IMG/VR virus record: IMGVR_UViG_3300033153_006744 | Span: 26,495 to 90,494 of that record | Length of the DNA stretch: 64,000 nt | Reading direction: 5' to 3' (one strand) | DNA from: a virus | Shown here: positions 1-64,000 of the stretch, one piece after another | How positions within the stretch are numbered: the stretch's first letter is position 1 | How the letters are laid out: every line of letters begins with the position of its first letter | Position numbers and translations under genes: made by a program | The notes under the pieces: generated by a model | Told to the model about the DNA's origin: nothing | What the model saw: the letters and a program-made list of their open reading frames with translations, nothing else | Databases searched by the model: none

Positions 1-877
1 CTGCTAAAGCTCTAGCATAAGAAGAATCGGATAAGTCGATAACCTTACCTACTATTCTATATTTATTTATTTTTATTATTTTATTATCTTCTACTGGTTT
101 CATGTCCATAAATGGATCTGATAATCCTGTTAATTCGCCATCTCTATATGCCTTAAAACTAGATATTATAGAGTCAGCAAAATATGTTTGATTTGCAGTT
201 ATTTGTATTTCTTTTAAGTTTAATTGCTTTTCACCACTTCCCGATATGGTTGTAGATACATAAGCCCTTAAGAAATAATACATTTCTGCAACGTCAAAAA
301 ATTGACTTAAAAAAACATCGGTATATATAAAGTCTGCACCATCAAAAATCGAATATACATTTAGCGTAAAATCATATGTAACTCCGCTAAAGCTATCATA
401 AGAGGTTACGATGGTTCCATTTGCATAATGCTCATAAGCCCTATATTGATTAACTAAACTTGTATCAGAAAACTTTCCTAGCTGTGAATTGATCCTATCG
501 TCAAAATTTTGCTTATATGCAAAACAAAAGCCTCCACAAGCAACATAGTCACCCAGTGTATCTACATATCTAACTCCAGAATATACAAGGGTTTCAAGAC
601 CCGTTATAGTTGTTGTAGATGAAATTTGACCACGAAACTCTAACTTAGTAGCTTTTAAATAAGCATCTTCCTTGCTGTAATCTGAGCCATCATTTGTGCT
701 GTATACTTCTATTCCATCTTCACCGTTTAAAACAGTTGAATCAAAGTCTAAAACGCCAAAAAAACGGCTAAAGTTATCTTTGTTTATGGTTAGGATATAG
801 TTGTCATTGAACTTTGATTTAATATATAAATCTTCAAAATCATCAATCCAAAATTCTAAAGTTGCACCAGTTAGCAT
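1..877 (-). CDS. Putative baseplate/tail structural protein, 3' end runs off the window
   Basis: Not in the ORF track. Manual translation from ATG at 877 (MLTGATLEFWIDD...) stays open to position 1, directly downstream of the baseplate J gene. Confidence 0.7.
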   Translation of the reverse strand, partial: MLTGATLEFWIDDFEDLYIKSKFNDNYILTINKDNFSRFFGVLDFDSTVLNGEDGIEVYSTNDGSDYSKEDAYLKATKLEFRGQISSTTTITGLETLVYSGVRYVDTLGDYVACGGFCFAYKQNFDDRINSQLGKFSDTSLVNQYRAYEHYANGTIVTSYDSFSGVTYDFTLNVYSIFDGADFIYTDVFLSQFFDVAEMYYFLRAYVSTTISGSGEKQLNLKEIQITANQTYFADSIISSFKAYRDGELTGLSDPFMDMKPVEDNKIIKINKYRIVGKVIDLSDSSYARALA

Positions 878-885
878 TGTTACAC

Positions 886-2400
886 CTATCTATTATATTC
901 ATAATCTGTTCCAGTATCTCCATCAACTATCTTCAACCTTTTAAAATAAGGAAAATCTTTTAATTCAATTGCAACATCACTATGTGACCCATTTACGAAA
1001 AAACCACTTGGCTGCATATCTACTTTTTGCACATATTCAGAGTCTCTTACTATATCAAAAATTGTTGACAATGGTATTTCAGACTTTTTACTTATACTTT
1101 GATCTTTAAAATAAAAGCCAAAATCTATTCTAGTATTTTTTTCTCCATTGCTTAATAACGGATCAAAATATTCAACTAAGTCATCATAAACTTTGTTAGC
1201 TTTTTGCGTTGCAGTCATTCCGGCAATATCTTTAAAATACAGCATAACATCTATTTCTATTGTTTTATATGTTGCACTTACAACAGAAAGACCAAAACCT
1301 ATAGACGTTTTAACTGTATCAAATTCTGTTTCAACTTGATTTAATAACACGTCGCTTGCTATTCCGCCGCCAACTGGAACTATAAATAATGACCCCCTGT
1401 TTTCACCTGCTTCAGTAATAGAGTCAGCTGACAACATTAAGGCTCTTGCAACACCACCTATACTATATGCAATGCTCTCAAACTCACTTCTAGCTGTAGC
1501 ACTTTGCTTTGTTGTTCCAGTATTTATAGATGCAAGTCTAATTTCATTAACTGTTTCATATAGCCTGCTATGTGTAGACTCTGTATTGCTATTTATTGTA
1601 ACGGTAACAGGATTTCCAAGTGTATCCTGAAAAGAACCTTCTATTTTTTTTAAAGAATTTTCTTCTATATATCCGTCATCTAATGCTGTATATTTATAGT
1701 CAACAACAACATTTCCATTTGCTCTTTTAGCTCGTGTTCCATTTCCGAAAATTAAAATAGCCCTTTGTTCATCATCTATGTTAATTAAAAAGTGTTCATC
1801 TGAAGCACTAGATTCAGAAAAATTATCTACTCTTGTAAAAGTATTGCCATCTACTGTAACTAAAATTATTTCTAAAAAAGGCTTTCTTAATAAAATAAAG
1901 TTTTCCCATATTCTACCATACGCAGTAAACGTATCTTGAGTTATAACAGAATATTCGCAATCAACACTTATTGTTGGGGTTAAGCTGTCAAACATTATAT
2001 CATTAGCTGTTTGAAAAGATTTAGAATTCTTTGTAAGGGTTTTTAAAACAGTCCCTTTTTCAACAGTTAATATTTCTGCAGGGACAATAGTTGCATTTAA
2101 AGAAACCGAGCAAGTTGCAGCATAAGGCAATCTTTCTGTATATCCATTAAAGTTGGCTATATTTTTAATTCCTCTTCTTGTTTTTGCTCTTATACTAGAT
2201 TCTTGATATGCCTTTTCTATATAAAAATTTAGCCCATCTTTTGCCATTGCCTGGCTATCAAGTATAAAATTACCAATATTAACCGTAGAATCATCTGTCC
2301 ATTCTGGAAACACGGTTGATTTTATGCTTCTTAGATATTCTCTATTGCCCTCTAAATCTTTTACAAGATAATTAGCTTGTTGATCTATAATTCCACTCAT
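886..2400 (-). CDS. Baseplate wedge protein (baseplate J / T4 gp6-like)
   Basis: FPEWTD..N.GN N-terminus, 'LIFGNGTRAKR', 'ATARSEFESIAYSIGGVARA' motifs typical of gp6/J wedges; position in the baseplate cluster. Confidence 0.85.
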   Translation of the reverse strand: MSGIIDQQANYLVKDLEGNREYLRSIKSTVFPEWTDDSTVNIGNFILDSQAMAKDGLNFYIEKAYQESSIRAKTRRGIKNIANFNGYTERLPYAATCSVSLNATIVPAEILTVEKGTVLKTLTKNSKSFQTANDIMFDSLTPTISVDCEYSVITQDTFTAYGRIWENFILLRKPFLEIILVTVDGNTFTRVDNFSESSASDEHFLINIDDEQRAILIFGNGTRAKRANGNVVVDYKYTALDDGYIEENSLKKIEGSFQDTLGNPVTVTINSNTESTHSRLYETVNEIRLASINTGTTKQSATARSEFESIAYSIGGVARALMLSADSITEAGENRGSLFIVPVGGGIASDVLLNQVETEFDTVKTSIGFGLSVVSATYKTIEIDVMLYFKDIAGMTATQKANKVYDDLVEYFDPLLSNGEKNTRIDFGFYFKDQSISKKSEIPLSTIFDIVRDSEYVQKVDMQPSGFFVNGSHSDVAIELKDFPYFKRLKIVDGDTGTDYEYNR

Positions 2401-2767
2401 AACTTATACTCTCTCTTTTATAATTATCATCTATTTTTGTTTCATAATCAAAGTTTATATCTTTACCATATTGAATATCTGTCACCTGTAATTCTCCAAC
2501 ATCTATAGTATCCCATACAAAATTAATTGACTTTTGTAACAAATAACGCATTTCCTGTATGTCAACGCTTTCCATTTTTTGGTGTCTATATAAATCCATT
2601 CCAGTTCCAATTCTACCATCCCATAGACATTCACCAACAACAGAGCCACTGCCCCCAACCATATCTATTAAAGATACAATATTATTTCCAATATTATCTT
2701 CTTCTTCAAGTGTGGCGATATTGTCGTAACCATAACTAAGGGGATATAAAACTGACAATTTTCTCAT
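2372..2767 (-). CDS. Baseplate wedge / sheath initiator (gp25/W-like)
   Basis: 131 aa, 'GECLWDGRIGTGM' resembles the GE....FG..L gp25 motif; immediately upstream of baseplate J. Confidence 0.65.
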   Translation of the reverse strand: MRKLSVLYPLSYGYDNIATLEEEDNIGNNIVSLIDMVGGSGSVVGECLWDGRIGTGMDLYRHQKMESVDIQEMRYLLQKSINFVWDTIDVGELQVTDIQYGKDINFDYETKIDDNYKRESISYEWNYRSTS

Positions 2768-3408
2768 CCTGGAATACCTGCTATAAATGCCTTTAATTCT
2801 GTTATGATTTTATCAATATCTGTTAAATCAGATAAATCTATAGTTCCACTTAATCCAAAATCACTTAAATCAATTCCAATTATATCTGCTAAATCATTTA
2901 AAGTTTGTATTATGTTATTTATAACTCCAAGATTATCTAAATAAAAATTCATAGTATCATCTGGAATTGATTTTAAACATTCTTGTTGCTCTTCATCTAA
3001 GTACTCTAGGCCTAAGTTATCTGTCTCTATATTCCATGTTACAAGGGTTTCTAAGTCATTTATTATTTGAGTTAACACAGCCTTTAATAATCCAACTACA
3101 GAAATAATTAAATTTGGAATAGCAAAAACAGGGATAAAGCCAGAAAGTTTAGCTAAAGCTTTAGCAAACTCAATAACCGCATCTAAGAAGTCTACTGGAT
3201 CTGTAATGATTGAAGGAACAGCATCTAAAACGGCCTTTAGTTTAGCAAAAACATCTATAATTAAAAAAAGGGGTTTAAATGGCATTAAGATTGGTTCAAC
3301 TAATTGCAAAACATTGGGAACAGATCCTTGTAACTTTACAGATAATCCAGCTGGCAACTGTAAATCATAGTCAATTTGTTGTGTGTTTATTTTATTGCAA
3401 CTCATCAA
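2764..3408 (-). CDS. Hypothetical helical protein in the baseplate cluster
   Basis: ORF with overlapping start/stop coupling; amphipathic, hydrophobic helices. Confidence 0.6.
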   Translation of the reverse strand: MMSCNKINTQQIDYDLQLPAGLSVKLQGSVPNVLQLVEPILMPFKPLFLIIDVFAKLKAVLDAVPSIITDPVDFLDAVIEFAKALAKLSGFIPVFAIPNLIISVVGLLKAVLTQIINDLETLVTWNIETDNLGLEYLDEEQQECLKSIPDDTMNFYLDNLGVINNIIQTLNDLADIIGIDLSDFGLSGTIDLSDLTDIDKIITELKAFIAGIPG

Positions 3409-4156
3409 CGCCTCGCATAATTTTAGTAAAATTAGCAGTCTTGCTTTTTTTAGCTAACCTCTTTATGAAACTATCCTCTTTTTCATCTTCACTCATAGTA
3501 ACAGCATCACAAAATACTTCTTCATTTTTTATCAAAGACCATTCTTCATAGAAGTCTGGAATCCTTGACAAAAAGTCTTCAAAAAAAAACAAACACAATG
3601 TAAACAGTCTTTCTTGTTTGTCATTTCTTTTGTCAAAAATTATATCTTCAATCCTTTGCATAAAAAATATAGACATCTTTTGATGTGAATCATAAAAATA
3701 ATTTATAAACTCTTTACCTAAAATATCCTCTCCTTTCAGCCTTGTTGTTTCTATGCTAGTTAAGGCACTATTTAATATAGTGTCTATTGCTTTTATGTCT
3801 GTATGGTTTTCTTTTCTTAGTAATCGTTGGCTAAAATTCATAAAATTGAATGCCTTTTGTCTTGCAAAATCCTTTAGCTTTTCATTTTCTAAATCATATT
3901 CATTTAGCATATTATTTAATCTATCTGCAAACTTTTTTTCAAATCTAATTAAAGCTTCTTCTTTGGCTTCAACCCTATTTATGTAATTAAATATTTTATT
4001 ATGTTCTTTTTTATTGTCATCATTTAATGTTAAAATGTCTTTGTTTATTTTGTCTAAAGTTTTATTAATTTTTTTAAAAGGTCTAAGGTTCTTTAAAGCA
4101 ATACTAATTATAGTTACAACAATACTTATCACGCTTAATAAAATCTTATCTTTCAT
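3392..4156 (-). CDS. Hypothetical protein with N-terminal membrane anchor and coiled coil
   Basis: ILLSVISIVVTIISIAL TM segment followed by a charged coiled coil. Confidence 0.6.
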   Translation of the reverse strand: MKDKILLSVISIVVTIISIALKNLRPFKKINKTLDKINKDILTLNDDNKKEHNKIFNYINRVEAKEEALIRFEKKFADRLNNMLNEYDLENEKLKDFARQKAFNFMNFSQRLLRKENHTDIKAIDTILNSALTSIETTRLKGEDILGKEFINYFYDSHQKMSIFFMQRIEDIIFDKRNDKQERLFTLCLFFFEDFLSRIPDFYEEWSLIKNEEVFCDAVTMSEDEKEDSFIKRLAKKSKTANFTKIMRGVDELQ

Positions 4157-4167
4157 TTTAATTCCTA

Positions 4168-4659
4168 TTATTCGATTGGTTTACCATTTGGAACAACGGG
4201 TCTGCCAGCTATTCTAACAACCGTTCCATCTATGTTTACAATGTCACCATCTAATTGCAATAGTTTTCCCTTGACGTTTATGACGCCATTAAGGTTAACT
4301 TCTATAACTATATCACTATTTTTAACTAAAATACTAGTCTTTTCTTGTGTTTCTGTCTCATCTATTAAAATTTTAAAGTTTTTACTTTCTAATCCACCCT
4401 TTTTATTGCTGCCATCTAAGATATATTTATCTTCAGAAACATTGATGCTTTGATAAACCGGTCTATTTATATCGCCCATTAAAAACTGAACAGCAACAGT
4501 ATCATCTAACACTGGAATGTAGGCACTAGAACCAAGTGGCGTTGCAAGACCTGTAGGATTGGCAACATTAGGAATTGATATTTTAACTCTTCTTGATGTT
4601 GAATTCTCTTCTATTTCAACAATCTTTCCAAAAAATAAACCATGATGTATTCTTTCCAT
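4168..4659 (-). CDS. Baseplate spike (gpV/gp5 OB-fold)
   Basis: 'RRVKISIP', 'IPVLDDTVAVQFLMGDINRPVY' is the Gp5/VgrG OB-fold signature; short beta-repeat C-terminus. Confidence 0.85.
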   Translation of the reverse strand: MERIHHGLFFGKIVEIEENSTSRRVKISIPNVANPTGLATPLGSSAYIPVLDDTVAVQFLMGDINRPVYQSINVSEDKYILDGSNKKGGLESKNFKILIDETETQEKTSILVKNSDIVIEVNLNGVINVKGKLLQLDGDIVNIDGTVVRIAGRPVVPNGKPIE

Positions 4660-5870
4660 TACAAAGTCCTTAATTTAGTTTTCCATTTACCTTCTTCAGT
4701 GTCAAAATAATTGATAATTTCAGTTTCCTTTTTCTTTTTAGTTGGTTGCTCACCTAACTTTCCATATTTCTTTTCATAATCAGGCGGCAACGCAGGTGTT
4801 TGATCTGTAAAAGTTTGAACATAACCATCGGTTTTTTTAGAAACTTTTTTTCTCTTAACCCTTTTTGGTGCTTGCTTTTGTAGTGTTATTTCAGTTAAAT
4901 AAGCTCCACTAATAACATGTTTAGCGTTTGTTAACTTATATAGCCCACTTAAAAAATCACCTATACCCCATATTCCCATATCTAAATTTCCAATAAGTGA
5001 GGCATTGCCTTTGACCGTGTATTTTAATTTTAAATTATTCATTGCACTGTCAATATACTTTGTTTCCATTAAATTTAAAGCTTCTTGTTCATTGTTAGCT
5101 GTTATATAGTCGGTATTTTCTTCAAACGTCTCACCACCCACTCCTTCGGCTCCATAAGTATATTGCTTTTCATTTGTAATAGTTTCTCCAACATCTTGAG
5201 GTACTTCTAGTTGATAGGTTTTATGATTTTTCATTAGATTAAATTCTAATCCTGTTTGCTTAAGTAGTTGATAATCTAAATCTTTGCTACCCTTAATGAA
5301 ATCAATTCTCCTGGCTTTCAGTTCTTGTCTATCTACAAAATGAAACCCTGCTGCATCTATCCAAAATTTACATCTTGTTTTTCTAGCTAATTGTTTTAAA
5401 AATATAGCATCAGTTGTATTTTGCACAATGCTTGTATATTCTATGTCTCTAGTCACATTAACATCTAAGTTTTGAAATGAATTTGCATAAGAAGTATCAT
5501 ACCCATGCTTTACTGCAATTGTCTCAACAATACCTTGCACTAATATATTTTCCCACGTTTCAAAAACTTTTTCCTTATTTAATAGATATGATTTTTCCGT
5601 AAACGTTAAAGTTAAGTTTTCACCCTGCTTGGCGTTTATTAAAATTAACCTTAATTCGTTACTTATAAAATCTTTTGTACCAAATTGTATTATATATTCA
5701 GTTTCCTTGTCAAACATTTCAGGGAACTCTAATAAAACATTATTGTAATTATGTAGAACTAAAGTTGCCTTGTTTGCTTTTTTTGCATCAAATTCAAACG
5801 TAAATGATTTAACATATTTATTTAAACCCAAACCAGCGTTATCTTTTATTTGAACTTTAACGAAAGGCAT
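4659..5870 (-). CDS. Baseplate hub (gpD/gp27-like)
   Basis: 'IVQNTTDAIFLKQLARK', 'GIGDFLSGLYKLTNAKHVISGAYLTEITL' are typical late-control D/hub motifs; lies between the LysM-like and spike genes. Confidence 0.8.
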   Translation of the reverse strand: MPFVKVQIKDNAGLGLNKYVKSFTFEFDAKKANKATLVLHNYNNVLLEFPEMFDKETEYIIQFGTKDFISNELRLILINAKQGENLTLTFTEKSYLLNKEKVFETWENILVQGIVETIAVKHGYDTSYANSFQNLDVNVTRDIEYTSIVQNTTDAIFLKQLARKTRCKFWIDAAGFHFVDRQELKARRIDFIKGSKDLDYQLLKQTGLEFNLMKNHKTYQLEVPQDVGETITNEKQYTYGAEGVGGETFEENTDYITANNEQEALNLMETKYIDSAMNNLKLKYTVKGNASLIGNLDMGIWGIGDFLSGLYKLTNAKHVISGAYLTEITLQKQAPKRVKRKKVSKKTDGYVQTFTDQTPALPPDYEKKYGKLGEQPTKKKKETEIINYFDTEEGKWKTKLRTL

Positions 5871-6208
5871 TACACAACTCCAAACAAATCGTTGTATCTA
5901 TCTAAAGTTTTTATTTTTTCCACATTAGGCAAACTCAAAACTTGCCCTGGCTTTAATGGCACAAAAGGATCTATTATATTATTTAACTCAGCAACGGCCC
6001 ACCACAATTGATTAGCGTTGAATTCTTCAGTGTAATATATATATCCTGTTATTCTAAATATGTTATTGTTTGTTCTAACTGTATATTTTAAATAATCTTC
6101 TGTCGTATAGTTTGTTTCATTTATAAAGTTAAAATATTCGTTATTATCTGAATCAATATTTATGTCTCTATATCTGTACCTAGACCAATCATTTATATAT
6201 AATTCCAT
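5870..6208 (-). CDS. LysM-like baseplate/tail protein X (gp53-like)
   Basis: 'LWWAVAELNNIIDPFVPLKPGQVLSLP' signature. Confidence 0.8.
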   Translation of the reverse strand: MELYINDWSRYRYRDINIDSDNNEYFNFINETNYTTEDYLKYTVRTNNNIFRITGYIYYTEEFNANQLWWAVAELNNIIDPFVPLKPGQVLSLPNVEKIKTLDRYNDLFGVV

Positions 6209-6216
6209 ATTTACCT

Positions 6217-6729
6217 CTATAAAACGGGAGAATTAAATCCATATTTCCTAACTCGTTCATAAGTTCTTATTTTTTCTGGCGTTATCTCTTCAAATGTAAC
6301 ATTTATAAAAGCAAAAGTAGCCAGCCCAGTTTCATCAAATTTTTCCATTGTTGAAGAAACATTTGTTATATAATATTCTCCAGCTATCATTTCTGGCCAT
6401 ATTAACAAATGAGGAGTTAAGCTAATGTTATTATAAACGTTTTCCTCGGGTGCGTATGTTGCAGCATAAAAAAAGTTAAGCCAGTTTTTCATTTCCCTAA
6501 CATCGTTTTGATTAACAGATCTTAGATATGCTCTTGATATAAAGAACTGTAACGTAAAAGGCTTTGTTTCTGTATGCTTGTAATTTAATATAACATTAGA
6601 GCTTGCAAGGCTATTGTTCTTTTCTAAGGCGGCCTGACTATTTAGCTCTAACATGCTAGGGTTCATTAAGGCTATCCTAGATTCATCTGTGTAAGTGTTT
6701 CTTATTTTAACTTTATATGTTTCTGCCAT
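6217..6729 (-). CDS. Tail tube initiator (gpU/CIS tube-like)
   Basis: 'MNPSML', 'YITNVSSTMEKFDETG...AFINVTFEE' motifs; position after the tape measure. Confidence 0.7.
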   Translation of the reverse strand: MAETYKVKIRNTYTDESRIALMNPSMLELNSQAALEKNNSLASSNVILNYKHTETKPFTLQFFISRAYLRSVNQNDVREMKNWLNFFYAATYAPEENVYNNISLTPHLLIWPEMIAGEYYITNVSSTMEKFDETGLATFAFINVTFEEITPEKIRTYERVRKYGFNSPVL

Positions 6730-9395
6730 TAAAAAGCCCCTGTTTCAACAAAATTTCTTCTATTAGATTCTTCAGCCCCTATGGAAACACCCTCTGCCAT
6801 AGCTTCTAAGTTTCCTTCTAACACTACTTTTATATCTTTTTGCTGTGATAAAGCTGCGAATATTTTTGACAACAAGACAGTTTGCCTCTCTGCAGTTTGT
6901 TGCTTTTGCTTTTCTTGTCCAGCTCCAGTGATTGGTGCTACAGCAAGAGCATCAGTTTTATCCATAGCCGAAATAATTGAATCTGGTTGCCCATCTTCTA
7001 ATGCTGACTTATATAGCATTCCCTTAAAGTCTTCTCTCGCTTTTTCTAAAGCTCCATCATCACTAGGTTTAAACTCAAAATCAGGCATTACTCTTTCGCT
7101 TGGCTTTAGCGTTGACTCTATATGACTAATTGTCTCAATTTTAAGGGCATCTATACCTAATTTATCTGCTATTGTATTAGCTTTTCTAATTAAGAAATTT
7201 ATACCATCAACTATTTTATTGATAATTCCTGAAAATATTAAACCAACTCCATAGGCAACGTCTTCAAAAAGAGCCATAAATGCTTGCTTTATCACATTTC
7301 CAATCCATTTTATTCTTTGCCATATATAATCAAATGTTCTAACTAAAGCTCCCCCGAGAAAAACCATAGTAATGCCAATCACTTCTTTAAAGTTTTCAAT
7401 AGTATATCTTAAAAACCTGAAAATACCAGCAACTCCTTTTGCTACAAATCCAAGTCCCTTAATTATCCAGCCAAAGTATAGGCCTACAGAAAAATATATA
7501 AACTCAAAGAATATACTAAAATGATTTTTTAGAAAATTAACTCCCTTAAGTATGCCATCAAAAATAAATCCAACTACATTACCGAGCCATTGAAACACAG
7601 TTGAATTAACTATAAGATCAAAAACATCTCCTATCAACCCAAACATTTCACTAAAGGCGTCACCAATATTTTTAGCACCATCTAAAAATCCTGATTGTTC
7701 TAATGCTCCAGCCATAGCCTTAAACATTCTTTTATAGAAATTAAATACAGACATAAATCCTTGCTTTATTTTCTTAACAACAACTATAACTACATCAAGA
7801 ACCTTTCCAAGAAAATCAATGGTTGCAATAACAGCTTTTTTCATAAAAGCAAAAGCTCTAACTATTCCAACATAGAAAGCTAATATAGTATTAAATGTTT
7901 TTGGATCAAACATTTGCTTAAATTCATTCATTGTACTTTGTCTAATTCCACCAAATCTTATAGTTTCATATAGCATTCTAAACAACGCAATAACGGGTTG
8001 CAGTTTATTTTGCAATATTTCCAAAGCATTCGATAAGCCACCAGCATTGTGTACAAATATAGCAAAAGCAATGCCTATTCCAGCTACAATTAAACCTAAT
8101 GGGCTAAACAACAACCCTATTTTAGTCAAAGGACTTATAAGTAAGAACATTGAGCCTTTTAATGCTCCAAGTAATCCAGATATAAGCATCAAAGATCCTG
8201 ACAAAATGCTAAGTCCGCCAAACATAGAGCTTATAATTAATATAGCTTTTTTTTGTGTATCACTTAAATTTTGAAAAGAACTTATTAAAGATTTTGCTCT
8301 TTCTGTTATTTTTATTATTGTTGGCAGTAATAATTTACCCAACCCTATAAGCAAGTCATTAAAGTTAGCTTTTAATATTTTTGTTTGTGCTGACATTGTT
8401 TTAGCCATTGTTTTATATGCTGCATTCGTTGCCCCAGCTTTTTCACCCATAGCCTCTAAAACACCATTAGCTGTTTTTCCATCATTTTTAATTAAAGCTA
8501 ATACAGCATTTAAGCCTCTTGCACTAAAAGCTTGCTGAAACTCTCTTTCAGGCATAACTTTTTTTAAATTTATCAAATAAGGAACCAATCCACCAGCTTG
8601 CAATATTCCTTTTTTACCCATCTCCATTCCAGACTTTCTTAAAGCCTTTGTCATGGCTGTAGAGGGTTTTATTAAGTTTTGCATTGCAGCATTTAAACCA
8701 GAAACCATCATGTTTGTCTGTAATCCTGACTTTGTACCTGTTGCTATAGATGCCAATAACTCATTATAACCTATTCCTAGGTTTTTAGCTGTAGATGCAA
8801 CCCTACCAACGTCATGTGACAATTCACTAATAGTTGTTTTACCCTCACGCATTGCAACGAAAAAAGCATCAGAAACATTAGTTGATTCTTCTACACTTAA
8901 GTCATAAGCATTTAAAACAGACGTCATGCCATCTACAGCAGTTGCAACATCTGTTACTCCACCAATAGCCATTTTATTAGCTTGAGTCATTAAGACCATT
9001 GCATTCGAAGCATCAACGGCGCCAGATGAAATTGCATCATAAAAACCTTTTGTAACGTTGGTCATGTCTCCGCCGTAAGTTGTTGCTAAAGCCCTTACTT
9101 CTGTTCCCAGATTTGATGTTGCAATCTGTTCAGCATTTAACAGTGTGTTTATTTCAGCTAATCCTTTTTCGTACGTAGAAAATGCACTTATACTTTTTTT
9201 AATACCCTGCATTTGAGCTAATCCAGCCGAAATTTGAGATATTCCCATTCCAACTTTCATGAAACTATTTTGTATGTTTTGCATATTTTGAACGGATTTC
9301 ACCTTCAGACTGGCAATACTTCTGTTAACTCTGTTTGCCACATTAGAAACATTATCTCGACCTTCAAAACTAAACCCTAATCCATATTTTAGCAT
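6729..9395 (-). CDS. Tail tape measure protein (TP901-like core)
   Basis: 'SDAFFVAMREGKTTISELS', Ala/Gly-rich helical repeats, hydrophobic central region. Start refined to ATG 9395 (MLKYGLG), preceded by an AGGGG RBS. Confidence 0.92.
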   Translation of the reverse strand: MLKYGLGFSFEGRDNVSNVANRVNRSIASLKVKSVQNMQNIQNSFMKVGMGISQISAGLAQMQGIKKSISAFSTYEKGLAEINTLLNAEQIATSNLGTEVRALATTYGGDMTNVTKGFYDAISSGAVDASNAMVLMTQANKMAIGGVTDVATAVDGMTSVLNAYDLSVEESTNVSDAFFVAMREGKTTISELSHDVGRVASTAKNLGIGYNELLASIATGTKSGLQTNMMVSGLNAAMQNLIKPSTAMTKALRKSGMEMGKKGILQAGGLVPYLINLKKVMPEREFQQAFSARGLNAVLALIKNDGKTANGVLEAMGEKAGATNAAYKTMAKTMSAQTKILKANFNDLLIGLGKLLLPTIIKITERAKSLISSFQNLSDTQKKAILIISSMFGGLSILSGSLMLISGLLGALKGSMFLLISPLTKIGLLFSPLGLIVAGIGIAFAIFVHNAGGLSNALEILQNKLQPVIALFRMLYETIRFGGIRQSTMNEFKQMFDPKTFNTILAFYVGIVRAFAFMKKAVIATIDFLGKVLDVVIVVVKKIKQGFMSVFNFYKRMFKAMAGALEQSGFLDGAKNIGDAFSEMFGLIGDVFDLIVNSTVFQWLGNVVGFIFDGILKGVNFLKNHFSIFFEFIYFSVGLYFGWIIKGLGFVAKGVAGIFRFLRYTIENFKEVIGITMVFLGGALVRTFDYIWQRIKWIGNVIKQAFMALFEDVAYGVGLIFSGIINKIVDGINFLIRKANTIADKLGIDALKIETISHIESTLKPSERVMPDFEFKPSDDGALEKAREDFKGMLYKSALEDGQPDSIISAMDKTDALAVAPITGAGQEKQKQQTAERQTVLLSKIFAALSQQKDIKVVLEGNLEAMAEGVSIGAEESNRRNFVETGAF

Positions 9396-9426
9396 AACAA
9401 ACCCCTTTGTTTTACTACCCTTTTTT

Positions 9427-9455
9427 ATTATGCCATAGAGAATAGCAAAAAGCAA
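9427..9455 (-). promoter_or_regulatory. sigma70-type promoter, TTGCTT-17-CATAAT with TGG extension
   Basis: Exact 17-bp spacing; same TGGCAT.. box as at 22.2, 37.7 and 40.5 kb. Confidence 0.55.
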
Positions 9456-9499
9456 GTGTTATATATGTTTTATGATTTTAGATGATTGAAAATTAAATT

Positions 9500-10741
9500 C
9501 TATCTGTTTTCATCTTTGTCGCCCATAGCATTTTGAATATAAGTGAAGCCTAAGTTAAATAAAATAGCCTCTCCAGTATAAGTATCTGAAGCGTGAGCTA
9601 CATCTCTTGTAATTCTAGCCATTGTTATTGTGTTAGGAAATTGCTCTGTAGAGCCATCAATATCGGTTAATTTAGTGTAAAGCAATGTTTTTGCATCATC
9701 CTCAACTGCACTTAAAGCGGTTGACACCTCATAACCTGTTGTTGCAGTTGTTGTTGTATAAGCCTCGCCAATTGCTACCTTTAAGAACTCAACTTTCCAT
9801 ACAACATCTCCAGCGCTTGCAGTAGCTTTAGCCCAGAATGCAGTTGGTTCATAGTCTGTTTCAGGTTTCATCCCTCTTAATGCATGAACAGGGAAATAAA
9901 GAGATTTTTTATTCGTAGCATCAAAAACAGGGGCAAAAACACCATCATCGCCTGTTAGGTCGCCACCAACTAAACCAGTAGTTAACCCTGGTGTTCCAGT
10001 TAAAGCCATATCTTCACCAAACCCTAAAGTGCAGTTGTTAAGAACGCTTACGCCAGGTGTTCCGTCATCAAAATTAAATTGAGCTGTAACTTCTGTTGCT
10101 TCAGTTACACCACTAGGAAGATCTTCTGTTCCTATTCCATCATTCCATCTTTCTGTAATTTGAGCTTGAGTTAATGCGATATTATATAAAACTATTTCAT
10201 CAACTTCGCCATCAAGAAATTCTGATGTATTTAAGTCTTGCCCAACAATAACATTGCTTGAGTTTGCTCCAATATTTCCAACAACTATTGTTTGTCCCGC
10301 CAACACGCTATTGACATAAAGATTGACCACAGAATTAGCACCAATGTTAGAAATTGATACAGCAACATAGTTTCTAGCACCAACTTTAATTGAAATTGAA
10401 GAAGTTAATATTGCTCCAGATAAAACTTGAACTCTAGGGAATCCATTTAATACAGTTAAGTCAAAATAAGTTTCCCTGTGTATTAGTGGCCCTGTGTTCT
10501 TGTTAGGTCTTCCCCATATTTCAATTGAATATGTATTTGTTCCATCTAAATTTGCGTAATCTGCAACAGCTCCATATTGAGATGTTCCGTTTAAAGTCAC
10601 AGCATGGTCAGCTGGCCCAGTTTCTCCATCATAAGCAATTTGTTTCCAAATAGGAGCTTGCCCACCCATTTCTTTCATTTCACATGTGTTGATAATAACT
10701 TCTTTTAAAAAGTCATTATTTGAGTTTACGTTTAAAGTCAT
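9500..10741 (-). CDS. Virion protein with LamG/concanavalin-A-like lectin domain
   Basis: 'YSIEIWGRP', 'VNLYVNSVL', 'FLDGEVDEIVLYNIALTQAQI' LamG motifs. Confidence 0.8.
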   Translation of the reverse strand: MTLNVNSNNDFLKEVIINTCEMKEMGGQAPIWKQIAYDGETGPADHAVTLNGTSQYGAVADYANLDGTNTYSIEIWGRPNKNTGPLIHRETYFDLTVLNGFPRVQVLSGAILTSSISIKVGARNYVAVSISNIGANSVVNLYVNSVLAGQTIVVGNIGANSSNVIVGQDLNTSEFLDGEVDEIVLYNIALTQAQITERWNDGIGTEDLPSGVTEATEVTAQFNFDDGTPGVSVLNNCTLGFGEDMALTGTPGLTTGLVGGDLTGDDGVFAPVFDATNKKSLYFPVHALRGMKPETDYEPTAFWAKATASAGDVVWKVEFLKVAIGEAYTTTTATTGYEVSTALSAVEDDAKTLLYTKLTDIDGSTEQFPNTITMARITRDVAHASDTYTGEAILFNLGFTYIQNAMGDKDENR

Positions 10742-10772
10742 TCTTTCCTCCTAAATTATTGTTTAATAAATG

Positions 10773-11495
10773 TTATGCTATTCTTAGCACTTCCACTGTT
10801 GCATATGTTTCGGCACTCCCGTCATCTACACTTTGACCCATCCCATATCCAACTTGAGCTTGTGAAACATAATGGTCTAATTTAAATGTTTTTGATGCTG
10901 TTATTGCGAATATTGGAGTTATTAATGCGGCACGAGCTGAAATTGTGTTTCCCCCATCTTCAGACTCACCAAAATATTCAATAGTATCGGTTACATTAGT
11001 CAGCCTTAATTTGTTTTTTCTGGCGTTGCACACAATTCCTCCCACCTTAATCATATAGGTGCCAGCTGGTAACGCAAACTGATTGGTTGCAATTGTTACA
11101 CCTCCAATATCATCTGTTTCTATGGTGCTTAATTTTCTAACATTCCACCCTATGCTTGAGTTTCCTCCGTCAACTGCAGTGTTTTGCTTTTCTTTTATTA
11201 TAGCCCTTTTTGCTGTTTCAATCCGCCACTCTGTTCCGTTATGGCAGTAAACGGCTTTCACGTCTAAATCATAAACGCTCGCCCCAGCAGTCATGCCAGT
11301 TAGAGCATTTCTTTGTGCTGTGGTAACCCGGGTATCTGGGTATGAATAACTTGCTGCATCTATTGTATCTGGCGTTGCATCAATTAAGCCATCTGGAGTT
11401 TCCGTTTGTATCCCTATATTGCCATCTGCATAGTTTATATTATCTCCAATTTTCTGAAAATAACCTGTATTTCTTACTGCTGTTCCTTTTGCCAT
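10773..11495 (-). CDS. Tail fibre-associated protein
   Basis: 'GNIGIQTETP', 'RVTTAQRNAL...GASVYDLD...NGTEW' fibre modules; C1q/TNF-like 'QFALPAGTYMI' C-terminus. Confidence 0.7.
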   Translation of the reverse strand: MAKGTAVRNTGYFQKIGDNINYADGNIGIQTETPDGLIDATPDTIDAASYSYPDTRVTTAQRNALTGMTAGASVYDLDVKAVYCHNGTEWRIETAKRAIIKEKQNTAVDGGNSSIGWNVRKLSTIETDDIGGVTIATNQFALPAGTYMIKVGGIVCNARKNKLRLTNVTDTIEYFGESEDGGNTISARAALITPIFAITASKTFKLDHYVSQAQVGYGMGQSVDDGSAETYATVEVLRIA

Positions 11496-11521
11496 AATTC
11501 CTCCTGTTTTAAATCATTTAA

Positions 11522-12406
11522 TTATTGCCATGTTTTATTAACTGGTTGAAACACAATCTCTTTAGTTTCTAAGTCTACGCCAATCTTGATTATACAAGCT
11601 TGATCTTGAGGAAACGTAGCAACAGGGGCAGTTATTGTCATTGCAGCTAAATTGAGATTAAGATTTTCTACACTTCCAGACATTACATAAGGATTTTCTT
11701 GTGTAACGCTACACCCAGTATCACCAATACTAAAGCCAACATTATTACCTTTCCAAATCGTTAAGGTTTTCCATCCTGTTCCAGTTATTTGTATAGAAAC
11801 TGGCTGAGCTGTTGGAGTTGATTGATATGGAATAGCCTGAATTATCGCTGCATCAATTAATCCTGTACTTCCTGAATGTGTATGATCAGTGTCTGATTTT
11901 CCGTTTAATGCCGTTTGAGTTGGATTTGATACTTCTTTGTTTGCATCGCTTGTGTTATTGACGCTTCCAAGGCCAACCTGAGATTTTGTCACATTATGAG
12001 GATCGCTTGTCGCTGATATATGACTTTGTATGTTAGTGTTTTTTGCCTCATAATTTGCGTTGTGATTATGAGATGCACTTGATTTATTATCTAAAACTGA
12101 TTGTAACCCTGAAATGTTTGAAACAGTTAAGTTATCAAGATCGCTTTTGTTTTGCTTGATAAAGTTGACAACTTCCTGTAAGTCATCTAGCGTCGTATCG
12201 CTTGAAGTTAGCAATGTGTTAATGTTGTTAATAGAAGTTATTAGCTCGCTGTGTTCATGAATTAATGGTGCTCTTGCATCGCTTAACCTTGCATCATCGC
12301 TATCAACTTTTGTTATTTCAATTTTTTTGACACGAGAAATAAACCCCGCTATTTTTGCCAGCAAAGAATTTACTCTTGTATCAACATATTTTTTATTTAT
12401 AAACAT
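11522..12406 (-). CDS. Tail fibre protein with phage tail repeats
   Basis: 'PHNVTKSQVGLGSVNNTSDANKEVSNPTQTAL', HxH metal-binding motifs, 'TLDDLQEVVNFI'. Confidence 0.8.
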   Translation of the reverse strand: MFINKKYVDTRVNSLLAKIAGFISRVKKIEITKVDSDDARLSDARAPLIHEHSELITSINNINTLLTSSDTTLDDLQEVVNFIKQNKSDLDNLTVSNISGLQSVLDNKSSASHNHNANYEAKNTNIQSHISATSDPHNVTKSQVGLGSVNNTSDANKEVSNPTQTALNGKSDTDHTHSGSTGLIDAAIIQAIPYQSTPTAQPVSIQITGTGWKTLTIWKGNNVGFSIGDTGCSVTQENPYVMSGSVENLNLNLAAMTITAPVATFPQDQACIIKIGVDLETKEIVFQPVNKTWQ

Positions 12407-12415
12407 CTTGTCTCC

Positions 12416-12964
12416 TTATCTACCTGAGTCTAATACTTCAACAGTTATAGTGTGTTCTGCATTTGCTGTTGCAACGTCCTGATCATCCAATATTATGTCA
12501 ATAGTCCCATCTTGTGGAGCAATTGGGGGGCCGACTAAATTTGTTGGCTCAAATTCTAATCCAGCTAATTCAACATTAAGTTCAGCTATAGTTCCAGTGA
12601 ATCTAATGCCACCACTAATTTCTTCATATGTTGCTCCAGATGTAAGTGGAAAACCAAGTGTTCCACTGGTTGCTGTTACATCCATTATTAAAGACAAAGA
12701 ATCTTCATCGGCAACAGAAACCCCCTCTATTTCTTGCGAAATTGATTGGTTAGAAAAGTTTAATGCAACCATTTCAGGTGCAAAAATAACAGGCTCATCT
12801 CCTACTTCAGGAGGTTGTGCAGATGTTTCATTTCCACCAATAGAACCTTTTGTAACCCATCCAACGCCTTCTATGTCTTTTTGTATTTCTAAATCATCTC
12901 CATTCTCATTCCATTGCCATGTATCGCATGTAGAAATTGCAACTTTACGTTTTGAATAACTCAT
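12416..12964 (-). CDS. Virion protein with Ig/cadherin-like domain
   Basis: 'GVSVADED', 'FTGTIAELNVELAGLEFEP' resemble cadherin-like/Ig repeats. Confidence 0.6.
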   Translation of the reverse strand: MSYSKRKVAISTCDTWQWNENGDDLEIQKDIEGVGWVTKGSIGGNETSAQPPEVGDEPVIFAPEMVALNFSNQSISQEIEGVSVADEDSLSLIMDVTATSGTLGFPLTSGATYEEISGGIRFTGTIAELNVELAGLEFEPTNLVGPPIAPQDGTIDIILDDQDVATANAEHTITVEVLDSGR

Positions 12965-12973
12965 ATTAATCTC

Positions 12974-15900
12974 CTATATTAACATCCATGCAGTGCCAGC
13001 AGTATTAGCTATAATTGTTCTACTGTCTCCTGCTGAAATTTCAACTGTTTCATCTCCATCAATTTCTTCTGTTGAATTTCCATCAAGTGTCACTGTTCCC
13101 ACTCCACTATTTTTAATGTCAAATCTTTTTTTGGTAGCTCCCGCAACAGCTTGAAGATTTACCGTTAATGTTGCAGTGCATTCTAACACATCGTTTGCAT
13201 TTGTTAATCCATATGTTGTTGCTGTACTTATTACACTTAATTCACCTGTTTCATCTACAACAGATGAAGGTCTAAATGGAAGAACAATTAAGGTATTAGC
13301 ATCTACAGCAAATAAAATAGGGTTAGAAAAACTTCCTGTTCCTGGTTCTGTTGCAGTTAATCCACCAGCTACACTATCGCTAACAAAATAATATTCTCCA
13401 ATTGTCAAGCCATGTGACGTTATTGTTGTTTTTCCTACCAATGTTGCTACAAAATTATTAGTATCTATAACTTCAGTTACAATTAACATTCCCAAGGTTT
13501 CAGCATCATCAGCTTGAGCCTCTGTATATATGGTTCCATTATGATAAATTGCATCTAAAACTGATAATCCATGTGTTGATTGGTTAACATTAAATTTAGT
13601 AGATTCATTGTTATCAACAACAAACTTTCTATTTGGTATAACGTCATCACTTGTTACAAGGTCTTCATAATCAGTTACTCCAGCAACATTTAGCGTGCCA
13701 TCAGCCTTAACAACAAATTCATCTGTATTTATTTGTAATGAATTTCCTGTGCCAGCATTATTTATTTCGACTGCATTTGGATTATTTGTTACATCATTTT
13801 GATTTATTATCAATCCTGGTTTATCCTCATCATCAGCCACTGTTGCTTCAAGCCTAGCGGTTCCTGTATTTGCTCCTACATATAAATCATCCATAAAATA
13901 ACTATAAAAATTAGCCCACAAGGAAATCCAAGTAGTTCCAGATGCATCATTAATTTTTATTCTTCCATCGCCAACACCGTTTTCAATTAACTCAACAATT
14001 TTATTAGAACTTCCACTTGTTTCTACGCTAATAACAGTTGTGTCATTTGCGGTAGATTTTACATTAAATTCATCTATTAAATACTTTCCTGCTTTTGCTA
14101 AAAATCGTGTATTGCCGCCATCGCCAGTGCTTAATACATAGGTGTTGTCATCTGTGTATGCGGCCCCATCAGCTTCGTACCTGTACCAAGCCTCTGTTTC
14201 TACTACATAAACCATATCGCCGTCAGTATGCCCTCCTGAAGCTTCAGCGTTTGCGACAGTTGTAAATAATCCATAATGTTGATTGTTGTTTGCTGCACCA
14301 CCTTGTACGTTACTCAAATTATTATGATCCGTGATGGGTGCTGCTACAAATTGTTTTGTAAACGCACTATCAATTTGCTCTGCCGTGCTATCTCCAGATC
14401 CAACTATAATTCTACCAACTAGAACTGCATGACTTGTAATAACCTCAGGTAAATTCCCAGGAGGTTGCGATGTTTGAGCATTTACTAGTGTATAACTTTC
14501 AGATCCTAAAACATAATATACATGAGGATCACTTTCAACGCCCTGATAAACAAAAACAACGCCATAACCTGGTCCAGATAAAGTTTGCAAATCAGTCCCA
14601 TCATCATATTGGCTGTTATTATAGGTGGTTTCATCTGATTTAGTCCAAACGCCTGACACGTGATACCAAAATTCACACTGATCTGTACTTGAATTTGTAG
14701 CTGGAATTAATGTTCTATTTCCACCCACCCAAATTACACCATTTGTTGTTGTTATATATCTAGTTGCAGCCTCTCCTAGTGCAACACCACTTTCATGAGC
14801 AAAGCGATCAGTTTTTACAAGTCTTGCATGTAGTTTGTTAACAAGCCCCGTTCCAACTTGACCCCACTCAAGCACTTCAAGCGTTGTTCCAGAGCGATAA
14901 ATTGTATAAACTGGAATTACATCAGATTCATTTATTTCCAAAACATTTAATGTAACTCTAAAAATAGGGCTTCCAGAATTATAATCAGCAACAACGTAGT
15001 TTGTGTCTAAGTCAGTTAAAACTTGATCATCCAATCCAATTAGTCCATACTGTTTCATGTCACCTGTAAAATCATTTGTTTGAAATAAGTTTGCAACCCC
15101 ATCACCTACGTCAATCGAGCCATCAGGGTTTTTTGTTAAACCGGGGTCATAAACCATTCCTGAAGAATTAAGGTTTTGAAAACCTATGCCACCTATTTTA
15201 CCCCTAGTGTTTATTTGAAAAAACTCAGCATCAACATCGTCAGTTAAGTCTGTAGTCCCCTCTTTTATTATTAAGTATGCCAAAGGTATAGCACCCTTTG
15301 AATCTGCTGGAACTATAAAGTCAATTGTGGGCAAGGCCGCCTTAGCTTCACTTAAAAGATTAAATATTTGCTGCCCATATAGCACTTCTACTGTACCTTG
15401 TGCAAACATGGAAATTCTTTGTACTGTAAACTTGCCTGAAGGTACCGATGCAATAGCTGAAGACCCGTCATCATAATTGTCAGGGTCAATTTGTGTGGCA
15501 GCAACTGTTACATCTGTACCGTCACCAAGTTTATAATTAAATGGATTTATTGGAGTTTGAGCAGCACTTCCTTGAACATGAGGACTTTTGCCATTTGTTC
15601 TAGCATTTACACCACTTCTAAAAACATTTCCAATAAGTTTTTTAATTTGTAAATCTGTTGTATTTGGTTCAACCTTGTTTCCATCTACTGAAAAAGCACC
15701 CCATGTTTCAAAAAAATCTTGAACTGAAGAACCTGGATTATGTACAAAGTTTGTTGGGGTGTTAACGAACAAGACAATATCATTAGAATCATTTCTAGCA
15801 ACAACTCCCAAATCTATAGTGTTTCTTCTTTGCTCAGGTGTTCCTAATTGAGATCTTTCAATCAAGGCTCCAGTCTCATCTATCGACAAAAATATAGCAA

Positions 15901-17290
15901 CAACATCTCCTGCAGAAGCAGTTGTTGTTAGATCATAAGAATCAAAAGAATCCCATGAAATAGGAGTGTAAACTGGATTGTCTGGGTCTGTGGTGGTATC
16001 AATAATTTGACCTGAACCAGCAGTTATATCAATAAGAGCATTATCGCCACCATATATAGATATGACACCGCCATCAATCAATCCAGTTGAAAGATTATAC
16101 GCGTTGTCAACAATCCAACTTGTACCATTATAATTATGTCTATTATTTGAACTTGAATCAAATGTTGTAATGCCCTCGCCTACAACAGAAACATCAGTTA
16201 CAACAACCCACGTACCACTTGTGCGCTCAACAACATCATTATCGCCAACCCCTGTTATTGTTCCCCAGTTAGCATGAAGAGAGCCCGTGTTTGATTGTAA
16301 TATATATCTTTGCCCATCTGCTCCTGCAGGTAATCCTACACCTGGAGCTGTTGTAGTTGCGTCAATAACTAATGCATTAACAGGGTTTGTGAAAAATGGG
16401 CTACCACTTCCGCCAGCTGTATCGTCAACATATTTTTTACTCGCAAAGGCTTCATCGTTTGTTCCCATGTTAGTTGTGCTAGTATATCCAGCTGTATCGC
16501 CAATTTCAACTTTTTGCGTTGGAGAATTTGCGAAAAGTCCAAGTCTTTTGCTTATATCATCCCAGAATATTTCAGTGTTTTCAGTGTGCTTGTATTCACT
16601 ATCTCCAGCATGCCAGAAAACCATCTGACCATCTGCAGACCCATCTTCCACATTTACATATGCAGCACCCAATTGATTTATTGCACTTTTTAAATCTCTA
16701 GTTCCATTTAAAGAACCAGCAGAGAATAAATATCTACAACCTTCGTAATACGTTGCAACAACATTGGCGTCACCACTGCCTTTTGTAACTTTTATCCCTA
16801 ATAGCTTAACTTTATCAATATTTGATTCTGGATCTTGAGCATCACCCTCAGTGGCTTCAGTTTCTTGCTCTAAAAACATTCTGTTGTATTCACGAGTTGG
16901 CTCTTGCTCTCCGGTTGCTGGGTTTAATGCATAACTATCGTGTTCTTTAGATAAGTTAAGGTAAACGCTATAAAAATAATCTCCATCGCCCAATCCATCC
17001 ATATCTATTTCTAATCTATATTGAGCATCTTTATCCCACTTCATCATTACGCTATCTATGTCAAACCAAAAGGCATCTTCATTTCTTTGTTTAAATACTA
17101 ACTTTAAAATATCTGTATCATAATCTTCTTTTATCACATCCATATTGCTAACTGTTATTTCTGTAATAGCTCCTATTGCACCAGCTAATTTTGCAAGTAT
17201 ATCTAATCCATTTGTCGTCATAGAATCGTACAGAAAATTCATATCATCCGCATCAACTACATAACCATTAAAAAAGTTTCCTCTACTCAT
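12974..17290 (-). CDS. Large multi-domain tail fibre / receptor-binding protein (1438 aa)
   Basis: Mosaic of fibre modules (DUF2793-like segment, 'ASKKYVDD', internal tandem duplication, T4 gp9/10-like C-terminal motif). Confidence 0.8.
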   Translation of the reverse strand: MSRGNFFNGYVVDADDMNFLYDSMTTNGLDILAKLAGAIGAITEITVSNMDVIKEDYDTDILKLVFKQRNEDAFWFDIDSVMMKWDKDAQYRLEIDMDGLGDGDYFYSVYLNLSKEHDSYALNPATGEQEPTREYNRMFLEQETEATEGDAQDPESNIDKVKLLGIKVTKGSGDANVVATYYEGCRYLFSAGSLNGTRDLKSAINQLGAAYVNVEDGSADGQMVFWHAGDSEYKHTENTEIFWDDISKRLGLFANSPTQKVEIGDTAGYTSTTNMGTNDEAFASKKYVDDTAGGSGSPFFTNPVNALVIDATTTAPGVGLPAGADGQRYILQSNTGSLHANWGTITGVGDNDVVERTSGTWVVVTDVSVVGEGITTFDSSSNNRHNYNGTSWIVDNAYNLSTGLIDGGVISIYGGDNALIDITAGSGQIIDTTTDPDNPVYTPISWDSFDSYDLTTTASAGDVVAIFLSIDETGALIERSQLGTPEQRRNTIDLGVVARNDSNDIVLFVNTPTNFVHNPGSSVQDFFETWGAFSVDGNKVEPNTTDLQIKKLIGNVFRSGVNARTNGKSPHVQGSAAQTPINPFNYKLGDGTDVTVAATQIDPDNYDDGSSAIASVPSGKFTVQRISMFAQGTVEVLYGQQIFNLLSEAKAALPTIDFIVPADSKGAIPLAYLIIKEGTTDLTDDVDAEFFQINTRGKIGGIGFQNLNSSGMVYDPGLTKNPDGSIDVGDGVANLFQTNDFTGDMKQYGLIGLDDQVLTDLDTNYVVADYNSGSPIFRVTLNVLEINESDVIPVYTIYRSGTTLEVLEWGQVGTGLVNKLHARLVKTDRFAHESGVALGEAATRYITTTNGVIWVGGNRTLIPATNSSTDQCEFWYHVSGVWTKSDETTYNNSQYDDGTDLQTLSGPGYGVVFVYQGVESDPHVYYVLGSESYTLVNAQTSQPPGNLPEVITSHAVLVGRIIVGSGDSTAEQIDSAFTKQFVAAPITDHNNLSNVQGGAANNNQHYGLFTTVANAEASGGHTDGDMVYVVETEAWYRYEADGAAYTDDNTYVLSTGDGGNTRFLAKAGKYLIDEFNVKSTANDTTVISVETSGSSNKIVELIENGVGDGRIKINDASGTTWISLWANFYSYFMDDLYVGANTGTARLEATVADDEDKPGLIINQNDVTNNPNAVEINNAGTGNSLQINTDEFVVKADGTLNVAGVTDYEDLVTSDDVIPNRKFVVDNNESTKFNVNQSTHGLSVLDAIYHNGTIYTEAQADDAETLGMLIVTEVIDTNNFVATLVGKTTITSHGLTIGEYYFVSDSVAGGLTATEPGTGSFSNPILFAVDANTLIVLPFRPSSVVDETGELSVISTATTYGLTNANDVLECTATLTVNLQAVAGATKKRFDIKNSGVGTVTLDGNSTEEIDGDETVEISAGDSRTIIANTAGTAWMLI

Positions 17291-17297
17291 TTTTCAC

Positions 17298-17531
17298 CTA
17301 CTTCTTTTTTGAATTTAAAGCTTTTTTTACACTTTCCAAATACTTGTTCATGTCGTCAATATGAAAATTAGCTTCATCCATCGTCATATCTAAAACATCT
17401 TTTCTGCTAAATCCTGCACTTATACCATTATATAAACTTCTAACTAGTTTTGCTATAAGCCTGTATATGTCTTCTTGCTTAAAGCCTATATACAAGTGCC
17501 TTATGGCAGACCTAATCTTAAAATCATTCAT
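17298..17531 (-). CDS. Small tail/baseplate assembly protein (T4 gp51-like)
   Basis: 'GFSRKDVLDMTMDEANFHI' typical of the small chaperone following gp26-like genes; start refined to ATG 17531. Confidence 0.55.
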   Translation of the reverse strand: MNDFKIRSAIRHLYIGFKQEDIYRLIAKLVRSLYNGISAGFSRKDVLDMTMDEANFHIDDMNKYLESVKKALNSKKK

Positions 17532-17548
17532 AAATACATTGCTATGAA

Positions 17549-18391
17549 TTATTTGTAAATTTTTACTGAAGGGTAATTCTTGTATTCTTTTAACAATTTT
17601 GCGTGTTCTTTGCGTAAGTCCATCGATGGAATAAGAGCCTGTATTGAAAAAGGGAGCTTTATACTCCATTTTTGTTTGCATTCTGGACAAGTAACACCTA
17701 CTTTGCCAAGAAAACCACAATCAAATTGATCTATTATAGCAGCTAGTTCAAACATTGTGTCGCCATCTAATTTTTTTAAGAAGCTATTTAGATCATTTTT
17801 TTCTACACCCGCTATTTCATCTATTGCAACCATTAAAGGTACATGCATACCACTTCCGTATTGTTTAATTAAATCATTTAATTTTTCTTCATCTTTCGCT
17901 ATAACCATGTGCCATGTTATTTTTCCAACACTAGAATCATCTATTCTCTTGTTTCCTTCTTGCAACATTTTAACACCCTCTGCACTCAGGAAAGTTCTTT
18001 CATTTAAAATGTCTTCTAAACTTAACTCTCTTACAAAAGGCATCCCGCCAAATTTACATGTTTTTCTAATACAATGTTGCTCAAATAAATAAGGTGATTT
18101 TTTAAAGTTTATCAGCCTTAGTATTACCATTAAATCTACAAAGTCAGCTCCAGTACATTCTTCTACTTTAAAGCCACCGCCTTTATAACTTGAATTAACA
18201 ACTTTGATAATACTAAGGCTAACATATTGATAAACAGCTTGCAAAAGTTCAGCATCATCCTTTTCAGATAATGTATTTATTTCTGCGACTGTTAATTTTT
18301 TAACTTCTAATTCTGTCCTTGAAGATAATTTATAAATGCTACCACTTTTAATTTCTATGTCTTCTTTTTTAATTTCTAATTTGTGCTCCAT
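17549..18391 (-). CDS. Tail/baseplate hub assembly chaperone (T4 gp26-like)
   Basis: 'KKLTVAEINTL', 'DFVDLMVILRLIN', Cys pairs CIRKTC and CPEC; follows the tube gene. Confidence 0.7.
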   Translation of the reverse strand: MEHKLEIKKEDIEIKSGSIYKLSSRTELEVKKLTVAEINTLSEKDDAELLQAVYQYVSLSIIKVVNSSYKGGGFKVEECTGADFVDLMVILRLINFKKSPYLFEQHCIRKTCKFGGMPFVRELSLEDILNERTFLSAEGVKMLQEGNKRIDDSSVGKITWHMVIAKDEEKLNDLIKQYGSGMHVPLMVAIDEIAGVEKNDLNSFLKKLDGDTMFELAAIIDQFDCGFLGKVGVTCPECKQKWSIKLPFSIQALIPSMDLRKEHAKLLKEYKNYPSVKIYK

Positions 18392-18418
18392 TAATCATTC
18401 TCCATAATTATTTAATTT

Positions 18419-18874
18419 TTAAGATAAGTTTAATCTTTTTGCATAAGAATATGCTAAAGAAAAGTTTTCAGTTGCTGCATCAGTGTTGCCAGTATCTCCG
18501 CCGCTTTCGCCATATTTAGAATAACAAGCACCGAATAATCTCCAGCCTTCTTTTTCAACACCGTTTGCATCAGTCCTAATTAAATCAACTGTAAATAGTG
18601 CCCCGCTTATGTTACCGCCAGACTCTGGACTTACTGGAGTTCTTGACTCAAAGTCATCCCAAAGGCTTTGATCTTTTACTAAAGCGTTTGTAACGTCAAT
18701 GGGTGTCCATGTTGCATCAACAGGTTCAACATGTGGATGTGGTCGACCACCCATTTTTACAGTCATTATGCTTGCTTCAACTTCAGGGAATCCCATAGTT
18801 AAAGCTGTTAAGATCTCTCTTCCATCTATTCTCATCTTAAAATATCTATTTGTATAAAATTTTGAATCAGCCAT
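18419..18874 (-). CDS. Tail tube protein (T4 gp19-like)
   Basis: 'WRLFGACYSKY', 'ATENFSLAYSY'; 151 aa, directly after the sheath gene. Confidence 0.85.
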   Translation of the reverse strand: MADSKFYTNRYFKMRIDGREILTALTMGFPEVEASIMTVKMGGRPHPHVEPVDATWTPIDVTNALVKDQSLWDDFESRTPVSPESGGNISGALFTVDLIRTDANGVEKEGWRLFGACYSKYGESGGDTGNTDAATENFSLAYSYAKRLNLS

Positions 18875-18888
18875 TTTAAACTCCTATA

Positions 18889-20475
18889 TTATTTCATTCT
18901 TGCAACTCTTAAAGTAATAAATAGCGCAGGATCACCTAATGCAACTTGAACATCAGCCGTTAACCTACCCTCTCTTAATAAATTAGGTGGATTAAGGTCT
19001 TCACCTACATCTACGATATAAGCTTCGCTAGGTTTTGTGCTTGCAAAGAAACCATCATCCCTATATACATCAACTATATCTTCTATATCTAATTCTATTT
19101 GTTTTAAATCATTTGTAGAAATTGTCTTATGTCTAATGTTTCTGTTTAAAACAGCACCAATCTCTCTTTCAAGTCTAATTAATGTTCTAAGGTTTGCAAC
19201 CCAATCAATGTTTCCAGTCATATCCATTAATTTTTCACCTTCAATAACAGTTGATTCAGCATCACTATCAAAGATTAAGCAATTAACATTATATGGGAAT
19301 AAAGCATCAGTTACTTTTTTATAATTAGCTTCAATTCTTGTAACGCCTTTTATATCTGGATCTTGCAATAATCCATTTATTAATCCAGCTGCATTTTCAC
19401 TAGTTCCGTTTAATAGTTCTCTATCTAATCTAACATATCTACCTAATACATGTGCAGTTGGATCATAATTAATGTTTCCATCAGCATCAGAAGTATAGAC
19501 GTTTGTATCTGGATTAGCTATTTTCAACCAAGGCCAGAAATAAGCTAAATTAAAAGAAAACTCATTATATGTTCCTTGCATTAATGTTTTAGTAGCTGCT
19601 GGTGTAGCTGATGCACTTAAATCTGCAATAGGCATAAATATAGTGCTTTCTCTAACAACTTCTATGTAATTCTTTATCTCTGTTATGCTTGCTATATCTA
19701 AAGCTTCAGGATAAGCTATTGCCGTTACGTCTTCCCCTCTATCAACATATCTAATTCCAGTTATGTTGGTTCCGGCTTCATCGGTATATCCTTTTACATC
19801 ATCGCTATCTAAACTTGTTACCCCATCATCTCCACCAGCTAATGTGTAATCAGCTAAAACAGGAGTATCAACGAGAACATCAGATAAGTCGACACCTTCA
19901 ACAAAGTCATGACCATTAAATTCATCATTAAATTTAGTGAGCCAATAATTTTCTGTATCAGATAACAAGCAGCTTACATTAGCCCATTTTCTAAACCCAC
20001 CGTCAACTGTATCTAAAACAATAATGTTAAAACGATCTGCATCACCATCGTCTGGAGCTTCTAATGTCACCCTAAATCTAACAGGCCAAGTTCCCGCCTC
20101 TTTTCCTTGGAACTTAAATCTAGCAAATGGAGCAACATTTGTATCATCTGCAGTTATTTCACTTACAACATCTGTTGCTGTTGCTGGATCTGTAACATCA
20201 GTATAATGCACTAACTTAACGCCATAACATTTTGTTGGTTTAATTGGACTTGCTTCTTTGAAAAATCTTTCAACATACTTATAAAGCGTTGCGTTTGCAT
20301 GGTGTCCACCATATGCTTTATAGGCCTCATCTAATGTTTTAAATTCTGTTAAATCTAAAGGGCCATACGCTGAAGTTCCAACAAAAACAGGTACGGCGTG
20401 AGATTGCAAAGAATTAAGAGATGTATCTTTTTTGTTTACAATTTTACCTTGTACTTTTGAACCCTTGAATTCCAT
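18889..20475 (-). CDS. Contractile tail sheath protein
   Basis: 'FVGTSAYGP', 'YFWPWLKI', 'AYIVDVGEDLNPP...GRLTADVQVALGDPALFITLRV' sheath C-terminal signature. Confidence 0.93.
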   Translation of the reverse strand: MEFKGSKVQGKIVNKKDTSLNSLQSHAVPVFVGTSAYGPLDLTEFKTLDEAYKAYGGHHANATLYKYVERFFKEASPIKPTKCYGVKLVHYTDVTDPATATDVVSEITADDTNVAPFARFKFQGKEAGTWPVRFRVTLEAPDDGDADRFNIIVLDTVDGGFRKWANVSCLLSDTENYWLTKFNDEFNGHDFVEGVDLSDVLVDTPVLADYTLAGGDDGVTSLDSDDVKGYTDEAGTNITGIRYVDRGEDVTAIAYPEALDIASITEIKNYIEVVRESTIFMPIADLSASATPAATKTLMQGTYNEFSFNLAYFWPWLKIANPDTNVYTSDADGNINYDPTAHVLGRYVRLDRELLNGTSENAAGLINGLLQDPDIKGVTRIEANYKKVTDALFPYNVNCLIFDSDAESTVIEGEKLMDMTGNIDWVANLRTLIRLEREIGAVLNRNIRHKTISTNDLKQIELDIEDIVDVYRDDGFFASTKPSEAYIVDVGEDLNPPNLLREGRLTADVQVALGDPALFITLRVARMK

Positions 20476-20484
20476 TTATTCCTC

Positions 20485-20760
20485 CTATTTGATTACTTTA
20501 AACTCATTTTCTTTAAGTTTAATTTTTAATTTATCTAGAGATCCTATTAAAATTGTTGTCTTATTGTATTCTATCTTTAACATTTTAAAGGATTTATTTT
20601 TAAAGAATCCTGTTGTAATATTATATTCCCATCCATCACCTTCAACTATTTTCATTTCACTTTTAGGTACATTCTTTTTTTCTCTTTCTTTCTTGTCTTT
20701 TTTTTCTTGTTTAGCAAGCTCTTCTTTTATTGTAATTTCCTTTTTCTTTTTTTTAGTCAT
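20485..20760 (-). CDS. Small basic hypothetical protein
   Basis: Coupled ORF between neck and sheath genes; ATG at 20760 has a GGAG RBS. Confidence 0.55.
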   Translation of the reverse strand: MTKKKKKEITIKEELAKQEKKDKKEREKKNVPKSEMKIVEGDGWEYNITTGFFKNKSFKMLKIEYNKTTILIGSLDKLKIKLKENEFKVIK

Positions 20761-21667
20761 CTTTTCTCTCCACATTTAATGTTATATCTGTAATTTCATC
20801 ATAAACATCTTTTATAACTTTATCGTAACTTGTAATAGGAATTCTATATATAATTATATCTAAAGAATCTGAAGGATAATTATCATTTCCAACTGTAAAG
20901 TTATTATATTGCTCTATTTCCCATTCGTAATCAATGTCATCATGATTAAAAGAAGGCATCTTATTTCTTAAATCATATATTATCCTATTCTTTAACCTTA
21001 AAACTATCTGTGGAGATTGAGACCAAAACATTATTCTTAATGTTATATCTTGTAGTCTTTCTCTAGCATTCTTATATAAGTCATTGACCCCCTGAACATC
21101 ATCAGCTGGCAAAAACATCACATCGGCTGGAGTTACGCCAACCAAGCTAACCACAGAGCCAGTATCACTCATTTTGCTTAACTCTTGTCCAGATGTTTCA
21201 CTCATATAATCTTGGCTTCTATATAAAAAAGTTTCATGTAACCAAAATGTTTTTAGTTTCTTTATGAAAGTTTTTATTATATTTTCAACATCACACGCTT
21301 GTTCATTTTCATCAGGCATTTCGTAAGTCCAAGAGTCTGTTTCTGTTACTGTTTCACCTGGTATAGGATCTAAATTGTCATCTAAGTTAGTAATGATTAT
21401 ATCTCCAAGCAAAGGAAACTTAGAAGGAGCACCTTTTTCATCTGTCCATGGGTCAGCATCATAAGCTGGCGTCCATATTCGCAACAAAGCACCATCTTCT
21501 AACACATCAACTCTATCAGCAACAATGCCTTGAAACTTAACTTCAACAACATGTGGATTGCTGCCCACTGCAGCTATTCTGAAATTAGTGCCTATAATAT
21601 AGACAACATCTTTTCCAAATGTAAGTCCAGAAGGTTGTGAAATACTTGTAAAAGTTGGAACAGCCAT
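20753..21667 (-). CDS. Tail terminator/neck protein with N-terminal IPT/TIG-like domain
   Basis: 'PTFTSISQPSGLTFGKDVVYIIGTNF' IPT/TIG start; position upstream of the sheath. Confidence 0.6.
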   Translation of the reverse strand: MAVPTFTSISQPSGLTFGKDVVYIIGTNFRIAAVGSNPHVVEVKFQGIVADRVDVLEDGALLRIWTPAYDADPWTDEKGAPSKFPLLGDIIITNLDDNLDPIPGETVTETDSWTYEMPDENEQACDVENIIKTFIKKLKTFWLHETFLYRSQDYMSETSGQELSKMSDTGSVVSLVGVTPADVMFLPADDVQGVNDLYKNARERLQDITLRIMFWSQSPQIVLRLKNRIIYDLRNKMPSFNHDDIDYEWEIEQYNNFTVGNDNYPSDSLDIIIYRIPITSYDKVIKDVYDEITDITLNVERKDD

Positions 21668-22206
21668 TACCTTAAACCCTTAGCTTTTAAAGCTCTTAAA
21701 GCCTGCGTTGTAAACAAATGCTCTATATTACCTTTCATCTTTCGATAAATAGGGGCAATAAAAGGTCTAGCAGGGATATTTATTATTTTAAATCTGCCAT
21801 CTTCGCCTTTTCTCATAATTGTTTTACCGTGTTCATGAACCCAGGCTATATTAACCATCTTACCTTTTTCGCCATCAGAGTCATATTCTTCATTTCTATG
21901 TATTCCAACAAAAAAAGAGCCTCTTCCTGTACTAGTTAGCCTAATGCTTCTAAGCAATTGCCCATATCTTATTAAAGCTTTGGTTCCCTTAAAGCCCTCT
22001 GCCCTTCTTCTTGCTATTGTTGCTTTAGCTAAGGGTTTAAATCTTTCATTATTGGGGGCTTGACTTCTTATTCCAAGTTTTATTTCTTTTACGGAAAACA
22101 TTGCTAAACGTCTTAACACTAAATGCATAACTGGTTTAGCTTGTTTATATATTGTATTTAAAGCCGTTGACGCCTTATCCCAATCACCAAAAACATTTTT
22201 ACCCAT
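21667..22206 (-). CDS. Virion morphogenesis / tail completion protein (Mu gpG / P2 gpS-like)
   Basis: 'FKPLAKATIARR', 'KALIRYGQLLRSI', 'IAWVHEHG', 'IPARPF' family motifs; start refined to ATG 22206. Confidence 0.85.
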   Translation of the reverse strand: MGKNVFGDWDKASTALNTIYKQAKPVMHLVLRRLAMFSVKEIKLGIRSQAPNNERFKPLAKATIARRRAEGFKGTKALIRYGQLLRSIRLTSTGRGSFFVGIHRNEEYDSDGEKGKMVNIAWVHEHGKTIMRKGEDGRFKIINIPARPFIAPIYRKMKGNIEHLFTTQALRALKAKGLR

Positions 22207-22225
22207 ATTAACCCCCACTTTTTAC

Positions 22226-22254
22226 ATTATGCCAGTGAAATGCTAAAAAGTAAA
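22226..22254 (-). promoter_or_regulatory. Promoter TTTACT-17-CATAAT with TGG extension, restarting the neck/tail operon
   Basis: 17-bp spacing, TGGCATAAT box. Confidence 0.55.
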
Positions 22255-22312
22255 GCAATAATTTAATTAAGTTGTTTTTTTTATTGAATTATATTTAGAA
22301 ATTGTTGTGAGA

Positions 22313-22897
22313 TTATTCTTTTTTGAAAAGTCCAAGTATCTTGCCAGAGTTCTCGTGTAAATACATCGCAAAGCTAGAACTAAGGATTCCTTCCATGAGA
22401 GCAGGTAACACAGCCATACCATTACCAACGCTATATAATATTGTAGCAGTTATACCTAACACAGACACTACTAAAACTTTTATAACAGGTTTTTGTTTAG
22501 ACCAAAATCCGCCAAACGCCTTAAGTCTCAAAATAGATAGCAATAAAAATATTAAAGACCCAATACCTAATAAGTATTTTTTCTCTTTGAATAAATTGTA
22601 TGTCTCCTTGCCATCATCAATAATTTCTTCTTTAGTTGTGTTTTTACTTAGGTCAACATCTTTTAGTTCAGAGCTAACTCCAGCAGCCTTTAATTCATCT
22701 GATTTTTCTTTGTTTTCTTTTTCAACTTCTTTAATATCTTTTGTGATATTAGCAGGAAGTTTCTTTTCAACCTTGGCTTCAATCTCAAGCTCTTTGTTTT
22801 CTAAGATAGGCTTTGGTACACCCTGTGCAAAAACATCAAATGTAAATGCAACAAAAAATACAGTTACAAGTGTCATAAAATAAAAAGTTCTCTTCAT
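22313..22897 (-). CDS. Membrane protein (signal peptide + 3 TM), holin-like candidate
   Basis: N-terminal signal peptide, charged linker, three C-terminal hydrophobic helices, basic C-terminal tail. Confidence 0.55.
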   Translation of the reverse strand: MKRTFYFMTLVTVFFVAFTFDVFAQGVPKPILENKELEIEAKVEKKLPANITKDIKEVEKENKEKSDELKAAGVSSELKDVDLSKNTTKEEIIDDGKETYNLFKEKKYLLGIGSLIFLLLSILRLKAFGGFWSKQKPVIKVLVVSVLGITATILYSVGNGMAVLPALMEGILSSSFAMYLHENSGKILGLFKKE

Positions 22898-22911
22898 TTT
22901 TTTCTCCTAAT

Positions 22912-23325
22912 TTAATTAAATAATTGTTTAACTTCGTCATTTTCTTTTTCGTCAAAGTTAAATATTAGTAAATAGTTATTGTTAATATATAATTCAAAGT
23001 TAAAAATAACATTGTTACGCTTAACTTCTAAATTAAAGCCAAAAACATCAGCCTCGCTTTTGGTAAAGCCTAGTTCGCTTAAGTCTGCTTCTATATCTTG
23101 CAGCCTTAACAGCCTTTCTTTTTCTAGGTTATTAGATCTAGTTGCTTGATCATGTGACATATCTGTCATGCTTTCTGGTTTTGATAGAAAGCCTTTTATT
23201 ATATCTTTGTTATAGCTATATATTAAAAGACATATATTGCCTATTAGTATGTAATTATCTTTTTCTTTAATGTATGCCTTCTTAAGCATGTGTTCTAAGT
23301 TATCAACAGTTCTTTCTTTTGTCAT
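22912..23325 (-). CDS. Hypothetical protein
   Basis: ATG 23325 with GGAG RBS; upstream TTGCTT..TATATA promoter-like sequence. Confidence 0.55.
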   Translation of the reverse strand: MTKERTVDNLEHMLKKAYIKEKDNYILIGNICLLIYSYNKDIIKGFLSKPESMTDMSHDQATRSNNLEKERLLRLQDIEADLSELGFTKSEADVFGFNLEVKRNNVIFNFELYINNNYLLIFNFDEKENDEVKQLFN

Positions 23326-23379
23326 AAAATCTCCGTAAATTAACATTGTATATATAGCATTTGTGCAATAAAAAAGCAA

Positions 23380-24042
23380 TTATTGTTTATCTTTGTGGTT
23401 GTTTAGCCTTATAAATGACAACACAACTAATAATTGCAACTCACTAAACTTAGAAAAAAACATCTTATTGTCATTGTATTTACTTAATCCGAACTTTCCG
23501 ATAACATTAAACTTTATACTTTTGCCACTTATTATTTCAGTTTTTGAGAACTTAAAGGCAATCATTTCCTTAGCTGTTTCATGAATTTCAAGCATATCAT
23601 CAAGATTTATTTTCACAAGCCCTTTGTCAGTGCCAATTGTTATTGAATCTTTATTATAATTAACCTTGCAAAAAAAGAAGAAATGTTTTTTATACGAGAA
23701 ATTAACACCAACCATAAATGGGCTTTTCTCCTTTTTGATTAAATCAAAGAGAACACTCCTGTTTTTAGTTGTTATAAACTCCTTTTCTGTAGCAAAAAAG
23801 TTAACTTGCCTTAATGTTTGGTTTTCTTTTAAGTTTTTGGTTTTAAACAAAGAAGAGCAAGTTAAGCATAATGTTTTTGAGTTATTCTTAAAAATATAGA
23901 AGTCATTAAAGTTAGCTGATACCGTATTCTTTATTAAGTATCCATTACTTACTTCGCAATTACACAATGCGCAGGTTCCTTTTTCTTTTCCATCTTCGTT
24001 TTTAATTATATGTTTATCTAGTATGTTAACTATATCTTTCAT
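23380..24042 (-). CDS. csf1: Type IV CRISPR large subunit Csf1 (Cas8-like)
   Basis: N-terminal Zn finger CALC...CLTC, 'VSANFNDF', 'PFMVGVNFSYKKH', 'FSKTEIISG' match type IV-B Csf1; adjacent to csf3. Confidence 0.75.
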   Translation of the reverse strand: MKDIVNILDKHIIKNEDGKEKGTCALCNCEVSNGYLIKNTVSANFNDFYIFKNNSKTLCLTCSSLFKTKNLKENQTLRQVNFFATEKEFITTKNRSVLFDLIKKEKSPFMVGVNFSYKKHFFFFCKVNYNKDSITIGTDKGLVKINLDDMLEIHETAKEMIAFKFSKTEIISGKSIKFNVIGKFGLSKYNDNKMFFSKFSELQLLVVLSFIRLNNHKDKQ

Positions 24043-24724
24043 TGTTCTCCTTTAGTTGTTTTGGGATTAATATATTTTCTTGATATTCACCTAGCCAATA
24101 TGGCGCACGATAAGACCCATAATCATTTACATAAGAGAAATCTCTATCTTTAAATATGTTATCAGCCATCACCTTAAGTGGCAGTGGTCTAAATAATAAA
24201 TATTTTTGCTCTTCTTTTTCGGCAATCGTAATCTCAAAACTTGAAAACCAACCGAACCCAGCCTTAACTTTTTTCCCAATCCCAACAATATAATCTACTA
24301 GTTCTTTTATCTTGTTTTTATCTCCTATAAAATAAAAAACTATATTATCAACAGAATTTATAACAATAGGCATGTCATAGCTTTTATAATATCCACTACC
24401 TATATTTACCTTTCTTTTGGCTTTTCCAAAATAACTAAGAAAATCATGTCTTGAATTCCATCGTTTCCGCCACTTGTCAATTGATATTTCTTTTTTCTCT
24501 ATTATTCCATAAGAACAAAGATAAAAACCTAATTTGTGTTTTTTTATGGGGATTAATTTTTCTATATTCTTATTTATTTCGGAACCATTCGAGGTTTTAA
24601 TGTCGGTGTTTTTTCTAAAATATTTCTGATAAACTGCATAAGAAATAATGCTGTCAAAAATAGGTATATCTGTATAAGCAATTGGAGATGACATTTTAAA
24701 TTTTATTTTATAAGTTATATCCAT
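24026..24724 (-). CDS. csf3: Type IV CRISPR Csf3 (Cas5-family RAMP)
   Basis: 'FDSIISYA', 'FYLCS', 'GSGYYKSYDMP', 'FYFIGD', G-rich loop 'GIGKKVKAGFG', 'RPLP', 'YRAPYW'. Confidence 0.85.
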   Translation of the reverse strand: MDITYKIKFKMSSPIAYTDIPIFDSIISYAVYQKYFRKNTDIKTSNGSEINKNIEKLIPIKKHKLGFYLCSYGIIEKKEISIDKWRKRWNSRHDFLSYFGKAKRKVNIGSGYYKSYDMPIVINSVDNIVFYFIGDKNKIKELVDYIVGIGKKVKAGFGWFSSFEITIAEKEEQKYLLFRPLPLKVMADNIFKDRDFSYVNDYGSYRAPYWLGEYQENILIPKQLKENNERYS

Positions 24725-25338
24725 GATTTTGAGAACTCCTTATTTCTAAACAAGTTTCCGAGTCCAGTAAATTGCTTTAACCTTAAGACCTCGTCCTTAT
24801 CCATCCCTAGTTGTTCACTTATCTTCTTGTCACTCCAGCCCATAAAATAAAGCTCTTCAACTATTTCACTCATAGATTGTATGCCATGCGTTCCTCTCGC
24901 CCTATTGTGTCTAATTGTACTAGCCATTCTTTCCTTTAAACTTTTTTCTATAACCACTAGTGGCAAATAGCCCTTGGTTCGTGTTTTTATGTCATCATAT
25001 TCCTTTCCAATTCTATTCCTGTGAAATCCATCAACAACAACATACTTATCTTGCTCTTTATCATAAAAAGATACAATTGGTTGAGTATATCCATCTTCTT
25101 TTATTGACCTATATAATAATTGCATTTCTGGAGGTGCAACCTTGTTTGGGTTGTAATTATTAGCCTTAACCCTATCTGCTTTTATCCACAAAACATTGCT
25201 GACTGGCTCTTCTTTAAGTGGGTTAATTTCGTTTAGTTTAGAATAAATGTCATTTAATAATTCTATCTTGTCATCTTGTTTTCTTATCTTCTTTATGTTG
25301 AAAATAAGTTCGTCAACCTTATCTAATAATTCTTTCAT
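24715..25338 (-). CDS. ibrB: IbrB/YbdM-like ParB/Srx-domain protein with C-terminal HTH
   Basis: 'ANNYNPNKVAPPEMQLLYRSIKEDGYTQPIV', 'VVDGFHR', 'STIRHNRARGTH', 'LGMDKDEVLRLKQ'. Confidence 0.85.
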   Translation of the reverse strand: MKELLDKVDELIFNIKKIRKQDDKIELLNDIYSKLNEINPLKEEPVSNVLWIKADRVKANNYNPNKVAPPEMQLLYRSIKEDGYTQPIVSFYDKEQDKYVVVDGFHRNRIGKEYDDIKTRTKGYLPLVVIEKSLKERMASTIRHNRARGTHGIQSMSEIVEELYFMGWSDKKISEQLGMDKDEVLRLKQFTGLGNLFRNKEFSKSWI

Positions 25339-26552
25339 TCTCCTAGCTCCTCTTTCATTTTATAATATTTTTCGTATTGATTTTTAGTTTGACCAAACGA
25401 CAAACTTTTACAGATTTTATCGTTCTTTAATATAACTTTAGCAAGCCTCCGCCATGATGGAGCCTTTTTAGAGCTTTCAAGTTTTTTGTCTGCTTCATCT
25501 GGAATTCCATCTGGATAACCATTTTTAGACCACCACCGAATAAATATCTTGAATTTTTGCCCATACCACTCTGCTTCAAATTTTGGAAGAGTTGCCATTA
25601 GAAAATTAACATAACTTTCCCATGTGTGATTTTTTGGCAATATTACCTTGTTGTTTCCTAATAAAAAGCTTTTGCAATATATGTTGCCAAAATTAGCTCC
25701 AGACACTCTATCAACAATTCTAGACCACGTTTCAGGTTCACACTGTCTAAATAAATTAAGACCTTTTCTTTGGTCATCTCCGTATGGCTGACATATTCTT
25801 GCTTCATGTATTGATAACCCCTGCATGTACATGAAATCATAAATTTTATTGTATGTATAGCTCTCGTTTCCAACAGAAACCCATATATCTTTAGTCTTCC
25901 AGTCATAAATAGGGTAAAAATTAAAAACATTCTCAACAATTTGAGTTGTCCACATTTTATCTTTATATATTTTTTTCTTCGTATTTTTAATGGTTCTATA
26001 TCTATTTAAACTTTCATCTGATCTTATTCCAACTCCACAGGCAATTTTTTCTTTTCCAACTTTGAACCACTCTGCAAACCTAACAACTAATTCTTCAAAC
26101 TCTATTCCTCTATGAAACCATTTCTCCCATTCTTTGGGCATGTTATTTTCGTTTATAACATATTTTGAATTAGGCATCGGCCTAACCCATTTATCTTCAT
26201 TTTCTTTATCCCAACAAATCCATTGTGGCTGGTAAACACTTACTGCATTTCTTAAATTTAAAGGCAAGCATAGCCAATAACCATCAATATCTTTATTGTT
26301 GAAAATTTCTTCAACATGCTTTATTGTAGACTTATACTGAGCCTCTAAGTCAATGAAAAGTATTTTTATTGGTATTTTGTTCTTTTTTTTCGCAATTTCA
26401 AGTGCTAGTTGAACCATTACACTAGAGTCTTTTCCGCCAGAAAAAGAAAAGCAAATCTCATCTTTGTCAAAGTTGTCAAAAATAAAATTAAGTCTTTCTA
26501 TTGCCTTGTCCCAAACATTTACTTTTGAATATGTTTTTGATTCACTGTTCAT
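25335..26552 (-). CDS. ibrA: IbrA/YbdN-like PAPS-reductase-family protein (DUF3440)
   Basis: PP-loop 'SFSGGKDS', 'DLEAQY', 'GIRSDESLNRY', 'YPIYDWKTKDIW', 'RICQPYGDDQ', 'PSWRRLAKVILKND'. Confidence 0.88.
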   Translation of the reverse strand: MNSESKTYSKVNVWDKAIERLNFIFDNFDKDEICFSFSGGKDSSVMVQLALEIAKKKNKIPIKILFIDLEAQYKSTIKHVEEIFNNKDIDGYWLCLPLNLRNAVSVYQPQWICWDKENEDKWVRPMPNSKYVINENNMPKEWEKWFHRGIEFEELVVRFAEWFKVGKEKIACGVGIRSDESLNRYRTIKNTKKKIYKDKMWTTQIVENVFNFYPIYDWKTKDIWVSVGNESYTYNKIYDFMYMQGLSIHEARICQPYGDDQRKGLNLFRQCEPETWSRIVDRVSGANFGNIYCKSFLLGNNKVILPKNHTWESYVNFLMATLPKFEAEWYGQKFKIFIRWWSKNGYPDGIPDEADKKLESSKKAPSWRRLAKVILKNDKICKSLSFGQTKNQYEKYYKMKEELGE

Positions 26553-26573
26553 TCTACCTCCTTAGTTACTTAC

Positions 26574-26602
26574 ACTGTAACACATTTTAAACTAAATGTC
26601 AA
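26574..26602 (-). promoter_or_regulatory. Internal promoter TTGACA-17-TACAGT (extended TG) for ibrA-ibrB-csf3-csf1
   Basis: Perfect -35 box, 17-bp spacer similar to the other early promoters, AAGGAGG RBS downstream. Confidence 0.7.
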
Positions 26603-27361
26603 CTATGTATATGCTTTTATTTCTGGATGAAAACTTAACATGAGATTGTATTGTTTTTTATAGTAATACTTTAACCATGAAAACTGACCTATTGTTGCAG
26701 CCGTTGGATCTACAAACCAAGATATTCTTATTTTAGCTGGATCATCTGTAAATCTTGTTTTATTATATGCCGGGTGTAGCAATTTATCTAATTTTCTACT
26801 GTAAATATATGCAAAAACATCATCCCCAGTTAAATCACAAATCGGATAAAACTGATATATCTTATTTTTCTTAGAATAAAATAATTTACCCATATGTTTT
26901 ATTAAATTTTCCCTTCTTTTGCTTTCTTCTTTTCTTATCCCAATCAAGGCAATTTTATAATCATTGTCCTGTTGGAAGTTTCTAATGGGCGTCATCATTG
27001 CCTTTTCAAACGCATAATTCTTGCACCCAGCATCATAAAAAGCCTTCTTTTTTGCATATTCATCTAGTATGTCAATTGGGGATTTTACTACATTTATTGT
27101 CTTATTGTGGTGTTTTTCCGCTAGTTTTATAATTCCGTAGCTCTCGGGTAGCTCATACCAAGAATCATGAAACATTATGTCTAAATTAGGGTTTGCCTCT
27201 AATGCAATATCTAGCATTACTAAACTATCCTTGCCAGTGCTATATGAAATAGAACCCTTTGTATTTCTTGTTTCTTTTTCAATAGAGCTCTTAACCAGCT
27301 CTATTTTTCCCTTAAACTCGTCTAGCTCTGCATACAACAAATAATATTCTTTATTTTTCAT
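26603..27361 (-). CDS. cysH: CysH-like PAPS-reductase-family protein (type IV-B associated)
   Basis: PP-loop 'SYSTGKDS', 'IGIRKEESKRR', 'YPICDLTGDDVFAYI', 'LHPAY'; overlaps the csf2 stop; start refined to ATG 27361. Confidence 0.85.
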   Translation of the reverse strand: MKNKEYYLLYAELDEFKGKIELVKSSIEKETRNTKGSISYSTGKDSLVMLDIALEANPNLDIMFHDSWYELPESYGIIKLAEKHHNKTINVVKSPIDILDEYAKKKAFYDAGCKNYAFEKAMMTPIRNFQQDNDYKIALIGIRKEESKRRENLIKHMGKLFYSKKNKIYQFYPICDLTGDDVFAYIYSRKLDKLLHPAYNKTRFTDDPAKIRISWFVDPTAATIGQFSWLKYYYKKQYNLMLSFHPEIKAYT

Positions 27362-28550
27362 TTTCTTTAACTCCAATAAAAGCTAGGATATCTTTTTTGT
27401 TTTTCTCTATATGCCTTAAGTATAAATTATTTGCATTTTCAGGAATTGTCAACTCTGACAAATCTATTTCAGATGAACCAGTTGCAAACATTCCGCCAAT
27501 AAACGGATTTTCTTTAAAAAGAATTAATGCATGCCAGAAGGCCGAAACAGATAATTCATTAAAATCCATCATTCTAAAGCCATGATTGAACTGAGTTCCT
27601 TTTGCAAAAACTTCATATTCATACTTCATATGAGTTGGGTTTTCATCTTTTTTGTCTTTTATCGCCTTTATTGATATATTCTTTTCATCTTTAGAGCTAT
27701 CTTTTCTGCTTTGAAAAATCATGTCCAAGTAAGACCAGAATGAGTTAATTCCTGTTTTCAACTCCACGCATTTAGGATATGCAAAACCAACAGATAATTG
27801 ACCTTCTATTGTCATGTTGCCTATTGCACTGCCAAAAACACCAAGCATTGGAATGCTATCTATTAGCTTTTCTCTTTTTTCTAAGTCCTCATATAGGGTA
27901 GACTCGGTCAAGGCTCCGCCAGTAAACAAAATATGATATAATTGTTTATCTATTTTTTTACATCCAACTCTTTTTAAGAAATCATACATCGCTAATCTTC
28001 TTAAGACGCCCCTAATGCTATTTCCAGATATACAAGGAATCAGCTCAAATGTTTTATTGTATGTTTTAAGTTTCTCTTTTTTTACATCTAATTTATGGTC
28101 TTTATCCTTGCTCTTCATTCTTAATAAAACAGTTATAGTGTGAGCCTCATCTCTAACTTTTGACAAAAACTCAACATCTGTTATTTGTTGTAGATAATTG
28201 AATGTTTTATCTTTTAAATCAGGCATTCTAACACCACATAAATCTGCAAATACTTCAAAAAATTGGAATCTATTTGAAGATGTTGCAGACCTTTTAATTT
28301 TTGAATATAGCTCATCCCATATTCCCATTAATCTCTTTCCTTTTATTTTGCTAAAGTCTATCTTAGAGTATATACTATAACAAACATCAACAATGATATT
28401 TCTAACATCATCATCTGAAAACGAGGTTAAAAAGTTCTCGTTTTTAACCATTATTTTCTGTCTCCTAAGCAGCTTTGTTGTTCCGTCTGTCTTATCGGAA
28501 CCCGTGTGAAGGAATGTTGTTCCAGTGAAATTGTAGTCAACTTTAATCAT
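27351..28550 (-). CDS. csf2: Type IV CRISPR backbone Csf2 (Cas7) with ~125-aa helical insertion
   Basis: 'LHTG...LLRRQKI', 'IPCISGNSIRGVLRR', 'LFTGGAL', 'PMLGVFGSA...IEGQLSVG', 'MKYEYEVFAKGT', 'IGGMFATG'. Confidence 0.88.
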   Translation of the reverse strand: MIKVDYNFTGTTFLHTGSDKTDGTTKLLRRQKIMVKNENFLTSFSDDDVRNIIVDVCYSIYSKIDFSKIKGKRLMGIWDELYSKIKRSATSSNRFQFFEVFADLCGVRMPDLKDKTFNYLQQITDVEFLSKVRDEAHTITVLLRMKSKDKDHKLDVKKEKLKTYNKTFELIPCISGNSIRGVLRRLAMYDFLKRVGCKKIDKQLYHILFTGGALTESTLYEDLEKREKLIDSIPMLGVFGSAIGNMTIEGQLSVGFAYPKCVELKTGINSFWSYLDMIFQSRKDSSKDEKNISIKAIKDKKDENPTHMKYEYEVFAKGTQFNHGFRMMDFNELSVSAFWHALILFKENPFIGGMFATGSSEIDLSELTIPENANNLYLRHIEKNKKDILAFIGVKENEK

Positions 28551-28605
28551 GTTTACTCCTTATTTAAGTTTAAGCATTGGGCTAATGCCTTTTGATTTTC
28601 CTATA

Positions 28606-29034
28606 CTATTCTTTTAAAAAGTTTAAATGTGCATTCATTGCAAATCTTGAGCTAAAAGAAGTTTTATCTTTATTTATTTTGCCTAATTCGTTTACCCTTG
28701 CAACAGTAAGAATAAAATTAGAGTTAGATTTTCTAAATTTATTAAAATAAAAAACCTCTTCGGTTTCGTCATTTTTGAACATATGGAATTCTTCCTGTAA
28801 TCTTTCTAGCTCAGTTTTTTTAGACAATATTTTTAACAAGAAAATTCCGTCCTCTTTTAAAACAAGTTCAACGTTAAATTTGTCTTCTAGTTCTTCTTTC
28901 TCTACTCTAGTACATTCAGCTGCAATGCACTCAAATTTTTTAGCATTATTACTTAGAACAACTAAATCTTTGTTAGCTTTAAATATAGTTAAGTTTTTAA
29001 AGTTTTTTCTAATTTCATTATATAATTTTTTCAT
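28606..29034 (-). CDS. Hypothetical protein, first gene of the csf operon
   Basis: AAGGAG RBS; directly under the 29.1 kb promoter cassette. Confidence 0.65.
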   Translation of the reverse strand: MKKLYNEIRKNFKNLTIFKANKDLVVLSNNAKKFECIAAECTRVEKEELEDKFNVELVLKEDGIFLLKILSKKTELERLQEEFHMFKNDETEEVFYFNKFRKSNSNFILTVARVNELGKINKDKTSFSSRFAMNAHLNFLKE

Positions 29035-29059
29035 CTTAATCTCCTTTATTAATTTCTTT

Positions 29060-29119
29060 AGTTAAGACCCTTTCTTAACTCTATACATACATTATAATGC
29101 ATTTAAGAATAAATGTCAA
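29060..29119 (-). promoter_or_regulatory. Promoter + leader stem-loop cassette 1 (TTGACA-17-TATAAT; AGTTAAGA-AAGGG-TCTTAACT)
   Basis: Consensus sigma70 boxes and a perfect 8-bp hairpin; one of six copies. Confidence 0.85.
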
Positions 29120-29197
29120 GCGAAAAGTAAATATAATTTAAGATAAAACAAAATCATGCGTAAGCTATTGTTATGATGCATTAAATGAAGTGATTTT

Positions 29198-29677
29198 TTA
29201 CGCTATGTCTTTTTTATTGAAAGATATTTCGACTAAGTTTCGTGTTGGATTAACAATGTCTATGCCAAAACCTGCATCAGATATATGCATTACAAATAAT
29301 TCAATTGTGCCAAAAGTTTTAACTGTTCTGCCAAACTTATCCTCTATTCTAACAAGCCTATCACCTATTCTTAAATCTATATTGTTGTCTGAATTAAGCA
29401 ACCCAGCCATTTCTATATCTCTATAGTGATGCAACAACATTAACATAGGCTTTATTTCTTGCCCTTTGTCCGTTATGATTGTTTTTTTAGGATTTTCATA
29501 AATCTGGCATCGCATCTTTATTTCTTCAGCTTCTTCAATTGTTTTAAATTTGGCAAGCCTACCGTCGTCAACCAATACAGGAGTTCCAAGCATAGGGTCA
29601 ACATTAGCAGTGTCATATTCAGTTTCATCTACTCTTTTATAAACAGCTTTGAATTGAAATATTAAGTCACCACGCAT
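29198..29677 (-). CDS. Head closure / head-tail joining protein
   Basis: 'LRIGDRLVRIED' beta-rich stopper-like protein following the adaptor gene. Confidence 0.6.
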   Translation of the reverse strand: MRGDLIFQFKAVYKRVDETEYDTANVDPMLGTPVLVDDGRLAKFKTIEEAEEIKMRCQIYENPKKTIITDKGQEIKPMLMLLHHYRDIEMAGLLNSDNNIDLRIGDRLVRIEDKFGRTVKTFGTIELFVMHISDAGFGIDIVNPTRNLVEISFNKKDIA

Positions 29678-29678
29678 G

Positions 29679-30641
29679 TCAACACACCCTTGGAGGAGTC
29701 ATATATTTACCTAAGATAGCGTCAATAACCAGGTCTCCAGTGAAAACAGAAACATCTTCAGTATTATATTCAACTTCTTGGTCTTTAGTTTTCATTCTTT
29801 TCACATAACCAGTAACAATCTCATCATCTAAAACAGAAAATAGTTTACTCATTAATGTTAACCTGAGACAAGCTCTTTTAATCTGAGAAGGAATTAAACC
29901 CCAGGGAGCGCTACCCTCTTGAACTACCCCAAAAATTCCCTCAATAGATATTCGCTTGTAATTTTCTAGGTCAACATTATAGATTTCTATTTCTAATATT
30001 CTTCTAGCATCAGTTAGTCCAATTAGATTTAAATTATGAACTATTGCATCTTCATCATCAAAGAGAGCCTTAGAGTTGTCGTCATCCCAGAACTGACTAA
30101 TAAAAATACATGGATAATTTAAAAATAAAGTATTATAATCGCTTTCTATGTTGTCATAGATTAAATGTCTAGCTCCAAAAAACCAGCCTGTAATCTGCTC
30201 TATTTCTTGCATAGAAGCCTTAATTCCATCTAATATCTGTTGATTAGTTAAAGTTGTTGTTGGTATCTCAGCTTTTATATCCAAAACACCGCAATAAGCA
30301 TTTTCAACATTTTCATCTATGTCATCTAAAACTTCAAAGTATTCAAATTTTGTTCTAATATTATCAGGCCTATACTTATCTCCAACGCTATCAAGAAATT
30401 TATATGTATATATTATTTTGTATTTTCCTTCAGTAGCTGGAGCAGTAAAAGGTATCTGATATATATAGTCAGCTATTTCAGAACTTGTTAAAATAACTGG
30501 TGTCTCAGCAATAACTTCTGTTCCTGCTGAATCTTCTACCTTAAAGCTTAAATAATCAAGCTCTGGTCTTGTCCCTCCAGAAAGGACAGGACAAAACCAA
30601 AACATATCTGTTGTAGCTGTATCAGATTTAATAATTCTCAT
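29679..30641 (-). CDS. Head-tail adaptor protein
   Basis: 'AYCGVLDIKAE', 'IEQITGWFF', 'IPSQIKRACLRL', 'TGDLVIDAILGKY' are gp6/gp15-like adaptor motifs. Confidence 0.75.
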   Translation of the reverse strand: MRIIKSDTATTDMFWFCPVLSGGTRPELDYLSFKVEDSAGTEVIAETPVILTSSEIADYIYQIPFTAPATEGKYKIIYTYKFLDSVGDKYRPDNIRTKFEYFEVLDDIDENVENAYCGVLDIKAEIPTTTLTNQQILDGIKASMQEIEQITGWFFGARHLIYDNIESDYNTLFLNYPCIFISQFWDDDNSKALFDDEDAIVHNLNLIGLTDARRILEIEIYNVDLENYKRISIEGIFGVVQEGSAPWGLIPSQIKRACLRLTLMSKLFSVLDDEIVTGYVKRMKTKDQEVEYNTEDVSVFTGDLVIDAILGKYMTPPRVC

Positions 30642-30644
30642 TTT

Positions 30645-31148
30645 TTATTCCATTAAGTCAGCTAAGAATTTAGAACCTTCAATGCTATCACCCATTTTTC
30701 TTTGTCTTTTCATTCTTGTTTGGTCAAAGAACCCAACATCTAAGCTATTAACATCAACAGGATCTTTATCCCTAAGCTCTAAGCTTTGATTTTGTTTCCT
30801 AAGAACTTCTTCAACTGTAAATGCAAAGTCAAAGAATTGATCTACATATGCTCCTGTGCCTATTTTCTTGTTCTTAAGCTCTTCTTCATAGAACCACTTA
30901 GGAATCTTATACCATTTAGGCAAAGCACCAGTAAGCAAGTCAGAACCCCTAAAAATAACAGCTCCAGATCTCATCCACCTTTGGAAAGGATAACGAATCG
31001 GATCATAAACTTTCATTCTACAGAAATACACTTCTTTTTTAGGAAGCTTCTTTTCTTCTGCTTTTGTAACTTTCATTTCTCTTTTTACTTTTACTTCAGC
31101 AACAGCTTTTTTAACTTCTTTCACTGTTTTTTTTCTAGCTCTAGCCAT
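30645..31148 (-). CDS. Hypothetical protein downstream of the capsid gene
   Basis: AGGAG RBS; basic N-terminus. Confidence 0.65.
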   Translation of the reverse strand: MARARKKTVKEVKKAVAEVKVKREMKVTKAEEKKLPKKEVYFCRMKVYDPIRYPFQRWMRSGAVIFRGSDLLTGALPKWYKIPKWFYEEELKNKKIGTGAYVDQFFDFAFTVEEVLRKQNQSLELRDKDPVDVNSLDVGFFDQTRMKRQRKMGDSIEGSKFLADLME

Positions 31149-31160
31149 GTTAACTCCTAT

Positions 31161-32132
31161 TTATATTGTAACTCCATCAATTAAAACATTAGCTGGTTCT
31201 TCATTTAATTGCAAGTCTAATTTATATCTAGCAACAATTTTAAATGTTCCAGTATCAATGTCTTTGTCTGTTTCAACTGTAATGTTTTTCAAAATACCCA
31301 AGAAACAATTCATTTTATTTAATAAAACAACATCTGTTTCTGTTCCACCACCAAGCGTAATAGGCATATAATCAGATTGAATAACAGGAATACCATTGAT
31401 AATCATGCCATCAACACCTTTTAACAATGTAGCGTCGCCAAGTTGTGTTTCTCTTCCTTGCATTTCAGTCATATTTGTTAATTTAGTTCTTGCAGACTGG
31501 ATATAAAGTAAGTCTTGAGGTTTTAGATATTTTGGATCTAACAACTTTAAGATATTAGCATGTTCTTCTAAATCGAAATCAGCTATTGTTCCAGTGTTTG
31601 TTGTTATGATTTTCCTTAAACCATCCATAGTTTTTAACAATAGATAATCTGGATGCCCAGGATCTGTTGCAGTGTCACCATTAAGAATTAAATTATCAAT
31701 ATCTCTAGCAATGGCTTCAATAAGTTGATTTGTAACTGTTGTAATAAATCCATCTTTTTCAATGTTTTCTTCTATGTCTTCATAAGATAGAAATGTTGTT
31801 GCTCTTAATCTTTTTACATTAAATGTAACCTTTGATAAAGATGGTGATCTTCTGTTAGAAGACGTTGACCCTGTATATTCCTCATCTTCAACTGACACTG
31901 AACCAGTAAAACCCATTACAGGTATAGATTGTGTAATTGCCTTTAACGGAATAGTTCTAATCATTTTAGCTAAAACTGTTTTCTCAACTATTTTAGCCAT
32001 AAATTTTTGTAAATTATCTTGTTTAATTTCTCCACCAGCTGTTTCAATGTCACCAATTGACAAGTCAGCTTTCGTAACGAAATGTCCATTAATTAACTCA
32101 TTTGCTTTTGCTATCAAAACTTCTCTATTCAT
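31161..32132 (-). CDS. Major capsid protein (HK97 fold, XkdG-like)
   Basis: 'LSYEDIEENIEKDGF', 'AIARDIDNLILNGD', 'LLKTMDGLRK', 'RETQLGDATL', 'INGIPV'. Confidence 0.92.
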   Translation of the reverse strand: MNREVLIAKANELINGHFVTKADLSIGDIETAGGEIKQDNLQKFMAKIVEKTVLAKMIRTIPLKAITQSIPVMGFTGSVSVEDEEYTGSTSSNRRSPSLSKVTFNVKRLRATTFLSYEDIEENIEKDGFITTVTNQLIEAIARDIDNLILNGDTATDPGHPDYLLLKTMDGLRKIITTNTGTIADFDLEEHANILKLLDPKYLKPQDLLYIQSARTKLTNMTEMQGRETQLGDATLLKGVDGMIINGIPVIQSDYMPITLGGGTETDVVLLNKMNCFLGILKNITVETDKDIDTGTFKIVARYKLDLQLNEEPANVLIDGVTI

Positions 32133-32167
32133 AACCTTCCTCCTACTAATAAACCCTATTAATAATA

Positions 32168-32920
32168 TTAACCCTTATATTCGTCGCCTAAAATTTGCGG
32201 TAAATGATCACCAATACTCATTGTTCCCGTCATAATAAATCCTTCACTTTCTTTTTTTGCAACTACATTTTTTTTATCAACAGGAGCTGCGTTATCAGCT
32301 TTGCTTAATGCTGAAGGATTAGATTTTGTTAAATCAATTTTCTTGCTTAATTCTTCATTTTGTTTAGTTAAAGCTTCAATTTTTTCTTTTAATTCTGCTT
32401 TTTCTTTGTCTTCTTCCGTCTTTACAACAGGAGCAACCGTTTTTTCGTCTTTTTCTTTCAATTCGTCAAAGTTTTTAAGTAACCCGTCAATCTTTTCATT
32501 CATCATTTTAAATGCTACTTCAGGGTCAAAAGCTTTAGGTTCAGTTTCTGCTTTTACTGCAACATCAGCCTTAGGTTTATCTAATGCACCTTCTAGCTCT
32601 TTAATCATGCCATGTACAGCATCAACAGCGTTCTCTTTTTTGTCATCTATAACTTTCTCAATGTTTGCTTTTGTTAAAACTTCTTTTGCAAGACCTAGTG
32701 CTTGTGCAAATTCAATTTCAGTTCCTTTATTTTCTTTAAAGTCTTTAAAGGCTTTTTGCAACGCTTTCGCTGCATTATCTAACATGTTTTCAAAAAAACT
32801 ATCTTTGGGCTCAGTTCCTTTGTCACCTTTTACAAGTGCAAAATTTTCTCCATTAGCTCCTTTATCTACAAAAGAAACTTCAAGACCCAACAATTTCATT
32901 AACTCTTTAAAGTTTTCCAT
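32168..32920 (-). CDS. Capsid scaffolding protein with N-terminal protease-derived strand
   Basis: Lys/Glu/Ala coiled coil before the capsid gene; begins 'LEVSFVDKGAN...FALVK'. Confidence 0.7.
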   Translation of the reverse strand: MENFKELMKLLGLEVSFVDKGANGENFALVKGDKGTEPKDSFFENMLDNAAKALQKAFKDFKENKGTEIEFAQALGLAKEVLTKANIEKVIDDKKENAVDAVHGMIKELEGALDKPKADVAVKAETEPKAFDPEVAFKMMNEKIDGLLKNFDELKEKDEKTVAPVVKTEEDKEKAELKEKIEALTKQNEELSKKIDLTKSNPSALSKADNAAPVDKKNVVAKKESEGFIMTGTMSIGDHLPQILGDEYKG

Positions 32921-32929
32921 TTCTTACTC

Positions 32930-34906
32930 CTACTTTATATATTTTATTCCACCGATAGAATACGAGTTTATCCTACCTTCCATTATACCAGCAATTATTT
33001 TTTTGTCAAACAATTTAGTGACTAATACCCAATCACCCTTTTTTATTTTATAATTTGATCCTGGATATGTAAAATTTGTTTGCGCTATATAACTTTGCAA
33101 AACACCAACCTGTTTTTGTTTGTCTAAAACTTTTGTATGTTGCAATGCCATGTGGGCATAATTCATTAACCAGTTTTCAGCGGTCTCTTTTACAACTTCT
33201 GGACTATATTTTTCACCTTGTTTGTCTACTACGCTTGGTCTTAAAACAACGCCAGCAACAGTTAGTTCTCCATTATCTCCAATAGCCTTACTCATTACAT
33301 CTATATTAATCTTTCCGTCTGATTTCGATGAGGTTAGTTTCCATAAATTATAAGCTGTTCTATTTAATTCATAATCATAATCGAATGCTTTTATTAAATA
33401 GCCAACCTTATCATTTTCGTTTTCTTCTTCAAAATCAGAAAAGCAATCAACATTATAGCTTATTATCTTAAAATCATCTTCTTTAACATCCTGATCAAAA
33501 GATTTTGACAATATTTCTGTCCATATATTGCTTTCTATCTTGTCACCTATAATCCCCTTGAACATTTTTCTTTGTTGTAAATATAAATCATCTCCATCTT
33601 TTTCAAAGACTTCAAATGCTGTTAGGTTGTTATTTTGATAAATTAAAGCAAAGTCTTTTTTGAATGGAGTATTTTTTAATTGTAACTGAGCCTTTATCAG
33701 CAAGCCAGTAACATTAGAACTTCCAGTTATGTCAATTTCTTTGTTTTCTTGAAACTGAAACATGCCATTTTCATTAATTATTAAATTATTAAAATCAAGT
33801 CCAACTGTTTTTAAATTAGCTTTTAATTTATTCTTTAACTCTAATCTCTTTGTATCATCTTCTATTGTCCAATATATGTATTCAGACGGAACTCTATCTT
33901 CAACTACTTTAGGCAACCCAGAAAAACCAAAAGGAGTAACTATGTCATCTTTAGTTAAAACATAAGGCTTTAGATTATTGCTAGTTTTTGAAACCCATTC
34001 ACCTTTTTCATTTATTCTAAAAAACAATCTACCATTTAAATCTTTTCCTTCAGCGAAATATTCAACATAATCATTTGATTTATATCCACATTCTACAGTG
34101 CATGCACCAGCAACAACAGCTTTTTCAAACTGATTAGATTCTCTTCTATAGTTGTTAGTTGTATCGTTGAAAGGTAATGATCTAACTCCATTTTGAAGAG
34201 GCTTAAACCACTTGTTCCCTTCTTCACTAAAATTTTCAGCTATATAAGGCATGTCTACATTGTTCTTGGGAATGCTATTAGGCTTATTGTATAAGTACCA
34301 ACTAGCAACATTGGCATCATCTTTTACATTAGGTAAGATATAATTAAGTAAAGTCTTGTATTCTTCTGGTGTGCCTATAACTTGTAATAAGCCATCTAAT
34401 TTACCTTTGAAATAAACTTCAACTGAATTACTGTCTAATGTTGCCTTGCTCATTATATCTCGCTGGAAATCATCCCATTTTTTAGGAGCTATAATTTGCG
34501 TATCATCCATTAACGACATTCTAATTCCATCTAAAATCATTATGCTATTTTCAAGTACATTCATGTTAAAATCATATTCGTTTAATTCACCATTCTTGTT
34601 AGCTAAAAAATCAACAATATAAGCTAATTTTTCAAGATAAAATTGCTTTTGCTCAGCTATAGATAATGAATAAAACTTAACATCCCTATCATTATCTGAT
34701 AAAATAAAACTTTCTTCACAATCATCAGGCCTAACTATTAAGTTGTTATATAAATATCTAAGGGTGTCATCTGCTCTCAAGATAAGTATCTTTATGAAAG
34801 CCAACTTTTCACTTTGAGAATTGTTGTTTATCCAGTTCTCAATTAAAAATTCCTCTAAACCATAAATTGCGTATAGTTGCGTAATATACTTTCTTAATGT
34901 TTCCAT
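32930..34906 (-). CDS. Prohead protein with C-terminal XkdF-like serine protease domain
   Basis: 'VAGVVLRPSVVDKQGE', 'LQH', 'QSYIA', 'KKGDWVL', 'INSYSIGG'. Confidence 0.8.
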   Translation of the reverse strand: METLRKYITQLYAIYGLEEFLIENWINNNSQSEKLAFIKILILRADDTLRYLYNNLIVRPDDCEESFILSDNDRDVKFYSLSIAEQKQFYLEKLAYIVDFLANKNGELNEYDFNMNVLENSIMILDGIRMSLMDDTQIIAPKKWDDFQRDIMSKATLDSNSVEVYFKGKLDGLLQVIGTPEEYKTLLNYILPNVKDDANVASWYLYNKPNSIPKNNVDMPYIAENFSEEGNKWFKPLQNGVRSLPFNDTTNNYRRESNQFEKAVVAGACTVECGYKSNDYVEYFAEGKDLNGRLFFRINEKGEWVSKTSNNLKPYVLTKDDIVTPFGFSGLPKVVEDRVPSEYIYWTIEDDTKRLELKNKLKANLKTVGLDFNNLIINENGMFQFQENKEIDITGSSNVTGLLIKAQLQLKNTPFKKDFALIYQNNNLTAFEVFEKDGDDLYLQQRKMFKGIIGDKIESNIWTEILSKSFDQDVKEDDFKIISYNVDCFSDFEEENENDKVGYLIKAFDYDYELNRTAYNLWKLTSSKSDGKINIDVMSKAIGDNGELTVAGVVLRPSVVDKQGEKYSPEVVKETAENWLMNYAHMALQHTKVLDKQKQVGVLQSYIAQTNFTYPGSNYKIKKGDWVLVTKLFDKKIIAGIMEGRINSYSIGGIKYIK

Positions 34907-34914
34907 TTTAACTC

Positions 34915-35871
34915 CTATAAGACTGGCAATAATGTTGATCTACATCTATGATGAGCAGGTGGCAAATTAAGTCCATAACTTTCAATCATGCTCATATTTA
35001 CACCTGTTTTGCTATTACCTATGTTAATTGTATTGTTATTTACTTTAACCTTGAAATTAATTGATTTATCTCTGGCTGCAGTTTGTCTAACAAAAGGGCT
35101 TTTCTCAAGCAATTCTTCACCTGTCATGCCCATTTCTTCATCTATTCTGTTAACTCCAGCAGCTACACTAAACCTTCTGCCATTCATGAATTGACAATAA
35201 TTTGTTGTTGCCTCATCTAAAACGGATGTATATTCATAAAATTCAACTCCAGCTTGACCATAAGTCATTATTTCTGAATAATTTTGAGACTTTGCAACCG
35301 CATTTGAAGCTACAACTTCAAAGTATTTCTTTTGATTTTTAGAGTAACTTCCTGTTATTTCCTTTTCTAATGCCCTTCTAATCGTGTTTATACCTAAGCC
35401 CTTATCAAGTCCTTTTTGTATAATCTTCTGTGCTTTACTGGACATGCTTTTGTTTATAGTTCCCATGTTGTCTTTTATAAAGAAAGATGATGTGCTTGAT
35501 ATATGCTTAACAACATTTTGGTCTTTTTGATCCCAGCTTGTTTTAGTGTTTAATAATTTAGCTGTTATTGTTTTGTTTCTTTTAAATAACGCTTGGGAAA
35601 AAGAATGTATAATATTAAAAGACATGTTCTCTATTTTTGTATTGTTTTCTTCTGTAGATCTATTAAATAAAGTTTCAAAAGAATTCATTATGGCAGTTAG
35701 TTGTCCAGTAGTCATTTTAGTGTAATTATATCTTTTCAGCTCCCTTATTATATCTTTTTCATTTTGTGTTGTAAGCACACGTGTATTTCTCATTATTTTA
35801 TTAGTCAGTCTTCTGTATAAAATATCGTAAGTTTGTTTGATGTATAGTCTATTCTTTTTCTCTATTGACAT
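34915..35871 (-). CDS. Minor head morphogenesis protein (Mu gpF / SPP1 gp7 family)
   Basis: 'SVLDEATTNYCQFMNG', 'LPPAHHRCRSTLLPV'. Confidence 0.9.
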   Translation of the reverse strand: MSIEKKNRLYIKQTYDILYRRLTNKIMRNTRVLTTQNEKDIIRELKRYNYTKMTTGQLTAIMNSFETLFNRSTEENNTKIENMSFNIIHSFSQALFKRNKTITAKLLNTKTSWDQKDQNVVKHISSTSSFFIKDNMGTINKSMSSKAQKIIQKGLDKGLGINTIRRALEKEITGSYSKNQKKYFEVVASNAVAKSQNYSEIMTYGQAGVEFYEYTSVLDEATTNYCQFMNGRRFSVAAGVNRIDEEMGMTGEELLEKSPFVRQTAARDKSINFKVKVNNNTINIGNSKTGVNMSMIESYGLNLPPAHHRCRSTLLPVL

Positions 35872-37414
35872 TGTTTACCAGTTCATTTATTTGTTCTATT
35901 TCTTTAATATCTAATTCATTCATTTTTTCAGTAGGCAATAACCCAAGTTGAGCATATTTAGCACTAATCCAGCCCCACAAATCATTAACCTCATCAAGAG
36001 GCACCTTAAAGTATTCACTTAATTCTGCTCTAGCTTCATTAGGTGTAATAGCTCCTGAGTCTAATAGTTTAACTATTTCTTCTATAAATGCACTATCTCT
36101 CAATCTAACACCAAGAAGATAAAAATTAACCATTGTAGTGCCTATTACAGTATCTAAAAACCATGTCATGGTTACATTGAAATCATTTCGCTCTGGCTTA
36201 AATACTTGATTTTCTGCTGTTTCCAGAGCTGCATATGCAGTAGCTCTATTTATTCCATCCGTATCACCTGTAAAGAGCTTAGATAATCTAAAGCAAGACC
36301 TAATGCTTTCTTTTATATTTTTAAGAGCTTTGACAAAATAGTCATCTCTTTTAACTTGAAGTGGATTTATATCAATCTTCACGCCTTTTCCATCACTTCC
36401 ACCGCTTGTCTTGCTTTCCGTAATAATTGGTTCTTTTCCTTTTATAGATCCTGTCCTGAGTCTTTTGAAAAACTTCTTAAATTCATTTTTAGAATCTTTT
36501 GTTAAAGAACCACCAGATAAATTAATCCAATAGTTAGGCATTTTGTTTGTTTGTAAGTCTTCTAAATCACCATTAGCATGATATATATATGTTAATGATT
36601 CTGTTATGGCTGGCTCATAGCGAGGTACACCATATTCAGTATCATCTATGCTCTCTAATTTAAAATGTAATATTTCAGTTGCAAGTAAATCTTCATCTTT
36701 TATCTTTTCTGACTCTATAGCTTTATTGTAATCCTCTTCAGTTTCATATATGTCACCAGTTTTTTGCATGATATATCTAGGATCACCAAATTCTTTATAG
36801 AAAATATTATATTTTATATCTTTAAATACATTAAAGTTCTGCAAGTCATCAACTGTTTTAGTTTCATCTATCCCAGAGTTTATTGTTTTCTCTGTTTTTA
36901 TATATTCAACGTTTGGTTGTATTCTAATGTTAACAGATTTAAGACATGTTATTTTATACACTTGTTTAGCGTCATTTTTCCAAATATCCCAATAACCATT
37001 ACCAAAGGATTCTTTCTGCTTAAATGTCTCCTTCAATAGACCCTGAAAGCCATCTTTATCCGTAACCCTTTTTAAAAACAGCTCTACTTCTAGCTTGTCT
37101 TTCTCTCTCTTTAACTCTAAATCTTTTTTTATTATCAAATATTCTTTGTCTGTTAATACTTTGCCAGTTTCAGCGTGATATTGTAAGCTAATTAATTTCT
37201 TAGTTGATTCGCTTTCTAGCTTATATCTATCATTTAATTCATAACCTTGTTGAGCTATATTTGAAACATAAGCATTTATATTGCCCCTAACCTCAGAATT
37301 AGATCTACAAATTAAGGATAATAAATGTAATGGATAAGGAGGGTTTTGCAATAATTCACCTTCATTTTTGCCATTCAGAGCATAAGTCTTTCCAGTTTGC
37401 AAAGTATCAGGCAT
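35849..37414 (-). CDS. Portal protein (PBSX/XkdE-like)
   Basis: 'PPYPLHLL', 'FGNGYWDI', 'YKEFGDPR', 'TEILHFK', 'YGVPRY', 'NRATA', 'ITPNEAR'. Confidence 0.9.
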   Translation of the reverse strand: MPDTLQTGKTYALNGKNEGELLQNPPYPLHLLSLICRSNSEVRGNINAYVSNIAQQGYELNDRYKLESESTKKLISLQYHAETGKVLTDKEYLIIKKDLELKREKDKLEVELFLKRVTDKDGFQGLLKETFKQKESFGNGYWDIWKNDAKQVYKITCLKSVNIRIQPNVEYIKTEKTINSGIDETKTVDDLQNFNVFKDIKYNIFYKEFGDPRYIMQKTGDIYETEEDYNKAIESEKIKDEDLLATEILHFKLESIDDTEYGVPRYEPAITESLTYIYHANGDLEDLQTNKMPNYWINLSGGSLTKDSKNEFKKFFKRLRTGSIKGKEPIITESKTSGGSDGKGVKIDINPLQVKRDDYFVKALKNIKESIRSCFRLSKLFTGDTDGINRATAYAALETAENQVFKPERNDFNVTMTWFLDTVIGTTMVNFYLLGVRLRDSAFIEEIVKLLDSGAITPNEARAELSEYFKVPLDEVNDLWGWISAKYAQLGLLPTEKMNELDIKEIEQINELVNNVNREKE

Positions 37415-37415
37415 T

Positions 37416-37661
37416 CTAACCTCCTATAGTTTTTTCGTAATCTTCTAAAAGTTCATTAGGAGTCATTTTATCTACAACCCTTTTTATCATATTGTTGTTT
37501 TCTATTTGCTTTTGTTCTAACTTTAACCCTGTATTTTCTCTTGTTAACTCATCTATTACCTTGTCTTTATTCTTGTTTAAATTCAACTGAATAATGTTTG
37601 CAATAAATGAACCAGCTAAAAGTAAAATAAAAATTAAATATACAATTATTGTTATATTCAT
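37416..37661 (-). CDS. Small membrane-anchored coiled-coil protein
   Basis: N-terminal TM helix followed by a coiled coil; AAGGAG RBS. Confidence 0.6.
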   Translation of the reverse strand: MNITIIVYLIFILLLAGSFIANIIQLNLNKNKDKVIDELTRENTGLKLEQKQIENNNMIKRVVDKMTPNELLEDYEKTIGG

Positions 37662-37691
37662 TATAACTCCTTAAAAAATATAATCTATTAC

Positions 37692-37720
37692 ATAATGCCA
37701 TGTTTTTTTTAAAATTACAA
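37692..37720 (-). promoter_or_regulatory. Promoter TTGTAA-17-CATTAT with TGG extension, upstream of the head operon
   Basis: 17-bp spacing, TGGCAT box. Confidence 0.5.
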
Positions 37721-37761
37721 GTGTTTTCTTTAGAGTTGGAAAAAGAATTAAACTATTGAAA

Positions 37762-38457
37762 TTAATAACCTGTTTGCTTGTTTTGGATATGGAGTGCATT
37801 TAAATAGTCAAAAATAAGATGCATATTTCTGTCACTTAGTTCTTTTTCTTTTCTTACATCTTGAGCTAATGTTGTTATGCTTTCCGCTAATGATTCAGGT
37901 ACTTGCTTCATGCCTAAGCTATCGAATAATTCTTTTATTGATACCCAACCTTCGTCATGTGGGTATTTTTTGCCTTGCTCTCTTGATGCTTCATTGTCTT
38001 CAATTTGGTTGGCGTCATTTGAATATTGGTCAATGCTGAAGCCATCTATTAATGAATCTAAATTATTAAGTTGTTCTGAGCTATAGGGCATTGTTTCCAG
38101 TAACTCATCTGTATCAAACTCTTTCTGTAACTCACTTATTATATCTACTAACTTGTTTTTATCACTTTTAAACCTAGTCTCGTTGGTCTCAATGGCTATT
38201 CTTTTGGCTTGGTTTTCCGTAATATTGCCTAAATTATAGCACATAACTTTATCATAGTTTAGTTCATTAAGAACATCTAACCTATGGTTGCCATTAACCA
38301 TTTCATAGGAATCTTCTTCTAACTCCCTAACTATGACACTTTCAATGAATCCATTTCTAATGATGTTTGATTTAAGCTTTGACCTTAATTCTTCATTGTC
38401 TTCTTTATAATTCCATTCAGCTTTAATTATTTTATTCAACTCAATTTCTTTAAACAT
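37762..38457 (-). CDS. ParB/Srx N-terminal domain protein
   Basis: 'WNYKE', 'NGFIESVIVRE', 'MVNGNHRL'; start refined to ATG 38457. Confidence 0.8.
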   Translation of the reverse strand: MFKEIELNKIIKAEWNYKEDNEELRSKLKSNIIRNGFIESVIVRELEEDSYEMVNGNHRLDVLNELNYDKVMCYNLGNITENQAKRIAIETNETRFKSDKNKLVDIISELQKEFDTDELLETMPYSSEQLNNLDSLIDGFSIDQYSNDANQIEDNEASREQGKKYPHDEGWVSIKELFDSLGMKQVPESLAESITTLAQDVRKEKELSDRNMHLIFDYLNALHIQNKQTGY

Positions 38458-38458
38458 T

Positions 38459-39859
38459 TTAACCTCTAGTTTTATCAAATTCTTCTTTTATATCTTTAAA
38501 GTCTATTGTTTTGCTGTTTCTTATTAATTTAACATCATTAAAATTAGCTTTATGTTTAACATATCTATCTACAATTATATCGCAATATTTTTCATCCAAC
38601 TCCATTCCATAGCAAACTCTTTTTAATTGTTCACTTGCAATAATCGTTGTTCCACTACCGCAAAAAGGCTCAACAACTATATCTTTTTCTTTTGTAAACA
38701 TTGCAATAAATTCAGCAGGTAATTGAACTGGAAAAACCGCTGGATGGTCAGTTTTATTGCTTTTCTCCACTCCAATGTTAAAAACTGTTCCTTGAAAACC
38801 ATATTTATTTATATTGTGGCACACTGTATCTTCTATATGTCCTTTTTTGGCTCTTTTTACTGTTTTCATCTTCGCCGTCTCATAATATGAGTTTATTTTA
38901 GTGCGATTTTTTTCTTTGATTTCTTTGCCAAAAATAAAAATCCATTCATGCCATACGGGGATAAAGGCGGTTTCGTTGCCAATAGAACCAGAGTTATTTC
39001 TATTCCATATGCTCCAACTTAAAAACTTTAAATTTTCCTGTTTTGCTTTGTCAATATAAGTGTTCCAATAAGGGAATATTTCATTATTTTTTCTTTGCAA
39101 TCCAAGATTAATAATTTGATAGTTTACATATTCTCTGTATGTTTTAATAAAATTAACAATATTATCAACTTTTAAATCCTTTTCTCCATTATATTCTCTC
39201 ATGTCACTATAAGGAGGGCTAGTAAACAACATTTTAGATGTTTCGCCGTTCATCAGCTTGTTAACGTCTTCTTGACTTGTACTGCTACCACATAACAATC
39301 TATGTTTTCCCAATATCCATATATCCCCTTTTTTAGTATATGCAGCCTTCTTAATGTTTTCAGTAAAATCATCTTGCTCAACTTGCTTATCCTCTAAAAC
39401 ATCTAAGCCAACATTTTCTTCACTTTCATAATCTTCTAATTCTAAATTAAAATCTAAATCATCATCAGCAAAATCTAAAACATCATCAACGATTGTATAG
39501 CTGAGGTCTTCTAGTCCAAAATTATTTGATATATCATTGATTAAATCCGTTAATTTTTCCTCATTAACGCCAAACTTTGTTTCATTTGTTTCTATTGCAA
39601 TTCTTTTAGCTTGGGCTAATGATATGTTACCCAAATCATAACACATTGTATGTTTAACCTTTAACTCTCTTAAAATATCTAGCCTATGATTTCCATTTAC
39701 CACTTCATATTTATTTTTACTTATTTGCCTTACAATTATGTTTTCAATAATGCCATTCTTTTTTATATTGTTTTTTAATTTTTGGCTTAATCTTTTGTTT
39801 TCTTCTTTATAATTCCAATCCGCCTTGATTAATTGATTTATCTTTATGTTTTTAAACAT
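38459..39859 (-). CDS. ParB-domain / DNA amino-methyltransferase fusion (N4C/N6A, beta-class)
   Basis: ParB N-terminus 'VVNGNHRL'; 'GKHRLLCGSS', catalytic 'TSPPY', 'HPAVFP', SAM motif 'EPFCGSGTT'. Confidence 0.9.
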   Translation of the reverse strand: MFKNIKINQLIKADWNYKEENKRLSQKLKNNIKKNGIIENIIVRQISKNKYEVVNGNHRLDILRELKVKHTMCYDLGNISLAQAKRIAIETNETKFGVNEEKLTDLINDISNNFGLEDLSYTIVDDVLDFADDDLDFNLELEDYESEENVGLDVLEDKQVEQDDFTENIKKAAYTKKGDIWILGKHRLLCGSSTSQEDVNKLMNGETSKMLFTSPPYSDMREYNGEKDLKVDNIVNFIKTYREYVNYQIINLGLQRKNNEIFPYWNTYIDKAKQENLKFLSWSIWNRNNSGSIGNETAFIPVWHEWIFIFGKEIKEKNRTKINSYYETAKMKTVKRAKKGHIEDTVCHNINKYGFQGTVFNIGVEKSNKTDHPAVFPVQLPAEFIAMFTKEKDIVVEPFCGSGTTIIASEQLKRVCYGMELDEKYCDIIVDRYVKHKANFNDVKLIRNSKTIDFKDIKEEFDKTRG

Positions 39860-40430
39860 TGCCTACTCCTTTTAAAAACCCATAACCAGAACCATTTTTA
39901 TGACCTACACCTAAATATAATATAGGCTCATTATTCGTTTCTTCTTTAAACTTCAAGATAACTTTAAACGAATCAACTAAATTGCCCTTAAAGAAAACTT
40001 CTTCATTGCCATATTCAATCACAATGTCATCAACGTTATTTTTATCTATAATATTTTTATCTATATATTCAAAAACAAAAGAGTTTATATTGTTAACTTT
40101 TGATGTAATTATTCCACAAGGTTCGGTTTTGAACACTTTGCTTTTATCTAGCTCAAAAAACATCATGTTTGCCAAAGCTATTCCTATTCCATCGTAATTC
40201 CTAAACTTCAAAGAGTTCAATTCGTTCATTCTTTTAAGAAACGCATCAGATAAGCTTCTAAAGTAAACCGTAATAAAGCTTTTCCCGTCTTTAGTTAAGA
40301 ACCCTTCAGGATTGATTGCAAACTTATCTCTTGCTTGCAGGTGTAGCGTTAATGCTGTTATCATTTTTGCTTTTTGTTCGGTAATTTCTGTATCAAAAAG
40401 GAAGTCTATCTTGCCATTAATAAAATTCAT
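39852..40430 (-). CDS. cas6: Cas6-like RAMP protein (putative)
   Basis: C-terminal 'YLGVGHKNGSGYGFL' matches the Cas6 GhGxxxxxGhG loop; 192 aa with beta-rich pattern. The remainder is divergent. Confidence 0.55.
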   Translation of the reverse strand: MNFINGKIDFLFDTEITEQKAKMITALTLHLQARDKFAINPEGFLTKDGKSFITVYFRSLSDAFLKRMNELNSLKFRNYDGIGIALANMMFFELDKSKVFKTEPCGIITSKVNNINSFVFEYIDKNIIDKNNVDDIVIEYGNEEVFFKGNLVDSFKVILKFKEETNNEPILYLGVGHKNGSGYGFLKGVGNV

Positions 40431-40477
40431 GTCAACTCCACATAGTTAATTTCTATAGGTTATTGCAACCTAGAATT

Positions 40478-40506
40478 AGTATGCCAGTAAATATGTATTA
40501 TGTCAA
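40478..40506 (-). promoter_or_regulatory. Promoter TTGACA-17-CATACT (TGG extension) for cas6-MTase-ParB
   Basis: Perfect -35 box, 17-bp spacer; leader hairpin TAGGTTG-CAA-TAACCTA follows. Confidence 0.7.
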
Positions 40507-40643
40507 GTAGTTAATCAGACGTATCATAAAAAATATCAATTAAGTAATGATAGTAATCAAGGCATGTATATTCAAGTTCTTCTTCTTTAGTTTGACGCTC
40601 TAGGTCATCTACATACCTATGGTTTAACCTAAATTCATTAACT

Positions 40644-41033
40644 TCATTTTGATTTGTCATTATTAACCTTTTTATTTAGTTTTCTAATATGTTTTAAGAA
40701 ACTATTTAAATCATAATTAAATTCAGTTAAGCATATTACATCAGAAATCCTCTTGTCTGCATTGCTTTTGTTTTGAAATATAGCTTGTATAGAAATCTTA
40801 TCTATGAATGCTTTCTTTTCAAATACTTCTTCTTCATAAGTGTAGCATCTCAGAGTAATTGTTTCAATGTCGTTATTATGTTTTACTTCAGTTAAGAAAG
40901 AGAAAGTATCTTTGCCTTTGTTGTCACTTTTGTTGAATGTTGTCTTTAGGTATTCAAAGTTTGTTTTTTTTAGTTTAGAATTAAAATAGTCTTTGAATTC
41001 CACTTCTCTTATATCTATTAACGTTTCTTTCAT
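40644..41033 (-). CDS. Hypothetical protein
   Basis: AAGGAGG RBS. Confidence 0.6.
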   Translation of the reverse strand: MKETLIDIREVEFKDYFNSKLKKTNFEYLKTTFNKSDNKGKDTFSFLTEVKHNNDIETITLRCYTYEEEVFEKKAFIDKISIQAIFQNKSNADKRISDVICLTEFNYDLNSFLKHIRKLNKKVNNDKSK

Positions 41034-41203
41034 TTTACCTCCTTACCATATTCTAGTTTTCTGTATCTCATAACTACATTTCAACGTCCATACATGAGCC
41101 TGAATATATCCATCTAAAAAAACCCATAATGGCTTTGTAATATCTGTCTCTTCTTGTTTCTCAACATTCTCTTGTAAATTAGTTTTAACTTCTATTCGAT
41201 CTT

Positions 41204-41533
41204 TCACTTAACCTCCTCATATAGTTTTTTTGAGCCTTCTTTCAGGTCATGCCCCTTACAGTTAACTCTAAGATTAGATGCTTCAACTTTACCATAGGGA
41301 CACCATAAAAAAGCACCATATCTTTTGCGATCAAGCATGTTTTCCAGTTCACTTAAATGTTCGCAATTATTACATCGTTTTACCTCTTTAAAATATTGCT
41401 TCAATATGTTTTCTAGGGTTGCTTTTTCGCCAAGCAACATACACGTTTGCCCGTATTCTCCTAGTTTTTTATTTGAGAAAGTTTTGATTTGTTTGTCTAG
41501 TTCTTCAATCCTTTTTTGCAACCTATTCATCAT
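41204..41533 (-). CDS. Hypothetical protein with CxNCxH Zn-ribbon module
   Basis: 'VKRCNNCEH...WCPY...NCKGH'. Confidence 0.6.
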   Translation of the reverse strand: MMNRLQKRIEELDKQIKTFSNKKLGEYGQTCMLLGEKATLENILKQYFKEVKRCNNCEHLSELENMLDRKRYGAFLWCPYGKVEASNLRVNCKGHDLKEGSKKLYEEVK

Positions 41534-41541
41534 TACCCTCC

Positions 41542-42372
41542 TTATTTCAACTTCCTTAATATTGTAAATTTCTTATGTGTAAAGTGTTCTTTTAGTTCAA
41601 CCTTAATATCATCTTGCAACCCTAGTTCAAAAATTAGTTCTGCTTTCTTGTATCTCTTAATGTATCTCTCAATCATGTCAATTCTTTTTTGTCTTACCTT
41701 GCTAAACCTTTTAACTAGATAACCTGGATATAAGGTCATATATTTGTAATCTACATCTGAGTATTTAGAATTAAATCTAGTTCTAAATTTTCCACCTATC
41801 TTTCTATAGTGATATTTAAGAATGTTAATGTGATTTCTAAACCAGCCTAATTGAGTTTGCAAGCTAAACACTTTGTCATATTTCTTGAGTTCTTCTTCCG
41901 TGTATTTAGCTTTTCTGAAGCTGTAAGGCTCTTTACAGACCGTTGACCCAACAGACTTACATCTTGTTTGAACTAATCCAATGTCATATGAATCTTGCGA
42001 TAATGCAAGAGTATTCCATCTGCTTTCTATTCTTGCTGTAGCTCCAAGTATAATTCCATCATCAAAATCTATACTGCTATCATTTTCTATAAACTCATAT
42101 ACTTCAATTAGCATTTCTTTGTCTATATTTAACTTAGAAGCATACCTATGAGCAAATATAAATTTATCCATATCTTTTTTTCTAATATTTACATGCTCTA
42201 AGCGACTTGACATTAGCTCTAATAGATTACGCATGTAATCAACATTTGACTTAAAATAACCTGATTCTTGTCTGTTGCTTGCCTCATAATCTAATCTGTT
42301 AAATGCAAAAGCATCTAAGCCAATAAATAACGCCACAGCAAAACACAATATATTAAATAAAACTTTTTTCAA
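41542..42372 (-). CDS. Lytic transglycosylase (SLT)-like protein with N-terminal signal/anchor
   Basis: 'ARIESRWNTLALS...DIGLVQ' = catalytic ES and GLxQ motifs; hydrophobic N-terminus; TTG start after a GGAGAGGGAG RBS. Confidence 0.7.
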   Translation of the reverse strand: MKKVLFNILCFAVALFIGLDAFAFNRLDYEASNRQESGYFKSNVDYMRNLLELMSSRLEHVNIRKKDMDKFIFAHRYASKLNIDKEMLIEVYEFIENDSSIDFDDGIILGATARIESRWNTLALSQDSYDIGLVQTRCKSVGSTVCKEPYSFRKAKYTEEELKKYDKVFSLQTQLGWFRNHINILKYHYRKIGGKFRTRFNSKYSDVDYKYMTLYPGYLVKRFSKVRQKRIDMIERYIKRYKKAELIFELGLQDDIKVELKEHFTHKKFTILRKLK

Positions 42373-42426
42373 CTCCCTCTCCAATTCTAATTAAAAAAAA
42401 CAATATAGCATACTTACGCTGAATAA

Positions 42427-43002
42427 TCAAGCTAATCTTGCTCTTTTGGTTCTAAGTTCATGCTTATAAAAAGTCCTTGTTAAATTCTTTTTTTGTGTTT
42501 TTGAGTAATATTTTATTTTAATTTTTGCTCTATCTACAGATACAACATGAAATTCTGTTTTATCATGATATATATATGTTCTACCAGTTATAAAGTGCTT
42601 GTCTGCTTTGAGTGTTTCTTTTTTAACGATGTCCACCCCTCTTGCTCTTTGCTTTGGGGCTAATCCGATTCTGAACTTCTTGGAATAAAAAGCACTAAAG
42701 TTAACCTCTTGAGTCATTCCATTATCTAAGCAATACAAAGTAAAAGAAGATGGGCTCCTGCCAATTATCTTAGCTCTTTGGCTGTAAATGCTAGTTATAG
42801 TGTCACCTAAATTATATTTGTAACTTGCTTTTATAAGAGCTTTAAAGTTTCCTGAGTTCAGCTGATCTACTGATATAATTCTCCTTGCTCCTGTTTTAAT
42901 TGCTTCTACCTCGTAAGATGCGTGATCTCTAAAATTAAAGATGTCTATAACCTTACACCTCTCGCCATGTTTGTCTTTTATGATATTGCCTATTTTAATC
43001 AT
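42427..43002 (-). CDS. Hypothetical protein with repeated small beta-barrel-like units
   Basis: Three segments starting 'IGNII', 'LGDTI', 'TGRTY'. Confidence 0.55.
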   Translation of the reverse strand: MIKIGNIIKDKHGERCKVIDIFNFRDHASYEVEAIKTGARRIISVDQLNSGNFKALIKASYKYNLGDTITSIYSQRAKIIGRSPSSFTLYCLDNGMTQEVNFSAFYSKKFRIGLAPKQRARGVDIVKKETLKADKHFITGRTYIYHDKTEFHVVSVDRAKIKIKYYSKTQKKNLTRTFYKHELRTKRARLA

Positions 43003-43358
43003 TTGGTCTCCTTAATTCCTTTTAACTTATTAATTAGCACATCTAAGTGTTCTTTGTATGCTTGCATAGCTTTATCAAATTCAATAGCAATCTGTTTGCG
43101 TGTAGAGTGATCTGCTATAAAATTATATATACCCTTTATTTTCCAAAAAGTTTTCATTTCATGTTCAAAATTATCATCTTTTGATGCTAAGGTAGTTACA
43201 CCGCCCGCCGAAATAGATACAGATAATATTTCCTTGTTATCTCTTTCCCAATAAGCCATTTCAAAATTCTTTTTAGTTGTAGGTATTTCAATAAATTCAA
43301 ACGCTTCTTCTCCTTTGCAAATCTTTTGGAAGATTAATTCAATTATTTGTTGCCTCAT
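42999..43358 (-). CDS. Hypothetical protein
   Basis: ATGA-coupled ORF, GGAGG RBS. Confidence 0.6.
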   Translation of the reverse strand: MRQQIIELIFQKICKGEEAFEFIEIPTTKKNFEMAYWERDNKEILSVSISAGGVTTLASKDDNFEHEMKTFWKIKGIYNFIADHSTRKQIAIEFDKAMQAYKEHLDVLINKLKGIKETK

Positions 43359-43597
43359 TCCGCCTCCTTTTTCAACTTCTTAATAGTTAGCTCTAAAATC
43401 TTATTATTTTCTCTCACTACCTCCAGCTGACCTTCTTTTAAACTTAGTTGTTCATTCATGCTTTCGATAAGTAATCTCAGCATGTTGTTTTCTTCAGACA
43501 ATATTTTACTGTAGCTTAACTGTGATTCTAACTTGTGATTTAAAGTAACATTGTCTTCTTCTAAGATGTCTACCTGCGCTATTGTTTGGTCGTTCAT
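43355..43597 (-). CDS. Hypothetical coiled-coil protein
   Basis: GGGGG RBS; heptad pattern. Confidence 0.55.
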   Translation of the reverse strand: MNDQTIAQVDILEEDNVTLNHKLESQLSYSKILSEENNMLRLLIESMNEQLSLKEGQLEVVRENNKILELTIKKLKKEAE

Positions 43598-43606
43598 TTT
43601 TACCCC

Positions 43607-44188
43607 CTATGATTTTAAAAACAAATCTTTTAAGTTGATCTTCTCAACTATAGAATATTGTGGAACTTTACTTGAAATTACGTTGTAAAACCTGCTTTTT
43701 GATTCCCAAAAAGAACAAGGCTCACTATTTAACAGAAATTCGGCATCTATTTTACATTTCTTGTGAACACAGGTCAGGTCGTCTTTATGCTTGCAGTCAT
43801 AACATTTCTTCAAAACTTCAAATACTGGATCAACAGTTGAAGTCACACCCAGCCCCCACCCGTAGGTGTCATAAATTAATATATCTCTATTTTTTTTAAA
43901 TAAATCCCACATATCTATACATATTTTATCTTTAAATTTAGTTTTATTATTTAGTATCTGATTAAATAATTTATGCTCTATGGTATATTTAATTGTAGCT
44001 TCCTTGTTGTATGCGATTATTTTGAAATCAAACTTAATTAACTGATTGTTTTTACTTAGGGAAAAAGAAAAATAATCACCTTTTGATACAATATGTTCAA
44101 CCTCTTTTTTGCTTTCTTTGAAACCTGACTTTTTGAACTCATCTAAAAATTCTTCCAAAAAACCTTCTTTTATGTCATTGTAAAACAT
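43607..44188 (-). CDS. Hypothetical protein with CxxCxH module
   Basis: AGGAGG RBS; 'LKKCYDCKH...C...CSFW'. Confidence 0.6.
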   Translation of the reverse strand: MFYNDIKEGFLEEFLDEFKKSGFKESKKEVEHIVSKGDYFSFSLSKNNQLIKFDFKIIAYNKEATIKYTIEHKLFNQILNNKTKFKDKICIDMWDLFKKNRDILIYDTYGWGLGVTSTVDPVFEVLKKCYDCKHKDDLTCVHKKCKIDAEFLLNSEPCSFWESKSRFYNVISSKVPQYSIVEKINLKDLFLKS

Positions 44189-44214
44189 GATGCCTCCTAT
44201 GTTATATTTAATAT

Positions 44215-44562
44215 TTATACTCTAGTAAAACAGCTTATAGCATCCAACAAATCTATGTGCTCCATGCTGTCAACACTATCCCAATAATTAAAGCCTAATT
44301 CTTTCATGAGTTCTCTTAATAAAATCGTTGACTCTTTACCCTCAAGCCATCGCAAACTTTTTGCCCTATATTGTAAATCAGTATAGCTTTTTTCATACAT
44401 CTTTTCTAACATACTCTTAATGACCCTATAATCCGTTTGAATACAGTTTTTTAGTTTGCAATATTTAAAACAAATAGCCAAAAACCCTTGTGCCAAGAAA
44501 TGATAATACTCATAAGACTTTTTATTTTCAATTTTCCTAGCTTTTATTAAATAATTTTTCAT
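44215..44562 (-). CDS. Hypothetical protein
   Basis: AGGAG RBS before ATG 44562; under promoter cassette 2. Confidence 0.6.
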   Translation of the reverse strand: MKNYLIKARKIENKKSYEYYHFLAQGFLAICFKYCKLKNCIQTDYRVIKSMLEKMYEKSYTDLQYRAKSLRWLEGKESTILLRELMKELGFNYWDSVDSMEHIDLLDAISCFTRV

Positions 44563-44584
44563 AATATCTCCTATGATCAAACTT

Positions 44585-44644
44585 AGCCAAGACCTTTTCT
44601 TAACTTTATACGTATACTATAATCTATTCTTAAACTAATGTCAA
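44585..44644 (-). promoter_or_regulatory. Promoter + leader stem-loop cassette 2 (TTGACA-17-TATAGT)
   Basis: Hairpin AGTTAAGA-AAAGG-TCTTGGCT with G-U pairs. Confidence 0.8.
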
Positions 44645-44666
44645 GCAAAAAGTAAAGTTTTTTGAA

Positions 44667-45419
44667 TTATATGTCATTATGTTTTATGATAAATTTTCTA
44701 GCATCTTGAAAACCTTTTTTGTCTCTTTTAAACTCTAAAACTACCTTCGTTGTTGCGTGTTCAAATGATATAAGTTCATGTGTGTTATCTCCAAGTAAAA
44801 CCATAAAGTTATGATGCCTTGCCAGATCCAAAAGATATACAAGTCTAGCGTCATGTCTTATTTTATCGCTTGATAACTCTCTTTCTTTCTTGGTTAACAT
44901 TCTTTCACTTTCAATTCTTTTTTCTAAATCTCTTTTTTTAAGAACATTTAAAATGTACTCTCTAGCTTCTTTAAATCCTTGTTTAGTTGCTTTAAAATAT
45001 TTGCCTATATTTACAACGAAAATATGTTCTCCAAAATCCTTGTTAAAGCCTAATGACAAGAAGTGAATGTCATTTGATTTGGCTAATTCTTCTATAACGT
45101 CTAATCTTTTATCTTTTTTATCCAAACTACAATTATAAATCAGCACATCGATAATTGTTAAAATGTTATAAATATTGGTTCCAGGTGCATCATAAGAAAG
45201 ATAAATGTGATTAGTTTGAAGCCAATCTTTTTCGTGCTTGCAGCTATCTAAATTTCTATTAAGCAAGGTCAAGAAAGCTGTCTGTATTTTTTTATTGATA
45301 TCAAACCATAGTGGAAATATAGGAATCAATACAGATCTATACCTATGGTTATAATAACTTGTTGGTGGATAATATTCATCGCCATTTACTATGTTTAGTA
45401 TTTCTTGTTTATTTGTCAT
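44667..45419 (-). CDS. Hypothetical protein with internal repeat
   Basis: GGAGG RBS; 'FKATKQGFKEAREYI' / 'FKRDKKGFQDARKFI'. Confidence 0.6.
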   Translation of the reverse strand: MTNKQEILNIVNGDEYYPPTSYYNHRYRSVLIPIFPLWFDINKKIQTAFLTLLNRNLDSCKHEKDWLQTNHIYLSYDAPGTNIYNILTIIDVLIYNCSLDKKDKRLDVIEELAKSNDIHFLSLGFNKDFGEHIFVVNIGKYFKATKQGFKEAREYILNVLKKRDLEKRIESERMLTKKERELSSDKIRHDARLVYLLDLARHHNFMVLLGDNTHELISFEHATTKVVLEFKRDKKGFQDARKFIIKHNDI

Positions 45420-45783
45420 TGCATCCTCCACCGTTTTTTATTTGCATTAATTGTTTTTCGGTTTCCCCTATCTTCTGTTTTATTATGTTTATTTCTTCAT
45501 GAATTACATCTAAGATTCTATCTACAGTTTCCATGTTTTTATTATTTGCGATAGTTTCTAGCTTACCAATGTCATCATTGGAATATTCATATATGGATAT
45601 TACATTACCCTCATGCTCTTTTTTAACATATGAATATCTTGACACCAATTCACGTTCATCGCCTTTGGCATTATCCCAGCATATTATATAATATAGGCGT
45701 TCTCCTTTGTTAATTATCGTATGCTCTGCATATTCTTTGTTGTCGCCATTTATTATGTTTAATATTTCTTGTTTAGTTATCAT
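45409..45783 (-). CDS. Hypothetical protein
   Basis: AAGGGGG RBS; N-terminus paralogous to the next gene. Confidence 0.6.
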   Translation of the reverse strand: MITKQEILNIINGDNKEYAEHTIINKGERLYYIICWDNAKGDERELVSRYSYVKKEHEGNVISIYEYSNDDIGKLETIANNKNMETVDRILDVIHEEINIIKQKIGETEKQLMQIKNGGGCNDK

Positions 45784-45803
45784 AATTACCCCCTTAATTT
45801 AAG

Positions 45804-45835
45804 TTAACGAGCCTTTTTAAGTCTTGCTCAGGACT
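45804..45835 (-). ncRNA. Putative cis-acting H-type pseudoknot, copy 1
   Basis: AGUC-CUGAGCAA-GACU-UAAAAAG-GCUC; covaries with the copy at 61.8 kb. Confidence 0.5.
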
Positions 45836-45973
45836 ATGTTTACATTATTGCAATCAACAGCAACAATATAGTTAAAAACAAGTTAACCAAGACAAGCGTT
45901 CTTGTCTCAACTACAAGTCTTTTTTTTCTGTTTCTCATAACTAATCTCATTTTAACCTCCTAAGTTAAATTTT

Positions 45974-46032
45974 GATCAAGCCCCTTGCTTAACCTTATAA
46001 TGGAATATAACGTATTTTTGACTTAATGTCAA
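45974..46032 (-). promoter_or_regulatory. Promoter + leader stem-loop cassette 3 (TTGACA-17-TATATT)
   Basis: Hairpin GGTTAAGC-AAGGG-GCTTGATC with compensatory changes. Confidence 0.8.
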
Positions 46033-46064
46033 GTAAAATGTGAAGAAAAATTAAATAAATTATA

Positions 46065-46169
46065 TTGTCTTTTTTGCTTAATTCTGATATAATATAACCA
46101 TATGGCTATCTTGCTCTGGCCAGAGTCTGAGAGTTTTACTATATTACTTTCAGAAGAGCAGGAGGGCTT
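46065..46169 (+). promoter_or_regulatory. HNH gene promoter (TTGTCT-17-TATAAT) and structured SD-sequestering leader
   Basis: TCTTGCTCT pairs with AGAGCAGGA (overlapping the SD); inner stem TCTGAGAGT/ACTTTCAGA. Confidence 0.6.
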
Positions 46170-46745
46170 ATGTCTTTAACTTATCAAGAAATTAACAAAA
46201 ATTATGACTTACAAGATTTATCAGGCGAAGAATGGAGGGATATCAAGGGTTTCGAGGGGTTTTACCAGGCAAGTAACTTGGGTAGAATAAAGGGGTTAGA
46301 CAGAATAGTGTCACAAGGGATTAGAGTAAATGGAAGGATAATGAAGCCTAGAATAAGTCGAGCTGGCTACCCAATGATCGGGTTGCGCAAAAATGGATTA
46401 CATAAATCCATAGAAGTACACACGCTGATAGCTAAAGCATTTATTGAAAAACACCAAAGCAAGAAGAAACTAATAGTTAATCATAAAAATGGGATTAAGA
46501 TAGATAATAGATTAGGAAATTTAGAGTGGAGCACCTATTCAATGAACCTAAAACATGCTTACGATAATAACCTAAGAGGGTCTAAAGATAAGCACCCCAA
46601 CGCTAAACTAAGCAAAACACAGGTTGAATTCATAAGGGCAAATAAAGGTAAACTTACTTATTCATATTTAGCAAAATTATTTAATGTGTCATTTGAGACT
46701 ATATCATGTGTGATGAGAAATAAATATTACAATTATGACAAATAG
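46170..46745 (+). CDS. NUMOD4-HNH homing endonuclease
   Basis: 'EEWRDIKGFEGFYQASNLGRIK' NUMOD4; 'VHTLIAKAF', 'VNHKNGIKIDNRLGNLEW' HNH; C-terminal HTH. The only convincing plus-strand gene. Confidence 0.92.
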   Translation: MSLTYQEINKNYDLQDLSGEEWRDIKGFEGFYQASNLGRIKGLDRIVSQGIRVNGRIMKPRISRAGYPMIGLRKNGLHKSIEVHTLIAKAFIEKHQSKKKLIVNHKNGIKIDNRLGNLEWSTYSMNLKHAYDNNLRGSKDKHPNAKLSKTQVEFIRANKGKLTYSYLAKLFNVSFETISCVMRNKYYNYDK

Positions 46746-46760
46746 TTTCTCGTAAGGCAA

Positions 46761-46919
46761 TCAAGCATTAAGTTTACTTTTTAATTCTTCACAATCTCTT
46801 TGAACACCTTCTCGCAATAGATTCCAGTCACTTTCATTGAAGAACCCGCCCTTAAGCCATCTAACTTTTAGTTTTTTTATTCTTTTATTTAATTCATCTA
46901 AAGATAATTGATATTTCAT
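46761..46919 (-). CDS. Small hypothetical protein
   Basis: AAGGTG RBS before ATG 46919. Confidence 0.45.
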   Translation of the reverse strand: MKYQLSLDELNKRIKKLKVRWLKGGFFNESDWNLLREGVQRDCEELKSKLNA

Positions 46920-47128
46920 ATAGCACCTTCGTTTATAGTTTGAGAACATGTTACACTTTTAGTATACGTGTTAAAAAATAAAAATAAAGGTAATAACGGA
47001 TACTTGGGATAAAGTTTATTGTTTTGGAATGCCTTTTGTTATACATTCTAAGTGTTTATGTGAGTAAAAAAAAGTGCAAAAAAGATTAAATTATTTCCAT
47101 GTGTCCGTTATTATTCAGTTATTTTTAA

Positions 47129-48826
47129 TTAATCTTTTCCAACATAGAAAATGTTAATATCTGCAAGCCCAACTTCAGGATCAAAATAAAATTCCTTATA
47201 TACACCAAACCCCAATTGAGAAAAAGCATCTACTAAATCTTTCTTACCGTCTTTTGTTGTGCCTGTAAATGACTCTAATTGCTTAACTAATGCTTTCTTT
47301 GTGTAATGTCTTTTGGTTCCAAAGTCTACACCATTTTCATAAAGCATGTCACTCATAAATACTATTCTTTTTTGATACATTAGAGGTGAAACATATTTTA
47401 ATCTCACCTTCTTTTCTTTTAGTGGCTTCATTTTAATAAAGTTAATTGGCAATTTATCAGTATCTAAGCTTTTAAAATAATCAACTAAAGATGTTTGATA
47501 ACCTGTGCTTTCTACAAATACAGCTTGACAATGTCCCTTAAGCTGCCTGAAATCTCTTTTAATTAAGTTAACCTGCTCTGGCATACTTGCAGTCATGGAA
47601 TACGCATCGTATATGTATAGCGTTCTATCTATCATGTTGTAAAAGCCCTTTACGCAACCGAAATGATCACTATCTGGTCTATTTTCATTAGCTAAATCAT
47701 AGCTTAGGAAAAATCTTAAATCTTCATTTTGACTTATTACTTCTATATCTTTCAAATCAACATAATTAATCGCAGTTGGTCTTAATATCTTTTCTCCATC
47801 TGATATAGTTCTTAATTTATATCCTCTGTCAAATTCAACTGGATCATTCTCAAATTTTTGTTTGAATATTTTTCTTGTCCATTTCGGGTACCAAATTGGC
47901 TTTAAATCATCTTCAATGTTGTACACAACAGTGTGGTAATCGCTTCTTTGAGATATTTCAGAACTTAAGTCTTGCTCACTCCATGGTGTAGCAATATATA
48001 CAACTTTTCCAGCCGTGGCAGTAATGTGTTCCCAGTCTGCGTTCCAAGCTTTTTTTACTGTAGTTATATAAGAAGGTGATTGCAGGGCATTTTTAAACCC
48101 AACTATATCATCTACCATTACCCATGATGCACGCCCTCCAGTGTTTGAGCCAAGTACTGAACATGCCTCTAATGTTGGCTCCTTATTAATTACCTCTCTT
48201 ACAATCTCAAGACTCTTGGTAGACCAATTGCCCTTGCTTGGTTTTATGTGTGGAAATATGAGTCTAAACCTATGGTTTCTTTCTATGGTTTGCATAACAT
48301 ACCTAGATCTTTTTACACTATCCTCCCCTGTTGCTGTTACAAATTTAGCTAACAAGTTTATATCATGTCCTAATTCAAATAAAAATCTAGGCAGTATCTG
48401 ACTGGTCTTTGCAGATTCTCTATGAGCCATTATAAACAATCTATTGTAATTTGTAATTAAGTGTTGCCATTCTTTATGAAACCACGCTTGGCATATATTA
48501 TGTGTTGCATCATCTGAAACAAACTCTATGAAAGAATTTACATCTGTCCTAGCGTTGAACTTTAGCATCTCCATTACTCTAAATAAATAATCTTTTAAGC
48601 GATTATCTTTTGGAGCCATAGACAAGTCTATAAACCCACCTTGAAATGTAAACAGTGAGCTTTTGGTGTATTGAAATCTACTAGAAACATCATCAGGGTG
48701 TGGCACTGGAGGAATTAGGTAATATTTTTCTATATTCCAGTTCTTTTGAAGCTCATTCCATATTTCATTTACAGAATGATATCTGTAATCTTGCATTAGA
48801 TTATGTATTACTGATACTAGGTGCAA
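47129..48826 (-). CDS. Terminase large subunit
   Basis: Walker A-like 'HRESAKTS', 'TGGRASWVMVDD' Walker B, 'ATPWSEQDL', nuclease 'SYDLA', 'VESTGYQ', 'KDLVDAFSQ'. Confidence 0.92.
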   Translation of the reverse strand: MHLVSVIHNLMQDYRYHSVNEIWNELQKNWNIEKYYLIPPVPHPDDVSSRFQYTKSSLFTFQGGFIDLSMAPKDNRLKDYLFRVMEMLKFNARTDVNSFIEFVSDDATHNICQAWFHKEWQHLITNYNRLFIMAHRESAKTSQILPRFLFELGHDINLLAKFVTATGEDSVKRSRYVMQTIERNHRFRLIFPHIKPSKGNWSTKSLEIVREVINKEPTLEACSVLGSNTGGRASWVMVDDIVGFKNALQSPSYITTVKKAWNADWEHITATAGKVVYIATPWSEQDLSSEISQRSDYHTVVYNIEDDLKPIWYPKWTRKIFKQKFENDPVEFDRGYKLRTISDGEKILRPTAINYVDLKDIEVISQNEDLRFFLSYDLANENRPDSDHFGCVKGFYNMIDRTLYIYDAYSMTASMPEQVNLIKRDFRQLKGHCQAVFVESTGYQTSLVDYFKSLDTDKLPINFIKMKPLKEKKVRLKYVSPLMYQKRIVFMSDMLYENGVDFGTKRHYTKKALVKQLESFTGTTKDGKKDLVDAFSQLGFGVYKEFYFDPEVGLADINIFYVGKD

Positions 48827-48847
48827 ATTAATCCTTAAGGTAAACCC

Positions 48848-49150
48848 TTATTTAAGATATCTTACTGATTGCGATAATTGTGACAATGAATTATTTATTC
48901 TTGATAAACCTTCAAGAATCTTTTTATTTTGCTCATTGTCGTTATTCATAACATCTTCTAAGGACTTCTGTTCTTGCGGCCTTATTACGGCATAAATATT
49001 ATCTAGGGCCTCTTTGGCTAATTCTGCTGTTTTAAAGCCTATTTCAGCAACAAGACCATTGCTTTTTTCAATTTTTATTTTCTCGTTTTCTTGCCTAATT
49101 GAATCAACTCTATCAAGGTTTACGATTGTGTTATCAAATCTTATAAACAT
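48848..49150 (-). CDS. Hypothetical protein ('iNLd' paralog family)
   Basis: AAGGAG RBS; 'IVNLDRVDSI'. Confidence 0.6.
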   Translation of the reverse strand: MFIRFDNTIVNLDRVDSIRQENEKIKIEKSNGLVAEIGFKTAELAKEALDNIYAVIRPQEQKSLEDVMNNDNEQNKKILEGLSRINNSLSQLSQSVRYLK

Positions 49151-49160
49151 GTTAATCTCC

Positions 49161-49880
49161 TTAGTTTAATCTTTTCAAATCTAATATAGGTGATTTCCCA
49201 ACCATGTCACCAAAGAACTCTAATTTCTTTTTAATAATTCTATATATGTCTTTGTAGCTTAAGTTGTCATTCATTCCATCTTTTAATGCTTTTTCAACTA
49301 TTCCATTTGCTACCTTTAAATATGACAATTGAATGTGATTCAAAAGATCTCTTATGTTTTCATATTTTTGCTCGATAAAAAAAAGAGCCTTATATTCTGC
49401 CTTGGTTATATTGGAATAATAAAATTTTGCATTCTTTGAGCCTTGCTTAGTTGCATATTCTACGAATTTTTTTATTACATTAGTTTCTAGTAATCTGGTT
49501 TCTTTTGTTTCTTGTCTTGTTTGGAGCCAGTATGTATTGTTTTGATTAGATGCAAATCTTATAATCATTTTCCTAGCATTAGAGAAAGCCTTTATTAAGT
49601 TAACTTTAGCTTGTTTAACTTTTTCATTGTTTCGGTAAAATGTTAAAAGTAAATATGCTTGATCCTCGTTTAATTCATAAATCTTATATTGTTGCCCTGA
49701 AGACTCGGTTCTAAACCGAGCCTTTAGTTTTCCTATTTGCTCAAAATATTGCCTATTGTCTTCTATTAATTCGTTTGTATTTAAACGATCTTTTCCTAAC
49801 TCAAGTGCCACTACCTCTGAACTAACGCGGGCTTCTTCTTTTTTTTTGTTAATTGTAACTAAATCTTTTTCTTTAGACAT
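49161..49880 (-). CDS. Rha family phage regulatory protein
   Basis: 'VSSEVVALELG', 'YELNEDQAYLLLTFYRNNEKVKQAKVNLIKAF'. Confidence 0.8.
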   Translation of the reverse strand: MSKEKDLVTINKKKEEARVSSEVVALELGKDRLNTNELIEDNRQYFEQIGKLKARFRTESSGQQYKIYELNEDQAYLLLTFYRNNEKVKQAKVNLIKAFSNARKMIIRFASNQNNTYWLQTRQETKETRLLETNVIKKFVEYATKQGSKNAKFYYSNITKAEYKALFFIEQKYENIRDLLNHIQLSYLKVANGIVEKALKDGMNDNLSYKDIYRIIKKKLEFFGDMVGKSPILDLKRLN

Positions 49881-49976
49881 AACTGCTCCCTCCCTATTGT
49901 AAGAATAAACACTCTCACAATCCTGATCAGGGAAGGAGAGCTACATCATTATATAGGTGTTTTGGTGTAATGTCAA
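49881..49976 (-). promoter_or_regulatory. Rha promoter (TTGACA-17-TATAAT) and structured SD-sequestering leader
   Basis: Perfect consensus boxes; CCTTCCCT pairs with AGGGAGGG; inner stem ATTGTGAGAGT/ATTCTTACAAT. Confidence 0.7.
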
Positions 49977-50010
49977 GGATTATAGTTAGTTATTTTGTGA
50001 GTTTCGTTGC

Positions 50011-50193
50011 TTAAAACGACAAAACTTCTTCTAATTTTTCAAACTCAGTATCTCTTTCTGCTTGTGTGGCAAACTCTTTGATAAGCGATGTAGCTATGTC
50101 AACGATGAATCCTATTTTTAAAGATTCAATTTTTGCTATTGTAGTAATAGAGTTTAAGTTAAGCAATTCACCTTCTTTTATTTTGTAAATCAT
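50011..50193 (-). CDS. Hypothetical protein ('iNLd' paralog family)
   Basis: 'LLNLNSITTI...FATQAERDTEF'. Confidence 0.55.
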   Translation of the reverse strand: MIYKIKEGELLNLNSITTIAKIESLKIGFIVDIATSLIKEFATQAERDTEFEKLEEVLSF

Positions 50194-50404
50194 TTTCTAG
50201 CTCAAAACGACCAAGATTAAGTGCAACTTTTCTTCCATAATAGTCATTTATTATTGCGTGGCATTTGTCAAAATAATCAAGATTTAAAAGTGAACTTTTC
50301 TTAATGTATATAATTGCTTTTTCCCATGTTTCAATTTCTATAAAGTTCTTGTTCATTATTGCCTCCTTAATAATATTTTTCTTCTTCAGCATCAATGTCA
50401 ACAA
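50168..50404 (-). CDS. Hypothetical protein
   Basis: ORF track; probable start at the internal MNKNF after AAGGAGG. Confidence 0.45.
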   Translation of the reverse strand: MLTLMLKKKNIIKEAIMNKNFIEIETWEKAIIYIKKSSLLNLDYFDKCHAIINDYYGRKVALNLGRFELENDLQNKRR

Positions 50405-51242
50405 AGTTTGATCTTATCAATTCTGTGTAAACATCATTGAATACCCTTAGTTTTCTTTTAAGAATGTAGTATTTTTGATGTTCTCTTTTTAGTTCGTCGT
50501 TTTGCTTGCCTAGCTCATCATGTTGGCGAATTAATACGTTGTGGCTTTTAAATTCTTCCATTAACTTATTGCCAAGCAAGATGTTTTCTTTCTTCAACTC
50601 CTCATTCTCTTTCAAAACTTTATCCAACCTTTCCTTTTGAGATATAACCAAAGATTCCCTAAACTTATTATATGTTATTGTATTATTAGCATCATCTTCA
50701 ATCTTCTTTGCTAATTCATTTTTCTTTTTTATTAATGCTTCTATTGTTAATGTTAGATTTAAGTTTTTAGATGTTATGGACTCTACTTCTTTTTTTAATT
50801 TATTAACATTATTGGCGTTTTCTTTTTCTAACATTGCACTTATTTCTTTTCGTATTTTATTTAACCTTTCATTGTTCATTACTATGTCTATATCGTCTAG
50901 GTTAGAAGTTGGGACATCTGATCCATCTACATATGCTTTGAGTGCATTGCCTGCCTTTACGCTCTCTTCCTGCTCTTTTTGCTCTTCAACTTCTTTAGCA
51001 TATTCATTTAAATCTTTTAATGCTGACTTATATCCATCTTCCGTGATCTCATATGGGGTGTCATACATTTTGCTTGTATTAGAATTAAAGTCAACAAAAT
51101 TGCATGCAACCTCAAGTCTAATAAAATCACATATATGAAAACATAAATCATTGGTGTCCATTATCTTCAACCCCAAATCCCTAAACCTCTTATGCTTAAG
51201 TATATTCAAGCACTTATCTTTAATAGTTAATTTCTCGCTCAT
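50367..51242 (-). CDS. Hypothetical coiled-coil protein
   Basis: GAGGAGG RBS; long heptad C-terminus. Confidence 0.6.
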   Translation of the reverse strand: MSEKLTIKDKCLNILKHKRFRDLGLKIMDTNDLCFHICDFIRLEVACNFVDFNSNTSKMYDTPYEITEDGYKSALKDLNEYAKEVEEQKEQEESVKAGNALKAYVDGSDVPTSNLDDIDIVMNNERLNKIRKEISAMLEKENANNVNKLKKEVESITSKNLNLTLTIEALIKKKNELAKKIEDDANNTITYNKFRESLVISQKERLDKVLKENEELKKENILLGNKLMEEFKSHNVLIRQHDELGKQNDELKREHQKYYILKRKLRVFNDVYTELIRSNFVDIDAEEEKYY

Positions 51243-51421
51243 TTTACCTCCTCATTCTTTATGTAAGCACCCTTAACGCACTTTCTACAATAAACTATAC
51301 TGCAAAACAAAGGGTCATACATAATTGCACACGCTTTACATATATAAGACTTGCAACGTTCACATTCAAACAATTGCACTGATTTTATTTTACACATAGC
51401 ACACTCTTGCATTTCACTCAT
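51239..51421 (-). CDS. Small Zn-finger protein (4 x CxxC)
   Basis: CAMC, CERC, CKAC, CRKC. Confidence 0.6.
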   Translation of the reverse strand: MSEMQECAMCKIKSVQLFECERCKSYICKACAIMYDPLFCSIVYCRKCVKGAYIKNEEVK

Positions 51422-51669
51422 TTGCCAACCCCCGCATAAAGTAAGTCAAATTCACCCGCCACAACTACACTGTTCTCATTCTTCTTAAACAACACAACAT
51501 CTATTTTATTTAACTCTTGATCTCTTTCTTCACTGTCCTTAAACAATAGATGAAATGGATTATCTCCTGAAAAATTTATGCCATGTTCTCCAGACATCTT
51601 GCATTCGGTAACCTTGCTGTATTTATCTAAATTAATTCTTTGTTGTTTTATTTTTATCCAGTTTGCCAT
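51418..51669 (-). CDS. Hypothetical protein ('iNLd' paralog family)
   Basis: 'RINLDKYSKV...FKDSEERDQEL'; AAGGAG RBS. Confidence 0.6.
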   Translation of the reverse strand: MANWIKIKQQRINLDKYSKVTECKMSGEHGINFSGDNPFHLLFKDSEERDQELNKIDVVLFKKNENSVVVAGEFDLLYAGVGK

Positions 51670-51859
51670 GTTGCTCCTTTATTGTTTTTCTTAAATGATT
51701 ATTATCTAACTCCGTCATTTCAATTAATTTTGCTTGTTGTCTTATTAAGTCATCTTTTGCCTTTAAGAGCTTTCCATGACAAACATAAGCAAATGTAGTA
51801 ACAGCGGTAAAAACAGACATTTGCAGCAACACGAGTAAGCTCAACATATGTGACATCAT
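51632..51859 (-). CDS. Small membrane protein
   Basis: N-terminal hydrophobic helix followed by a coiled coil. Confidence 0.5.
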   Translation of the reverse strand: MMSHMLSLLVLLQMSVFTAVTTFAYVCHGKLLKAKDDLIRQQAKLIEMTELDNNHLRKTIKEQHGKLDKNKTTKN

Positions 51860-51868
51860 ATTGTTCCT

Positions 51869-52522
51869 TTATTTTTCTAGTCTTTTTAATGCGTTTGTAA
51901 TTTTTTCCCTTAAAGCTTCACGTAGAAACTTCTTGTTGTCTGCATCTAGTTTAAGATTTTCACTCAAATTACTTAGCGTGCTATCTGTAAACAAGAACTC
52001 ATAAACAAGGAGGTCAACAATTGTGCGTTCGCTTGTTATTTTGTTGTAATTTATGTCTAATATAGGCTTCTCTTTATCTTCTTTCTTAGTTGGGAAAAGT
52101 GCGTGGTCTTGTTTGACTTCTTTTTTCTTGCGTTCTTCTTGTGTTGTCCAAACTTCAAAACTAGTTATTTCGTTAGAATAAACAGTTGTTAACATTTTTT
52201 TTACATCAAAGGTTACATAGCCGCCTTGAGTTTTCACTCTTCCCTTATATAAACAATGTTCAGTTATTAAGTAAAGCTTGCCTGTTACTCTGTTTTTTTT
52301 GAATAATATTCCATTTTGTGTAACGCCAACAAGATACACGCTATCAATTTTGTTTATCAAATCACCCTCAAACACTCTATCGCTTTTTAAGTGTTCTTTT
52401 GCACATCCACATTCCTTAAAAAAGCTTAGTGCATATTCAGTTTCGTTACTCTTTAAGTCATACTCTTTCACTTGTTCCATCATCTCTTCTTTCGTAACAG
52501 TTTTAACTATAAATTTAGCCAT
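51869..52522 (-). CDS. Hypothetical protein
   Basis: AAGGAGG RBS before ATG 52522. Confidence 0.6.
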   Translation of the reverse strand: MAKFIVKTVTKEEMMEQVKEYDLKSNETEYALSFFKECGCAKEHLKSDRVFEGDLINKIDSVYLVGVTQNGILFKKNRVTGKLYLITEHCLYKGRVKTQGGYVTFDVKKMLTTVYSNEITSFEVWTTQEERKKKEVKQDHALFPTKKEDKEKPILDINYNKITSERTIVDLLVYEFLFTDSTLSNLSENLKLDADNKKFLREALREKITNALKRLEK

Positions 52523-52545
52523 TTTTACCTCCTTTGGTTTGTTAA

Positions 52546-52788
52546 TTAAAAATAACAATTGTCACACAATATACCAGGACCAGTGGCTCCATTTCCTCTA
52601 CCCCAACATCCATAACCCATTCTTGGGTCGAACTCTTCTTCATTCATGCAATACTCACAGGCTCTTGAGTCACAGTCATCGCAAGTCCCTTCAGCCCTAA
52701 AGTCTCTGCAAACTTGACATAGGTCTGGGTCTATGGTTAGCAACTCTAAAAATTTTGCTGTTAATCTATAATATGGTTCAAAATTCAC
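52546..52788 (-). CDS. Cys-rich small protein
   Basis: CQVC, CDDC, CEYC, CDNC; GTG start with AAGGAGG RBS. Confidence 0.6.
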   Translation of the reverse strand: MNFEPYYRLTAKFLELLTIDPDLCQVCRDFRAEGTCDDCDSRACEYCMNEEEFDPRMGYGCWGRGNGATGPGILCDNCYF

Positions 52789-52805
52789 ATTACCTCCTTA
52801 AATTA

Positions 52806-52858
52806 AGTTACACCTTTTGTAACTACATAACCATAACATATTTCAAACCTAATGTCAA
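52806..52858 (-). promoter_or_regulatory. Promoter + leader stem-loop cassette 4 (TTGACA-17-TATGGT, extended TG)
   Basis: Hairpin AGTTACA-AAAGG-TGTAACT. Confidence 0.75.
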
Positions 52859-52975
52859 GCATTATTTATCTTTAAAATTAAATAAAGTGAGCTCTTTGCA
52901 TCTCTTTGATGTAAAAATACGCATTATAAAGCATTTAATAAATATAAGTATGTTCATTTTGTCTCCTTGTTAATA

Positions 52976-53461
52976 TCATCCGTTTTTATTTAATTCCCAA
53001 CATTCCATATAAGTTTCTTCATTCCAGCAAATCTTTTCTTTATTTCCATCATCATGATCACAGTACATTCCATGTATTGTAACGTGTGTACAGTTTCCAC
53101 ATTGCTTTAGTTCTTTAATTCTCTTTAAACCCTCTTCATATTTTACATTAAGGTCATTAATTTTTTCATCAGTTATGTCCCAACCTAAATGAGCTATTAC
53201 ACCATGAACTCCTTCTTCTTTCATGTCCTCTGGTAAATCAAGAAAACAACATAAAAACATTTCTATAAATTGCATTCTTAGCAAAAGTTCGCTTGAGTTT
53301 TTTAGAAAATATCCCCTATGGCTGCCATTGCCACCATCAAAATCAGCTACATAGCAATTATTACGCTCTGTCATGAAATTAACCTTACAATAATCATAAA
53401 AAAAGTTTATCTTTTCTAGCCTCTCTAATGTATTTTTAATAAATTGTGAATTATCTGTCAT
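52976..53461 (-). CDS. Hypothetical protein with CxNCxH module
   Basis: 'LKQCGNCTH...C...C...CW'. Confidence 0.6.
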   Translation of the reverse strand: MTDNSQFIKNTLERLEKINFFYDYCKVNFMTERNNCYVADFDGGNGSHRGYFLKNSSELLLRMQFIEMFLCCFLDLPEDMKEEGVHGVIAHLGWDITDEKINDLNVKYEEGLKRIKELKQCGNCTHVTIHGMYCDHDDGNKEKICWNEETYMECWELNKNG

Positions 53462-53817
53462 TTTACCTCCCCGTTAAATTCCTTATAAAACCTTTCCCAG
53501 TGATCTAAACAATCATTATTGCAAAAAGACATAAGTCTCCAGCCAACAGCTGACTTTCCTGTCAGATTTTTTGAACAACAAGGACAATATTTTGTGTCTA
53601 GCCTTTTGTTTTTCCTTTCAATTCTTTCTTTAAGTTCTTTGTTTTCTTGCTTTAAAAGTTTAATTTCTTCTTTATATTCTTCTTCAAACTTTCTCTCCCA
53701 TGTTCCATGTTCAAAAAAATAATGTTCTCTTTTAGGTGTTATTATTGTAATTGTTTTAATGTCATGTTTTTCATTAACTGTTACCATGTTATTCCCCTTA
53801 GTTTCCAGTTTTTGCAA
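53458..53817 (-). CDS. Hypothetical protein, coiled coil + Cys motif
   Basis: 'CPCC...FCNNDC'. Confidence 0.55.
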   Translation of the reverse strand: MQKLETKGNNMVTVNEKHDIKTITIITPKREHYFFEHGTWERKFEEEYKEEIKLLKQENKELKERIERKNKRLDTKYCPCCSKNLTGKSAVGWRLMSFCNNDCLDHWERFYKEFNGEVK

Positions 53818-54038
53818 CCTTTATGCTTAAATAAAAAGTTGTAAAAGCATGCCGTACCTGTCCATTTTTCGCAAGCAAAACCATCATAATATATTAGGAA
53901 GTTGCAATTATAACAATTTTTCATTAAATCTATCTCTTTACCCTGCTTCTTAACCACCTCGTTAGCCTTATCCAACATTTCCTTAACTTCTTTTGCATCC
54001 TTGATGCTTACGTCTACTTTTATGTTGTCACTCATCAT
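53781..54038 (-). CDS. Hypothetical protein with CxNC module
   Basis: 'MKNCYNCNF...C...C...CKNW'. Confidence 0.6.
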   Translation of the reverse strand: MMSDNIKVDVSIKDAKEVKEMLDKANEVVKKQGKEIDLMKNCYNCNFLIYYDGFACEKWTGTACFYNFLFKHKGCKNWKLRGITW

Positions 54039-54943
54039 TCAACCTCCTTTGGCATTTGTTCAGGCTCAACATCTCCATTTAAATATGCAGCGAAATCATC
54101 CTGAGTTAAGCCTCTTAAATCTTCATAAGATAATGTATCCTCTGCAACTTGATCTAGCATGCTTACTCTAAATTCTCTTATATGCTTATCTAAATCATTA
54201 CATAACAACATAAATTGCTTCCTTAAAGCCATTTCAATACTTAACTTATTTTGTATCTCCTTAAGACTATCTCCATTCTCAAAACGCAATCTCCTTTCTA
54301 AAGATTTCATTCGCTTTTGTATTTTAGTTATTTCGTTTACCCTACTTTTTGCCGTATGTTCTTGTAAGAATACAAACTTATCAAGAACCCTCTCTTCACT
54401 CTTTTTGCCTTGATCTAACACCTCAACTTTGGGTTGTTCAACTTGCAAGTTTTTCTTGCTAGTTGGTTTTTCTTCTGCATCTAAAACTTCAATCTTGGGC
54501 TTATCAACAGGTGCATTAACCTTTATTGCCATTCTTTGTTTTTCAATATCATCGCTTAATTCTTTGGCTTGTTCTTTGATTTCATTTATTTCATTGCTAG
54601 CTTCTTTCTTTTTGATTTCAACAATCTTACTTATTTCCTTGGCTTTCTCAACAATCTTCTTGGTTTTCTTTGCTTCCTCTCTTTCTGCAATCTCCTTTTT
54701 TTCTTCATCTGTCAACTTATCAGCCATTTTCTTTATCTTATCTCTATTTTGATTTAGCCACCTAACAACCGTGGATTTAGGTATCTCTTTTTCAAACTTA
54801 TAGCTTACTTGTCTAGTTATTTGTTTTATTGAAATATTAAGTGATCTTAACCTACATACTTCTTTAATTTGCTTATCCTTTAATTCCTTTTTCTTCTCAT
54901 AAGCATTTTTTCTTGATAAACTTTTATTTTCTTCATGTTCCAT
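54035..54943 (-). CDS. HTH + coiled-coil protein, candidate terminase small subunit
   Basis: N-terminal HTH ('ISIKQITRQV...IPKSTVVRWL'), oligomerisation-like coiled coil, C-terminal 'DLRGLTQDDF'; start refined to ATG 54943 (AGGAG RBS). Confidence 0.5.
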   Translation of the reverse strand: MEHEENKSLSRKNAYEKKKELKDKQIKEVCRLRSLNISIKQITRQVSYKFEKEIPKSTVVRWLNQNRDKIKKMADKLTDEEKKEIAEREEAKKTKKIVEKAKEISKIVEIKKKEASNEINEIKEQAKELSDDIEKQRMAIKVNAPVDKPKIEVLDAEEKPTSKKNLQVEQPKVEVLDQGKKSEERVLDKFVFLQEHTAKSRVNEITKIQKRMKSLERRLRFENGDSLKEIQNKLSIEMALRKQFMLLCNDLDKHIREFRVSMLDQVAEDTLSYEDLRGLTQDDFAAYLNGDVEPEQMPKEVE

Positions 54944-54985
54944 AACAACTCCTAGCTGATTACACACACATAGTTTACCATAGTT

Positions 54986-55067
54986 GGTCCATTTTTGCAA
55001 ATCTAGGGGGTCCATTTTTACAGGGGGGTCCATTTCTGCAAATACAAGGGGTCCATTTTTACAAATC
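54986..55067. repeat. Four short direct repeats, core GGTCCATTT(T/C)T(A/G)CA
   Basis: Copies start at 54986, 55009, 55027 and 55050 (spacing 23/18/23); GC-rich island in AT-rich DNA. Confidence 0.85.
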
Positions 55068-55472
55068 GCTTAAAAGTTCCATTTTATTTTTCTCTATATA
55101 ATCTTTCAACTTACTGATTTTACCCAACAAAACATACTTAAAGTCATCGTGCCTGTGAACATGATAAGGAACACTAAATATTACACTTACAATAGATGTT
55201 TTATTGTTATCATCTAAAACAGGAACAGCACGCATATATTCAAAAGATCTTTCTACATCAAACACACAAGAGCAAAGATAATTTAAACTTATCACTAAAG
55301 ATTTAATTGCTTTAGATTTAACTGCATATATTATTTCATAATCTTTCAGCATCACTAACATCTTAAAAAAGTACTTCTTTTGTTTTTCTGTATAACTTTT
55401 TCCATCTGGTAAATTTCTTAATATTTGTTTTGCTCTTGCTGTTGTTAGTTTTTTCATGTTGTCTCCCTTCAT
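55059..55472 (-). CDS. Hypothetical protein
   Basis: ORF track; GGGAG RBS before MKKLTT. Confidence 0.55.
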   Translation of the reverse strand: MKGDNMKKLTTARAKQILRNLPDGKSYTEKQKKYFFKMLVMLKDYEIIYAVKSKAIKSLVISLNYLCSCVFDVERSFEYMRAVPVLDDNNKTSIVSVIFSVPYHVHRHDDFKYVLLGKISKLKDYIEKNKMELLSDL

Positions 55473-55654
55473 TATTTCTTTGATTTTGACTTTCCTATGT
55501 TTCTTCTTTGTTGTTTTTCCATTTGCCTTAACTCTTCATCACTATAGTTACATCCACTTCCACTTGTAAATCGCATGGTTATTATAACTCCCAATATTAT
55601 TACAGCTATAATAACTAAAACATCGCTTAACTTAATTTTGTTCACCTGGCCTCC

Positions 55655-56005
55655 TTATTTTATTTCCTTAATTATCCCTAATTCTATTGCTTTTTTAAAA
55701 TCATCTACATTAATATCTTCAGCTACTATCTCCCAATCATAAGCAGTTAATCCGTAATATAAATCATTATATATGTCTAACTCCATCTCAGAGTATCCCC
55801 TCCCTTCAATAACCCTTTCTTTCCAACTTTTTTCTTCTAACTCTTCTTTGTCAAAGTAGCACTCATAATCTTCTATCCAATCAAAATCTTGCTCTTTAAA
55901 ATAATCATAAAACTTGCTTTCATTTTCACATATAACATAAGATTCTGTACCTGTTGCTGAGTCTTTTGGCGCATAATGTGTCATTAATATTCTAAATAAA
56001 TTCAT
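55655..56005 (-). CDS. Acidic hypothetical phage protein
   Basis: GGAGG RBS; 'HYAPKDS', 'DLYYGLT'. Confidence 0.6.
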   Translation of the reverse strand: MNLFRILMTHYAPKDSATGTESYVICENESKFYDYFKEQDFDWIEDYECYFDKEELEEKSWKERVIEGRGYSEMELDIYNDLYYGLTAYDWEIVAEDINVDDFKKAIELGIIKEIK

Positions 56006-56272
56006 TTACTCCTCCATATCTAAATATTTTTTAATCTCTTCTTTATCTGATGTCACCTTAAGTTCTATTTTGCCATTTTCAATATAAAAATGATACAAAA
56101 CCCCATCGTCAAGCAATACGTTTGCAAATCCAACTTTCCCCACATAATCTCTCATGATTTGCACAAATAGCTCTCTATTTACCTTTAACAATCTTCTGCT
56201 CCAATTCAGCTTCTTAAGCAAAATTATAACAACCAAGTTTAAAGCTGTATATACAGCAATTAAAATCCACAT
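56006..56272 (-). CDS. Small membrane-anchored protein
   Basis: N-terminal TM helix. Confidence 0.55.
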   Translation of the reverse strand: MWILIAVYTALNLVVIILLKKLNWSRRLLKVNRELFVQIMRDYVGKVGFANVLLDDGVLYHFYIENGKIELKVTSDKEEIKKYLDMEE

Positions 56273-56282
56273 CTCACACCCC

Positions 56283-56753
56283 CTAAAACTTAATTAATGC
56301 TTTATAATGATCTATCAATTTACTTGGTTTCTCTTCACCATATATATAATGCCTAACAAAATCATCGATGAAAATTCCCAACGGAGCAAGTATCAGCCAA
56401 AGCCCTATAAACAACAAGCATATTTGACCCATTACATTCAATGGCAACATAGAATAATCCCAAATAGCAAACTCTAACTTAATATTTAATATATATCCTG
56501 TTATGAACTCTATGGTTGTAATAAATATTGCCGAGATTACCGTTTGCTTAAATATAGATAACTTAGTCTTTTCATTCAACATGCCTATAAACAACCCAGA
56601 TATTCCACCCAACAAACCCATCCATAAAGAAGTTCTACCCATTAAGGCACCATACTTACCCAAGGGATAAAAGAAGGCACCTATGATTACTTCTATATTC
56701 ATGTATAACAAAGCAAAAATAGTAAATAGCATTAAGTGTTTTTTAATTTTCAT
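56283..56753 (-). CDS. Integral membrane protein (putative ABC-transporter permease CmpB/DUF1113-like)
   Basis: 'ITTIEFITGYILN...WDYSMLPLNVMGQICL' signature; 4 TM helices. Confidence 0.75.
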   Translation of the reverse strand: MKIKKHLMLFTIFALLYMNIEVIIGAFFYPLGKYGALMGRTSLWMGLLGGISGLFIGMLNEKTKLSIFKQTVISAIFITTIEFITGYILNIKLEFAIWDYSMLPLNVMGQICLLFIGLWLILAPLGIFIDDFVRHYIYGEEKPSKLIDHYKALIKF

Positions 56754-57270
56754 TTAGTTCTCCTTGACTTATTGCGTAAGAACACTTTTGTAATAAATAA
56801 AATTTAATCTTTTCGTTATGTTCTTTAATTTCCTTAACATCTGAAAATAATATATTATCAAAACCACTATCTTCATAAAAACTAAGTAAATATAATCTTT
56901 TTTGTTTAGTCTTTTCATCATTAAGCCAAGCGAAAACACCAACATCAATAATTTCATCATCAACCTCAACATAAAAGGCGTCTTTATCTTCTATTAAACA
57001 ATGTTCTTTGTCATCAATAATTTCATAATTTTCTTCAACTTCATCATTGTGTTTTATGAAATTTCCCCAGAGGCTAGAATCTGGAGTTAGTGTAACTTTT
57101 CTACTAGGAGAAAGTGCAATCTCATCTTTAGGTAATTCTGTAAAATCTATTTTTTCATCGTTTATTTTAACGTTAAATTTTAATTCTTTTTTATTCATTT
57201 TCACCTCCTTAACTAAGTCCAAGTTAATGATGCTATCACCTAATTGTTCATGTTCATACCATGTTGCCAT
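56743..57270 (-). CDS. Hypothetical protein ('iNLd' family N-terminus)
   Basis: 'IINLDLVKEV'; AAGGAGG RBS. Confidence 0.6.
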   Translation of the reverse strand: MATWYEHEQLGDSIINLDLVKEVKMNKKELKFNVKINDEKIDFTELPKDEIALSPSRKVTLTPDSSLWGNFIKHNDEVEENYEIIDDKEHCLIEDKDAFYVEVDDEIIDVGVFAWLNDEKTKQKRLYLLSFYEDSGFDNILFSDVKEIKEHNEKIKFYLLQKCSYAISQGELNEN

Positions 57271-57280
57271 TTTAGCCTCC

Positions 57281-57529
57281 TTAATCTTCTGTGTAATATT
57301 TAAATTTTGACATCATTGTTTTTCTTCTTAACTTGTATTCTTGTGCTAACTTTAATGTTAAATGTCTTCTTTTTTCAGAATGATGTACTTTTCTTCTAAC
57401 TCTTTTAGCTCTAACTTTAAATGTGTTATCTAACCTCATCAACGCATAATGTTCAATAAACATATCATCAATATCTTTTGTTGCTTGTTCAGTTAATTCT
57501 TTAATTAAAACGCTTGTTAATGTTTCCAT
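57281..57529 (-). CDS. Small basic hypothetical protein
   Basis: AAGGAGG RBS; under promoter cassette 5. Confidence 0.6.
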   Translation of the reverse strand: METLTSVLIKELTEQATKDIDDMFIEHYALMRLDNTFKVRAKRVRRKVHHSEKRRHLTLKLAQEYKLRRKTMMSKFKYYTED

Positions 57530-57550
57530 AATTACCTCCTTATTTATTTT

Positions 57551-57607
57551 GCTAAGAACCTTTTTCTTAACTTAATCCAATGTAACATATTTTAAAGTGA
57601 ATGTCAA
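57551..57607 (-). promoter_or_regulatory. Promoter + leader stem-loop cassette 5 (TTGACA-17-TACATT, extended TG)
   Basis: Hairpin GTTAAGAA-AAAGG-TTCTTAGC. Confidence 0.8.
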
Positions 57608-57636
57608 GTATATTTTAGTTTATTTCTAATTCTTAT

Positions 57637-58359
57637 TTAATGTCTTTTATCAGCTGAAGCTTCAGCAACAACTATTTCTTTTTTTATTGCAATCAAGCGA
57701 GCTTTAAGGGTTTCCATGTCTTCCTCTTTGTTCTCACCTTTAACCTTCTCATTCTCTTCTTTAATCCTTTTATTTTCCCTGAATGAGTCTTTTTCTTCAG
57801 ACTCACTTAATTCAGGTTTACTTTTTTCAAACTCATCACCGTTTACTTTCATCTGCCACAGGAACATCGCATAAACCGCAGACCTAGCATATTCTTTTTT
57901 AAAAGCACTTTCAAACATTTGGCAATAGTAATATGTTTTATATTTTGGATTAAAGTTTTCTTCACTAACTCCAAACCCCTCTGCTATCTCTGCCATTTTA
58001 AATAAAAATTCAGGTTCAAGTAAATCAAATCTAATAAAATGAGTCTCTGGATTTTCTTCTTCTTCTCTTTCTGACCTTACAGAATCAAAGAAATCACAAA
58101 ACATACAATTAACAGCCGTGTATACCTCTTCAAGCCCATCAAAATCATCTGAGTTTACAACTGCATTTGTATTTGTAGTTTTTAGAACATGCCTTAATAA
58201 CGCCCCTCTCATTCTGTCTTTATGTAGCTTCACCCAATTAAATGCCCCATTTTTAGCGGCCCCTTTTGTAAGAACTCTTGCCATCTCAAATATGAAATTT
58301 GTAATTAATAAATTTACCTTTGGCTTCCCTGAGTCATTTTTTGTACCTTCTTTACTCAT
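57637..58359 (-). CDS. dATP/dGTP diphosphohydrolase-domain protein (DUF5664-like)
   Basis: 'GTKNDSGKPKVNLL...EMARVLTKGAAKNGAFNW...ALLRH'. Confidence 0.7.
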   Translation of the reverse strand: MSKEGTKNDSGKPKVNLLITNFIFEMARVLTKGAAKNGAFNWVKLHKDRMRGALLRHVLKTTNTNAVVNSDDFDGLEEVYTAVNCMFCDFFDSVRSEREEEENPETHFIRFDLLEPEFLFKMAEIAEGFGVSEENFNPKYKTYYYCQMFESAFKKEYARSAVYAMFLWQMKVNGDEFEKSKPELSESEEKDSFRENKRIKEENEKVKGENKEEDMETLKARLIAIKKEIVVAEASADKRH

Positions 58360-58585
58360 GTTTTCTCCTAAATATTATGATATATTAAAAACCCAACGAT
58401 ACCAACCGCAAGCCCCGCTAAAACTGTAATGCTTGCCCTAAAATGACGTATGCTTTTATTTTCTTCTTCAAACATTTTTCACCTCAAGCTTTTAGTTTTG
58501 TTGTCATTGTTTTCTTTATTTTTCAACCTACGCTCCAATTGTTTTCTTTTCAAAACTTGTCTTACTTCTTTGGTTCGCTTTAACA

Positions 58586-59209
58586 TTACTTCTCCTTTTT
58601 AAAGTGTTTACAGCCTTTTTTCATATCTTTCTTATAAAGTATCTTGCCTTTTCCATGCTTAACACCTTTATAGCATTCACCTTCAAAATGTTCGCATTCA
58701 AGGCAAGTTTCAGAATAGCTCTGGATGAAGTCAAACTGTTTTTCTAGTGAACCATTGACAAGTATTGTGGAGTCAACGCCTTTTGTTATGCAGGTGTATC
58801 TAGAGTTAAAACTCAAACCCTTTTGCTTACACAGCTTATCTATTTCGTCAATAATTTTCTTTTCCTTAGCCTCTTTCTTAGTTTCTTGAATTATTTCTCC
58901 CAACCATTTAAGTTCTTTCTTTTGCTTAACTCTCGGATAATATTCGTTAATCATAACTCTGCGATCATTGTATGTGTTTTCATCACGATGTATCACTATG
59001 AAAACCTCGCTCCCAAGTTTACCCTCCGCTTTTCCGCAGTATGCTTTAATCCCAAAACTTTTTAAATGCTCTTCTATATTTTTAAACATTTCATATAACT
59101 CCTCCATGCTTCTTTTTTTTGGTTCTTCCTTTTCCAGCTGTTCCTTAATAGCCTTAATAGCTGCATCAGTAGCAATTTTTGTAATTTTATCTATAAATTC
59201 TTGTTTCAT
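58586..59209 (-). CDS. Hypothetical protein with C-terminal Cys module
   Basis: AAGGAG RBS; 'CLECEHF...C...CKHF'. Confidence 0.6.
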   Translation of the reverse strand: MKQEFIDKITKIATDAAIKAIKEQLEKEEPKKRSMEELYEMFKNIEEHLKSFGIKAYCGKAEGKLGSEVFIVIHRDENTYNDRRVMINEYYPRVKQKKELKWLGEIIQETKKEAKEKKIIDEIDKLCKQKGLSFNSRYTCITKGVDSTILVNGSLEKQFDFIQSYSETCLECEHFEGECYKGVKHGKGKILYKKDMKKGCKHFKKEK

Positions 59210-59217
59210 ATTGCTCC

Positions 59218-59496
59218 TTATCGTTTGAAATTTTGCAATTCAGACTCAAGATTGTCTAATCTTTTCTCTGTTTTTCTATTTTTTAAATACTTATCTATCG
59301 CATATGTCAAAACTATTAAAAAGACTATAGCTTTATTTACATGGGGTAAATTTAAACCAAGCACTGAGCTAAATAATTCATTTAAAACAAAGTAATACAA
59401 CGCTATAGACATGCTAAACTCAAAAATTGTCAACATCATAGCAAAAGCTATGTACGAAAAAATCTCAAAACCACTCTTATTCTTTAAATCTTTCAT
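59218..59496 (-). CDS. Small 2-TM membrane protein
   Basis: Two hydrophobic helices; AAGGAG RBS. Confidence 0.55.
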   Translation of the reverse strand: MKDLKNKSGFEIFSYIAFAMMLTIFEFSMSIALYYFVLNELFSSVLGLNLPHVNKAIVFLIVLTYAIDKYLKNRKTEKRLDNLESELQNFKR

Positions 59497-59506
59497 CTTA
59501 TCTCCT

Positions 59507-59833
59507 TTATTTTCTATATTTTTCTTTTAAATATTTATGTTTTATTCCAGATACATAAGCTCCAGTAACTCCAATTTTCTCAGCTATCCAAGCAGGCCTT
59601 TTCTCCTGTTTTATATATCCTATAATTAATTTTTTTCTTTCATCTTTTTGTTTTGTTAAAATGTTATCTGTTAATTTAATGCCATTTTTCTTTAAATATT
59701 TCCCTATAGTCATTACAGAAAGCCCTAACTCTTTAGCAATATCTTTAACTTTAATCCCAGCTTTATACATCTCAATCATTTTATCTTGTGCTTCTTGTGA
59801 TTGAGCTTGTTGTCTTCCTCTTTTGTTAGTCAT
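59507..59833 (-). CDS. Tandem helix-turn-helix DNA-binding protein
   Basis: 'MYKAGIKVKDIAKELGLSVMTIGKYL' and 'IAEKIGVTGAYVSGIK'. Confidence 0.75.
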   Translation of the reverse strand: MTNKRGRQQAQSQEAQDKMIEMYKAGIKVKDIAKELGLSVMTIGKYLKKNGIKLTDNILTKQKDERKKLIIGYIKQEKRPAWIAEKIGVTGAYVSGIKHKYLKEKYRK

Positions 59834-60134
59834 TTTTAAGTCCCCATTCGCTATTTTTATTTTTTTGACATCTATTTTCAAATTTAGACTCGCCACAACA
59901 AGAGGCGGCACCCCCCATTACAAACCTCGCGCTATGTTTGCAGTTTTCGCAATTCTTCATTTTCTCAATCCGCTCTTTTAATTTATCATTCTCATCAGAT
60001 ATTAAATATCTTATTTCACATTGCGTATTTTCGTTTTTCTTGCATAACTCAATTTCATGTTGCAATTCTTCAATCTTTAAGTTTAAGCTTTCAAAAATTT
60101 GTTTGTCGTTCATGTTATATCTCCTTGCATCCAA
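59826..60134 (-). CDS. Hypothetical protein with CxNCxH module
   Basis: 'ENDKLKERIEKMKNCENCKH'. Confidence 0.6.
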   Translation of the reverse strand: MDARRYNMNDKQIFESLNLKIEELQHEIELCKKNENTQCEIRYLISDENDKLKERIEKMKNCENCKHSARFVMGGAASCCGESKFENRCQKNKNSEWGLKND

Positions 60135-60721
60135 CTATCTTTAATTAACTTCCAATATTCACACTTATCTGCAGTTTTTACTGTTTCCCCTGTTATTTCA
60201 CATTCCAACCAAGGGTCTGAGCCTTGATAATGTTCTCTAAAACAATGTTTGCAGTTGCCGCAATTTCCCATTTTCTCGATTTGTTTTTTAAGCTCCTTGT
60301 TTTCTTTCTTAAGTAAGCAAATATCTTCAGATAAAACCTCAGTTAATGTTCTATTGTCACATTGTTTATTCTTCATTTCTGTTCCTTTTTTTAGGTAAAT
60401 CATGTTTATATCATCTTTTATTTCATATGTGAACCCTAAAGGCCCTTTTTCGTCAACATATAACACATCTTTCGTTTCAGGTTTTGGATATTCAACTTCA
60501 TCTGTTTCAACATTTTTTATATCTCCAGTCTTAGTGTCAACTTCAACGTGTAATGCTTTTAATTTGTCTTTCTCATTCGTCATTTTATTCTTAATATAAT
60601 TATTAATCAACAACGATAAAATAATTTCATTACCCTGAACATCATATAAAGTCTTTTCGTCTTTTTCATAATAATTTACTAACCACCCATCTTCAAATGT
60701 AGAATAAATTAACTTATTCAA
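60110..60721 (-). CDS. Hypothetical protein with CxNCxH module
   Basis: 'ENKELKKQIEKMGNCGNCKH...C...CEYW'. Confidence 0.55.
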   Translation of the reverse strand: MNKLIYSTFEDGWLVNYYEKDEKTLYDVQGNEIILSLLINNYIKNKMTNEKDKLKALHVEVDTKTGDIKNVETDEVEYPKPETKDVLYVDEKGPLGFTYEIKDDINMIYLKKGTEMKNKQCDNRTLTEVLSEDICLLKKENKELKKQIEKMGNCGNCKHCFREHYQGSDPWLECEITGETVKTADKCEYWKLIKDSWMQGDIT

Positions 60722-60921
60722 ATTTATGAAAAATCCTTCTCTTATGTTTAACTATTTATCGTTGCGTGACATTTCTATGCCTCCTTACCTTAACTCGTTT
60801 AACTTCTTTTTTCTCTAGCATGTTTATATCTTTGCTCTTCAAGTAAATATTTGCAACCCAAAGAATAATAAAGAATATAAGCAAGATTAATATAGTGTTA
60901 AATAGTTTCTTATAATATTTG

Positions 60922-61221
60922 TCAAACATTGGCAGGCTCCCAAAACTTATGGCGATTATCATGGCATTCATGTTTGTCACCTCTAAATTTATCAGAAATG
61001 CACATTCTAGCAAGACCATTGTAATCTCTACAGTTTTCACAACGCCTCATTTTCTCTACCTTATTTTTAAGGCTTTTATTTTCTCTTTGTAATATATGAA
61101 GCATCTGTTCAAGTTCCTCAAAAGCTGCAATATCTAAAGACGATAAACGCTTGTCGATTAACATTTGTCTTATTGTCTCTTTAAATCCTGTAAATATTCT
61201 ATATTTTTCTTCTTCCGTCAT
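60922..61221 (-). CDS. Hypothetical protein with CxNC module
   Basis: 'ENKSLKNKVEKMRRCENCRD...C...C...FW'; GGGGGG RBS. Confidence 0.6.
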   Translation of the reverse strand: MTEEEKYRIFTGFKETIRQMLIDKRLSSLDIAAFEELEQMLHILQRENKSLKNKVEKMRRCENCRDYNGLARMCISDKFRGDKHECHDNRHKFWEPANV

Positions 61222-61322
61222 AATACCCCCCTAAGTCAACTTTACATATTCATAAATTGTCATAAACAATTGAACCAAATATAACATAAATGTGAATAGA
61301 TTAAACATCTTTATCCTTTTAA

Positions 61323-61436
61323 TTTGTTTCTAGTTTCTCTTAATGTTTTAGCTCTATCCTTTATGAATTTCTCTTTTTCTTCTTTTGTTAAACTATCATA
61401 ATATTCAGTTAAACTGTGAGACTTAAAACTTAAATG
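61323..61436. repeat. 114-bp exact direct repeat, copy 1
   Basis: Identical to 63887-64000. Confidence 0.9.
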
Positions 61437-61549
61437 TTTTTATTGTTTTCACATCTCACCTCCACGGGTAACACATCAATTTTGTCCTAACCATATATTG
61501 TGTTATTTATAAAATTATAAAACGCCATCAACGTGTTACCCTATATAGA

Positions 61550-61780
61550 TTAAAATCTTCTAGCCTTTAAATATTCTTTAAACTCATCTGTGCTCAATCT
61601 GGTAACATCAAATGTTGTGATTGATGTGTTTCTTTTAAAATATTCCCTTGTCTCTTTATTTTGATAAATGCCATATTCAGAGTCAAATAACTCAACAGTT
61701 CCGATGTAATCAAAATGTTTCGGGTTGTGAGCTTTGTCAAAGCCTACTACGTTATATAAACCTAATGCACTAAAAATCAT
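61550..61780 (-). CDS. Hypothetical protein
   Basis: AAGGAGG RBS. Confidence 0.6.
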   Translation of the reverse strand: MIFSALGLYNVVGFDKAHNPKHFDYIGTVELFDSEYGIYQNKETREYFKRNTSITTFDVTRLSTDEFKEYLKARRF

Positions 61781-61799
61781 AATTACCTCCTTAATAAAA

Positions 61800-61831
61800 T
61801 TAACAAGCAGCTTAAAGACTTGCTCATGTCT
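61800..61831 (-). ncRNA. Putative cis-acting H-type pseudoknot, copy 2
   Basis: AGAC-AUGAGCAA-GUCU-UUAAGC-UGCUU; stem 1 covaries with the 45.8 kb copy. Confidence 0.5.
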
Positions 61832-61840
61832 GATTAAAAA

Positions 61841-62116
61841 CTATTTCCAAATAACATATCCAAAAGTTTTATTCCAATCTCGACTACAAGACATATAAAA
61901 ACCGTCATATCCTTGCTCTTCATGTTTTTTCAATTCTTCTGTAGTCATGTCAAAATAAGATATGTCTAAGTTAGGGCGTGCTTGTCTTAAAAACTCAACT
62001 TGACCTTTTCTCGAAGCTATTGTTTTAAGCCCTTTTATTAGACTTAAAATTTCTTCTACACTTTTGTCAAACATTATTGCATTTTCAATTGCATTTAATT
62101 TTTCTTGTCTAGTCAT
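61841..62116 (-). CDS. Hypothetical protein
   Basis: AAGGAG RBS; under promoter cassette 6. Confidence 0.6.
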   Translation of the reverse strand: MTRQEKLNAIENAIMFDKSVEEILSLIKGLKTIASRKGQVEFLRQARPNLDISYFDMTTEELKKHEEQGYDGFYMSCSRDWNKTFGYVIWK

Positions 62117-62140
62117 CTTAATCTCCTTTAATTACTTTTT

Positions 62141-62202
62141 AGTTAAGAACCTTTTCCTTAACTCTATATATGCAATATAATGTATTTTGAGGTAATTGTC
62201 AA
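62141..62202 (-). promoter_or_regulatory. Promoter + leader stem-loop cassette 6 (TTGACA-17-TATATT)
   Basis: Hairpin AGTTAAGGA-AAAGG-TTCTTAACT. Confidence 0.8.
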
Positions 62203-62253
62203 GTAAAATGTTAAATAAAATTGAAATAAAATGAAACAAAGTGTAAGCCGTTG

Positions 62254-62463
62254 TTATTGCTTAGTGTTTTCTGCTTCTTTTTCTTTGTATTTCAGCCATG
62301 AATTAAACATTTTTAAGATCTCATCATAACCTCTTTTTTTTGCTATGCTATATGGGCTTTCACCGTCTTCTTTTTTCTTGCAATCTGCACCCTGTTTTAA
62401 TAGGGTTTTAATTAGGTCTGTGTTTTTATAGAAGACTGCTTCCATTAGTTTAGAGTATTTCAT
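62254..62463 (-). CDS. Small ankyrin-repeat protein
   Basis: 'LMEAVFYKNTDLIKTLLKQGAD...DGESPYSIAKKRGYDEILKM'; AAGGAGG RBS before ATG 62463. Confidence 0.7.
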   Translation of the reverse strand: MKYSKLMEAVFYKNTDLIKTLLKQGADCKKKEDGESPYSIAKKRGYDEILKMFNSWLKYKEKEAENTKQ

Positions 62464-62589
62464 TTGTCCTCCTTGAGAACCCACTTTAAAGCGTTAACTA
62501 CACTAATTATACTAAACCAGTCATCGCTCCCATGCTCATAATCATTTTTTTCTTTTTCTAATTCTTCTATATATTTTAGTATCTCTTCT

Positions 62590-63465
62590 CTACTCTTCAT
62601 TTAAGCACCTCTCTAGTTCATCAGTTATAACGTGCCACCCCTTCAACTTGTGATTTTCTCTTTGCATAATCATCCATTGCAATGTTTTTTTTGTGGCAAA
62701 TAAGAATCTTTTTTGAATGTAGTTAATTGGCATCATGTCAGTTAACGCGTTTTCAAATTCAAGCTTTGCCACCTCAATATTTAATTCTTTTTTAACATAA
62801 CTTTTATATTTCTTCCAAGCTTCCTTATCTTTCAAAATATGTATTCTATGATTTAAATCTCCTAAACTTTCACCGTCTATAAGCCCCTCAAAATCACTAA
62901 AAAAAAGCGGCCTGTCAAGTATGTTGTGCATGGTGCTAGTAGACAACGTAACAGTATCTTTCTTGTAGGTGTCAATTTGCTTCCATAATTTCAAAGTTGC
63001 ATCTATTTCAAAGAAATAATAGCTTTCACCACAATATTCAGCCTTAACTTTTTCAATGAATTTTGTGTCAATTTTATCATAGCTTTGATGCGCTGCCCTA
63101 CAAGCCCTCATGAAGTCAAGGGGAACGAAATAGCGAGCATTTGTTAAGTTTAGCGCCCTTTTTATGATACTTTTTGAAACATTCTCACTATCTTCTGGTT
63201 CAATTTTACAGAAGTCTGAAATTGTGTGTCTCATGCTAATAAATTTAGGTTGATTTTTATAAATCTTTGCAAACAACCTTAAAATTTTTGAATGCGGGTG
63301 ACAATCAACCCAATCGTCACCAAATCTTTCACGCCCTCTTTTGTTCAATTTTTCATCTTCTTTAATCAAGCGTAAAATTAATTTTAGGTCGTTTTCCCCA
63401 CTTTCAAACCGATTGAGGTAGGGGTGTTTCTCGGTAAACTTGTCGATAAGCTTAACTTTAGTCAT
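62590..63465 (-). CDS. Hypothetical protein (291 aa)
   Basis: AGGAG RBS; no family recognised. Confidence 0.65.
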   Translation of the reverse strand: MTKVKLIDKFTEKHPYLNRFESGENDLKLILRLIKEDEKLNKRGRERFGDDWVDCHPHSKILRLFAKIYKNQPKFISMRHTISDFCKIEPEDSENVSKSIIKRALNLTNARYFVPLDFMRACRAAHQSYDKIDTKFIEKVKAEYCGESYYFFEIDATLKLWKQIDTYKKDTVTLSTSTMHNILDRPLFFSDFEGLIDGESLGDLNHRIHILKDKEAWKKYKSYVKKELNIEVAKLEFENALTDMMPINYIQKRFLFATKKTLQWMIMQRENHKLKGWHVITDELERCLNEE

Positions 63466-63466
63466 A

Positions 63467-64000
63467 CTAAACTCCTATATTGTTATTTTTAAAATATTTA
63501 CCTAACTTTCTTAACGCCTCTTTCTCTATATACCTTATCATGTCAACCGATAAGGTCTTTTCTTCATAACCTTCTTCATATAATTTTATTGCAACTTCTT
63601 TTAATGTAGCTGCTTTTGTTTTTAAATTAGACTTAGCTTGATAATAAATTTTATGATTTCGTTCTTTACTTTTCACGCAAGCAACTGTGTACTTTTTAAT
63701 ACCGATCTTTTTTGCGATTTCAGAATTATTCAAGCCACTTTTCGCCATCTCAATTATTGCATTGTCTCTGTCCTCTATTGCTTTAGATTTCTGTTTTCTT
63801 GGAAATGAAAAGCCTTCTTTCTTTAAGAAATTCATAACAGTAACCCTAGTTAGTTGCACAGCCTTTGTTATATCTTTTAATGCAGCTTTGTTTCTAGTTT
63901 CTCTTAATGTTTTAGCTCTATCCTTTATGAATTTCTCTTTTTCTTCTTTTGTTAAACTATCATAATATTCAGTTAAACTGTGAGACTTAAAACTTAAATG
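63467..64000 (-). CDS. HTH DNA-binding protein, 5' end beyond the window
   Basis: The frame of the 63467..63859 ORF stays open to 64000 (...HLSFKSHSLTEYYDSLTKEEKEKFIKDRAKTLRETRNKAALKDITKAVQLTR...); HTH 'GLNNSEIAKKIGIKKYTV'. Confidence 0.7.
   Translation of the reverse strand, partial: HLSFKSHSLTEYYDSLTKEEKEKFIKDRAKTLRETRNKAALKDITKAVQLTRVTVMNFLKKEGFSFPRKQKSKAIEDRDNAIIEMAKSGLNNSEIAKKIGIKKYTVACVKSKERNHKIYYQAKSNLKTKAATLKEVAIKLYEEGYEEKTLSVDMIRYIEKEALRKLGKYFKNNNIGV
63887..64000. repeat. 114-bp exact direct repeat, copy 2 (runs to the window end)
   Basis: Identical to 61323-61436. Confidence 0.9.

Follow-up and report, generated by a model that had tools for sequence, protein, structure and literature searches.

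A phage-borne, array-less type IV-B CRISPR effector cassette with an embedded ibrA-ibrB pair

The csf cassette and its phage setting

The 64,000-nucleotide stretch of viral DNA analysed here (the window, whose coordinates are used throughout) carries on its minus strand, at 22912-29119, a string of eight genes in the order orf142, csf2, cysH-like, ibrA, ibrB, csf3, csf1 and orf155; the ORF positions and the strand given in the original prediction were confirmed. Four of the seven junctions overlap (csf2/cysH by 26 nt, ibrA/ibrB by 4, ibrB/csf3 by 10 and csf3/csf1 by 17), csf1 and orf155 abut (0 nt), and two are gapped, by 55 nt between orf142 and csf2 and by 50 nt between cysH and ibrA. The carrier record, of 90.5 kb (90,494 bp) with an exact 101-bp direct terminal repeat, has major head, protease and portal genes upstream of the cassette and tail sheath and neck genes downstream. 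The phage context is confirmed: the carrier is a tailed phage, and the csf cassette is an island of accessory genes that separates the head from the tail genes and is placed behind a perfect host-type promoter. This promoter-like site, P1 (TTGACA-17 nt-TATAAT, 29091-29119, minus strand), is the sole 12/12 consensus match in 22000-29400 and belongs to a set of 10 nearly identical cassettes of promoter and hairpin in the phage; the leader hairpin read from the sequence at 29060-29080 (minus strand; 8-bp stem, AAGGG loop) also follows the promoter in the other cassettes. A terminator-like hairpin lies inside orf155 (23063-23039). Whether the two outermost genes belong to the system is uncertain: orf142 (28606-29034), the first ORF after P1, has no Pfam, NCBIfam or PADLOC match and finds only itself among 5.8 billion clusters, orf155 (22912-23379) matches no family in Pfam, NCBIfam, PADLOC or phrog profiles, and neither has a homologue in any of 166 csf or ibrA loci.

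The proteins of 399, 232 and 220 aa, taken originally for Csf2, Csf3 and Csf1, all match PADLOC type IV models: Csf2 (Cas7; 27351-28550) matches Csf2_0_IV at 1.3e-49 over aa 157-392, Csf3 (Cas5; 24026-24724) Csf3_0_IV at 9.2e-38, and Csf1, a small Cas8-like protein with two CxxC pairs (CALC at aa 24 and CLTC at aa 59; 23380-24042), Csf1_0_IV at 8.9e-27. NCBIfam csf models match the Csf proteins as well, yet under their curated cut-offs (for Csf3, cas5_csf3 at 3.6e-22). With the predicted model of Csf2 (pLDDT 86.8), the top Foldseek matches are type IV Csf2 chains, 7xg0_E (7.7e-10) and 7jhy_a (4.2e-08). Between its LRRQK and IPxISGNxIRG motifs, which in ordinary Csf2 are 10-20 aa apart, lies an insert (aa 46-148, 28107-28415, minus strand) that is helical in the model; PADLOC Cas11_1_IV matches aa 55-164 (9.6e-08), and a jackhmmer query with aa 40-165 retrieves the separate cas11 ORFs of 57 loci. 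By profile and predicted fold, Cas11 is thus a helical domain inserted in Csf2, with no gene of its own, a feature that had been overlooked.

The cysH-like gene (26603-27376) encodes a PP-loop enzyme of 257 aa, also called CasCysH, which matches Pfam PAPS_reduct (2.4e-18) and scores under every NCBIfam CysH cut-off. Across 67 sequences its PP-loop residues S46, G48, K49, D50 and S51 are conserved and no cysteine is. The sulfur transfer once suggested for this protein is unlikely on these sequences, because there is no conserved cysteine; the DndC models, moreover, match far under their cut-off (22.8 and 30.4 bits against 290.4). IbrA (405 aa, 25335-26552) joins a PAPS-reductase-fold PP-loop domain (PAPS_reduct, 1.6e-13) to DUF3440 (1.1e-37) and matches phrog_2302 at 8.3e-92; the PP-loops of both enzymes are intact. 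The folds nearest to its predicted model (pLDDT 91.1), the FAD synthase PAPS domain (Z 16.2), APS/PAPS reductases (Z 14-15) and CysD (Z 14.7), are those of adenylyl-transfer enzymes, which we count in favour of adenylation. IbrB (207 aa, 24715-25338) combines a ParB/Srx-type N-domain with a C-terminal helix-turn-helix-like tail; it matches phrog_2159 (1e-73), and ParB_N under the cut-off (4.8e-05, 23.8 bits against 26.3), and in 63 sequences N60, N63, P64, N65, D103, G104, H106 and R107 are invariant. The original view of two different PP-loop enzymes beside a ParB-type protein is therefore borne out by PAPS_reduct, DUF3440, ParB_N and phrog matches. In the cysH-ibrA gap lies a second promoter-like site (TTGACA-17 nt-TACAGT with a TG, 26574-26602, minus strand), a consensus match of 10/12 only, whose spacer resembles those of the phage's own cassette promoters; it too had been overlooked. 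ibrA-ibrB is thus a self-contained two-gene phage module inside the csf cassette, with a promoter-like site of its own.

No tandem array was found in the window and no notable short-range direct repeats in 20000-33000, and no Rfam family reaches its gathering score; in the whole 90,494-bp record no 18-mer occurs three times with the spacing of an array, and Cas1, Cas2 and DEAD_2 (DinG) have no Pfam match. The reported absence of array, cas1/cas2 and dinG consequently holds beyond the 64 kb, across the entire record; that of a nuclease stands for the eight operon proteins, the scope of the check, none of which matches a nuclease family in Pfam, NCBIfam or PADLOC profiles. PADLOC profiles for all Cas parts bear out the type IV-B-like assignment: the module is a phage-borne, array-less type IV-B effector made of Csf1, Csf3, Csf2 with inserted Cas11, and a signature CysH-like enzyme devoid of conserved cysteine.

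Linkage of ibrAB to type IV-B genes

It had been asked whether ibrAB ever co-occurs with csf genes elsewhere. Among 88 sampled type IV-B loci, 16 carry ibrA-ibrB next to or among the csf genes and on the same strand as these (14 of 86 Csf2-seeded loci, to which a reciprocal search added two). Six gene orders are seen, cysH is the pair's immediate neighbour in 11 of the 16, and in nine the pair is accompanied by a DNA-methylase-like gene. An IbrA match is present in 219 of 50,697 cultured-phage records (0.43%), which gives an odds ratio of 51 (Fisher p 3e-21), a figure that compares unmatched collections (IMG/VR fragments against cultured phages), ignores relatedness and is inflated by near-duplicates among the 16 loci. 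On the IbrA tree seven linkage changes are needed, at least five of them forced by well-supported branches, and on the Csf2 tree ten, at least seven of them forced (quick searches without bootstrap in both cases). The closest Csf relatives (L003, L082, L005 and L002; Csf2 48-54% identical) are without ibrAB; the closest IbrA/IbrB (54/55%) belong to a csf locus, L088, whose Csf2 is only 26% identical; and in L011 a 58-aa remnant of ibrB persists between csf2 and cysH. The pair is thus more than a chance neighbour of csf genes, and the trees indicate that the pairing arose several times independently, which makes it most likely that ibrAB and the IV-B complex would work in one pathway. A literature search at the level of main texts found no paper describing this pairing.

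The alternative that survives best is chance cargo: ibrAB, selfish or auxiliary and unrelated to the csf genes, would have landed where the csf operon tolerates an insertion, and each module would work on its own. Of the 80 viral IbrA loci closest to the IbrA of the window, 78 have the pair free-standing, so ibrAB needs no Csf complex; nor does the Csf complex need IbrAB, since 72 of the 88 csf loci are without it. That ibrAB is mostly a free-standing phage module had escaped notice. Csf cassettes, moreover, occupy hot spots of accessory genes close to terminase or portal genes (a terminase adjoins them in 15 of 88 loci), where unrelated cargo gathers too, and the lack of ibrAB in the closest Csf relatives, its varying position in the operon and its own promoter-like site would all suit an independent insert. 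Nevertheless, we consider simple cargo unlikely: 16 of 88 loci is to be set against 0.43% of cultured phages, all labelled genes are co-stranded in 16 of the 16, ibrAB start and stop codons overlap with csf3 here and with csf2, csf3 or cysH in L019, L051, L074 and L134, at least five to seven changes of linkage were independent, and the pairing recurs in haloarchaeal plasmids.

A possible role for the combined module

The best explanation overall would be a type IV-B module and an embedded ibrAB pair that work in one pathway, to which we give a probability of roughly 55% on the strength of sequence comparisons and predicted models. In its favour count the profile matches (five Cas parts, CysH, IbrA and IbrB), the folds, the linkage, the DNA-related neighbours and the intact PP-loops; the promoter-like site of ibrAB, the hot-spot setting and the many unpaired loci on both sides count against it. 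Our best reading is that an early-made, RNA-bound Csf filament may work with adenylate-forming enzymes on DNA. The host polymerase would transcribe the cassette genes from the start of infection, and Csf2 with its Cas11 domain, Csf3 and Csf1 would assemble on RNA without a dedicated guide, like the solved Mycobacterium IV-B complex, described in PMC7937560 as binding heterogeneous RNA. The filament could then offer the adenylate-forming enzymes a nucleic-acid-bound platform, with IbrB supplying the contact to DNA through its ParB/Srx fold and helix-turn-helix-like tail. With ATP, IbrA and the CysH-like enzyme might place an adenylyl group or another mark on DNA or on the bound RNA, at a phosphate or a base, though a protein or a small molecule could also be the substrate; the result would benefit the phage against host defences or competing elements. 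As a whole, this chain of six steps is tentative and rather doubtful.

Another possibility, close to the capture of host crRNAs suggested originally, is that the Csf filament, having no guide, acts as a sink for host crRNAs or other small RNAs, which the PP-loop enzymes would modify or seal. A phage without array or adaptation genes, the non-specific RNA that IV-B complexes load according to PMC7937560, and a consensus host-type promoter would agree with such a sponge. We find it improbable, as did PMC7038947, where the idea is discussed: the companions of ibrAB are DNA-related (methylase-like, SNF2, ParB/HTH), and for an inhibitor a string of eight genes would be highly elaborate, an objection raised in the same paper.

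The module could also control gene expression, IbrA and IbrB co-activating (pro)phage genes and Csf giving RNA- or DNA-bound targeting, CRISPRi-like as in type IV-A. E. coli IbrA and IbrB are annotated as co-activators of (pro)phage gene expression, and databases label homologues, for example, 'co-activator of prophage gene expression'. The tail of IbrB would suit this role, as would the transcriptional repression described for type IV-A in PMC13676074, but two intact ATP-pyrophosphatase sites are not explained by a pure regulator and no guide source is known, so that this is a decidedly improbable reading.

One correction concerns the absence of an RNA-processing gene: an orphan ORF 11 kb away, ORF192 (39852-40430), resembles Cas6 both in language-model features (0.93, 191 shared) and in structure (TM 0.70-0.73). 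Since a search of 1.8 billion representatives gave one homologue and the 166 csf or ibrA loci have none, ORF192 does not qualify as a conserved partner. That it cuts hairpin-bearing phage transcripts, such as the ten conserved leader hairpins, one of which heads the csf operon, and loads Csf with the products as an array-less guided system is the least probable reading, even with 12 Cas6-bearing IV-B loci mentioned in PMC7038947, in view of the rarity of ORF192, its own differing leader hairpin, hairpins that lie kilobases apart and adjoin transcript starts, and leaders that cleavage would leave far short of the 55-60 nt RNAs reported for the solved complex (PMC7937560).

Comparison with known systems

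For the joint module favoured here, a close relative is the subtype IV-B system of Mycobacterium sp. JS623 (PDB 7JHY), with whose Csf2 the phage protein agrees in sequence and fold. As described in PMC7937560, it shares Csf1, Csf2, Csf3, Cas11 and a CysH-like protein, likewise lies on a mobile element and likewise has no array, adaptation genes, helicase or nuclease; however, its cas11 is a separate gene, its carrier is an actinobacterial megaplasmid rather than a tailed phage, and the phage adds ibrA-ibrB between cysH and csf3. The gene order differs as well, csf2-cysH-...-csf3-csf1 against csf1-cas11-csf2-csf3 plus a cysH-like gene in subtype IV-B. The fuxivirus IV-B locus of Bathyarchaeia viruses is also virus-encoded, with a CysH-like protein adjoining Csf3, but it has a mini-array and Cas4, which the phage cassette lacks; its authors propose a role in counter-defence or inter-element conflict, and the terms ParB and PAPS are absent from the main text (PMC10848311).

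The IbrA/IbrB pairs of phages and prophages (phrog_2302 and phrog_2159) have the same two-domain IbrA, an IbrB with all family-invariant residues, and adjacent, overlapping genes as here; IbrA is 38-50% identical to those of named phages, e.g. Chlorobiaceae phage CV-1-33, Streptococcus phage CHPC1230 and Escherichia phage PhiR5_2. Free-standing pairs lie in replication or nin-type regions, in the company of SNF2 helicase, NinG or GNAT genes, whereas ibrAB here is bare, inside a Cas operon, in a phage with no SNF2 or GNAT gene. Dnd/Ssp (DndC, SspD) and BREX type 4 (BrxP) also employ PAPS-reductase-fold PP-loop enzymes on DNA in defence, and their profiles give weak matches (BrxP 1.8e-14, SspD 2.2e-05, DndC 4e-10); unlike them, the operon encodes neither a cysteine desulfurase nor any other partner of Dnd, Ssp or BREX, and its CysH-like protein has no conserved cysteine.

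The pairing itself is met again in two haloarchaeal plasmids, Halomontanus rarus unnamed5 (NZ_CP135527.1) and Natrinema thermotolerans CP031299.1, for which we found no published description. Both have DUF3440, ParB-family and PAPS-reductase-family genes in the 2-3 kb after a Csf2 relative; the RefSeq annotation of NZ_CP135527.1 has Csf2, DUF3440, ParB, GNAT and PAPS reductase in a row, and CP031299.1 is present in both match lists. These loci differ in being on archaeal plasmids, in a seemingly separate cas11 and in including GNAT and AbrB-type genes. The recurrence of ibrAB in such unrelated mobile elements offers a lead, open to testing, on what this CRISPR type does.

Identity and setting of the cassette

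The original prediction was of a minus-strand operon at 23380-29119 with the order ORF-csf2-cysH-ibrA-ibrB-csf3-csf1 and mostly overlapping stop and start codons. The seven abutting ORFs are there, and an eighth, orf155, lies directly after them, which brings the cassette to 22912-29119 on the minus strand; of the seven junctions, four are overlaps (of 4 nt between ibrA and ibrB), two are short gaps, and at one the genes abut. The proposed Csf assignments held as well: PADLOC profiles matched Csf2 (1.3e-49), Csf3 (9.2e-38) and Csf1 (8.9e-27), so that the core genes of type IV-B are present, and the NCBIfam csf equivalogs also gave matches, all below their cut-offs. Csf1 carries two CxxC pairs, and the cysH-like gene, an associate of type IV-B, is homologous to the cysH-like genes of other csf loci. 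The Csf2, of 399 aa, was modelled with AlphaFold on a 39-row alignment (pLDDT 86.8, pTM 0.83), and the top structural matches of the model were type IV Csf2 chains (7xg0_E, 7.7e-10; 7jhy_a of the IV-B complex, 4.2e-08); by sequence profile, the best solved relatives were Cas7c (11fs_C, 4.9e-15) and the 7jhy Csf2 (1e-10). As anticipated, there is no CRISPR array in the window or in the 90,494-bp virus record; domain searches of the record found no Cas1, Cas2 or DinG-type domain, and a search of Rfam found no family. It is very probable that the parts are what their names say. Among 50,697 cultured-phage records the sole Csf2 match was a gene of Skermania phage SPI1 annotated as hypothetical (KR011061.1, 33851-34747; 21.6% identity, 4e-11). 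Three type IV-B loci (L057, L064 and L065) have two tandem csf3 genes, of 239 aa and 233-236 aa, with ibrA-ibrB upstream of csf1.

The window covers positions 26495-90494 of the IMG/VR virus record, which has an exact 101-bp direct terminal repeat and a CheckV completeness estimate of 74%. Nearly all genes of the phage are on the minus strand. Head genes, namely major head protein (phrog_1623, 7.9e-52), protease and portal, lie upstream of the cassette, and neck protein and tail sheath genes downstream; the cassette is thus an accessory island within the structural region of a tailed phage. Csf cassettes favour the packaging or structural region of phages: a terminase large subunit gene is found within 3 kb in 15 of 88 csf loci (e.g. 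L014, L022, L023, L026, L028, L030) and a portal gene in 5 of 88. The last 2.7 kb of the genome (87817-90494, i.e. window 61323-64000) imperfectly repeat the first 2.9 kb (1-2933), with identity in blocks, which could reflect a long diverged terminal repeat or the assembly of two variants. The two ORFs at the ends of the cassette, orf142 and orf155, matched no Pfam, NCBIfam, PADLOC or PHROG profile and had no homologue among 166 loci; a search of 5.8 billion clusters with orf142 returned only orf142 itself.

Csf2 has Cas11 built in. Its residues 55-164 match the PADLOC profile Cas11_1_IV (9.6e-08), the corresponding domain (aa 46-148) is helical in the model, and the cassette has no separate cas11 gene. 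In an ordinary Csf2, 10-20 residues separate the strand end '..LRRQ..' from the motif 'IPxISGNxIRG'; in the window protein there are about 135 helical residues between the two, which makes Cas11 an insertion and not a head-to-tail fusion. With residues 40-165 as the query, 57 of 86 loci yielded a cas11 gene of its own immediately before csf2 (ORFs of 105-250 aa, the majority 105-156), and 27 a Cas11 domain within a Csf2 of 371-434 aa; none was found in the remaining 2, one of whose contigs begins at csf2. The fused state needs two changes on a tree of the Csf2 core and may have had a single origin. The review PMC8175902 uses the word 'fusion' a single time, where it lists variants of type IV; a csf1-csf3 fusion is among them, and none with cas11. 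A built-in Cas11 fixes the ratio of Cas7 to Cas11 at 1:1, and reconstitution should be simpler.

The enzyme-like proteins

The CysH-like protein matches Pfam PAPS_reduct (2.4e-18) and scores 52.7 bits against the NCBIfam model of true CysH, whose cut-off is 154. Across 67 csf-linked sequences, the window's included, its PP-loop (S46, G48, K49, D50, S51) is retained together with R148, E151 and R155, and no cysteine is conserved; the window protein has cysteines at positions 118 and 180 only. A PAPS reductase, CysH proper, has a catalytic C-terminal cysteine. Strictly speaking, the CysH-like protein is no PAPS reductase, in agreement with the review PMC8175902. Identity with DndC or SspD was considered and rejected: TIGR03183, with a cut-off of 290.4, gave 22.8 bits for the CysH-like protein and 30.4 for IbrA, and profile searches found no Dnd or Ssp partner families among the operon proteins.

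IbrA combines PAPS_reduct with DUF3440 (1.1e-37) and matches phrog_2302 (8.3e-92). Across 70 sequences its PP-loop (S38, G40, K41, D42, S43) is invariant and C254 is kept in at least 90%. Its structure model (pLDDT 91.1) is nearest in fold to human FAD synthase, in the PAPS domain of that enzyme (Z 16.2, rmsd 3.1, 170 aligned), followed by APS/PAPS reductases (Z 14-15) and CysD (Z 14.7), all matches that barely covered the C-terminal DUF3440 domain. Several of these fold neighbours are enzymes that form or cleave adenylyl-phosphate or adenylyl-sulfate bonds. IbrB matches phrog_2159 (1e-73) and, below the cut-off, Pfam ParB_N; two motifs in it, NxYNPN and DGFHR, do not vary among 63 sequences. 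No close solved relative was found for the CysH-like protein, IbrA or IbrB. The virus record has only two PAPS_reduct genes, both in the cassette, and domain searches of it found neither SNF2 nor GNAT, so that the ibrAB pair is a bare one here.

Recurrence of ibrAB beside type IV-B genes

Searches seeded with a Csf2 alignment gave 86 loci, 80 viral and 6 from bacterial MAGs, whose ORFs were classified by iterated profile searches with the proteins of the window as starting queries. In 14 of them, full-length ibrA, with DUF3440, and ibrB stand next to the csf genes or among them (L009, L015, L019, L020, L032, L033, L037, L038, L041, L051, L057, L064, L065 and L074, with near-copies in the sets L032/33/37, L038/41 and L057/64/65), with all labelled genes on the same strand. 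A reciprocal search with an IbrA alignment was analysed for the best 80 of at least 299 viral loci: ibrB was present in all 80, and csf genes in only two, L088 (the top match) and L134, so that ibrAB is a common free-standing module captured by type IV-B loci. Overall, the co-occurrence that the original prediction had proposed to look for around csf2 in IMG/VR was found in 16 of 88 csf loci. IbrA matches occur in 219 of 50,697 cultured-phage records (121 of the 219 covering at least 80% of the protein) and in 724 of 72,556 plasmid records. Compared with the cultured-phage rate, 16 of 88 corresponds to an odds ratio of 51 (Fisher, p 3e-21), a rough figure because the collections differ and relatedness is ignored.

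Six gene orders are represented among the csf-linked pairs: csf2-ibrA-ibrB-cysH-csf3, csf3-ibrA-ibrB-cysH, csf3-ibrB-ibrA-cysH, csf3-cysH-ibrA-ibrB, ibrA-ibrB-csf1 and the window's cysH-ibrA-ibrB-csf3. In 11 of the 16 loci the pair and cysH are immediate neighbours, and cysH is kept in all 15 with complete context (L033 ends before it); within this sample, then, ibrAB adds to CysH and does not replace it. Both the clade with inserted Cas11 and that of ordinary Csf2 contain loci with ibrAB. In one locus without ibrA (L011, 9236-9412), a 58-aa ibrB remnant between csf2 and cysH, 58% identical to IbrB residues 171-206, looks from its sequence like the trace of a past loss of ibrAB.

The least improbable alternative is that ibrAB is chance cargo, an unrelated insert in a csf operon. 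On a quick IbrA tree of 93 rows (16 csf-linked, the window's included, and 77 free-standing), the linkage label needs seven changes, of which well-supported branches (SH-aLRT 95 or higher) force at least five, and one deep clade of eight rows is entirely csf-linked. On the Csf2-core tree (73 unique rows, after dropping 16, i.e. six duplicates and ten motif-anchor failures or short pieces), the label needs ten changes, at least seven forced, which is close to the mean of 12.2 for shuffled labels. For the window itself the two histories disagree: the nearest Csf proteins come from loci without ibrAB (L003, L082, L005, L002), and the nearest IbrA and IbrB (54% and 55% identical) from L088, where they stand beside a Csf2 that is only 26% identical. 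With linkage recurring independently and mostly adjoining cysH, we put the probability of a functional link between ibrAB and the type IV-B genes at roughly two in three.

The genes accompanying ibrAB differ with its setting. A DNA-methylase-like gene, a weak match (Pfam N6_N4_Mtase, 1.1e-05), occurs in 9 of 16 csf-linked loci, in none of the 78 free-standing ones (from the best 80 of at least 299) and in none of 72 loci with csf genes only; for GNAT the counts in the same three sets are 5/16, 8/78 and 0/72. A SNF2/ResIII helicase is found in 0/16, 17/78 and 4/72; the difference between csf-linked and free-standing loci (Fisher, p 0.067) is only suggestive of a replacement of the helicase of the IbrAB cassette by csf genes. 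NinG is also common beside free-standing pairs. In 31 of the 78 free-standing loci (again from the best 80 of at least 299), ibrB is followed immediately by a member of a family of about 136 aa (e.g. L142, 5484-5894; L154, 4506-5654), which is fused to IbrB in some. This is a BLAST cluster count, the only one relied on, because a jackhmmer count of 54/78 is inflated by the IbrB fusions. The family had no Pfam or PHROG match and was rejected as a GNAT (hhalign probability 0.2).

Outside phages, a Csf2 relative is present in 66 plasmid records. On the plasmid of Halomontanus rarus (NZ_CP135527.1, 55662-61781), RefSeq places after it, in a row, AbrB-type, DUF3440, ParB-family, GNAT and PAPS-reductase-family genes, and Natrinema thermotolerans CP031299.1 is in both the Csf2 and the IbrA match lists, the distance between the two genes being about 2 kb. 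These haloarchaeal plasmids mean that the combination crosses domains of life. No DUF3440, ParB or PAPS-reductase genes were found near the Csf2 relative of the one Rhodococcus plasmid inspected.

Expression and possible mechanism

At 29119-29091 lies the sole perfect TTGACA-17-TATAAT match of the cassette region; after it come an 8-bp hairpin, then a Shine-Dalgarno sequence and then orf142. The match belongs to one of ten near-identical promoter-hairpin cassettes, all on the minus strand of the phage: six in the window (29119, 44644, 46032, 52858, 57607 and 62202) and four before it (genome 836, 8116, 14987 and 20566). Each consists of TTGACATT..., a -10 box, a hairpin (stem of 8-9 bp, loop AAAGG or AAGGG) and a ribosome-binding site, and paired changes distinguish some of the stems. 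A second promoter-like site (10/12 plus TG), with a spacer similar to that of the phage's own promoters, fills the 50-nt gap between cysH and ibrA. These sites would probably be read early by the host polymerase.

Among the widespread CRISPR-Cas subtypes, only type IV-B is, to our knowledge, without a known function. What is observed is the parts list, the intact ATP sites, a recurrent independent linkage and DNA-related company. The Csf filament, made early and independent of guides, could act as a platform; IbrB would supply the contact with DNA; IbrA and the CysH-like protein would use ATP to transfer adenylyl groups to nucleic acid, or to modify it in a related way; and the phage would gain in conflicts with defences or rival elements. 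We regard this mechanism as a whole as possible but rather doubtful. Less probable still, and a long shot, is its extension to type IV-B at large: not an immune effector but an RNA-scaffolded platform that places CasCysH, joined in a fifth of sampled loci by IbrA and IbrB as an interchangeable 'DNA-contact plus second enzyme' unit, on DNA, so that these enzymes could mark it covalently or activate phosphates of its backbone, and phages and plasmids could thereby mark themselves or disable host defences.

Other functions can be imagined for the same parts. The Csf filament could be a sponge that soaks up RNA; the IV-B complex described in PMC7937560 consists of two filaments, one of Csf2 and one of Cas11, on heterogeneous RNA that is 55-60 nt long, with Csf1 and Csf3 unresolved. 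The cassette could also be a controller of transcription. The E. coli ibrAB, according to annotation names, activates prophage gene expression. The weakest alternative is that guides are self-supplied through ORF192, an orphan Cas6-like ORF of 192 aa (39852-40430, minus strand; ESM Atlas features 0.93, 191 shared) whose Atlas model aligns to Cas6 clusters with a TM of 0.70-0.73, and it is weakened because ORF192 has no homologue near other csf loci. This ORF is 11 kb from the operon, which has no Cas6 gene inside; it matched no Pfam or PADLOC Cas6 profile, and a search of 1.8 billion representatives found a single homologue. ORF192 is the first gene of an operon that also has a ParB-methyltransferase gene: at 38459-39859 (minus strand) ParB_N is fused to an N6/N4 DNA methylase (phrog_498, 2.6e-72), and a second ParB_N protein follows at 37762-38478 (minus strand), so that with IbrB the phage has three ParB-type proteins.

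The CysH-like gene is named as key to type IV-B in PMC8175902, PMC7038947 and PMC7937560, and PMC13676074 (2026), which still gives the type no known function, proposes that CasCysH AMPylates substrates or makes a signal molecule, its function remaining unclear. We found no publication in which type IV-B is partnered by ibrAB, by ParB-type genes or by DUF3440 genes, although supplementary tables (e.g. of PMC7038947 or the Shmakov preprint) could list them. In the text available for searching, 'type IV-B', CRISPR and ParB were not found together, papers on DUF3440 are not on CRISPR by title or abstract, and none of the co-mentions of IbrA, IbrB and CRISPR is on type IV; the 'IbrA/B CRISPR/Cas system' of one glacial virome scaffold (PMC4490671) is of type I-E with arrays, and hence irrelevant. 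We consider the feature real and of good interest, because the open question of type IV-B function becomes testable: the eight ORFs and their host-type promoter are compact enough to be cloned and tested. That type IV-B with cysH occurs on plasmids, prophages and some viruses is already in print; here a second enzyme pair is seen to have been recruited to such operons repeatedly and independently, mostly adjoining cysH, and this narrows the search to an ATP-dependent nucleic-acid chemistry with a DNA-binding partner.

Follow-up and report, generated by a model that had tools for sequence, protein, structure and literature searches.

Introduction

Type IV-B is, to our knowledge, the least understood class 1 CRISPR-Cas subtype, with no array and no nuclease; its modules characteristically lack cas6, dinG and adaptation genes as well. 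Its separate cas11 (csf4) gene normally lies between csf1 and csf2, the Cas11 belly normally sits on Csf2-Csf2 interfaces, and CasCysH is devoid of the catalytic cysteine. Csf1 and Csf3 are reportedly invisible in the solved type IV-B complex (7JHY). The canonical system, that of Mycobacterium sp. JS623 (7JHY, PMC7937560), resides on an actinobacterial megaplasmid and encodes Cas11 as a separate protein, with six Csf2 to five Cas11 subunits in 7JHY according to the available sections of PMC7937560. The system analyzed here is phage-borne and has Csf2, Csf3, Csf1 and the CysH-like protein in common with it, but its Cas11 forms part of Csf2 itself, set as a domain into the turn of the hairpin that lies between strand 1 and helix 1, which forces a ratio of 1:1. 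We estimate at roughly 85% the probability that csf2 of this phage encodes a type IV-B Csf2 (Cas7) into which Cas11 (Csf4) was inserted as a domain.

Cas7 and Cas11 are likewise joined in Cas7-11 (gRAMP, type III-E) and Cas7-11i (type III-I). As described in the available parts of PMC9629832, PMC13404073 and PMC12669027, these effectors string three or four whole Cas7 and one Cas11 in tandem and act as monomers, whereas the protein here has a single Cas7 fold with Cas11 set into it and has presumably retained the ability to polymerize. The best sequence and structure matches of the phage protein are type IV Csf2, not type III-E, and the joining of Cas7 and Cas11 is independent of III-E/III-I, within type IV. 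The type I-F2 (I-Fv) Cascade, according to the accessible text of PMC12956352, lacks Cas8 and Cas11, and a Cas7 elaboration does the work of the small subunit, its wrist loops forming a trench of positive charge along which the non-target strand is guided. That substitute is not described as a Cas11 homologue in the same portions of PMC12956352; the one reported here is a Cas11-derived domain. Small subunits also reside inside another effector gene in the case of the C-terminal Cas11 domains of Cas8/Cas10 and of the internally translated Cas11b; in the available parts of bioRxiv 10.1101/2024.10.02.616218 and PMC12669027, the host gene is the large subunit, and Cas11 is terminal or released, its copy number decoupled from Cas7. 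A Cas11 inside Csf2 would thus constitute a third, topologically distinct class 1 Cas7/Cas11 merger, beside tandem fusion (III-E, III-I) and loop replacement (I-F2). No description of it was found in the accessible parts of PMC8175902, PMC11519345, PMC7937560, PMC7038947, bioRxiv 10.1101/2023.08.24.554615, PMC12669027, PMC10910872 and PMC12956352, although the supplementary locus tables of PMC7038947 and PMC12669027 may include cases of it.

A helical domain interrupts the Cas7 fold of a phage Csf2

The window, i.e. the whole 64-kb stretch of phage DNA analyzed, carries on its minus strand an ORF whose 399-aa product is a type IV-B Csf2 (Cas7). The gene and its parts are listed with the source of each assignment.

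27351..28550, minus strand: csf2::cas11 gene, 399 aa, Cas7 backbone subunit with internal Cas11 domain (ORF, TIGR03115, 7jhy)
28556..28561, minus strand: Shine-Dalgarno sequence AAGGAG, 5 nt ahead of the ATG at 28550 (read from the sequence)
28425..28550, minus strand: N-terminal Cas7 piece, aa 1-42 (model, 44-sequence alignment)
28107..28415, minus strand: Cas11 (Csf4)-like helical domain, aa 46-148, seven helices (models, 7JHY, hhalign, BLASTP)
28068..28106, minus strand: Lys/Glu-rich variable linker back into the Cas7 fold, aa 149-161 (alignment)
27351..28067, minus strand: C-terminal Cas7 core, aa 162-399 plus stop (short Csf2 of locus L028, 7jhy, model)

A preliminary description of this DNA had reported a Csf2 of 399 aa, and the minus-strand ORF at 27351-28550 indeed translates to that length. 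The two motifs that it used as landmarks, LRRQKI (aa 28-33) and IPCISGNSIRG (from aa 171), are found at these places with a spacing of ~138 residues, the helical strings that it quoted occur in the translation, and the segment that it singled out, 28100-28420, equals aa ~44-151, in agreement with the helices at 46-148 of the AlphaFold2 model.

Assignment to Csf2 is based on a match to TIGR03115 (E 2.2e-9; 37 bits, below the curated 130) and to PDB chain 7jhy_e, 'Csf2 (Cas7)' (E 3.2e-8, query 164-362 on chain 55-261). Structural comparison of the full-length AlphaFold2 model (pLDDT 88.2, pTM 0.84) by VIA yielded Z 16.6 to 7jhy_a (24% identity) and Z 18.2 to type IV-A Csf2. The protein has 200 homologues, which among the matches listed are mostly ~390-440 aa long with 95-100% query coverage. 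In PHROGs, the Cas7 core falls in phrog_22746 (unknown function) and the insert lies outside the coverage of that family; Pfam and NCBIfam contain no model for the insert or for the free small ORFs of related loci introduced below.

In the full-length model, the hairpin between strand 1 and helix 1 bears at its turn a confidently predicted helical domain that spans residues ~43-161 (window 28068-28424); modeled by itself, this domain reached a pLDDT of 91.5. The polypeptide runs from Cas7 strand 1 via a loop and the first hairpin strand into the Cas11 domain, and continues through the linker and the second strand into the rest of Cas7. Residues 1-42, which align weakly to residues 5-37 of a short Csf2, contain strand 1 (2-10) and the first hairpin strand (30-42), joined by a loop in which G17, D19 and G23 are invariant across the 44-sequence alignment. 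In the model, residues 162-399 open with the second hairpin strand (162-172), which leads to the GNSIRG loop and helix 1; a low-confidence hairpin at ~284-306 is, in our interpretation, a putative thumb. Among 44 homologues, conservation of the insert (0.54) nearly equals that of the core (0.63), and the linker is variable in sequence (conservation 0.28) and length (11-64 aa); a comparable Lys/Glu-rich tail terminates the free Cas11 of L028. Near-invariant basic residues of the insert are R49, R73, K84, R133 and R144. Its pI is 8.9 here and 8.5 in the median, with a range of 5.1-10.3 among homologues, so that not every insert would offer the basic surface of a Cas11, which in type IV is a contiguous, positively charged one.

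Such a layout might arise artificially if two genes or a frameshifted pair were read as one ORF, or if translation truly started at Met34. A public gene call (P0001) of 366 aa is consistent with the latter start, and an AGGAG precedes the Met34 ATG within the coding sequence. This internal AGGAG, however, codes for the conserved Arg-Arg of LRRQK, the ORF is single and uninterrupted, and the long start is favored over Met34 because AAGGAG lies 5 nt before the first ATG. Residues 1-33 are moreover conserved, including the three invariant loop residues, and make strand 1 of the Cas7 fold in the model, and identical architecture recurs in 170 proteins. We consider a gene-call artefact extremely improbable.

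The locus has type IV-B gene content except for a separate cas11

Gene order in the operon is csf2-cysH-ibrA-ibrB-csf3-csf1, with the following genes next to csf2::cas11.

26603..27376, minus strand: cysH-like gene of the PAPS-reductase family (type IV-B accessory), overlapping the csf2 stop (PF01507, E 2.4e-18)
25335-26552, minus strand: ibrA-like gene, PAPS_reduct plus DUF3440 (PF11922, 1.1e-37; PF01507, 1.6e-13)
24715-25338, minus strand: ibrB-like gene, ParB_N (PF02195, 4.8e-5)
24026..24724, minus strand: csf3 (cas5) (TIGR03116, E 3.6e-22; 79 bits, below the curated 140)
23380..24042, minus strand: csf1 (cas8-like large subunit) (TIGR03114, E 8.3e-12; 45 bits, below the curated 140)

Homologues of the cysH-like gene adjoin csf2 in 20 of 22 related loci, and those of csf3 and csf1 are syntenic in all 22. 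The ibrA-like/ibrB-like pair (phrog_2302 and phrog_2159 in PHROGs) is nested within the operon at 24715..26552. Csf2, Csf3, Csf1 and an adjacent cysH-like gene, all features of type IV-B, are hence present and a separate cas11 (csf4) is absent, its role presumably filled by the insert: in place of a free-standing small Csf4 of ~110-190 aa there is an internal domain with no stop or separate start. Tandem Repeats Finder detected no CRISPR-like array in the 64-kb window, and Rfam gave no matches in it.

The insert shares fold and sequence ancestry with free-standing Cas11

The preliminary description had proposed a Cas11-like insert and suggested comparing its fold with type IV-B Cas11. Structure searches with the domain-only model, run by VIA against 48,161 PDB chains and by Foldseek against 350,542 chains, both placed the Cas11 of 7JHY on top. 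The best VIA match is 7jhy_h with Z 11.1, an rmsd of 2.8 Å and 112 of 118 residues covered, followed by a runner-up at Z 5.2, although for helical bundles a Z below ~13 may reflect generic arrangement. Rank 1 in Foldseek is 7jhy_g with TMq 0.71 (remaining rows ≤0.39), at an E-value of only 0.31. Chain 7jhy_h is labeled 'Csf4 (Cas11)' and has the same sequence as the product of the ORF that separates csf1 from csf2 on Mycobacterium sp. JS623 pMYCSM02.

Sequence comparison connects the insert to small ORFs of related phage loci that harbor a short Csf2. An insert HMM recovered 18/18 long Csf2 proteins, then 5/5 free small ORFs (E 4.7e-8 to 3.2e-5), with noise setting in from E 0.3; four more free ORFs scored E 7.5e-24, 1.9e-20, 1.6e-12 and 5.6e-8. 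Window aa 48-148 match aa 12-114 of the L028 ORF in BLASTP with 28% identity (E 2e-12), and hhalign of nine free Cas11 versus 44 long Csf2 aligned 103 columns at aa 45-149 with 99.1% probability and E 4.9e-19. R133 is invariant in 10/10 aligned sequences including JS623 Cas11, and E135 is conserved in at least 90%. Direct comparison with the JS623 protein was less productive: PDB sequence searches by phmmer and hmmsearch, with the insert alone or a five-sequence free-Cas11 profile, returned no Cas11 and only chance rows (E ≥0.37), and hhalign of the JS623 Cas11 pair gave a weak alignment to the insert profile (probability 35%, E 3.9e-4) and nothing for the first five free phage ORFs, so that phmmer, hmmsearch and hhalign provide no significant direct sequence link to JS623 Cas11 from the insert or the free phage ORFs.

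An alternative is that the helical insert is a lineage-specific Cas7 elaboration, comparable to type I Cas7 fingers or I-F2 Cas7 wrist loops, whose likeness to Cas11 arose by convergence. Helical bundles easily reach middling Z-scores, the Foldseek E-value is poor, and type I-F2, which has no Cas11, uses Cas7 wrist loops to guide the non-target strand (PMC12956352, available text). Against this, the Cas11 match covers nearly the entire domain and exceeds the next row by 6 Z units, homology to ORFs in the canonical cas11 position is significant by HMM, hhalign and BLASTP, and every locus examined has either the insert or a free cas11, never both. Convergence is largely refuted by these data and we give it almost no credence; the insert shares fold and sequence ancestry with the free cas11 genes of sister phage loci.

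Insert and free cas11 exclude each other across related loci

We inspected 17 long-Csf2 and nine short-Csf2 loci (IMG/VR L018-L022 and L026-L029) in addition to the window. The short-Csf2 loci contain, among the loci examined, the closest relatives of both the Cas7 core (33-35% identity) and the Cas11 domain (28% identity), and their accessory genes are as here, including ibrA/ibrB in L018 and L020; their cas11 is an ORF of its own, whereas that of the window is embedded in csf2, downstream of codon 42. Window residues 164-399 align to residues 38-277 of the 279-aa short Csf2 of L028 with 33% identity (E 9e-33). Spacing between the N-terminal motif and GNSIRG, which could be scored in the 149 of 266 collected proteins with both motifs (117 not scorable), is bimodal, with 16 proteins at ~30 aa, 133 at 150-229 aa and none in between. 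The expectation in the preliminary description that canonical Csf2 homologues would be devoid of the segment is thereby borne out, as short relatives align without it and have the ~30-aa spacing.

Free cas11 was present in all nine short-Csf2 loci and in none of the 17 long-Csf2 loci. In the former, it is a 112-191-aa ORF directly upstream of csf2, abutting or overlapping the csf2 start, and in the 7/9 loci with an identified csf1 it is flanked by csf1 and csf2; five of five short loci have a csf1-csf2 gap of 345-633 nt containing the small ORF, and in the four further ones the small ORF abuts csf2. In 14 of the 17 long loci there is no space for a cas11 at this position, since csf1 and csf2 abut or overlap. 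A nine-sequence free-Cas11 profile searched against the whole 90,494-bp phage record matched solely within the csf2 ORF (28071-28409, E 2.2e-14). The lack of a standalone cas11 in the operon, noted in the preliminary description, accordingly holds, as no free ORF matches either Cas11 profile. Two flanking ORFs were considered as a hidden cas11, a 142-aa ORF upstream (28606-29034) and a 155-aa ORF downstream (22912-23379); both were rejected for want of a Cas11-profile or family match, and neither has a homologue in any of the 22 related loci.

The insert HMM detected the domain in 176 of the 266 collected proteins; it begins at residue 44 or later and before the Cas7 core in 170, and the remaining six are N-terminally truncated calls. 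Tandem N-terminal Cas11-Csf2 fusions were not found among the 266. GenBank phages (INPHARED) yielded no long form, their only match being the short Csf2 of Skermania phage SPI1. In PLSDB plasmids, the full-length query gave partial matches only, nowhere with at least 80% of its length, and a core-only query found short-type csf2 genes. tblastn alignments in PLSDB that extended from query residue 105-116 into the upstream gene were judged extension artefacts and set aside.

The long form was probably gained once

A FastTree phylogeny of the Cas7 core only, with 140 tips including 62 long forms, was rooted on Csf2 of Mycobacterium sp. JS623. All 62 insert-bearing proteins form one clade (support 0.995, and 0.996 when JS623-rooted); one of its members, P0133, is unmatched by the insert HMM. 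With the JS623 root, the long clade sits within the short forms at a depth of 12 nodes, which indicates a single ancestral gain, since kept under selection; several deep nodes are weakly supported (0.10-0.47), so polarity rests on the better-supported nodes and outgroup parsimony. The position of Cas7 strand 1 ahead of Cas11 may point to an unusual origin, through true domain insertion/permutation and not simple read-through of neighboring genes. Fold, sequence, distribution and phylogeny all agree with the Cas7::Cas11 domain-insertion fusion that the preliminary description had put forward.

The reverse order of events, an ancestral long form from which free cas11 derived by fission or excision, appears very improbable to us. 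Under midpoint rooting, long and short forms are sister groups and the unrooted tree alone therefore gives no polarity, but several of the nodes intervening in the JS623-rooted tree carry supports of 0.97, 0.90, 0.99 and 0.86. Outside type IV-B, a type IV-A Csf2 chain has the motif at residues ~34-48, and Csm3 chains of 185-285 modeled residues align to the model over at most 197 residues, too few for a ~120-aa insert. Types IV-B and IV-C, moreover, both encode a separate Cas11 in the accessible parts of PMC7937560.

A large, mostly phage-borne clade has merged Cas11 into Cas7 and lost the free gene (62/140 tips, 176/266 proteins). The small subunit is thus indispensable to these systems, and they can work with one copy of it fixed to each backbone subunit. 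A three-protein core of Csf1, Csf2::Cas11 and Csf3 should also be easier to reconstitute and image than a four-protein one.

A tethered belly is a possible architecture of the complex

Because Cas7 and Cas11 are covalently linked, the moieties are present at 1:1 stoichiometry, in line with the ratio given in the preliminary description; we infer that the built-in domain would line the filament and form a belly at this ratio. Csf2::Cas11 would polymerize on RNA like other Csf2, each protomer carrying its own tethered Cas11. The short joint on the N-side and the long flexible linker on the C-side would let the domain reach a neighboring interface, and the tethered domains could jointly build the belly at a ratio of n:n instead of the 6:5 of 7JHY, with one gene saved. 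The complex presumably acts together with Csf1, Csf3, the CysH-like protein and, here, the IbrA/IbrB-like enzymes in the type IV-B role. As a tentative model, which we hold with reserve, one polypeptide of true insertion/permutation origin may thus supply both backbone and belly of an n:n double filament on RNA, whose Cas11 layer together with Csf1 and Csf3 might position the CysH-like and IbrA/IbrB-like enzymes on bound nucleic acid as a phage counter-defence or nucleic-acid-modification device. If this holds, the core of the phage clade would be more economical than that of any other filament-forming class 1 system known.

The Cas11-derived domain could instead be real but repurposed, for instance to dock the CysH-like or IbrA/IbrB-like enzymes or to select RNA, which would leave the complex without a working small-subunit filament. 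According to the available parts of PMC7937560 and PMC8175902, no function has been assigned to type IV-B and the RNA bound by the solved complex was heterogeneous; both points leave room for such a role, and so do the wide pI range of the insert and the N-side joint, which at three residues may restrict placement of the domain. The flexible C-side linker, in contrast, suits a domain that reaches an interface, and R133 and E135 are common to free Cas11, the structurally solved one included. The consistent absence of free cas11, in the long loci as in the phage of the window, is what one would predict had the insert assumed the role of the free protein. Repurposing is for these reasons unlikely, and a belly built from tethered Cas11 domains remains our preferred reading.

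Our results also correct existing annotation, as the most specific name that public calls give such proteins is 'RAMP superfamily', and one or more of these calls begin at an internal Met. Elsewhere in the window, a 192-aa ORF at 39852-40430 displays a weak RAMP match (E 0.14).

A phage-borne type IV-B-like module

The 90,494-bp virus record has direct terminal repeats, and the window (its bases 26,495-90,494) has a G+C content of ~31%. Its csf operon lies between ORFs whose translations read as structural genes, and consists of the following members:

28606-29034, minus strand, 142-aa ORF without a family
27351-28550, minus strand, csf2::cas11, 399-aa ORF
26603-27376, minus strand, PAPS-reductase/CysH-like gene
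25335-26552, minus strand, PAPS_reduct+DUF3440 gene, IbrA-like
24715-25338, minus strand, ParB_N gene, IbrB-like
24026-24724, minus strand, csf3/cas5
23380-24042, minus strand, csf1

Together, the genes at 23380-29034 (minus strand) constitute a phage-borne type IV-B-like module. The PAPS_reduct+DUF3440 and ParB_N genes (25335-26552 and 24715-25338) are read as an IbrA/IbrB-like pair, nested at 24715-26552 (minus strand) in the csf operon and resulting in two PAPS-reductase-family enzymes per module. Related IMG/VR loci were collected, 17 with a long Csf2 that contains an internal Cas11-like helical domain (L001-L017) and five with a short Csf2 devoid of it (L018-L022); an IbrA/IbrB-like pair is located beside csf genes in 6/22 of them (L008, L013, L016, L017, L018, and L020), including long and short forms. 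The csf-flanking ORFs of 142 aa (28606-29034) and 155 aa (22912-23379, both minus strand) match no family, with homologues in 0/22 related loci, and look like phage-specific cargo.

Tandem Repeats Finder detected no CRISPR-like array in the 64-kb window, and an Rfam search of the window returned no match. The strongest repeat (54986-55067, tandem, period 41 or 23, ~2-4 copies, score 128) is CRISPR-like in neither size nor copy number. A 192-aa ORF (39852-40430, minus strand) matches the RAMP family PF03787 only weakly (E 0.14) and none of the NCBIfam Cas6 models; the ORF following it (38459-39859, minus strand) encodes a fusion of ParB_N with an N6_N4 DNA methyltransferase (PF01555, E 1.9e-26).

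A helical segment interrupts Csf2

The 399-aa ORF product is Csf2/Cas7. It matches TIGR03115 (E 2.2e-9, under the curated cut-off), its top PDB sequence match is Csf2 of the type IV-B complex 7JHY (E 3.2e-8), and its AlphaFold2 model (pLDDT 88.2, pTM 0.84) aligns with type IV-A Csf2 (Z 18.2) and 7JHY Csf2 (Z 16.6, 215 residues, 24% identity). The 399-aa reading appears to be the right one, since a strong Shine-Dalgarno-type AAGGAG lies 5 nt ahead of the first ATG and residues 1-33 are conserved among homologues, with G17, D19, and G23 invariant. The Met1 codon is located at 28548-28550 and that of internal Met34 at 28449-28451. A public cluster (P0001, 366 aa, 100% identical) fits the Met34 start, which would remove Cas7 strand 1, and is accordingly judged too short. 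The predicted order of elements is a strand at residues 2-10, a strand at 30-42, seven helices at 46-148, a strand at 162-172, and a Cas7-core helix at 176-195; the PDB sequence alignment begins only at query residue 164, corresponding to residue 55 of the 7JHY Csf2 chain.

An exhaustive HMMER search yielded 634 representatives at E <= 0.001. Among the best 150 of these, long forms (~390-500 aa) match the query throughout, whereas in short forms (~260-300 aa) query residues 164-171 fall at positions 31-56. The distance from the N-terminal loop motif to GNSIRG, scorable in 149 of 266 collected proteins, is bimodal, with ~30 residues in 16 proteins, 150-229 in 133, and none between. A 279-aa short Csf2 can be aligned over its residues 38-277 with residues 164-399 of the window protein (33% identity, E 9e-33); ahead of this, the two proteins show a weak N-terminal alignment as far as residue ~38. 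Therefore, ~125 extra residues occupy the position of a tight hairpin turn in the short forms. The preliminary description of a helical segment inside Csf2 is hereby confirmed: its coordinates (aa ~44-151) bracket the modelled helical block exactly, and canonical Csf2, in line with its expectation, skips the segment.

The inserted domain is Cas11

Residues 43-160 were modelled alone from an alignment of full-length homologues (pLDDT 91.5). VIA-align against 48,161 PDB representatives ranked 7jhy_h first (Z 11.1, rmsd 2.8 Å, 112 residues aligned; next Z 5.2), and Foldseek against 350,542 chains placed 7jhy_g first (TMq 0.71, rmsd 3.5 Å), but with a modest E of 0.31 (others TMq <=0.39). Csf2 and Cas11 are the only proteins in 7JHY, and the helix arrangement of type IV Cas11 is unlike that of type I and III small subunits (PMC7937560), making this match more telling than one to a generic helical bundle. 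The ORF between csf1 and csf2 on pMYCSM02 of Mycobacterium sp. JS623 matches 7jhy_h, "Csf4 (Cas11)", over residues 1-162 (E 1.5e-103), in agreement with the assignment of this chain as Cas11.

All five short loci contain a csf1-csf2 gap of 345-633 nt with a 112-139-aa ORF, at the position of cas11 in JS623. Of the 17 long loci, 14 have csf1 directly adjoining or overlapping csf2; gene order differs in the remaining three and in the window. An insert HMM was run on the complete ORF sets of the window and the 22 loci; it retrieved all 18 long Csf2, then exactly the five small ORFs of the short loci (E 4.7e-8 to 3.2e-5), with noise from E 0.3. In four further short-form loci (L026-L029), a 114-191-aa ORF abuts csf2 and matches the HMM (E 7.5e-24, 1.9e-20, 1.6e-12, and 5.6e-8). 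BLASTP aligns window protein residues 48-148 with residues 12-114 of the L028 ORF (28% identity, E 2e-12), and the nine free ORFs, compared as a profile with that of the 44 long Csf2, give 99.1% probability (E 4.9e-19, window residues 45-149). Direct sequence comparison links the insert weakly to JS623 Cas11 (hhalign probability 35%, E 3.9e-4); R133 is shared without exception by the insert, the free ORFs, and JS623 Cas11. We conclude that the insert is Cas11. The proposal of a Cas11-like helical domain within Cas7 is supported by both structure searches and by homology to free ORFs, and that of a missing stand-alone cas11 by the nine-ORF profile, whose single match in the whole phage record lies inside csf2 (E 2.2e-14).

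The long-form loci vary in gene order but not in their Csf2::Cas11 architecture: L015 (5871-9215) has csf1-csf3-cysH-csf2, and in the window, L009, and L016 csf1 lies downstream of csf3. In L021, an extra 82-aa ORF between csf1 and cas11 (7230-7478, plus strand) widens the gap to 633 nt.

An internal insertion in a presumably polymerising Cas7

Each Csf2 chain covalently includes a Cas11-derived domain, and no free gene is left. Csf2::Cas11 would polymerise on RNA like Csf2 in 7JHY, with the tethered Cas11 domains forming the minor filament that normally lies on Csf2-Csf2 interfaces, at a Csf2:Cas11 ratio of n:n instead of 6:5. A flexible Lys/Glu-rich C-side linker, similar to the tail that ends the free L028 Cas11, may let each domain reach its interface.

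In its gene content the module fits type IV-B; one defining feature, a separate cas11, is missing. The closest known cases are three: Cas7-11 effectors (III-E, III-I) are monomeric and consist of complete Cas7 and Cas11 domains joined one after another, type I-F2 has Cas7 wrist loops in place of Cas11 (PMC12956352), and Cas11 is often carried or released by large subunits. Cas11 inserted into the fold of a presumably polymerising Cas7 is a topology different from all of these. Our literature search found no description of Cas11 within a Csf2/Cas7 fold in the text available, and supplements may list such loci. The Cas11 domain is present in 176 of the 266 collected proteins; in 170 it begins no earlier than residue 44 and precedes the Cas7 core, and the remaining six are gene calls truncated at the N-terminus. 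No tandem N-terminal Cas11-Csf2 fusion occurs among the 266. The architecture is an internal insertion, because in the 176 proteins the segment with Cas7 strand 1 comes before Cas11.

Insert-bearing proteins form a single clade

A tree was built from Cas7-core columns only, with the window protein, nine proteins from the loci, and 137 of the 149 representatives, the 12 under 255 aa being excluded; removal of seven more with incomplete cores left 140 tips. All 62 tips with an insert fall into one clade (support 0.995). Rooted on the two JS623 Csf2, this clade (support 0.996) is embedded among short forms at a depth of 12 nodes, with poor support at several of the deep nodes. The majority-residue fraction is 0.54 for the insert vs 0.63 for the core, and 0.28 for the linker (window residues 149-161), whose length ranges from 11 to 64 residues. 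These sequence comparisons suggest that the insert was gained once and maintained by selection. One protein of the long clade (P0133, 409 aa) has N-terminal ~170 residues unmatched by the insert HMM at E <=1e-3; its insert may have diverged or been replaced.

Follow-up and report, generated by a model that had tools for sequence, protein, structure and literature searches.

How does a type IV-B Csf complex that is encoded by a phage obtain its RNA when the phage carries no CRISPR array? Type IV-B systems are described as comprising csf1, csf2, csf3 and a cysH-like gene in a locus without an array or cas6 (PMC8175902; 10.1101/780106), and the source of the RNA in their complexes has been called the key open question of the subtype (PMC8175902). 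A first-pass annotation of the DNA studied here had stated that such loci generally lack cas6. This holds in print (PMC8175902), in the words of one source "with rare exceptions" (10.1101/780106). The window, by which we mean the whole stretch of 64,000 nt that was analyzed, belongs to a phage genome of 90,494 bp in which no CRISPR array was found. The csf1, csf2, csf3 and cysH genes are all present and form a complete set, each of them scoring under the curated equivalog cut-offs (Table 1). The csf operon is without cas6 and, with the array also missing, fits the type IV-B definition. The 142-aa ORF at 28606..29034 resembles neither the Cas6 nor the Csf1 of G001, a second phage with an orthologous csf operon (best E 0.76-0.78). 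The annotation had also pointed to an orphan Cas6-like gene, here termed P0001, at a distance of 11 kb. It does lie outside the csf operon, about 11 kb from csf2, and the csf genes in their separate operon are its nearest cas genes. From the evidence presented here we infer, tentatively and with somewhat less than even confidence, that P0001 is a Cas6-like RAMP that binds or cleaves RNA and serves the Csf complex of this phage in trans.

Table 1. Positions of the csf genes, the Cas6-like gene with its control elements, and the methyltransferase operon in the window, together with the cas6 gene of phage G001.
Feature	Position	Strand	Basis
csf1	23380..24042	minus	TIGR03114 E 8.3e-12
csf3 (Cas5)	24026..24724	minus	TIGR03116 E 3.6e-22
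ibrA-like gene (PAPS_reduct + DUF3440) and ibrB-like gene (ParB_N)	24715..26552	minus	domain matches
cysH-like gene, PAPS-reductase fold	26603..27376	minus	family searches
csf2 (Cas7), candidate partner	27351..28550	minus	TIGR03115 E 2.2e-09, below curated cut-off; 48% identity to G001 Csf2
Second ParB-like gene, overlapping the methyltransferase end	37762..38478	minus	ORF and family searches
ParB_N + N6/N4 DNA methyltransferase (ParB-MTase)	38459..39859	minus	Pfam ParB_N E 2.7e-07, N6_N4_Mtase E 1.9e-26; phrog_498 E 2.6e-72
Cas6-like RAMP gene (P0001), 192 aa	39852..40430	minus	ORF, homologue P0002 and ESM Atlas model
Codons of glycine-rich loop GVGHKNGSGYG, residues 174-184 of 192	39879..39911	minus	coordinates computed from ORF start
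Shine-Dalgarno GGAG, 5 nt before ATG	40436..40439	minus	read from sequence
Leader hairpin, 7-bp stem and 3-nt loop	40456..40472	minus	single copy, not above chance
Sigma-70-like promoter match TTGACA-17-CATACT with upstream TG	40478..40506	minus	match score 10 of 12
In-operon Cas6 of phage G001	L002 8683-9375		PF01881 E 2.0e-19; TIGR01877 83.1 bits vs cut-off 58.65

The P0001 ORF is, as judged from its conservation, a real gene, because the homologue P0002 matches it over the full length at 38% identity (E 5.9e-28). P0002 comes from an ENA contig of 1,324 bp and is the sole homologue among 1.84 billion representatives; among about 15 billion proteins the family has no third member. A profile built on this family (A1) was used for homologue, locus and PDB searches. 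The word-index search returned the query itself alone with P0001 and the two members alone with A1. There were 0 matches by tblastn of P0001 against phages and plasmids, and a search of viral contigs with A1 gave 519 pattern matches and 0 relatives. Degenerate DNA patterns of the loop region were absent from both viral and metagenome contigs (0 in each). The best PDB sequence match to A1 is to proteasome beta subunits (E 0.68) and is not meaningful. One further candidate homologue, P0003 (E 3.3e-04), was rejected; it is a 380-aa repeat protein that matches over a short stretch alone. Blastn of positions 36001-44000 against phages gave one match, of 121 bp, to a methylase of a Clostridium phage. 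None of the papers searched contains the phrase "orphan cas6" or "viral cas6". Comparable genes may be listed in Table S3 of 10.1101/2023.06.24.545427 and in Supplementary Data 1 of 10.1101/780106.

The translation of P0001 ends in ...LYLGVGHKNGSGYGFLKGVGNV and contains a glycine-rich loop of the form G-h-G-x5-G-h-G. The first-pass annotation had described a 192-aa ORF ending in such a loop, and both were found: the loop is exact in P0001 and P0002, and its glycines are invariant. As a regular expression, the motif occurs in 33/33 known Cas6 proteins, in two of the 223 ORFs of this phage (P0001 and Csf3), in two of the 369 ORFs of phage G001 (Cas6 and Csf3), and in none of 155 ORFs of ParB loci. 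Besides P0001, it is confined to known RAMPs (Cas6 and Csf3) in a background that totals about 750 ORFs. The loop lies 8 residues from the C-terminus in P0001 and 8-25 residues from it in all 33 Cas6 proteins, whereas the Csf3 proteins that have the motif carry it in mid-protein. The loop of the G001 Cas6, GIGNKTGQGYG, is identical to that of P0001 at 8 of 14 positions. On these counts, the G-loop of P0001 is more than a product of chance. P0001 was also considered as the missing Cas5 of the csf operon; this was rejected, since csf3 is present and the position of the motif differs. An alignment of P0001 and P0002 shows His30, Arg58, and His177 to be invariant, and His30 is, as a guess, the candidate catalytic residue.

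Whether P0001 belongs with Cas6 was assessed with profiles and with predicted structures. NCBIfam and PHROGs contain no match to P0001, and when PF09559 and PF01881 were searched against the phage genome P0001 stayed unmatched even at E<=10. The Pfam family RAMPs matches P0001 (E 0.14) and P0002 (E 0.03) weakly, and both matches stop at the G-loop end of the model. By hhalign, the P0001 family aligned with 25 PF01881-type Cas6 proteins at P 0.011 over the loop region alone, with 8 PF09559-type Cas6 proteins at P 0.46, and with 7 Csf3 proteins at P 0.0066, which is as good as Cas6. The Cas6 alignment took in 25 of 30 loci; L028, L030, and L034 were left out with the wrong frame taken, and L027 and L032 as truncated (under 240 aa). 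An HMM of our own built on Cas6 ranked P0001 7th of the 223 phage ORFs (E 0.88). The weakness of the profile score carries no information, since hhalign is just as blind to the kinship of two accepted Cas6 families (PF01881-type vs PF09559-type profiles, P 0.0048). The ESM Atlas holds its own model of P0001 (pTM 0.80), which aligns with three sets of Cas6 clusters at TM 0.70-0.73 over 181-187 of the 192 residues. This alignment, from a single predictor, covers both halves of the protein, and Cas6 clusters are all that it lists. The Atlas feature search gave a score of 0.93 for P0001 and P0002, and the best named matches fell in the Cas6 clan in 10/10 cases, an outcome (10/10 in the same clan) that one third of shuffled proteins also reach. 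Two AlphaFold2 models of P0001 are of low confidence (pLDDT 34.8 and 42.0), and a wide VIA-align search with the second of them returned middling, generic ferredoxin-like matches over residues 1-92.

These results also bear on the view that P0001 is not a Cas6 at all and is instead a RAMP of another kind, akin to Vipr or to Cas5, or a protein of unrelated fold with a chance glycine loop. Such an identity, which we consider improbable, would agree with profiles that match the loop alone, with Csf3 scoring as well as Cas6, with the poor AlphaFold models, and with the behavior of shuffled proteins in the feature search. Stand-alone phage-borne RAMPs do exist, and Vipr is like P0001 in being phage-encoded and having a G-loop (10.64898/2026.04.26.720920). 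Vipr differs, by its description, in having a single RRM, YNNGG-repeat vrRNAs and a vap gene (10.64898/2026.04.26.720920), whereas the model of P0001 aligns over two halves and with Cas6 clusters alone. No tandem YNNGG-repeat vrRNA was found on either strand of the 90-kb phage genome, in which runs of at least 4 YNNGG units and 50-nt windows with at least 6/10 phased GG both number 0. The position of the motif, which fits Cas6 and not Csf3, and the mutual invisibility of the two accepted Cas6 families likewise speak against another identity.

We regard P0001 as a very divergent Cas6-like RAMP that has a glycine-rich loop at the C-terminal end and is predicted to consist of two RRM-like halves. 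It is named "Cas6-like" and not a curated-family Cas6 because Cas6 HMMs and profiles see the loop alone and the AlphaFold models are poor. The label given in the first-pass annotation is supported by the loop motif and its position, the weak RAMPs matches and the ESM Atlas, but not by curated Cas6 models or AlphaFold folds. Among known families (PF01881/TIGR01877; PF09559, Cas6/Cmx6; the type IV Csf5/Cas6), the 192 aa of P0001 come near the 196-225 aa of PF09559. P0001 resembles Cas6 endoribonucleases in its loop near the C-terminus and its predicted double-RRM model. Unlike them, its profile match stops at the loop, and it has neither an array nor adjacent cas genes.

P0001 heads a Cas6-like/ParB-methyltransferase/ParB operon and is probably transcribed from a sigma-70-like promoter of its own. 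Its stop overlaps the start of the ParB-MTase gene, as had been noticed earlier, by 8 nt, and the Shine-Dalgarno sequence of the ParB-MTase lies within the last P0001 codons. This suggests coupled translation, and P0001 might then be a partner of the ParB-MTase, acting as a subunit that binds RNA and guides or controls the methylation of DNA. That is the least likely of the readings weighed here, as a P0001 homologue stands upstream in 0/10 related viral ParB or ParB-MTase loci (hmmsearch, best E 0.036) and gene overlaps are routine in phage operons. A search of genome contigs with the ParB-MTase as query found nothing. The parallel once drawn with a second DNA-modification operon comes down to the gene overlap.

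The promoter match of P0001 (10/12) ranks top in 37300-41200, tied with three sites, and has the upstream TG to itself. A promoter of its own had been claimed for the gene; the match is there, but the 24 sigma-70-like sites of this region are not above chance (21.8 +/- 5.2 in shuffles). Its -35 context, CTTGACAT, is common to the strong promoters of the phage. These include one class of at least 10 promoters, behind each of which comes a hairpin with a stem of 8-9 bp and a loop of AAAGG or AAGGG. The csf operon is driven by one of them, and the P0001 promoter is without this hairpin cassette. The leader hairpin of P0001 exists, but its stem and loop are unlike those of the class, and it folds no better than shuffles (-8.2 kcal/mol, z -0.97; 28/200 shuffles fold equally well). 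At up to 3 mismatches, the window contains one copy, the hairpin itself, and no second, and 30/100 shuffles also have at least one. The suggestion that it is an autoregulatory substrate is therefore without statistical support. The intergenic region of 213 nt is not unusually structured (z -0.52), and the comparison with Rfam was negative, both for the window at gathering score and for 37300-41300 at E<=1. A promoter-plus-hairpin DNA pattern, strict and hence of little weight, was found in 0 viral contigs.

Cas6-fold proteins are hairpin readers. P0001 might accordingly be a phage RNA-processing or regulatory protein that binds hairpins of the phage's own transcripts, be it in its own leader or in the conserved 5' leaders behind the strong early promoters, and controls mRNA stability or translation. 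The hairpin cassettes, that of the csf operon among them, would suit such a protein. The leader hairpin of P0001 differs from their class, is single-copy and not above chance, and the stabilization of mRNA by 5'-terminal hairpins needs no dedicated protein; this role is very unlikely. Slightly less likely still is the conjecture that P0001 reads the dispersed hairpins at the 5' ends of transcripts (at least 10 near-identical cassettes, csf transcript included) and, by binding or cutting them, feeds Csf with defined phage-encoded RNAs. If it were true, the promoter-linked hairpins would replace a CRISPR array in dispersed form, with a possible coupling to the neighboring DNA-modification enzymes. 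No candidate RNA substrate for P0001 was found.

Phage G001 offers a comparison for a link to Csf. The gene order of its operon is cas6-csf1-csf2-cysH-csf3, and the proteins of the two phages are identical at 37% (Csf1), 48% (Csf2), 45% (Csf3), and 25% (CysH) of positions. No CRISPR array was found in G001. Its Cas6 is like P0001 in being phage-borne and array-less, in having orthologous Csf proteins for company, and in its similar loop. Unlike P0001, it belongs to a curated family and stands at the head of the csf operon, whereas P0001 goes undetected by the TIGR01877 model and is found 11 kb away from csf, inside a methyltransferase operon. We count in favor of the Csf link that a bona fide cas6 heads the G001 operon but is missing from its ortholog here; the G001 operon supplies one new argument that suggests service to the Csf complex. 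We count against it the separate operon, the promoter without the csf hairpin cassette, and the distribution of the gene. Co-occurrence with csf2 across relatives, which the first-pass annotation had looked to, was not seen: profile A1 found a P0001 homologue in 0/6 of the genomes or records that encode a Csf2 relative (G001 0/1; G002-G006 0/5), several of them incomplete MAGs or fragments. A Cas6 adjoins csf2 in 1/7 csf loci, that of G001, and this bona fide cas6 is non-homologous to P0001. The word-index search with the G001 Cas6 gave no relatives among the matches listed, and 301 genomes from the phylum of G002 gave no PF09559 match. A complex prediction of Csf2 with P0001 scored 0.00, which is no verdict and counts neither for nor against binding.

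The lack of co-occurrence with csf2 would also be expected of a stand-alone counter-defence protein. P0001 would in that case bind host repeat RNA or join a host effector, block crRNA maturation independently of csf, and be expressed together with an orphan methyltransferase of the anti-restriction type. Anti-CRISPR action by orphan viral cas genes is documented, and IMG/VR was reported to contain 358 orphan viral cas genes, frequently within anti-defence loci (10.1101/2023.06.24.545427). AcrIB3, AcrIB4, and AcrVIA2 resemble P0001 as viral, array-less cas-like genes beside a candidate anti-defence gene (10.1101/2023.06.24.545427). They differ in that they were found by similarity to Cas queries, which P0001 would escape, and in that the phage of P0001 has a csf operon too. 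The main text of that work, as distinct from its Table S3, names no Cas6 example. The place of P0001 at the head of an operon with a ParB-MTase fits counter-defence, as do the ORFs upstream (41204-45783), since 9/9 of those searched lack a Pfam or PHROG family, a common trait of accessory regions. A known acr or aca gene was not identified near P0001, however, and the csf operon of the same genome is without exactly such a component, which the orthologous G001 operon has. We hold counter-defence to be unlikely, though less so than the other rival readings.

If P0001 does serve the Csf complex, it would do so as a divergent Cas6-like RAMP; such proteins attach to a specific RNA hairpin and usually cleave it. 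It would act in trans with the array-less complex encoded 11 kb away (csf1, csf2, csf3, cysH, ibrAB). After recognizing an RNA hairpin, it would pass on the RNA along which Csf2 polymerizes, or cap that RNA. This RNA would come from host CRISPR transcripts or from another hairpin RNA, because the phage is without a CRISPR array. P0001 may in this way supply the csf gene set with processed RNA.

This phage, with its csf set and separate Cas6-like gene, and phage G001, with its cas6-headed operon, make a natural pair. The question for that pair is whether array-less systems use processed hairpin RNA, and which; the G001 operon is a cleaner test system than P0001. RAMP genes that are invisible to sequence models can sit in the accessory operons of phages, and similarity-based surveys of "orphan viral cas genes" will therefore undercount them.

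The virus record is 90,494 bp long, with 31.6% G+C and a 101-bp direct terminal repeat, and the window comprises its bases 26495-90494. Nearly all genes of the window are carried on the minus strand. The first-pass annotation had described a 192-aa Cas6-like ORF whose stop overlaps the start of a ParB-methyltransferase (ParB-MTase) gene. Both are found, with an overlap of 8 nt, and the earlier observation on the locus is largely correct. Nine upstream ORFs were searched, and these match no Pfam or PHROG family. Elsewhere in the window, very few plus-strand ORFs are free of overlap with minus-strand genes, and one of them is homing-endonuclease-like. The terminal repeat is part of a 114-nt stretch that occurs twice in the window at 100% identity; the inner copy is its third occurrence and lies 2,564 bp inward of the right end, which could mean that the structured terminus is longer than the repeat or could stem from the assembly. 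At one gene start there are four direct repeats of GGTCCATTT.T.CA spaced by about 18-23 nt, a pattern resembling iterons or operators.

Coordinates of the features discussed (window positions unless stated otherwise)
Feature	Position	Strand	Remarks
Target Cas6-like ORF	39852..40430	-	192 aa
Shine-Dalgarno-type GGAG of target	5 nt ahead of ATG	-	read from sequence
ParB_N + N6_N4_Mtase fusion gene	38459..39859	-	Pfam E 2.7e-07 and 1.9e-26; phrog_498 E 2.6e-72
Second ParB-like gene	37762..38478	-	after ParB-MTase, then portal gene
Nine ORFs upstream of target	41204-45783
csf operon	23380-29034		[142-aa ORF]-csf2-cysH-ibrA-ibrB-csf3-csf1
142-aa ORF	28606-29034	-	first csf-operon position, where phage G001 has cas6
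csf3 (Cas5)	24026..24724	-	TIGR03116 E 3.6e-22
csf1	23380..24042	-	TIGR03114 E 8.3e-12
CTTGACAT-class promoters, -35 hexamer	29114, 44639, 46027, 52853, 57602, 62197
CTTGACAT-class promoters, -35 hexamer (genome coordinates)	831, 8111, 14982, 20561
Homing-endonuclease-like ORF	46170-46745	+	NUMOD4 + HNH_3
114-nt terminal stretch	61323-61436 and 63887-64000
GGTCCATTT.T.CA repeats	54986-55067
G001 operon cas6-csf1-csf2-cysH-csf3	L002 (part of G001) 8683-12559		genes overlap

The target was said to have its own TTGACA promoter. A match (TTGACA-17-CATACT) is present and ranks top in 37300-41200 with a score of 10/12; it ties with three other sites and is the only one of them with an upstream TG, but such matches are not enriched in that interval (24 vs 21.8 +/- 5.2 in shuffles). 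Its extended -35, CTTGACAT, is that of the strong promoters of the phage. Ten strong promoters of this class share a conserved spacer and -10; behind each lies a stem of 8-9 bp closed by an AAAGG or AAGGG loop, then the Shine-Dalgarno sequence and the start codon. One of them drives the csf operon. The leader hairpin reported for the target exists, but it is unlike these stem-loops, occurs in a single copy and does not exceed shuffled sequences in stability (z -0.97; 28/200 shuffles as stable). The 213-nt spacer upstream of the target is structurally unremarkable overall (z -0.52), and no Rfam family is matched in the window or around the target locus. On the boldest reading, the target might bind leader hairpins of the phage itself.

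Among 1.84 billion representatives searched exhaustively with phmmer, there is one true relative, P0002, a 191-aa protein encoded on a 1,324-bp contig and 38% identical over the full length (E 5.9e-28). A third match was dropped as a repeat protein with similarity confined to a short stretch. Both the target and P0002 are singletons in a 15-billion-protein collection. They share 73 invariant positions, including the entire loop GVGHK.G.G.GFL; the C-terminal GhGxxxxxGhG loop claimed earlier is present and kept in the relative. Its specificity was tested with the regular expression G-h-G-x5-G-h-G over ORF sets and known Cas6 proteins. The expression matches 2 of 223 ORFs of this phage (target and Csf3), 2 of 369 in G001, another phage with an orthologous csf operon (Cas6 and Csf3), 4 of 302 in seven csf loci that include L002 (one Cas6, three Csf3) and 0 of 155 in ten ParB loci; beyond the target, only Cas6 and Csf3 are therefore matched in the sets tested. 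All PF01881-type (25/25) and PF09559-type (8/8) Cas6 proteins carry it, starting 17-35 residues from the C-terminus (e.g., 247/265, 215/230, 196/212). The target motif starts at residue 174 of 192, the same C-terminal placing, and that of Csf3 lies mid-protein (148 of 232, 145 of 211). Pfam RAMPs matches are weak in the target (E 0.14) and P0002 (E 0.03), and both reach the last model position.

Curated models do not extend this assignment. PF09559 and PF01881, run against this genome alone, do not match the target at E<=10, and neither NCBIfam nor PHROGs matches it. In hhalign, the target+P0002 profile scores P 0.011 over 15 columns against the 25 PF01881-type Cas6 proteins, P 0.0034 with G001 Cas6 added to that set, P 0.46 against the eight PF09559-type proteins and P 0.0066 against seven Csf3 proteins, as good as against Cas6. 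In this HHpred-type check, proposed earlier, the profile picks up the loop only. With an HMM built here from one Cas6 set, the target comes 7th (E 0.88) among the 223 ORFs of the phage, and with the other set it is absent from the ten matches listed. By sequence models, the target is assigned to no curated Cas6 family and is placed no further than a "RAMP loop", RAMPs being the class that includes Cas6 and Cas5/Csf3. As a control, the two accepted Cas6 families reach only P 0.0048 against each other, and G001 Cas6 scores P 0.048 against the PF09559 type and P 1.2e-09 against its own. Because accepted families barely detect each other, the profile negative lends no support to Cas6, yet is no argument against it.

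Predicted structure goes further. The ESM Atlas contains the exact target sequence, and its model (pTM 0.80) aligns with three sets of Cas6 clusters at TM 0.70-0.73, the alignments covering 181-187 of its 192 residues. A 197-aa PF09559 Cas6 cluster, whose commonest taxon is Uroviricota, is the best match in language-model features (score 0.93, 191 shared features); P0002 agrees (0.93, 194 shared). All ten best named matches fall in the Cas6 clan, a result that one third of shuffled proteins likewise reach, and for this reason a Cas6-like double-RRM fold is rated as probable and not firmer. Based on one predictor and a specific motif, the fold assignment is probably correct. The target is probably a new, very divergent Cas6-like RAMP, an orphan viral cas gene of a kind already known. 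The place of a Cas5 in this phage is already taken by csf3. Vipr, a phage-borne stand-alone RAMP, is described as having no second RRM and as using vrRNAs of 9-16 YNNGG repeats (10.64898/2026.04.26.720920). The target's phage genome has no run of at least 4 such units and no window with at least 6/10 phased GG.

The main rival for its role is a stand-alone anti-CRISPR. Anti-CRISPR activity of orphan viral cas genes has been documented, and 358 orphan viral cas genes were counted in IMG/VR (10.1101/2023.06.24.545427). A methyltransferase operon amid ORFs that match no family would suit such a gene. A partnership with ParB-MTase would have the gene overlap as its sole basis; 0 of 10 related ParB loci have a target-like gene upstream. 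On the viral contigs L004-L011, the ParB domain has its closest viral relatives in ParB-like genes of 212-220 aa, each preceded by a 246-305-aa gene. At most of these loci, genes further upstream have N-termini suggestive of 7-deazaguanine or queuosine pathway enzymes.

Type IV-B systems are described as having neither an array nor a crRNA-processing enzyme (PMC8175902), and Cas6 as absent from them "with rare exceptions" (10.1101/780106). No CRISPR array was found in the whole 90 kb of this phage. The 142-aa ORF has no family match and no similarity to G001 Cas6 or Csf1, and the target lies 11 kb from the csf operon in a separate operon. Co-occurrence with csf2, proposed earlier as a check, is not borne out: the target profile finds no homologue in six other genomes or records encoding a Csf2 relative (0/1 and 0/5), several of them incomplete. 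G001 is a complete 153.5-kb phage with direct terminal repeats; its Csf1, Csf2, CysH and Csf3 are 37%, 48%, 25% and 45% identical to those of the window. Its cas6 belongs to a curated family (PF01881 E 2.0e-19; TIGR01877 83.1 bits, cut-off 58.65), and no CRISPR array was found in the whole phage. Some array-less phage Csf systems thus include Cas6. Of the seven csf loci examined, only the G001 operon has Cas6 adjoining csf2. The five further records (G002-G006) give two weak TIGR01877 matches below the cut-off, one of which maps within a Csf3 ORF. Since Csf systems sometimes have Cas6, the csf operon here has no cas6 and the target lies elsewhere in the genome, the target may supply Cas6 function in trans; this would be its single most likely role, held tentatively. 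The proposed functional link to csf is plausible and has one comparative argument in its favour, that from G001. For studying "type IV-B plus Cas6", the G001 operon offers a cleaner system than the phage of the window does.
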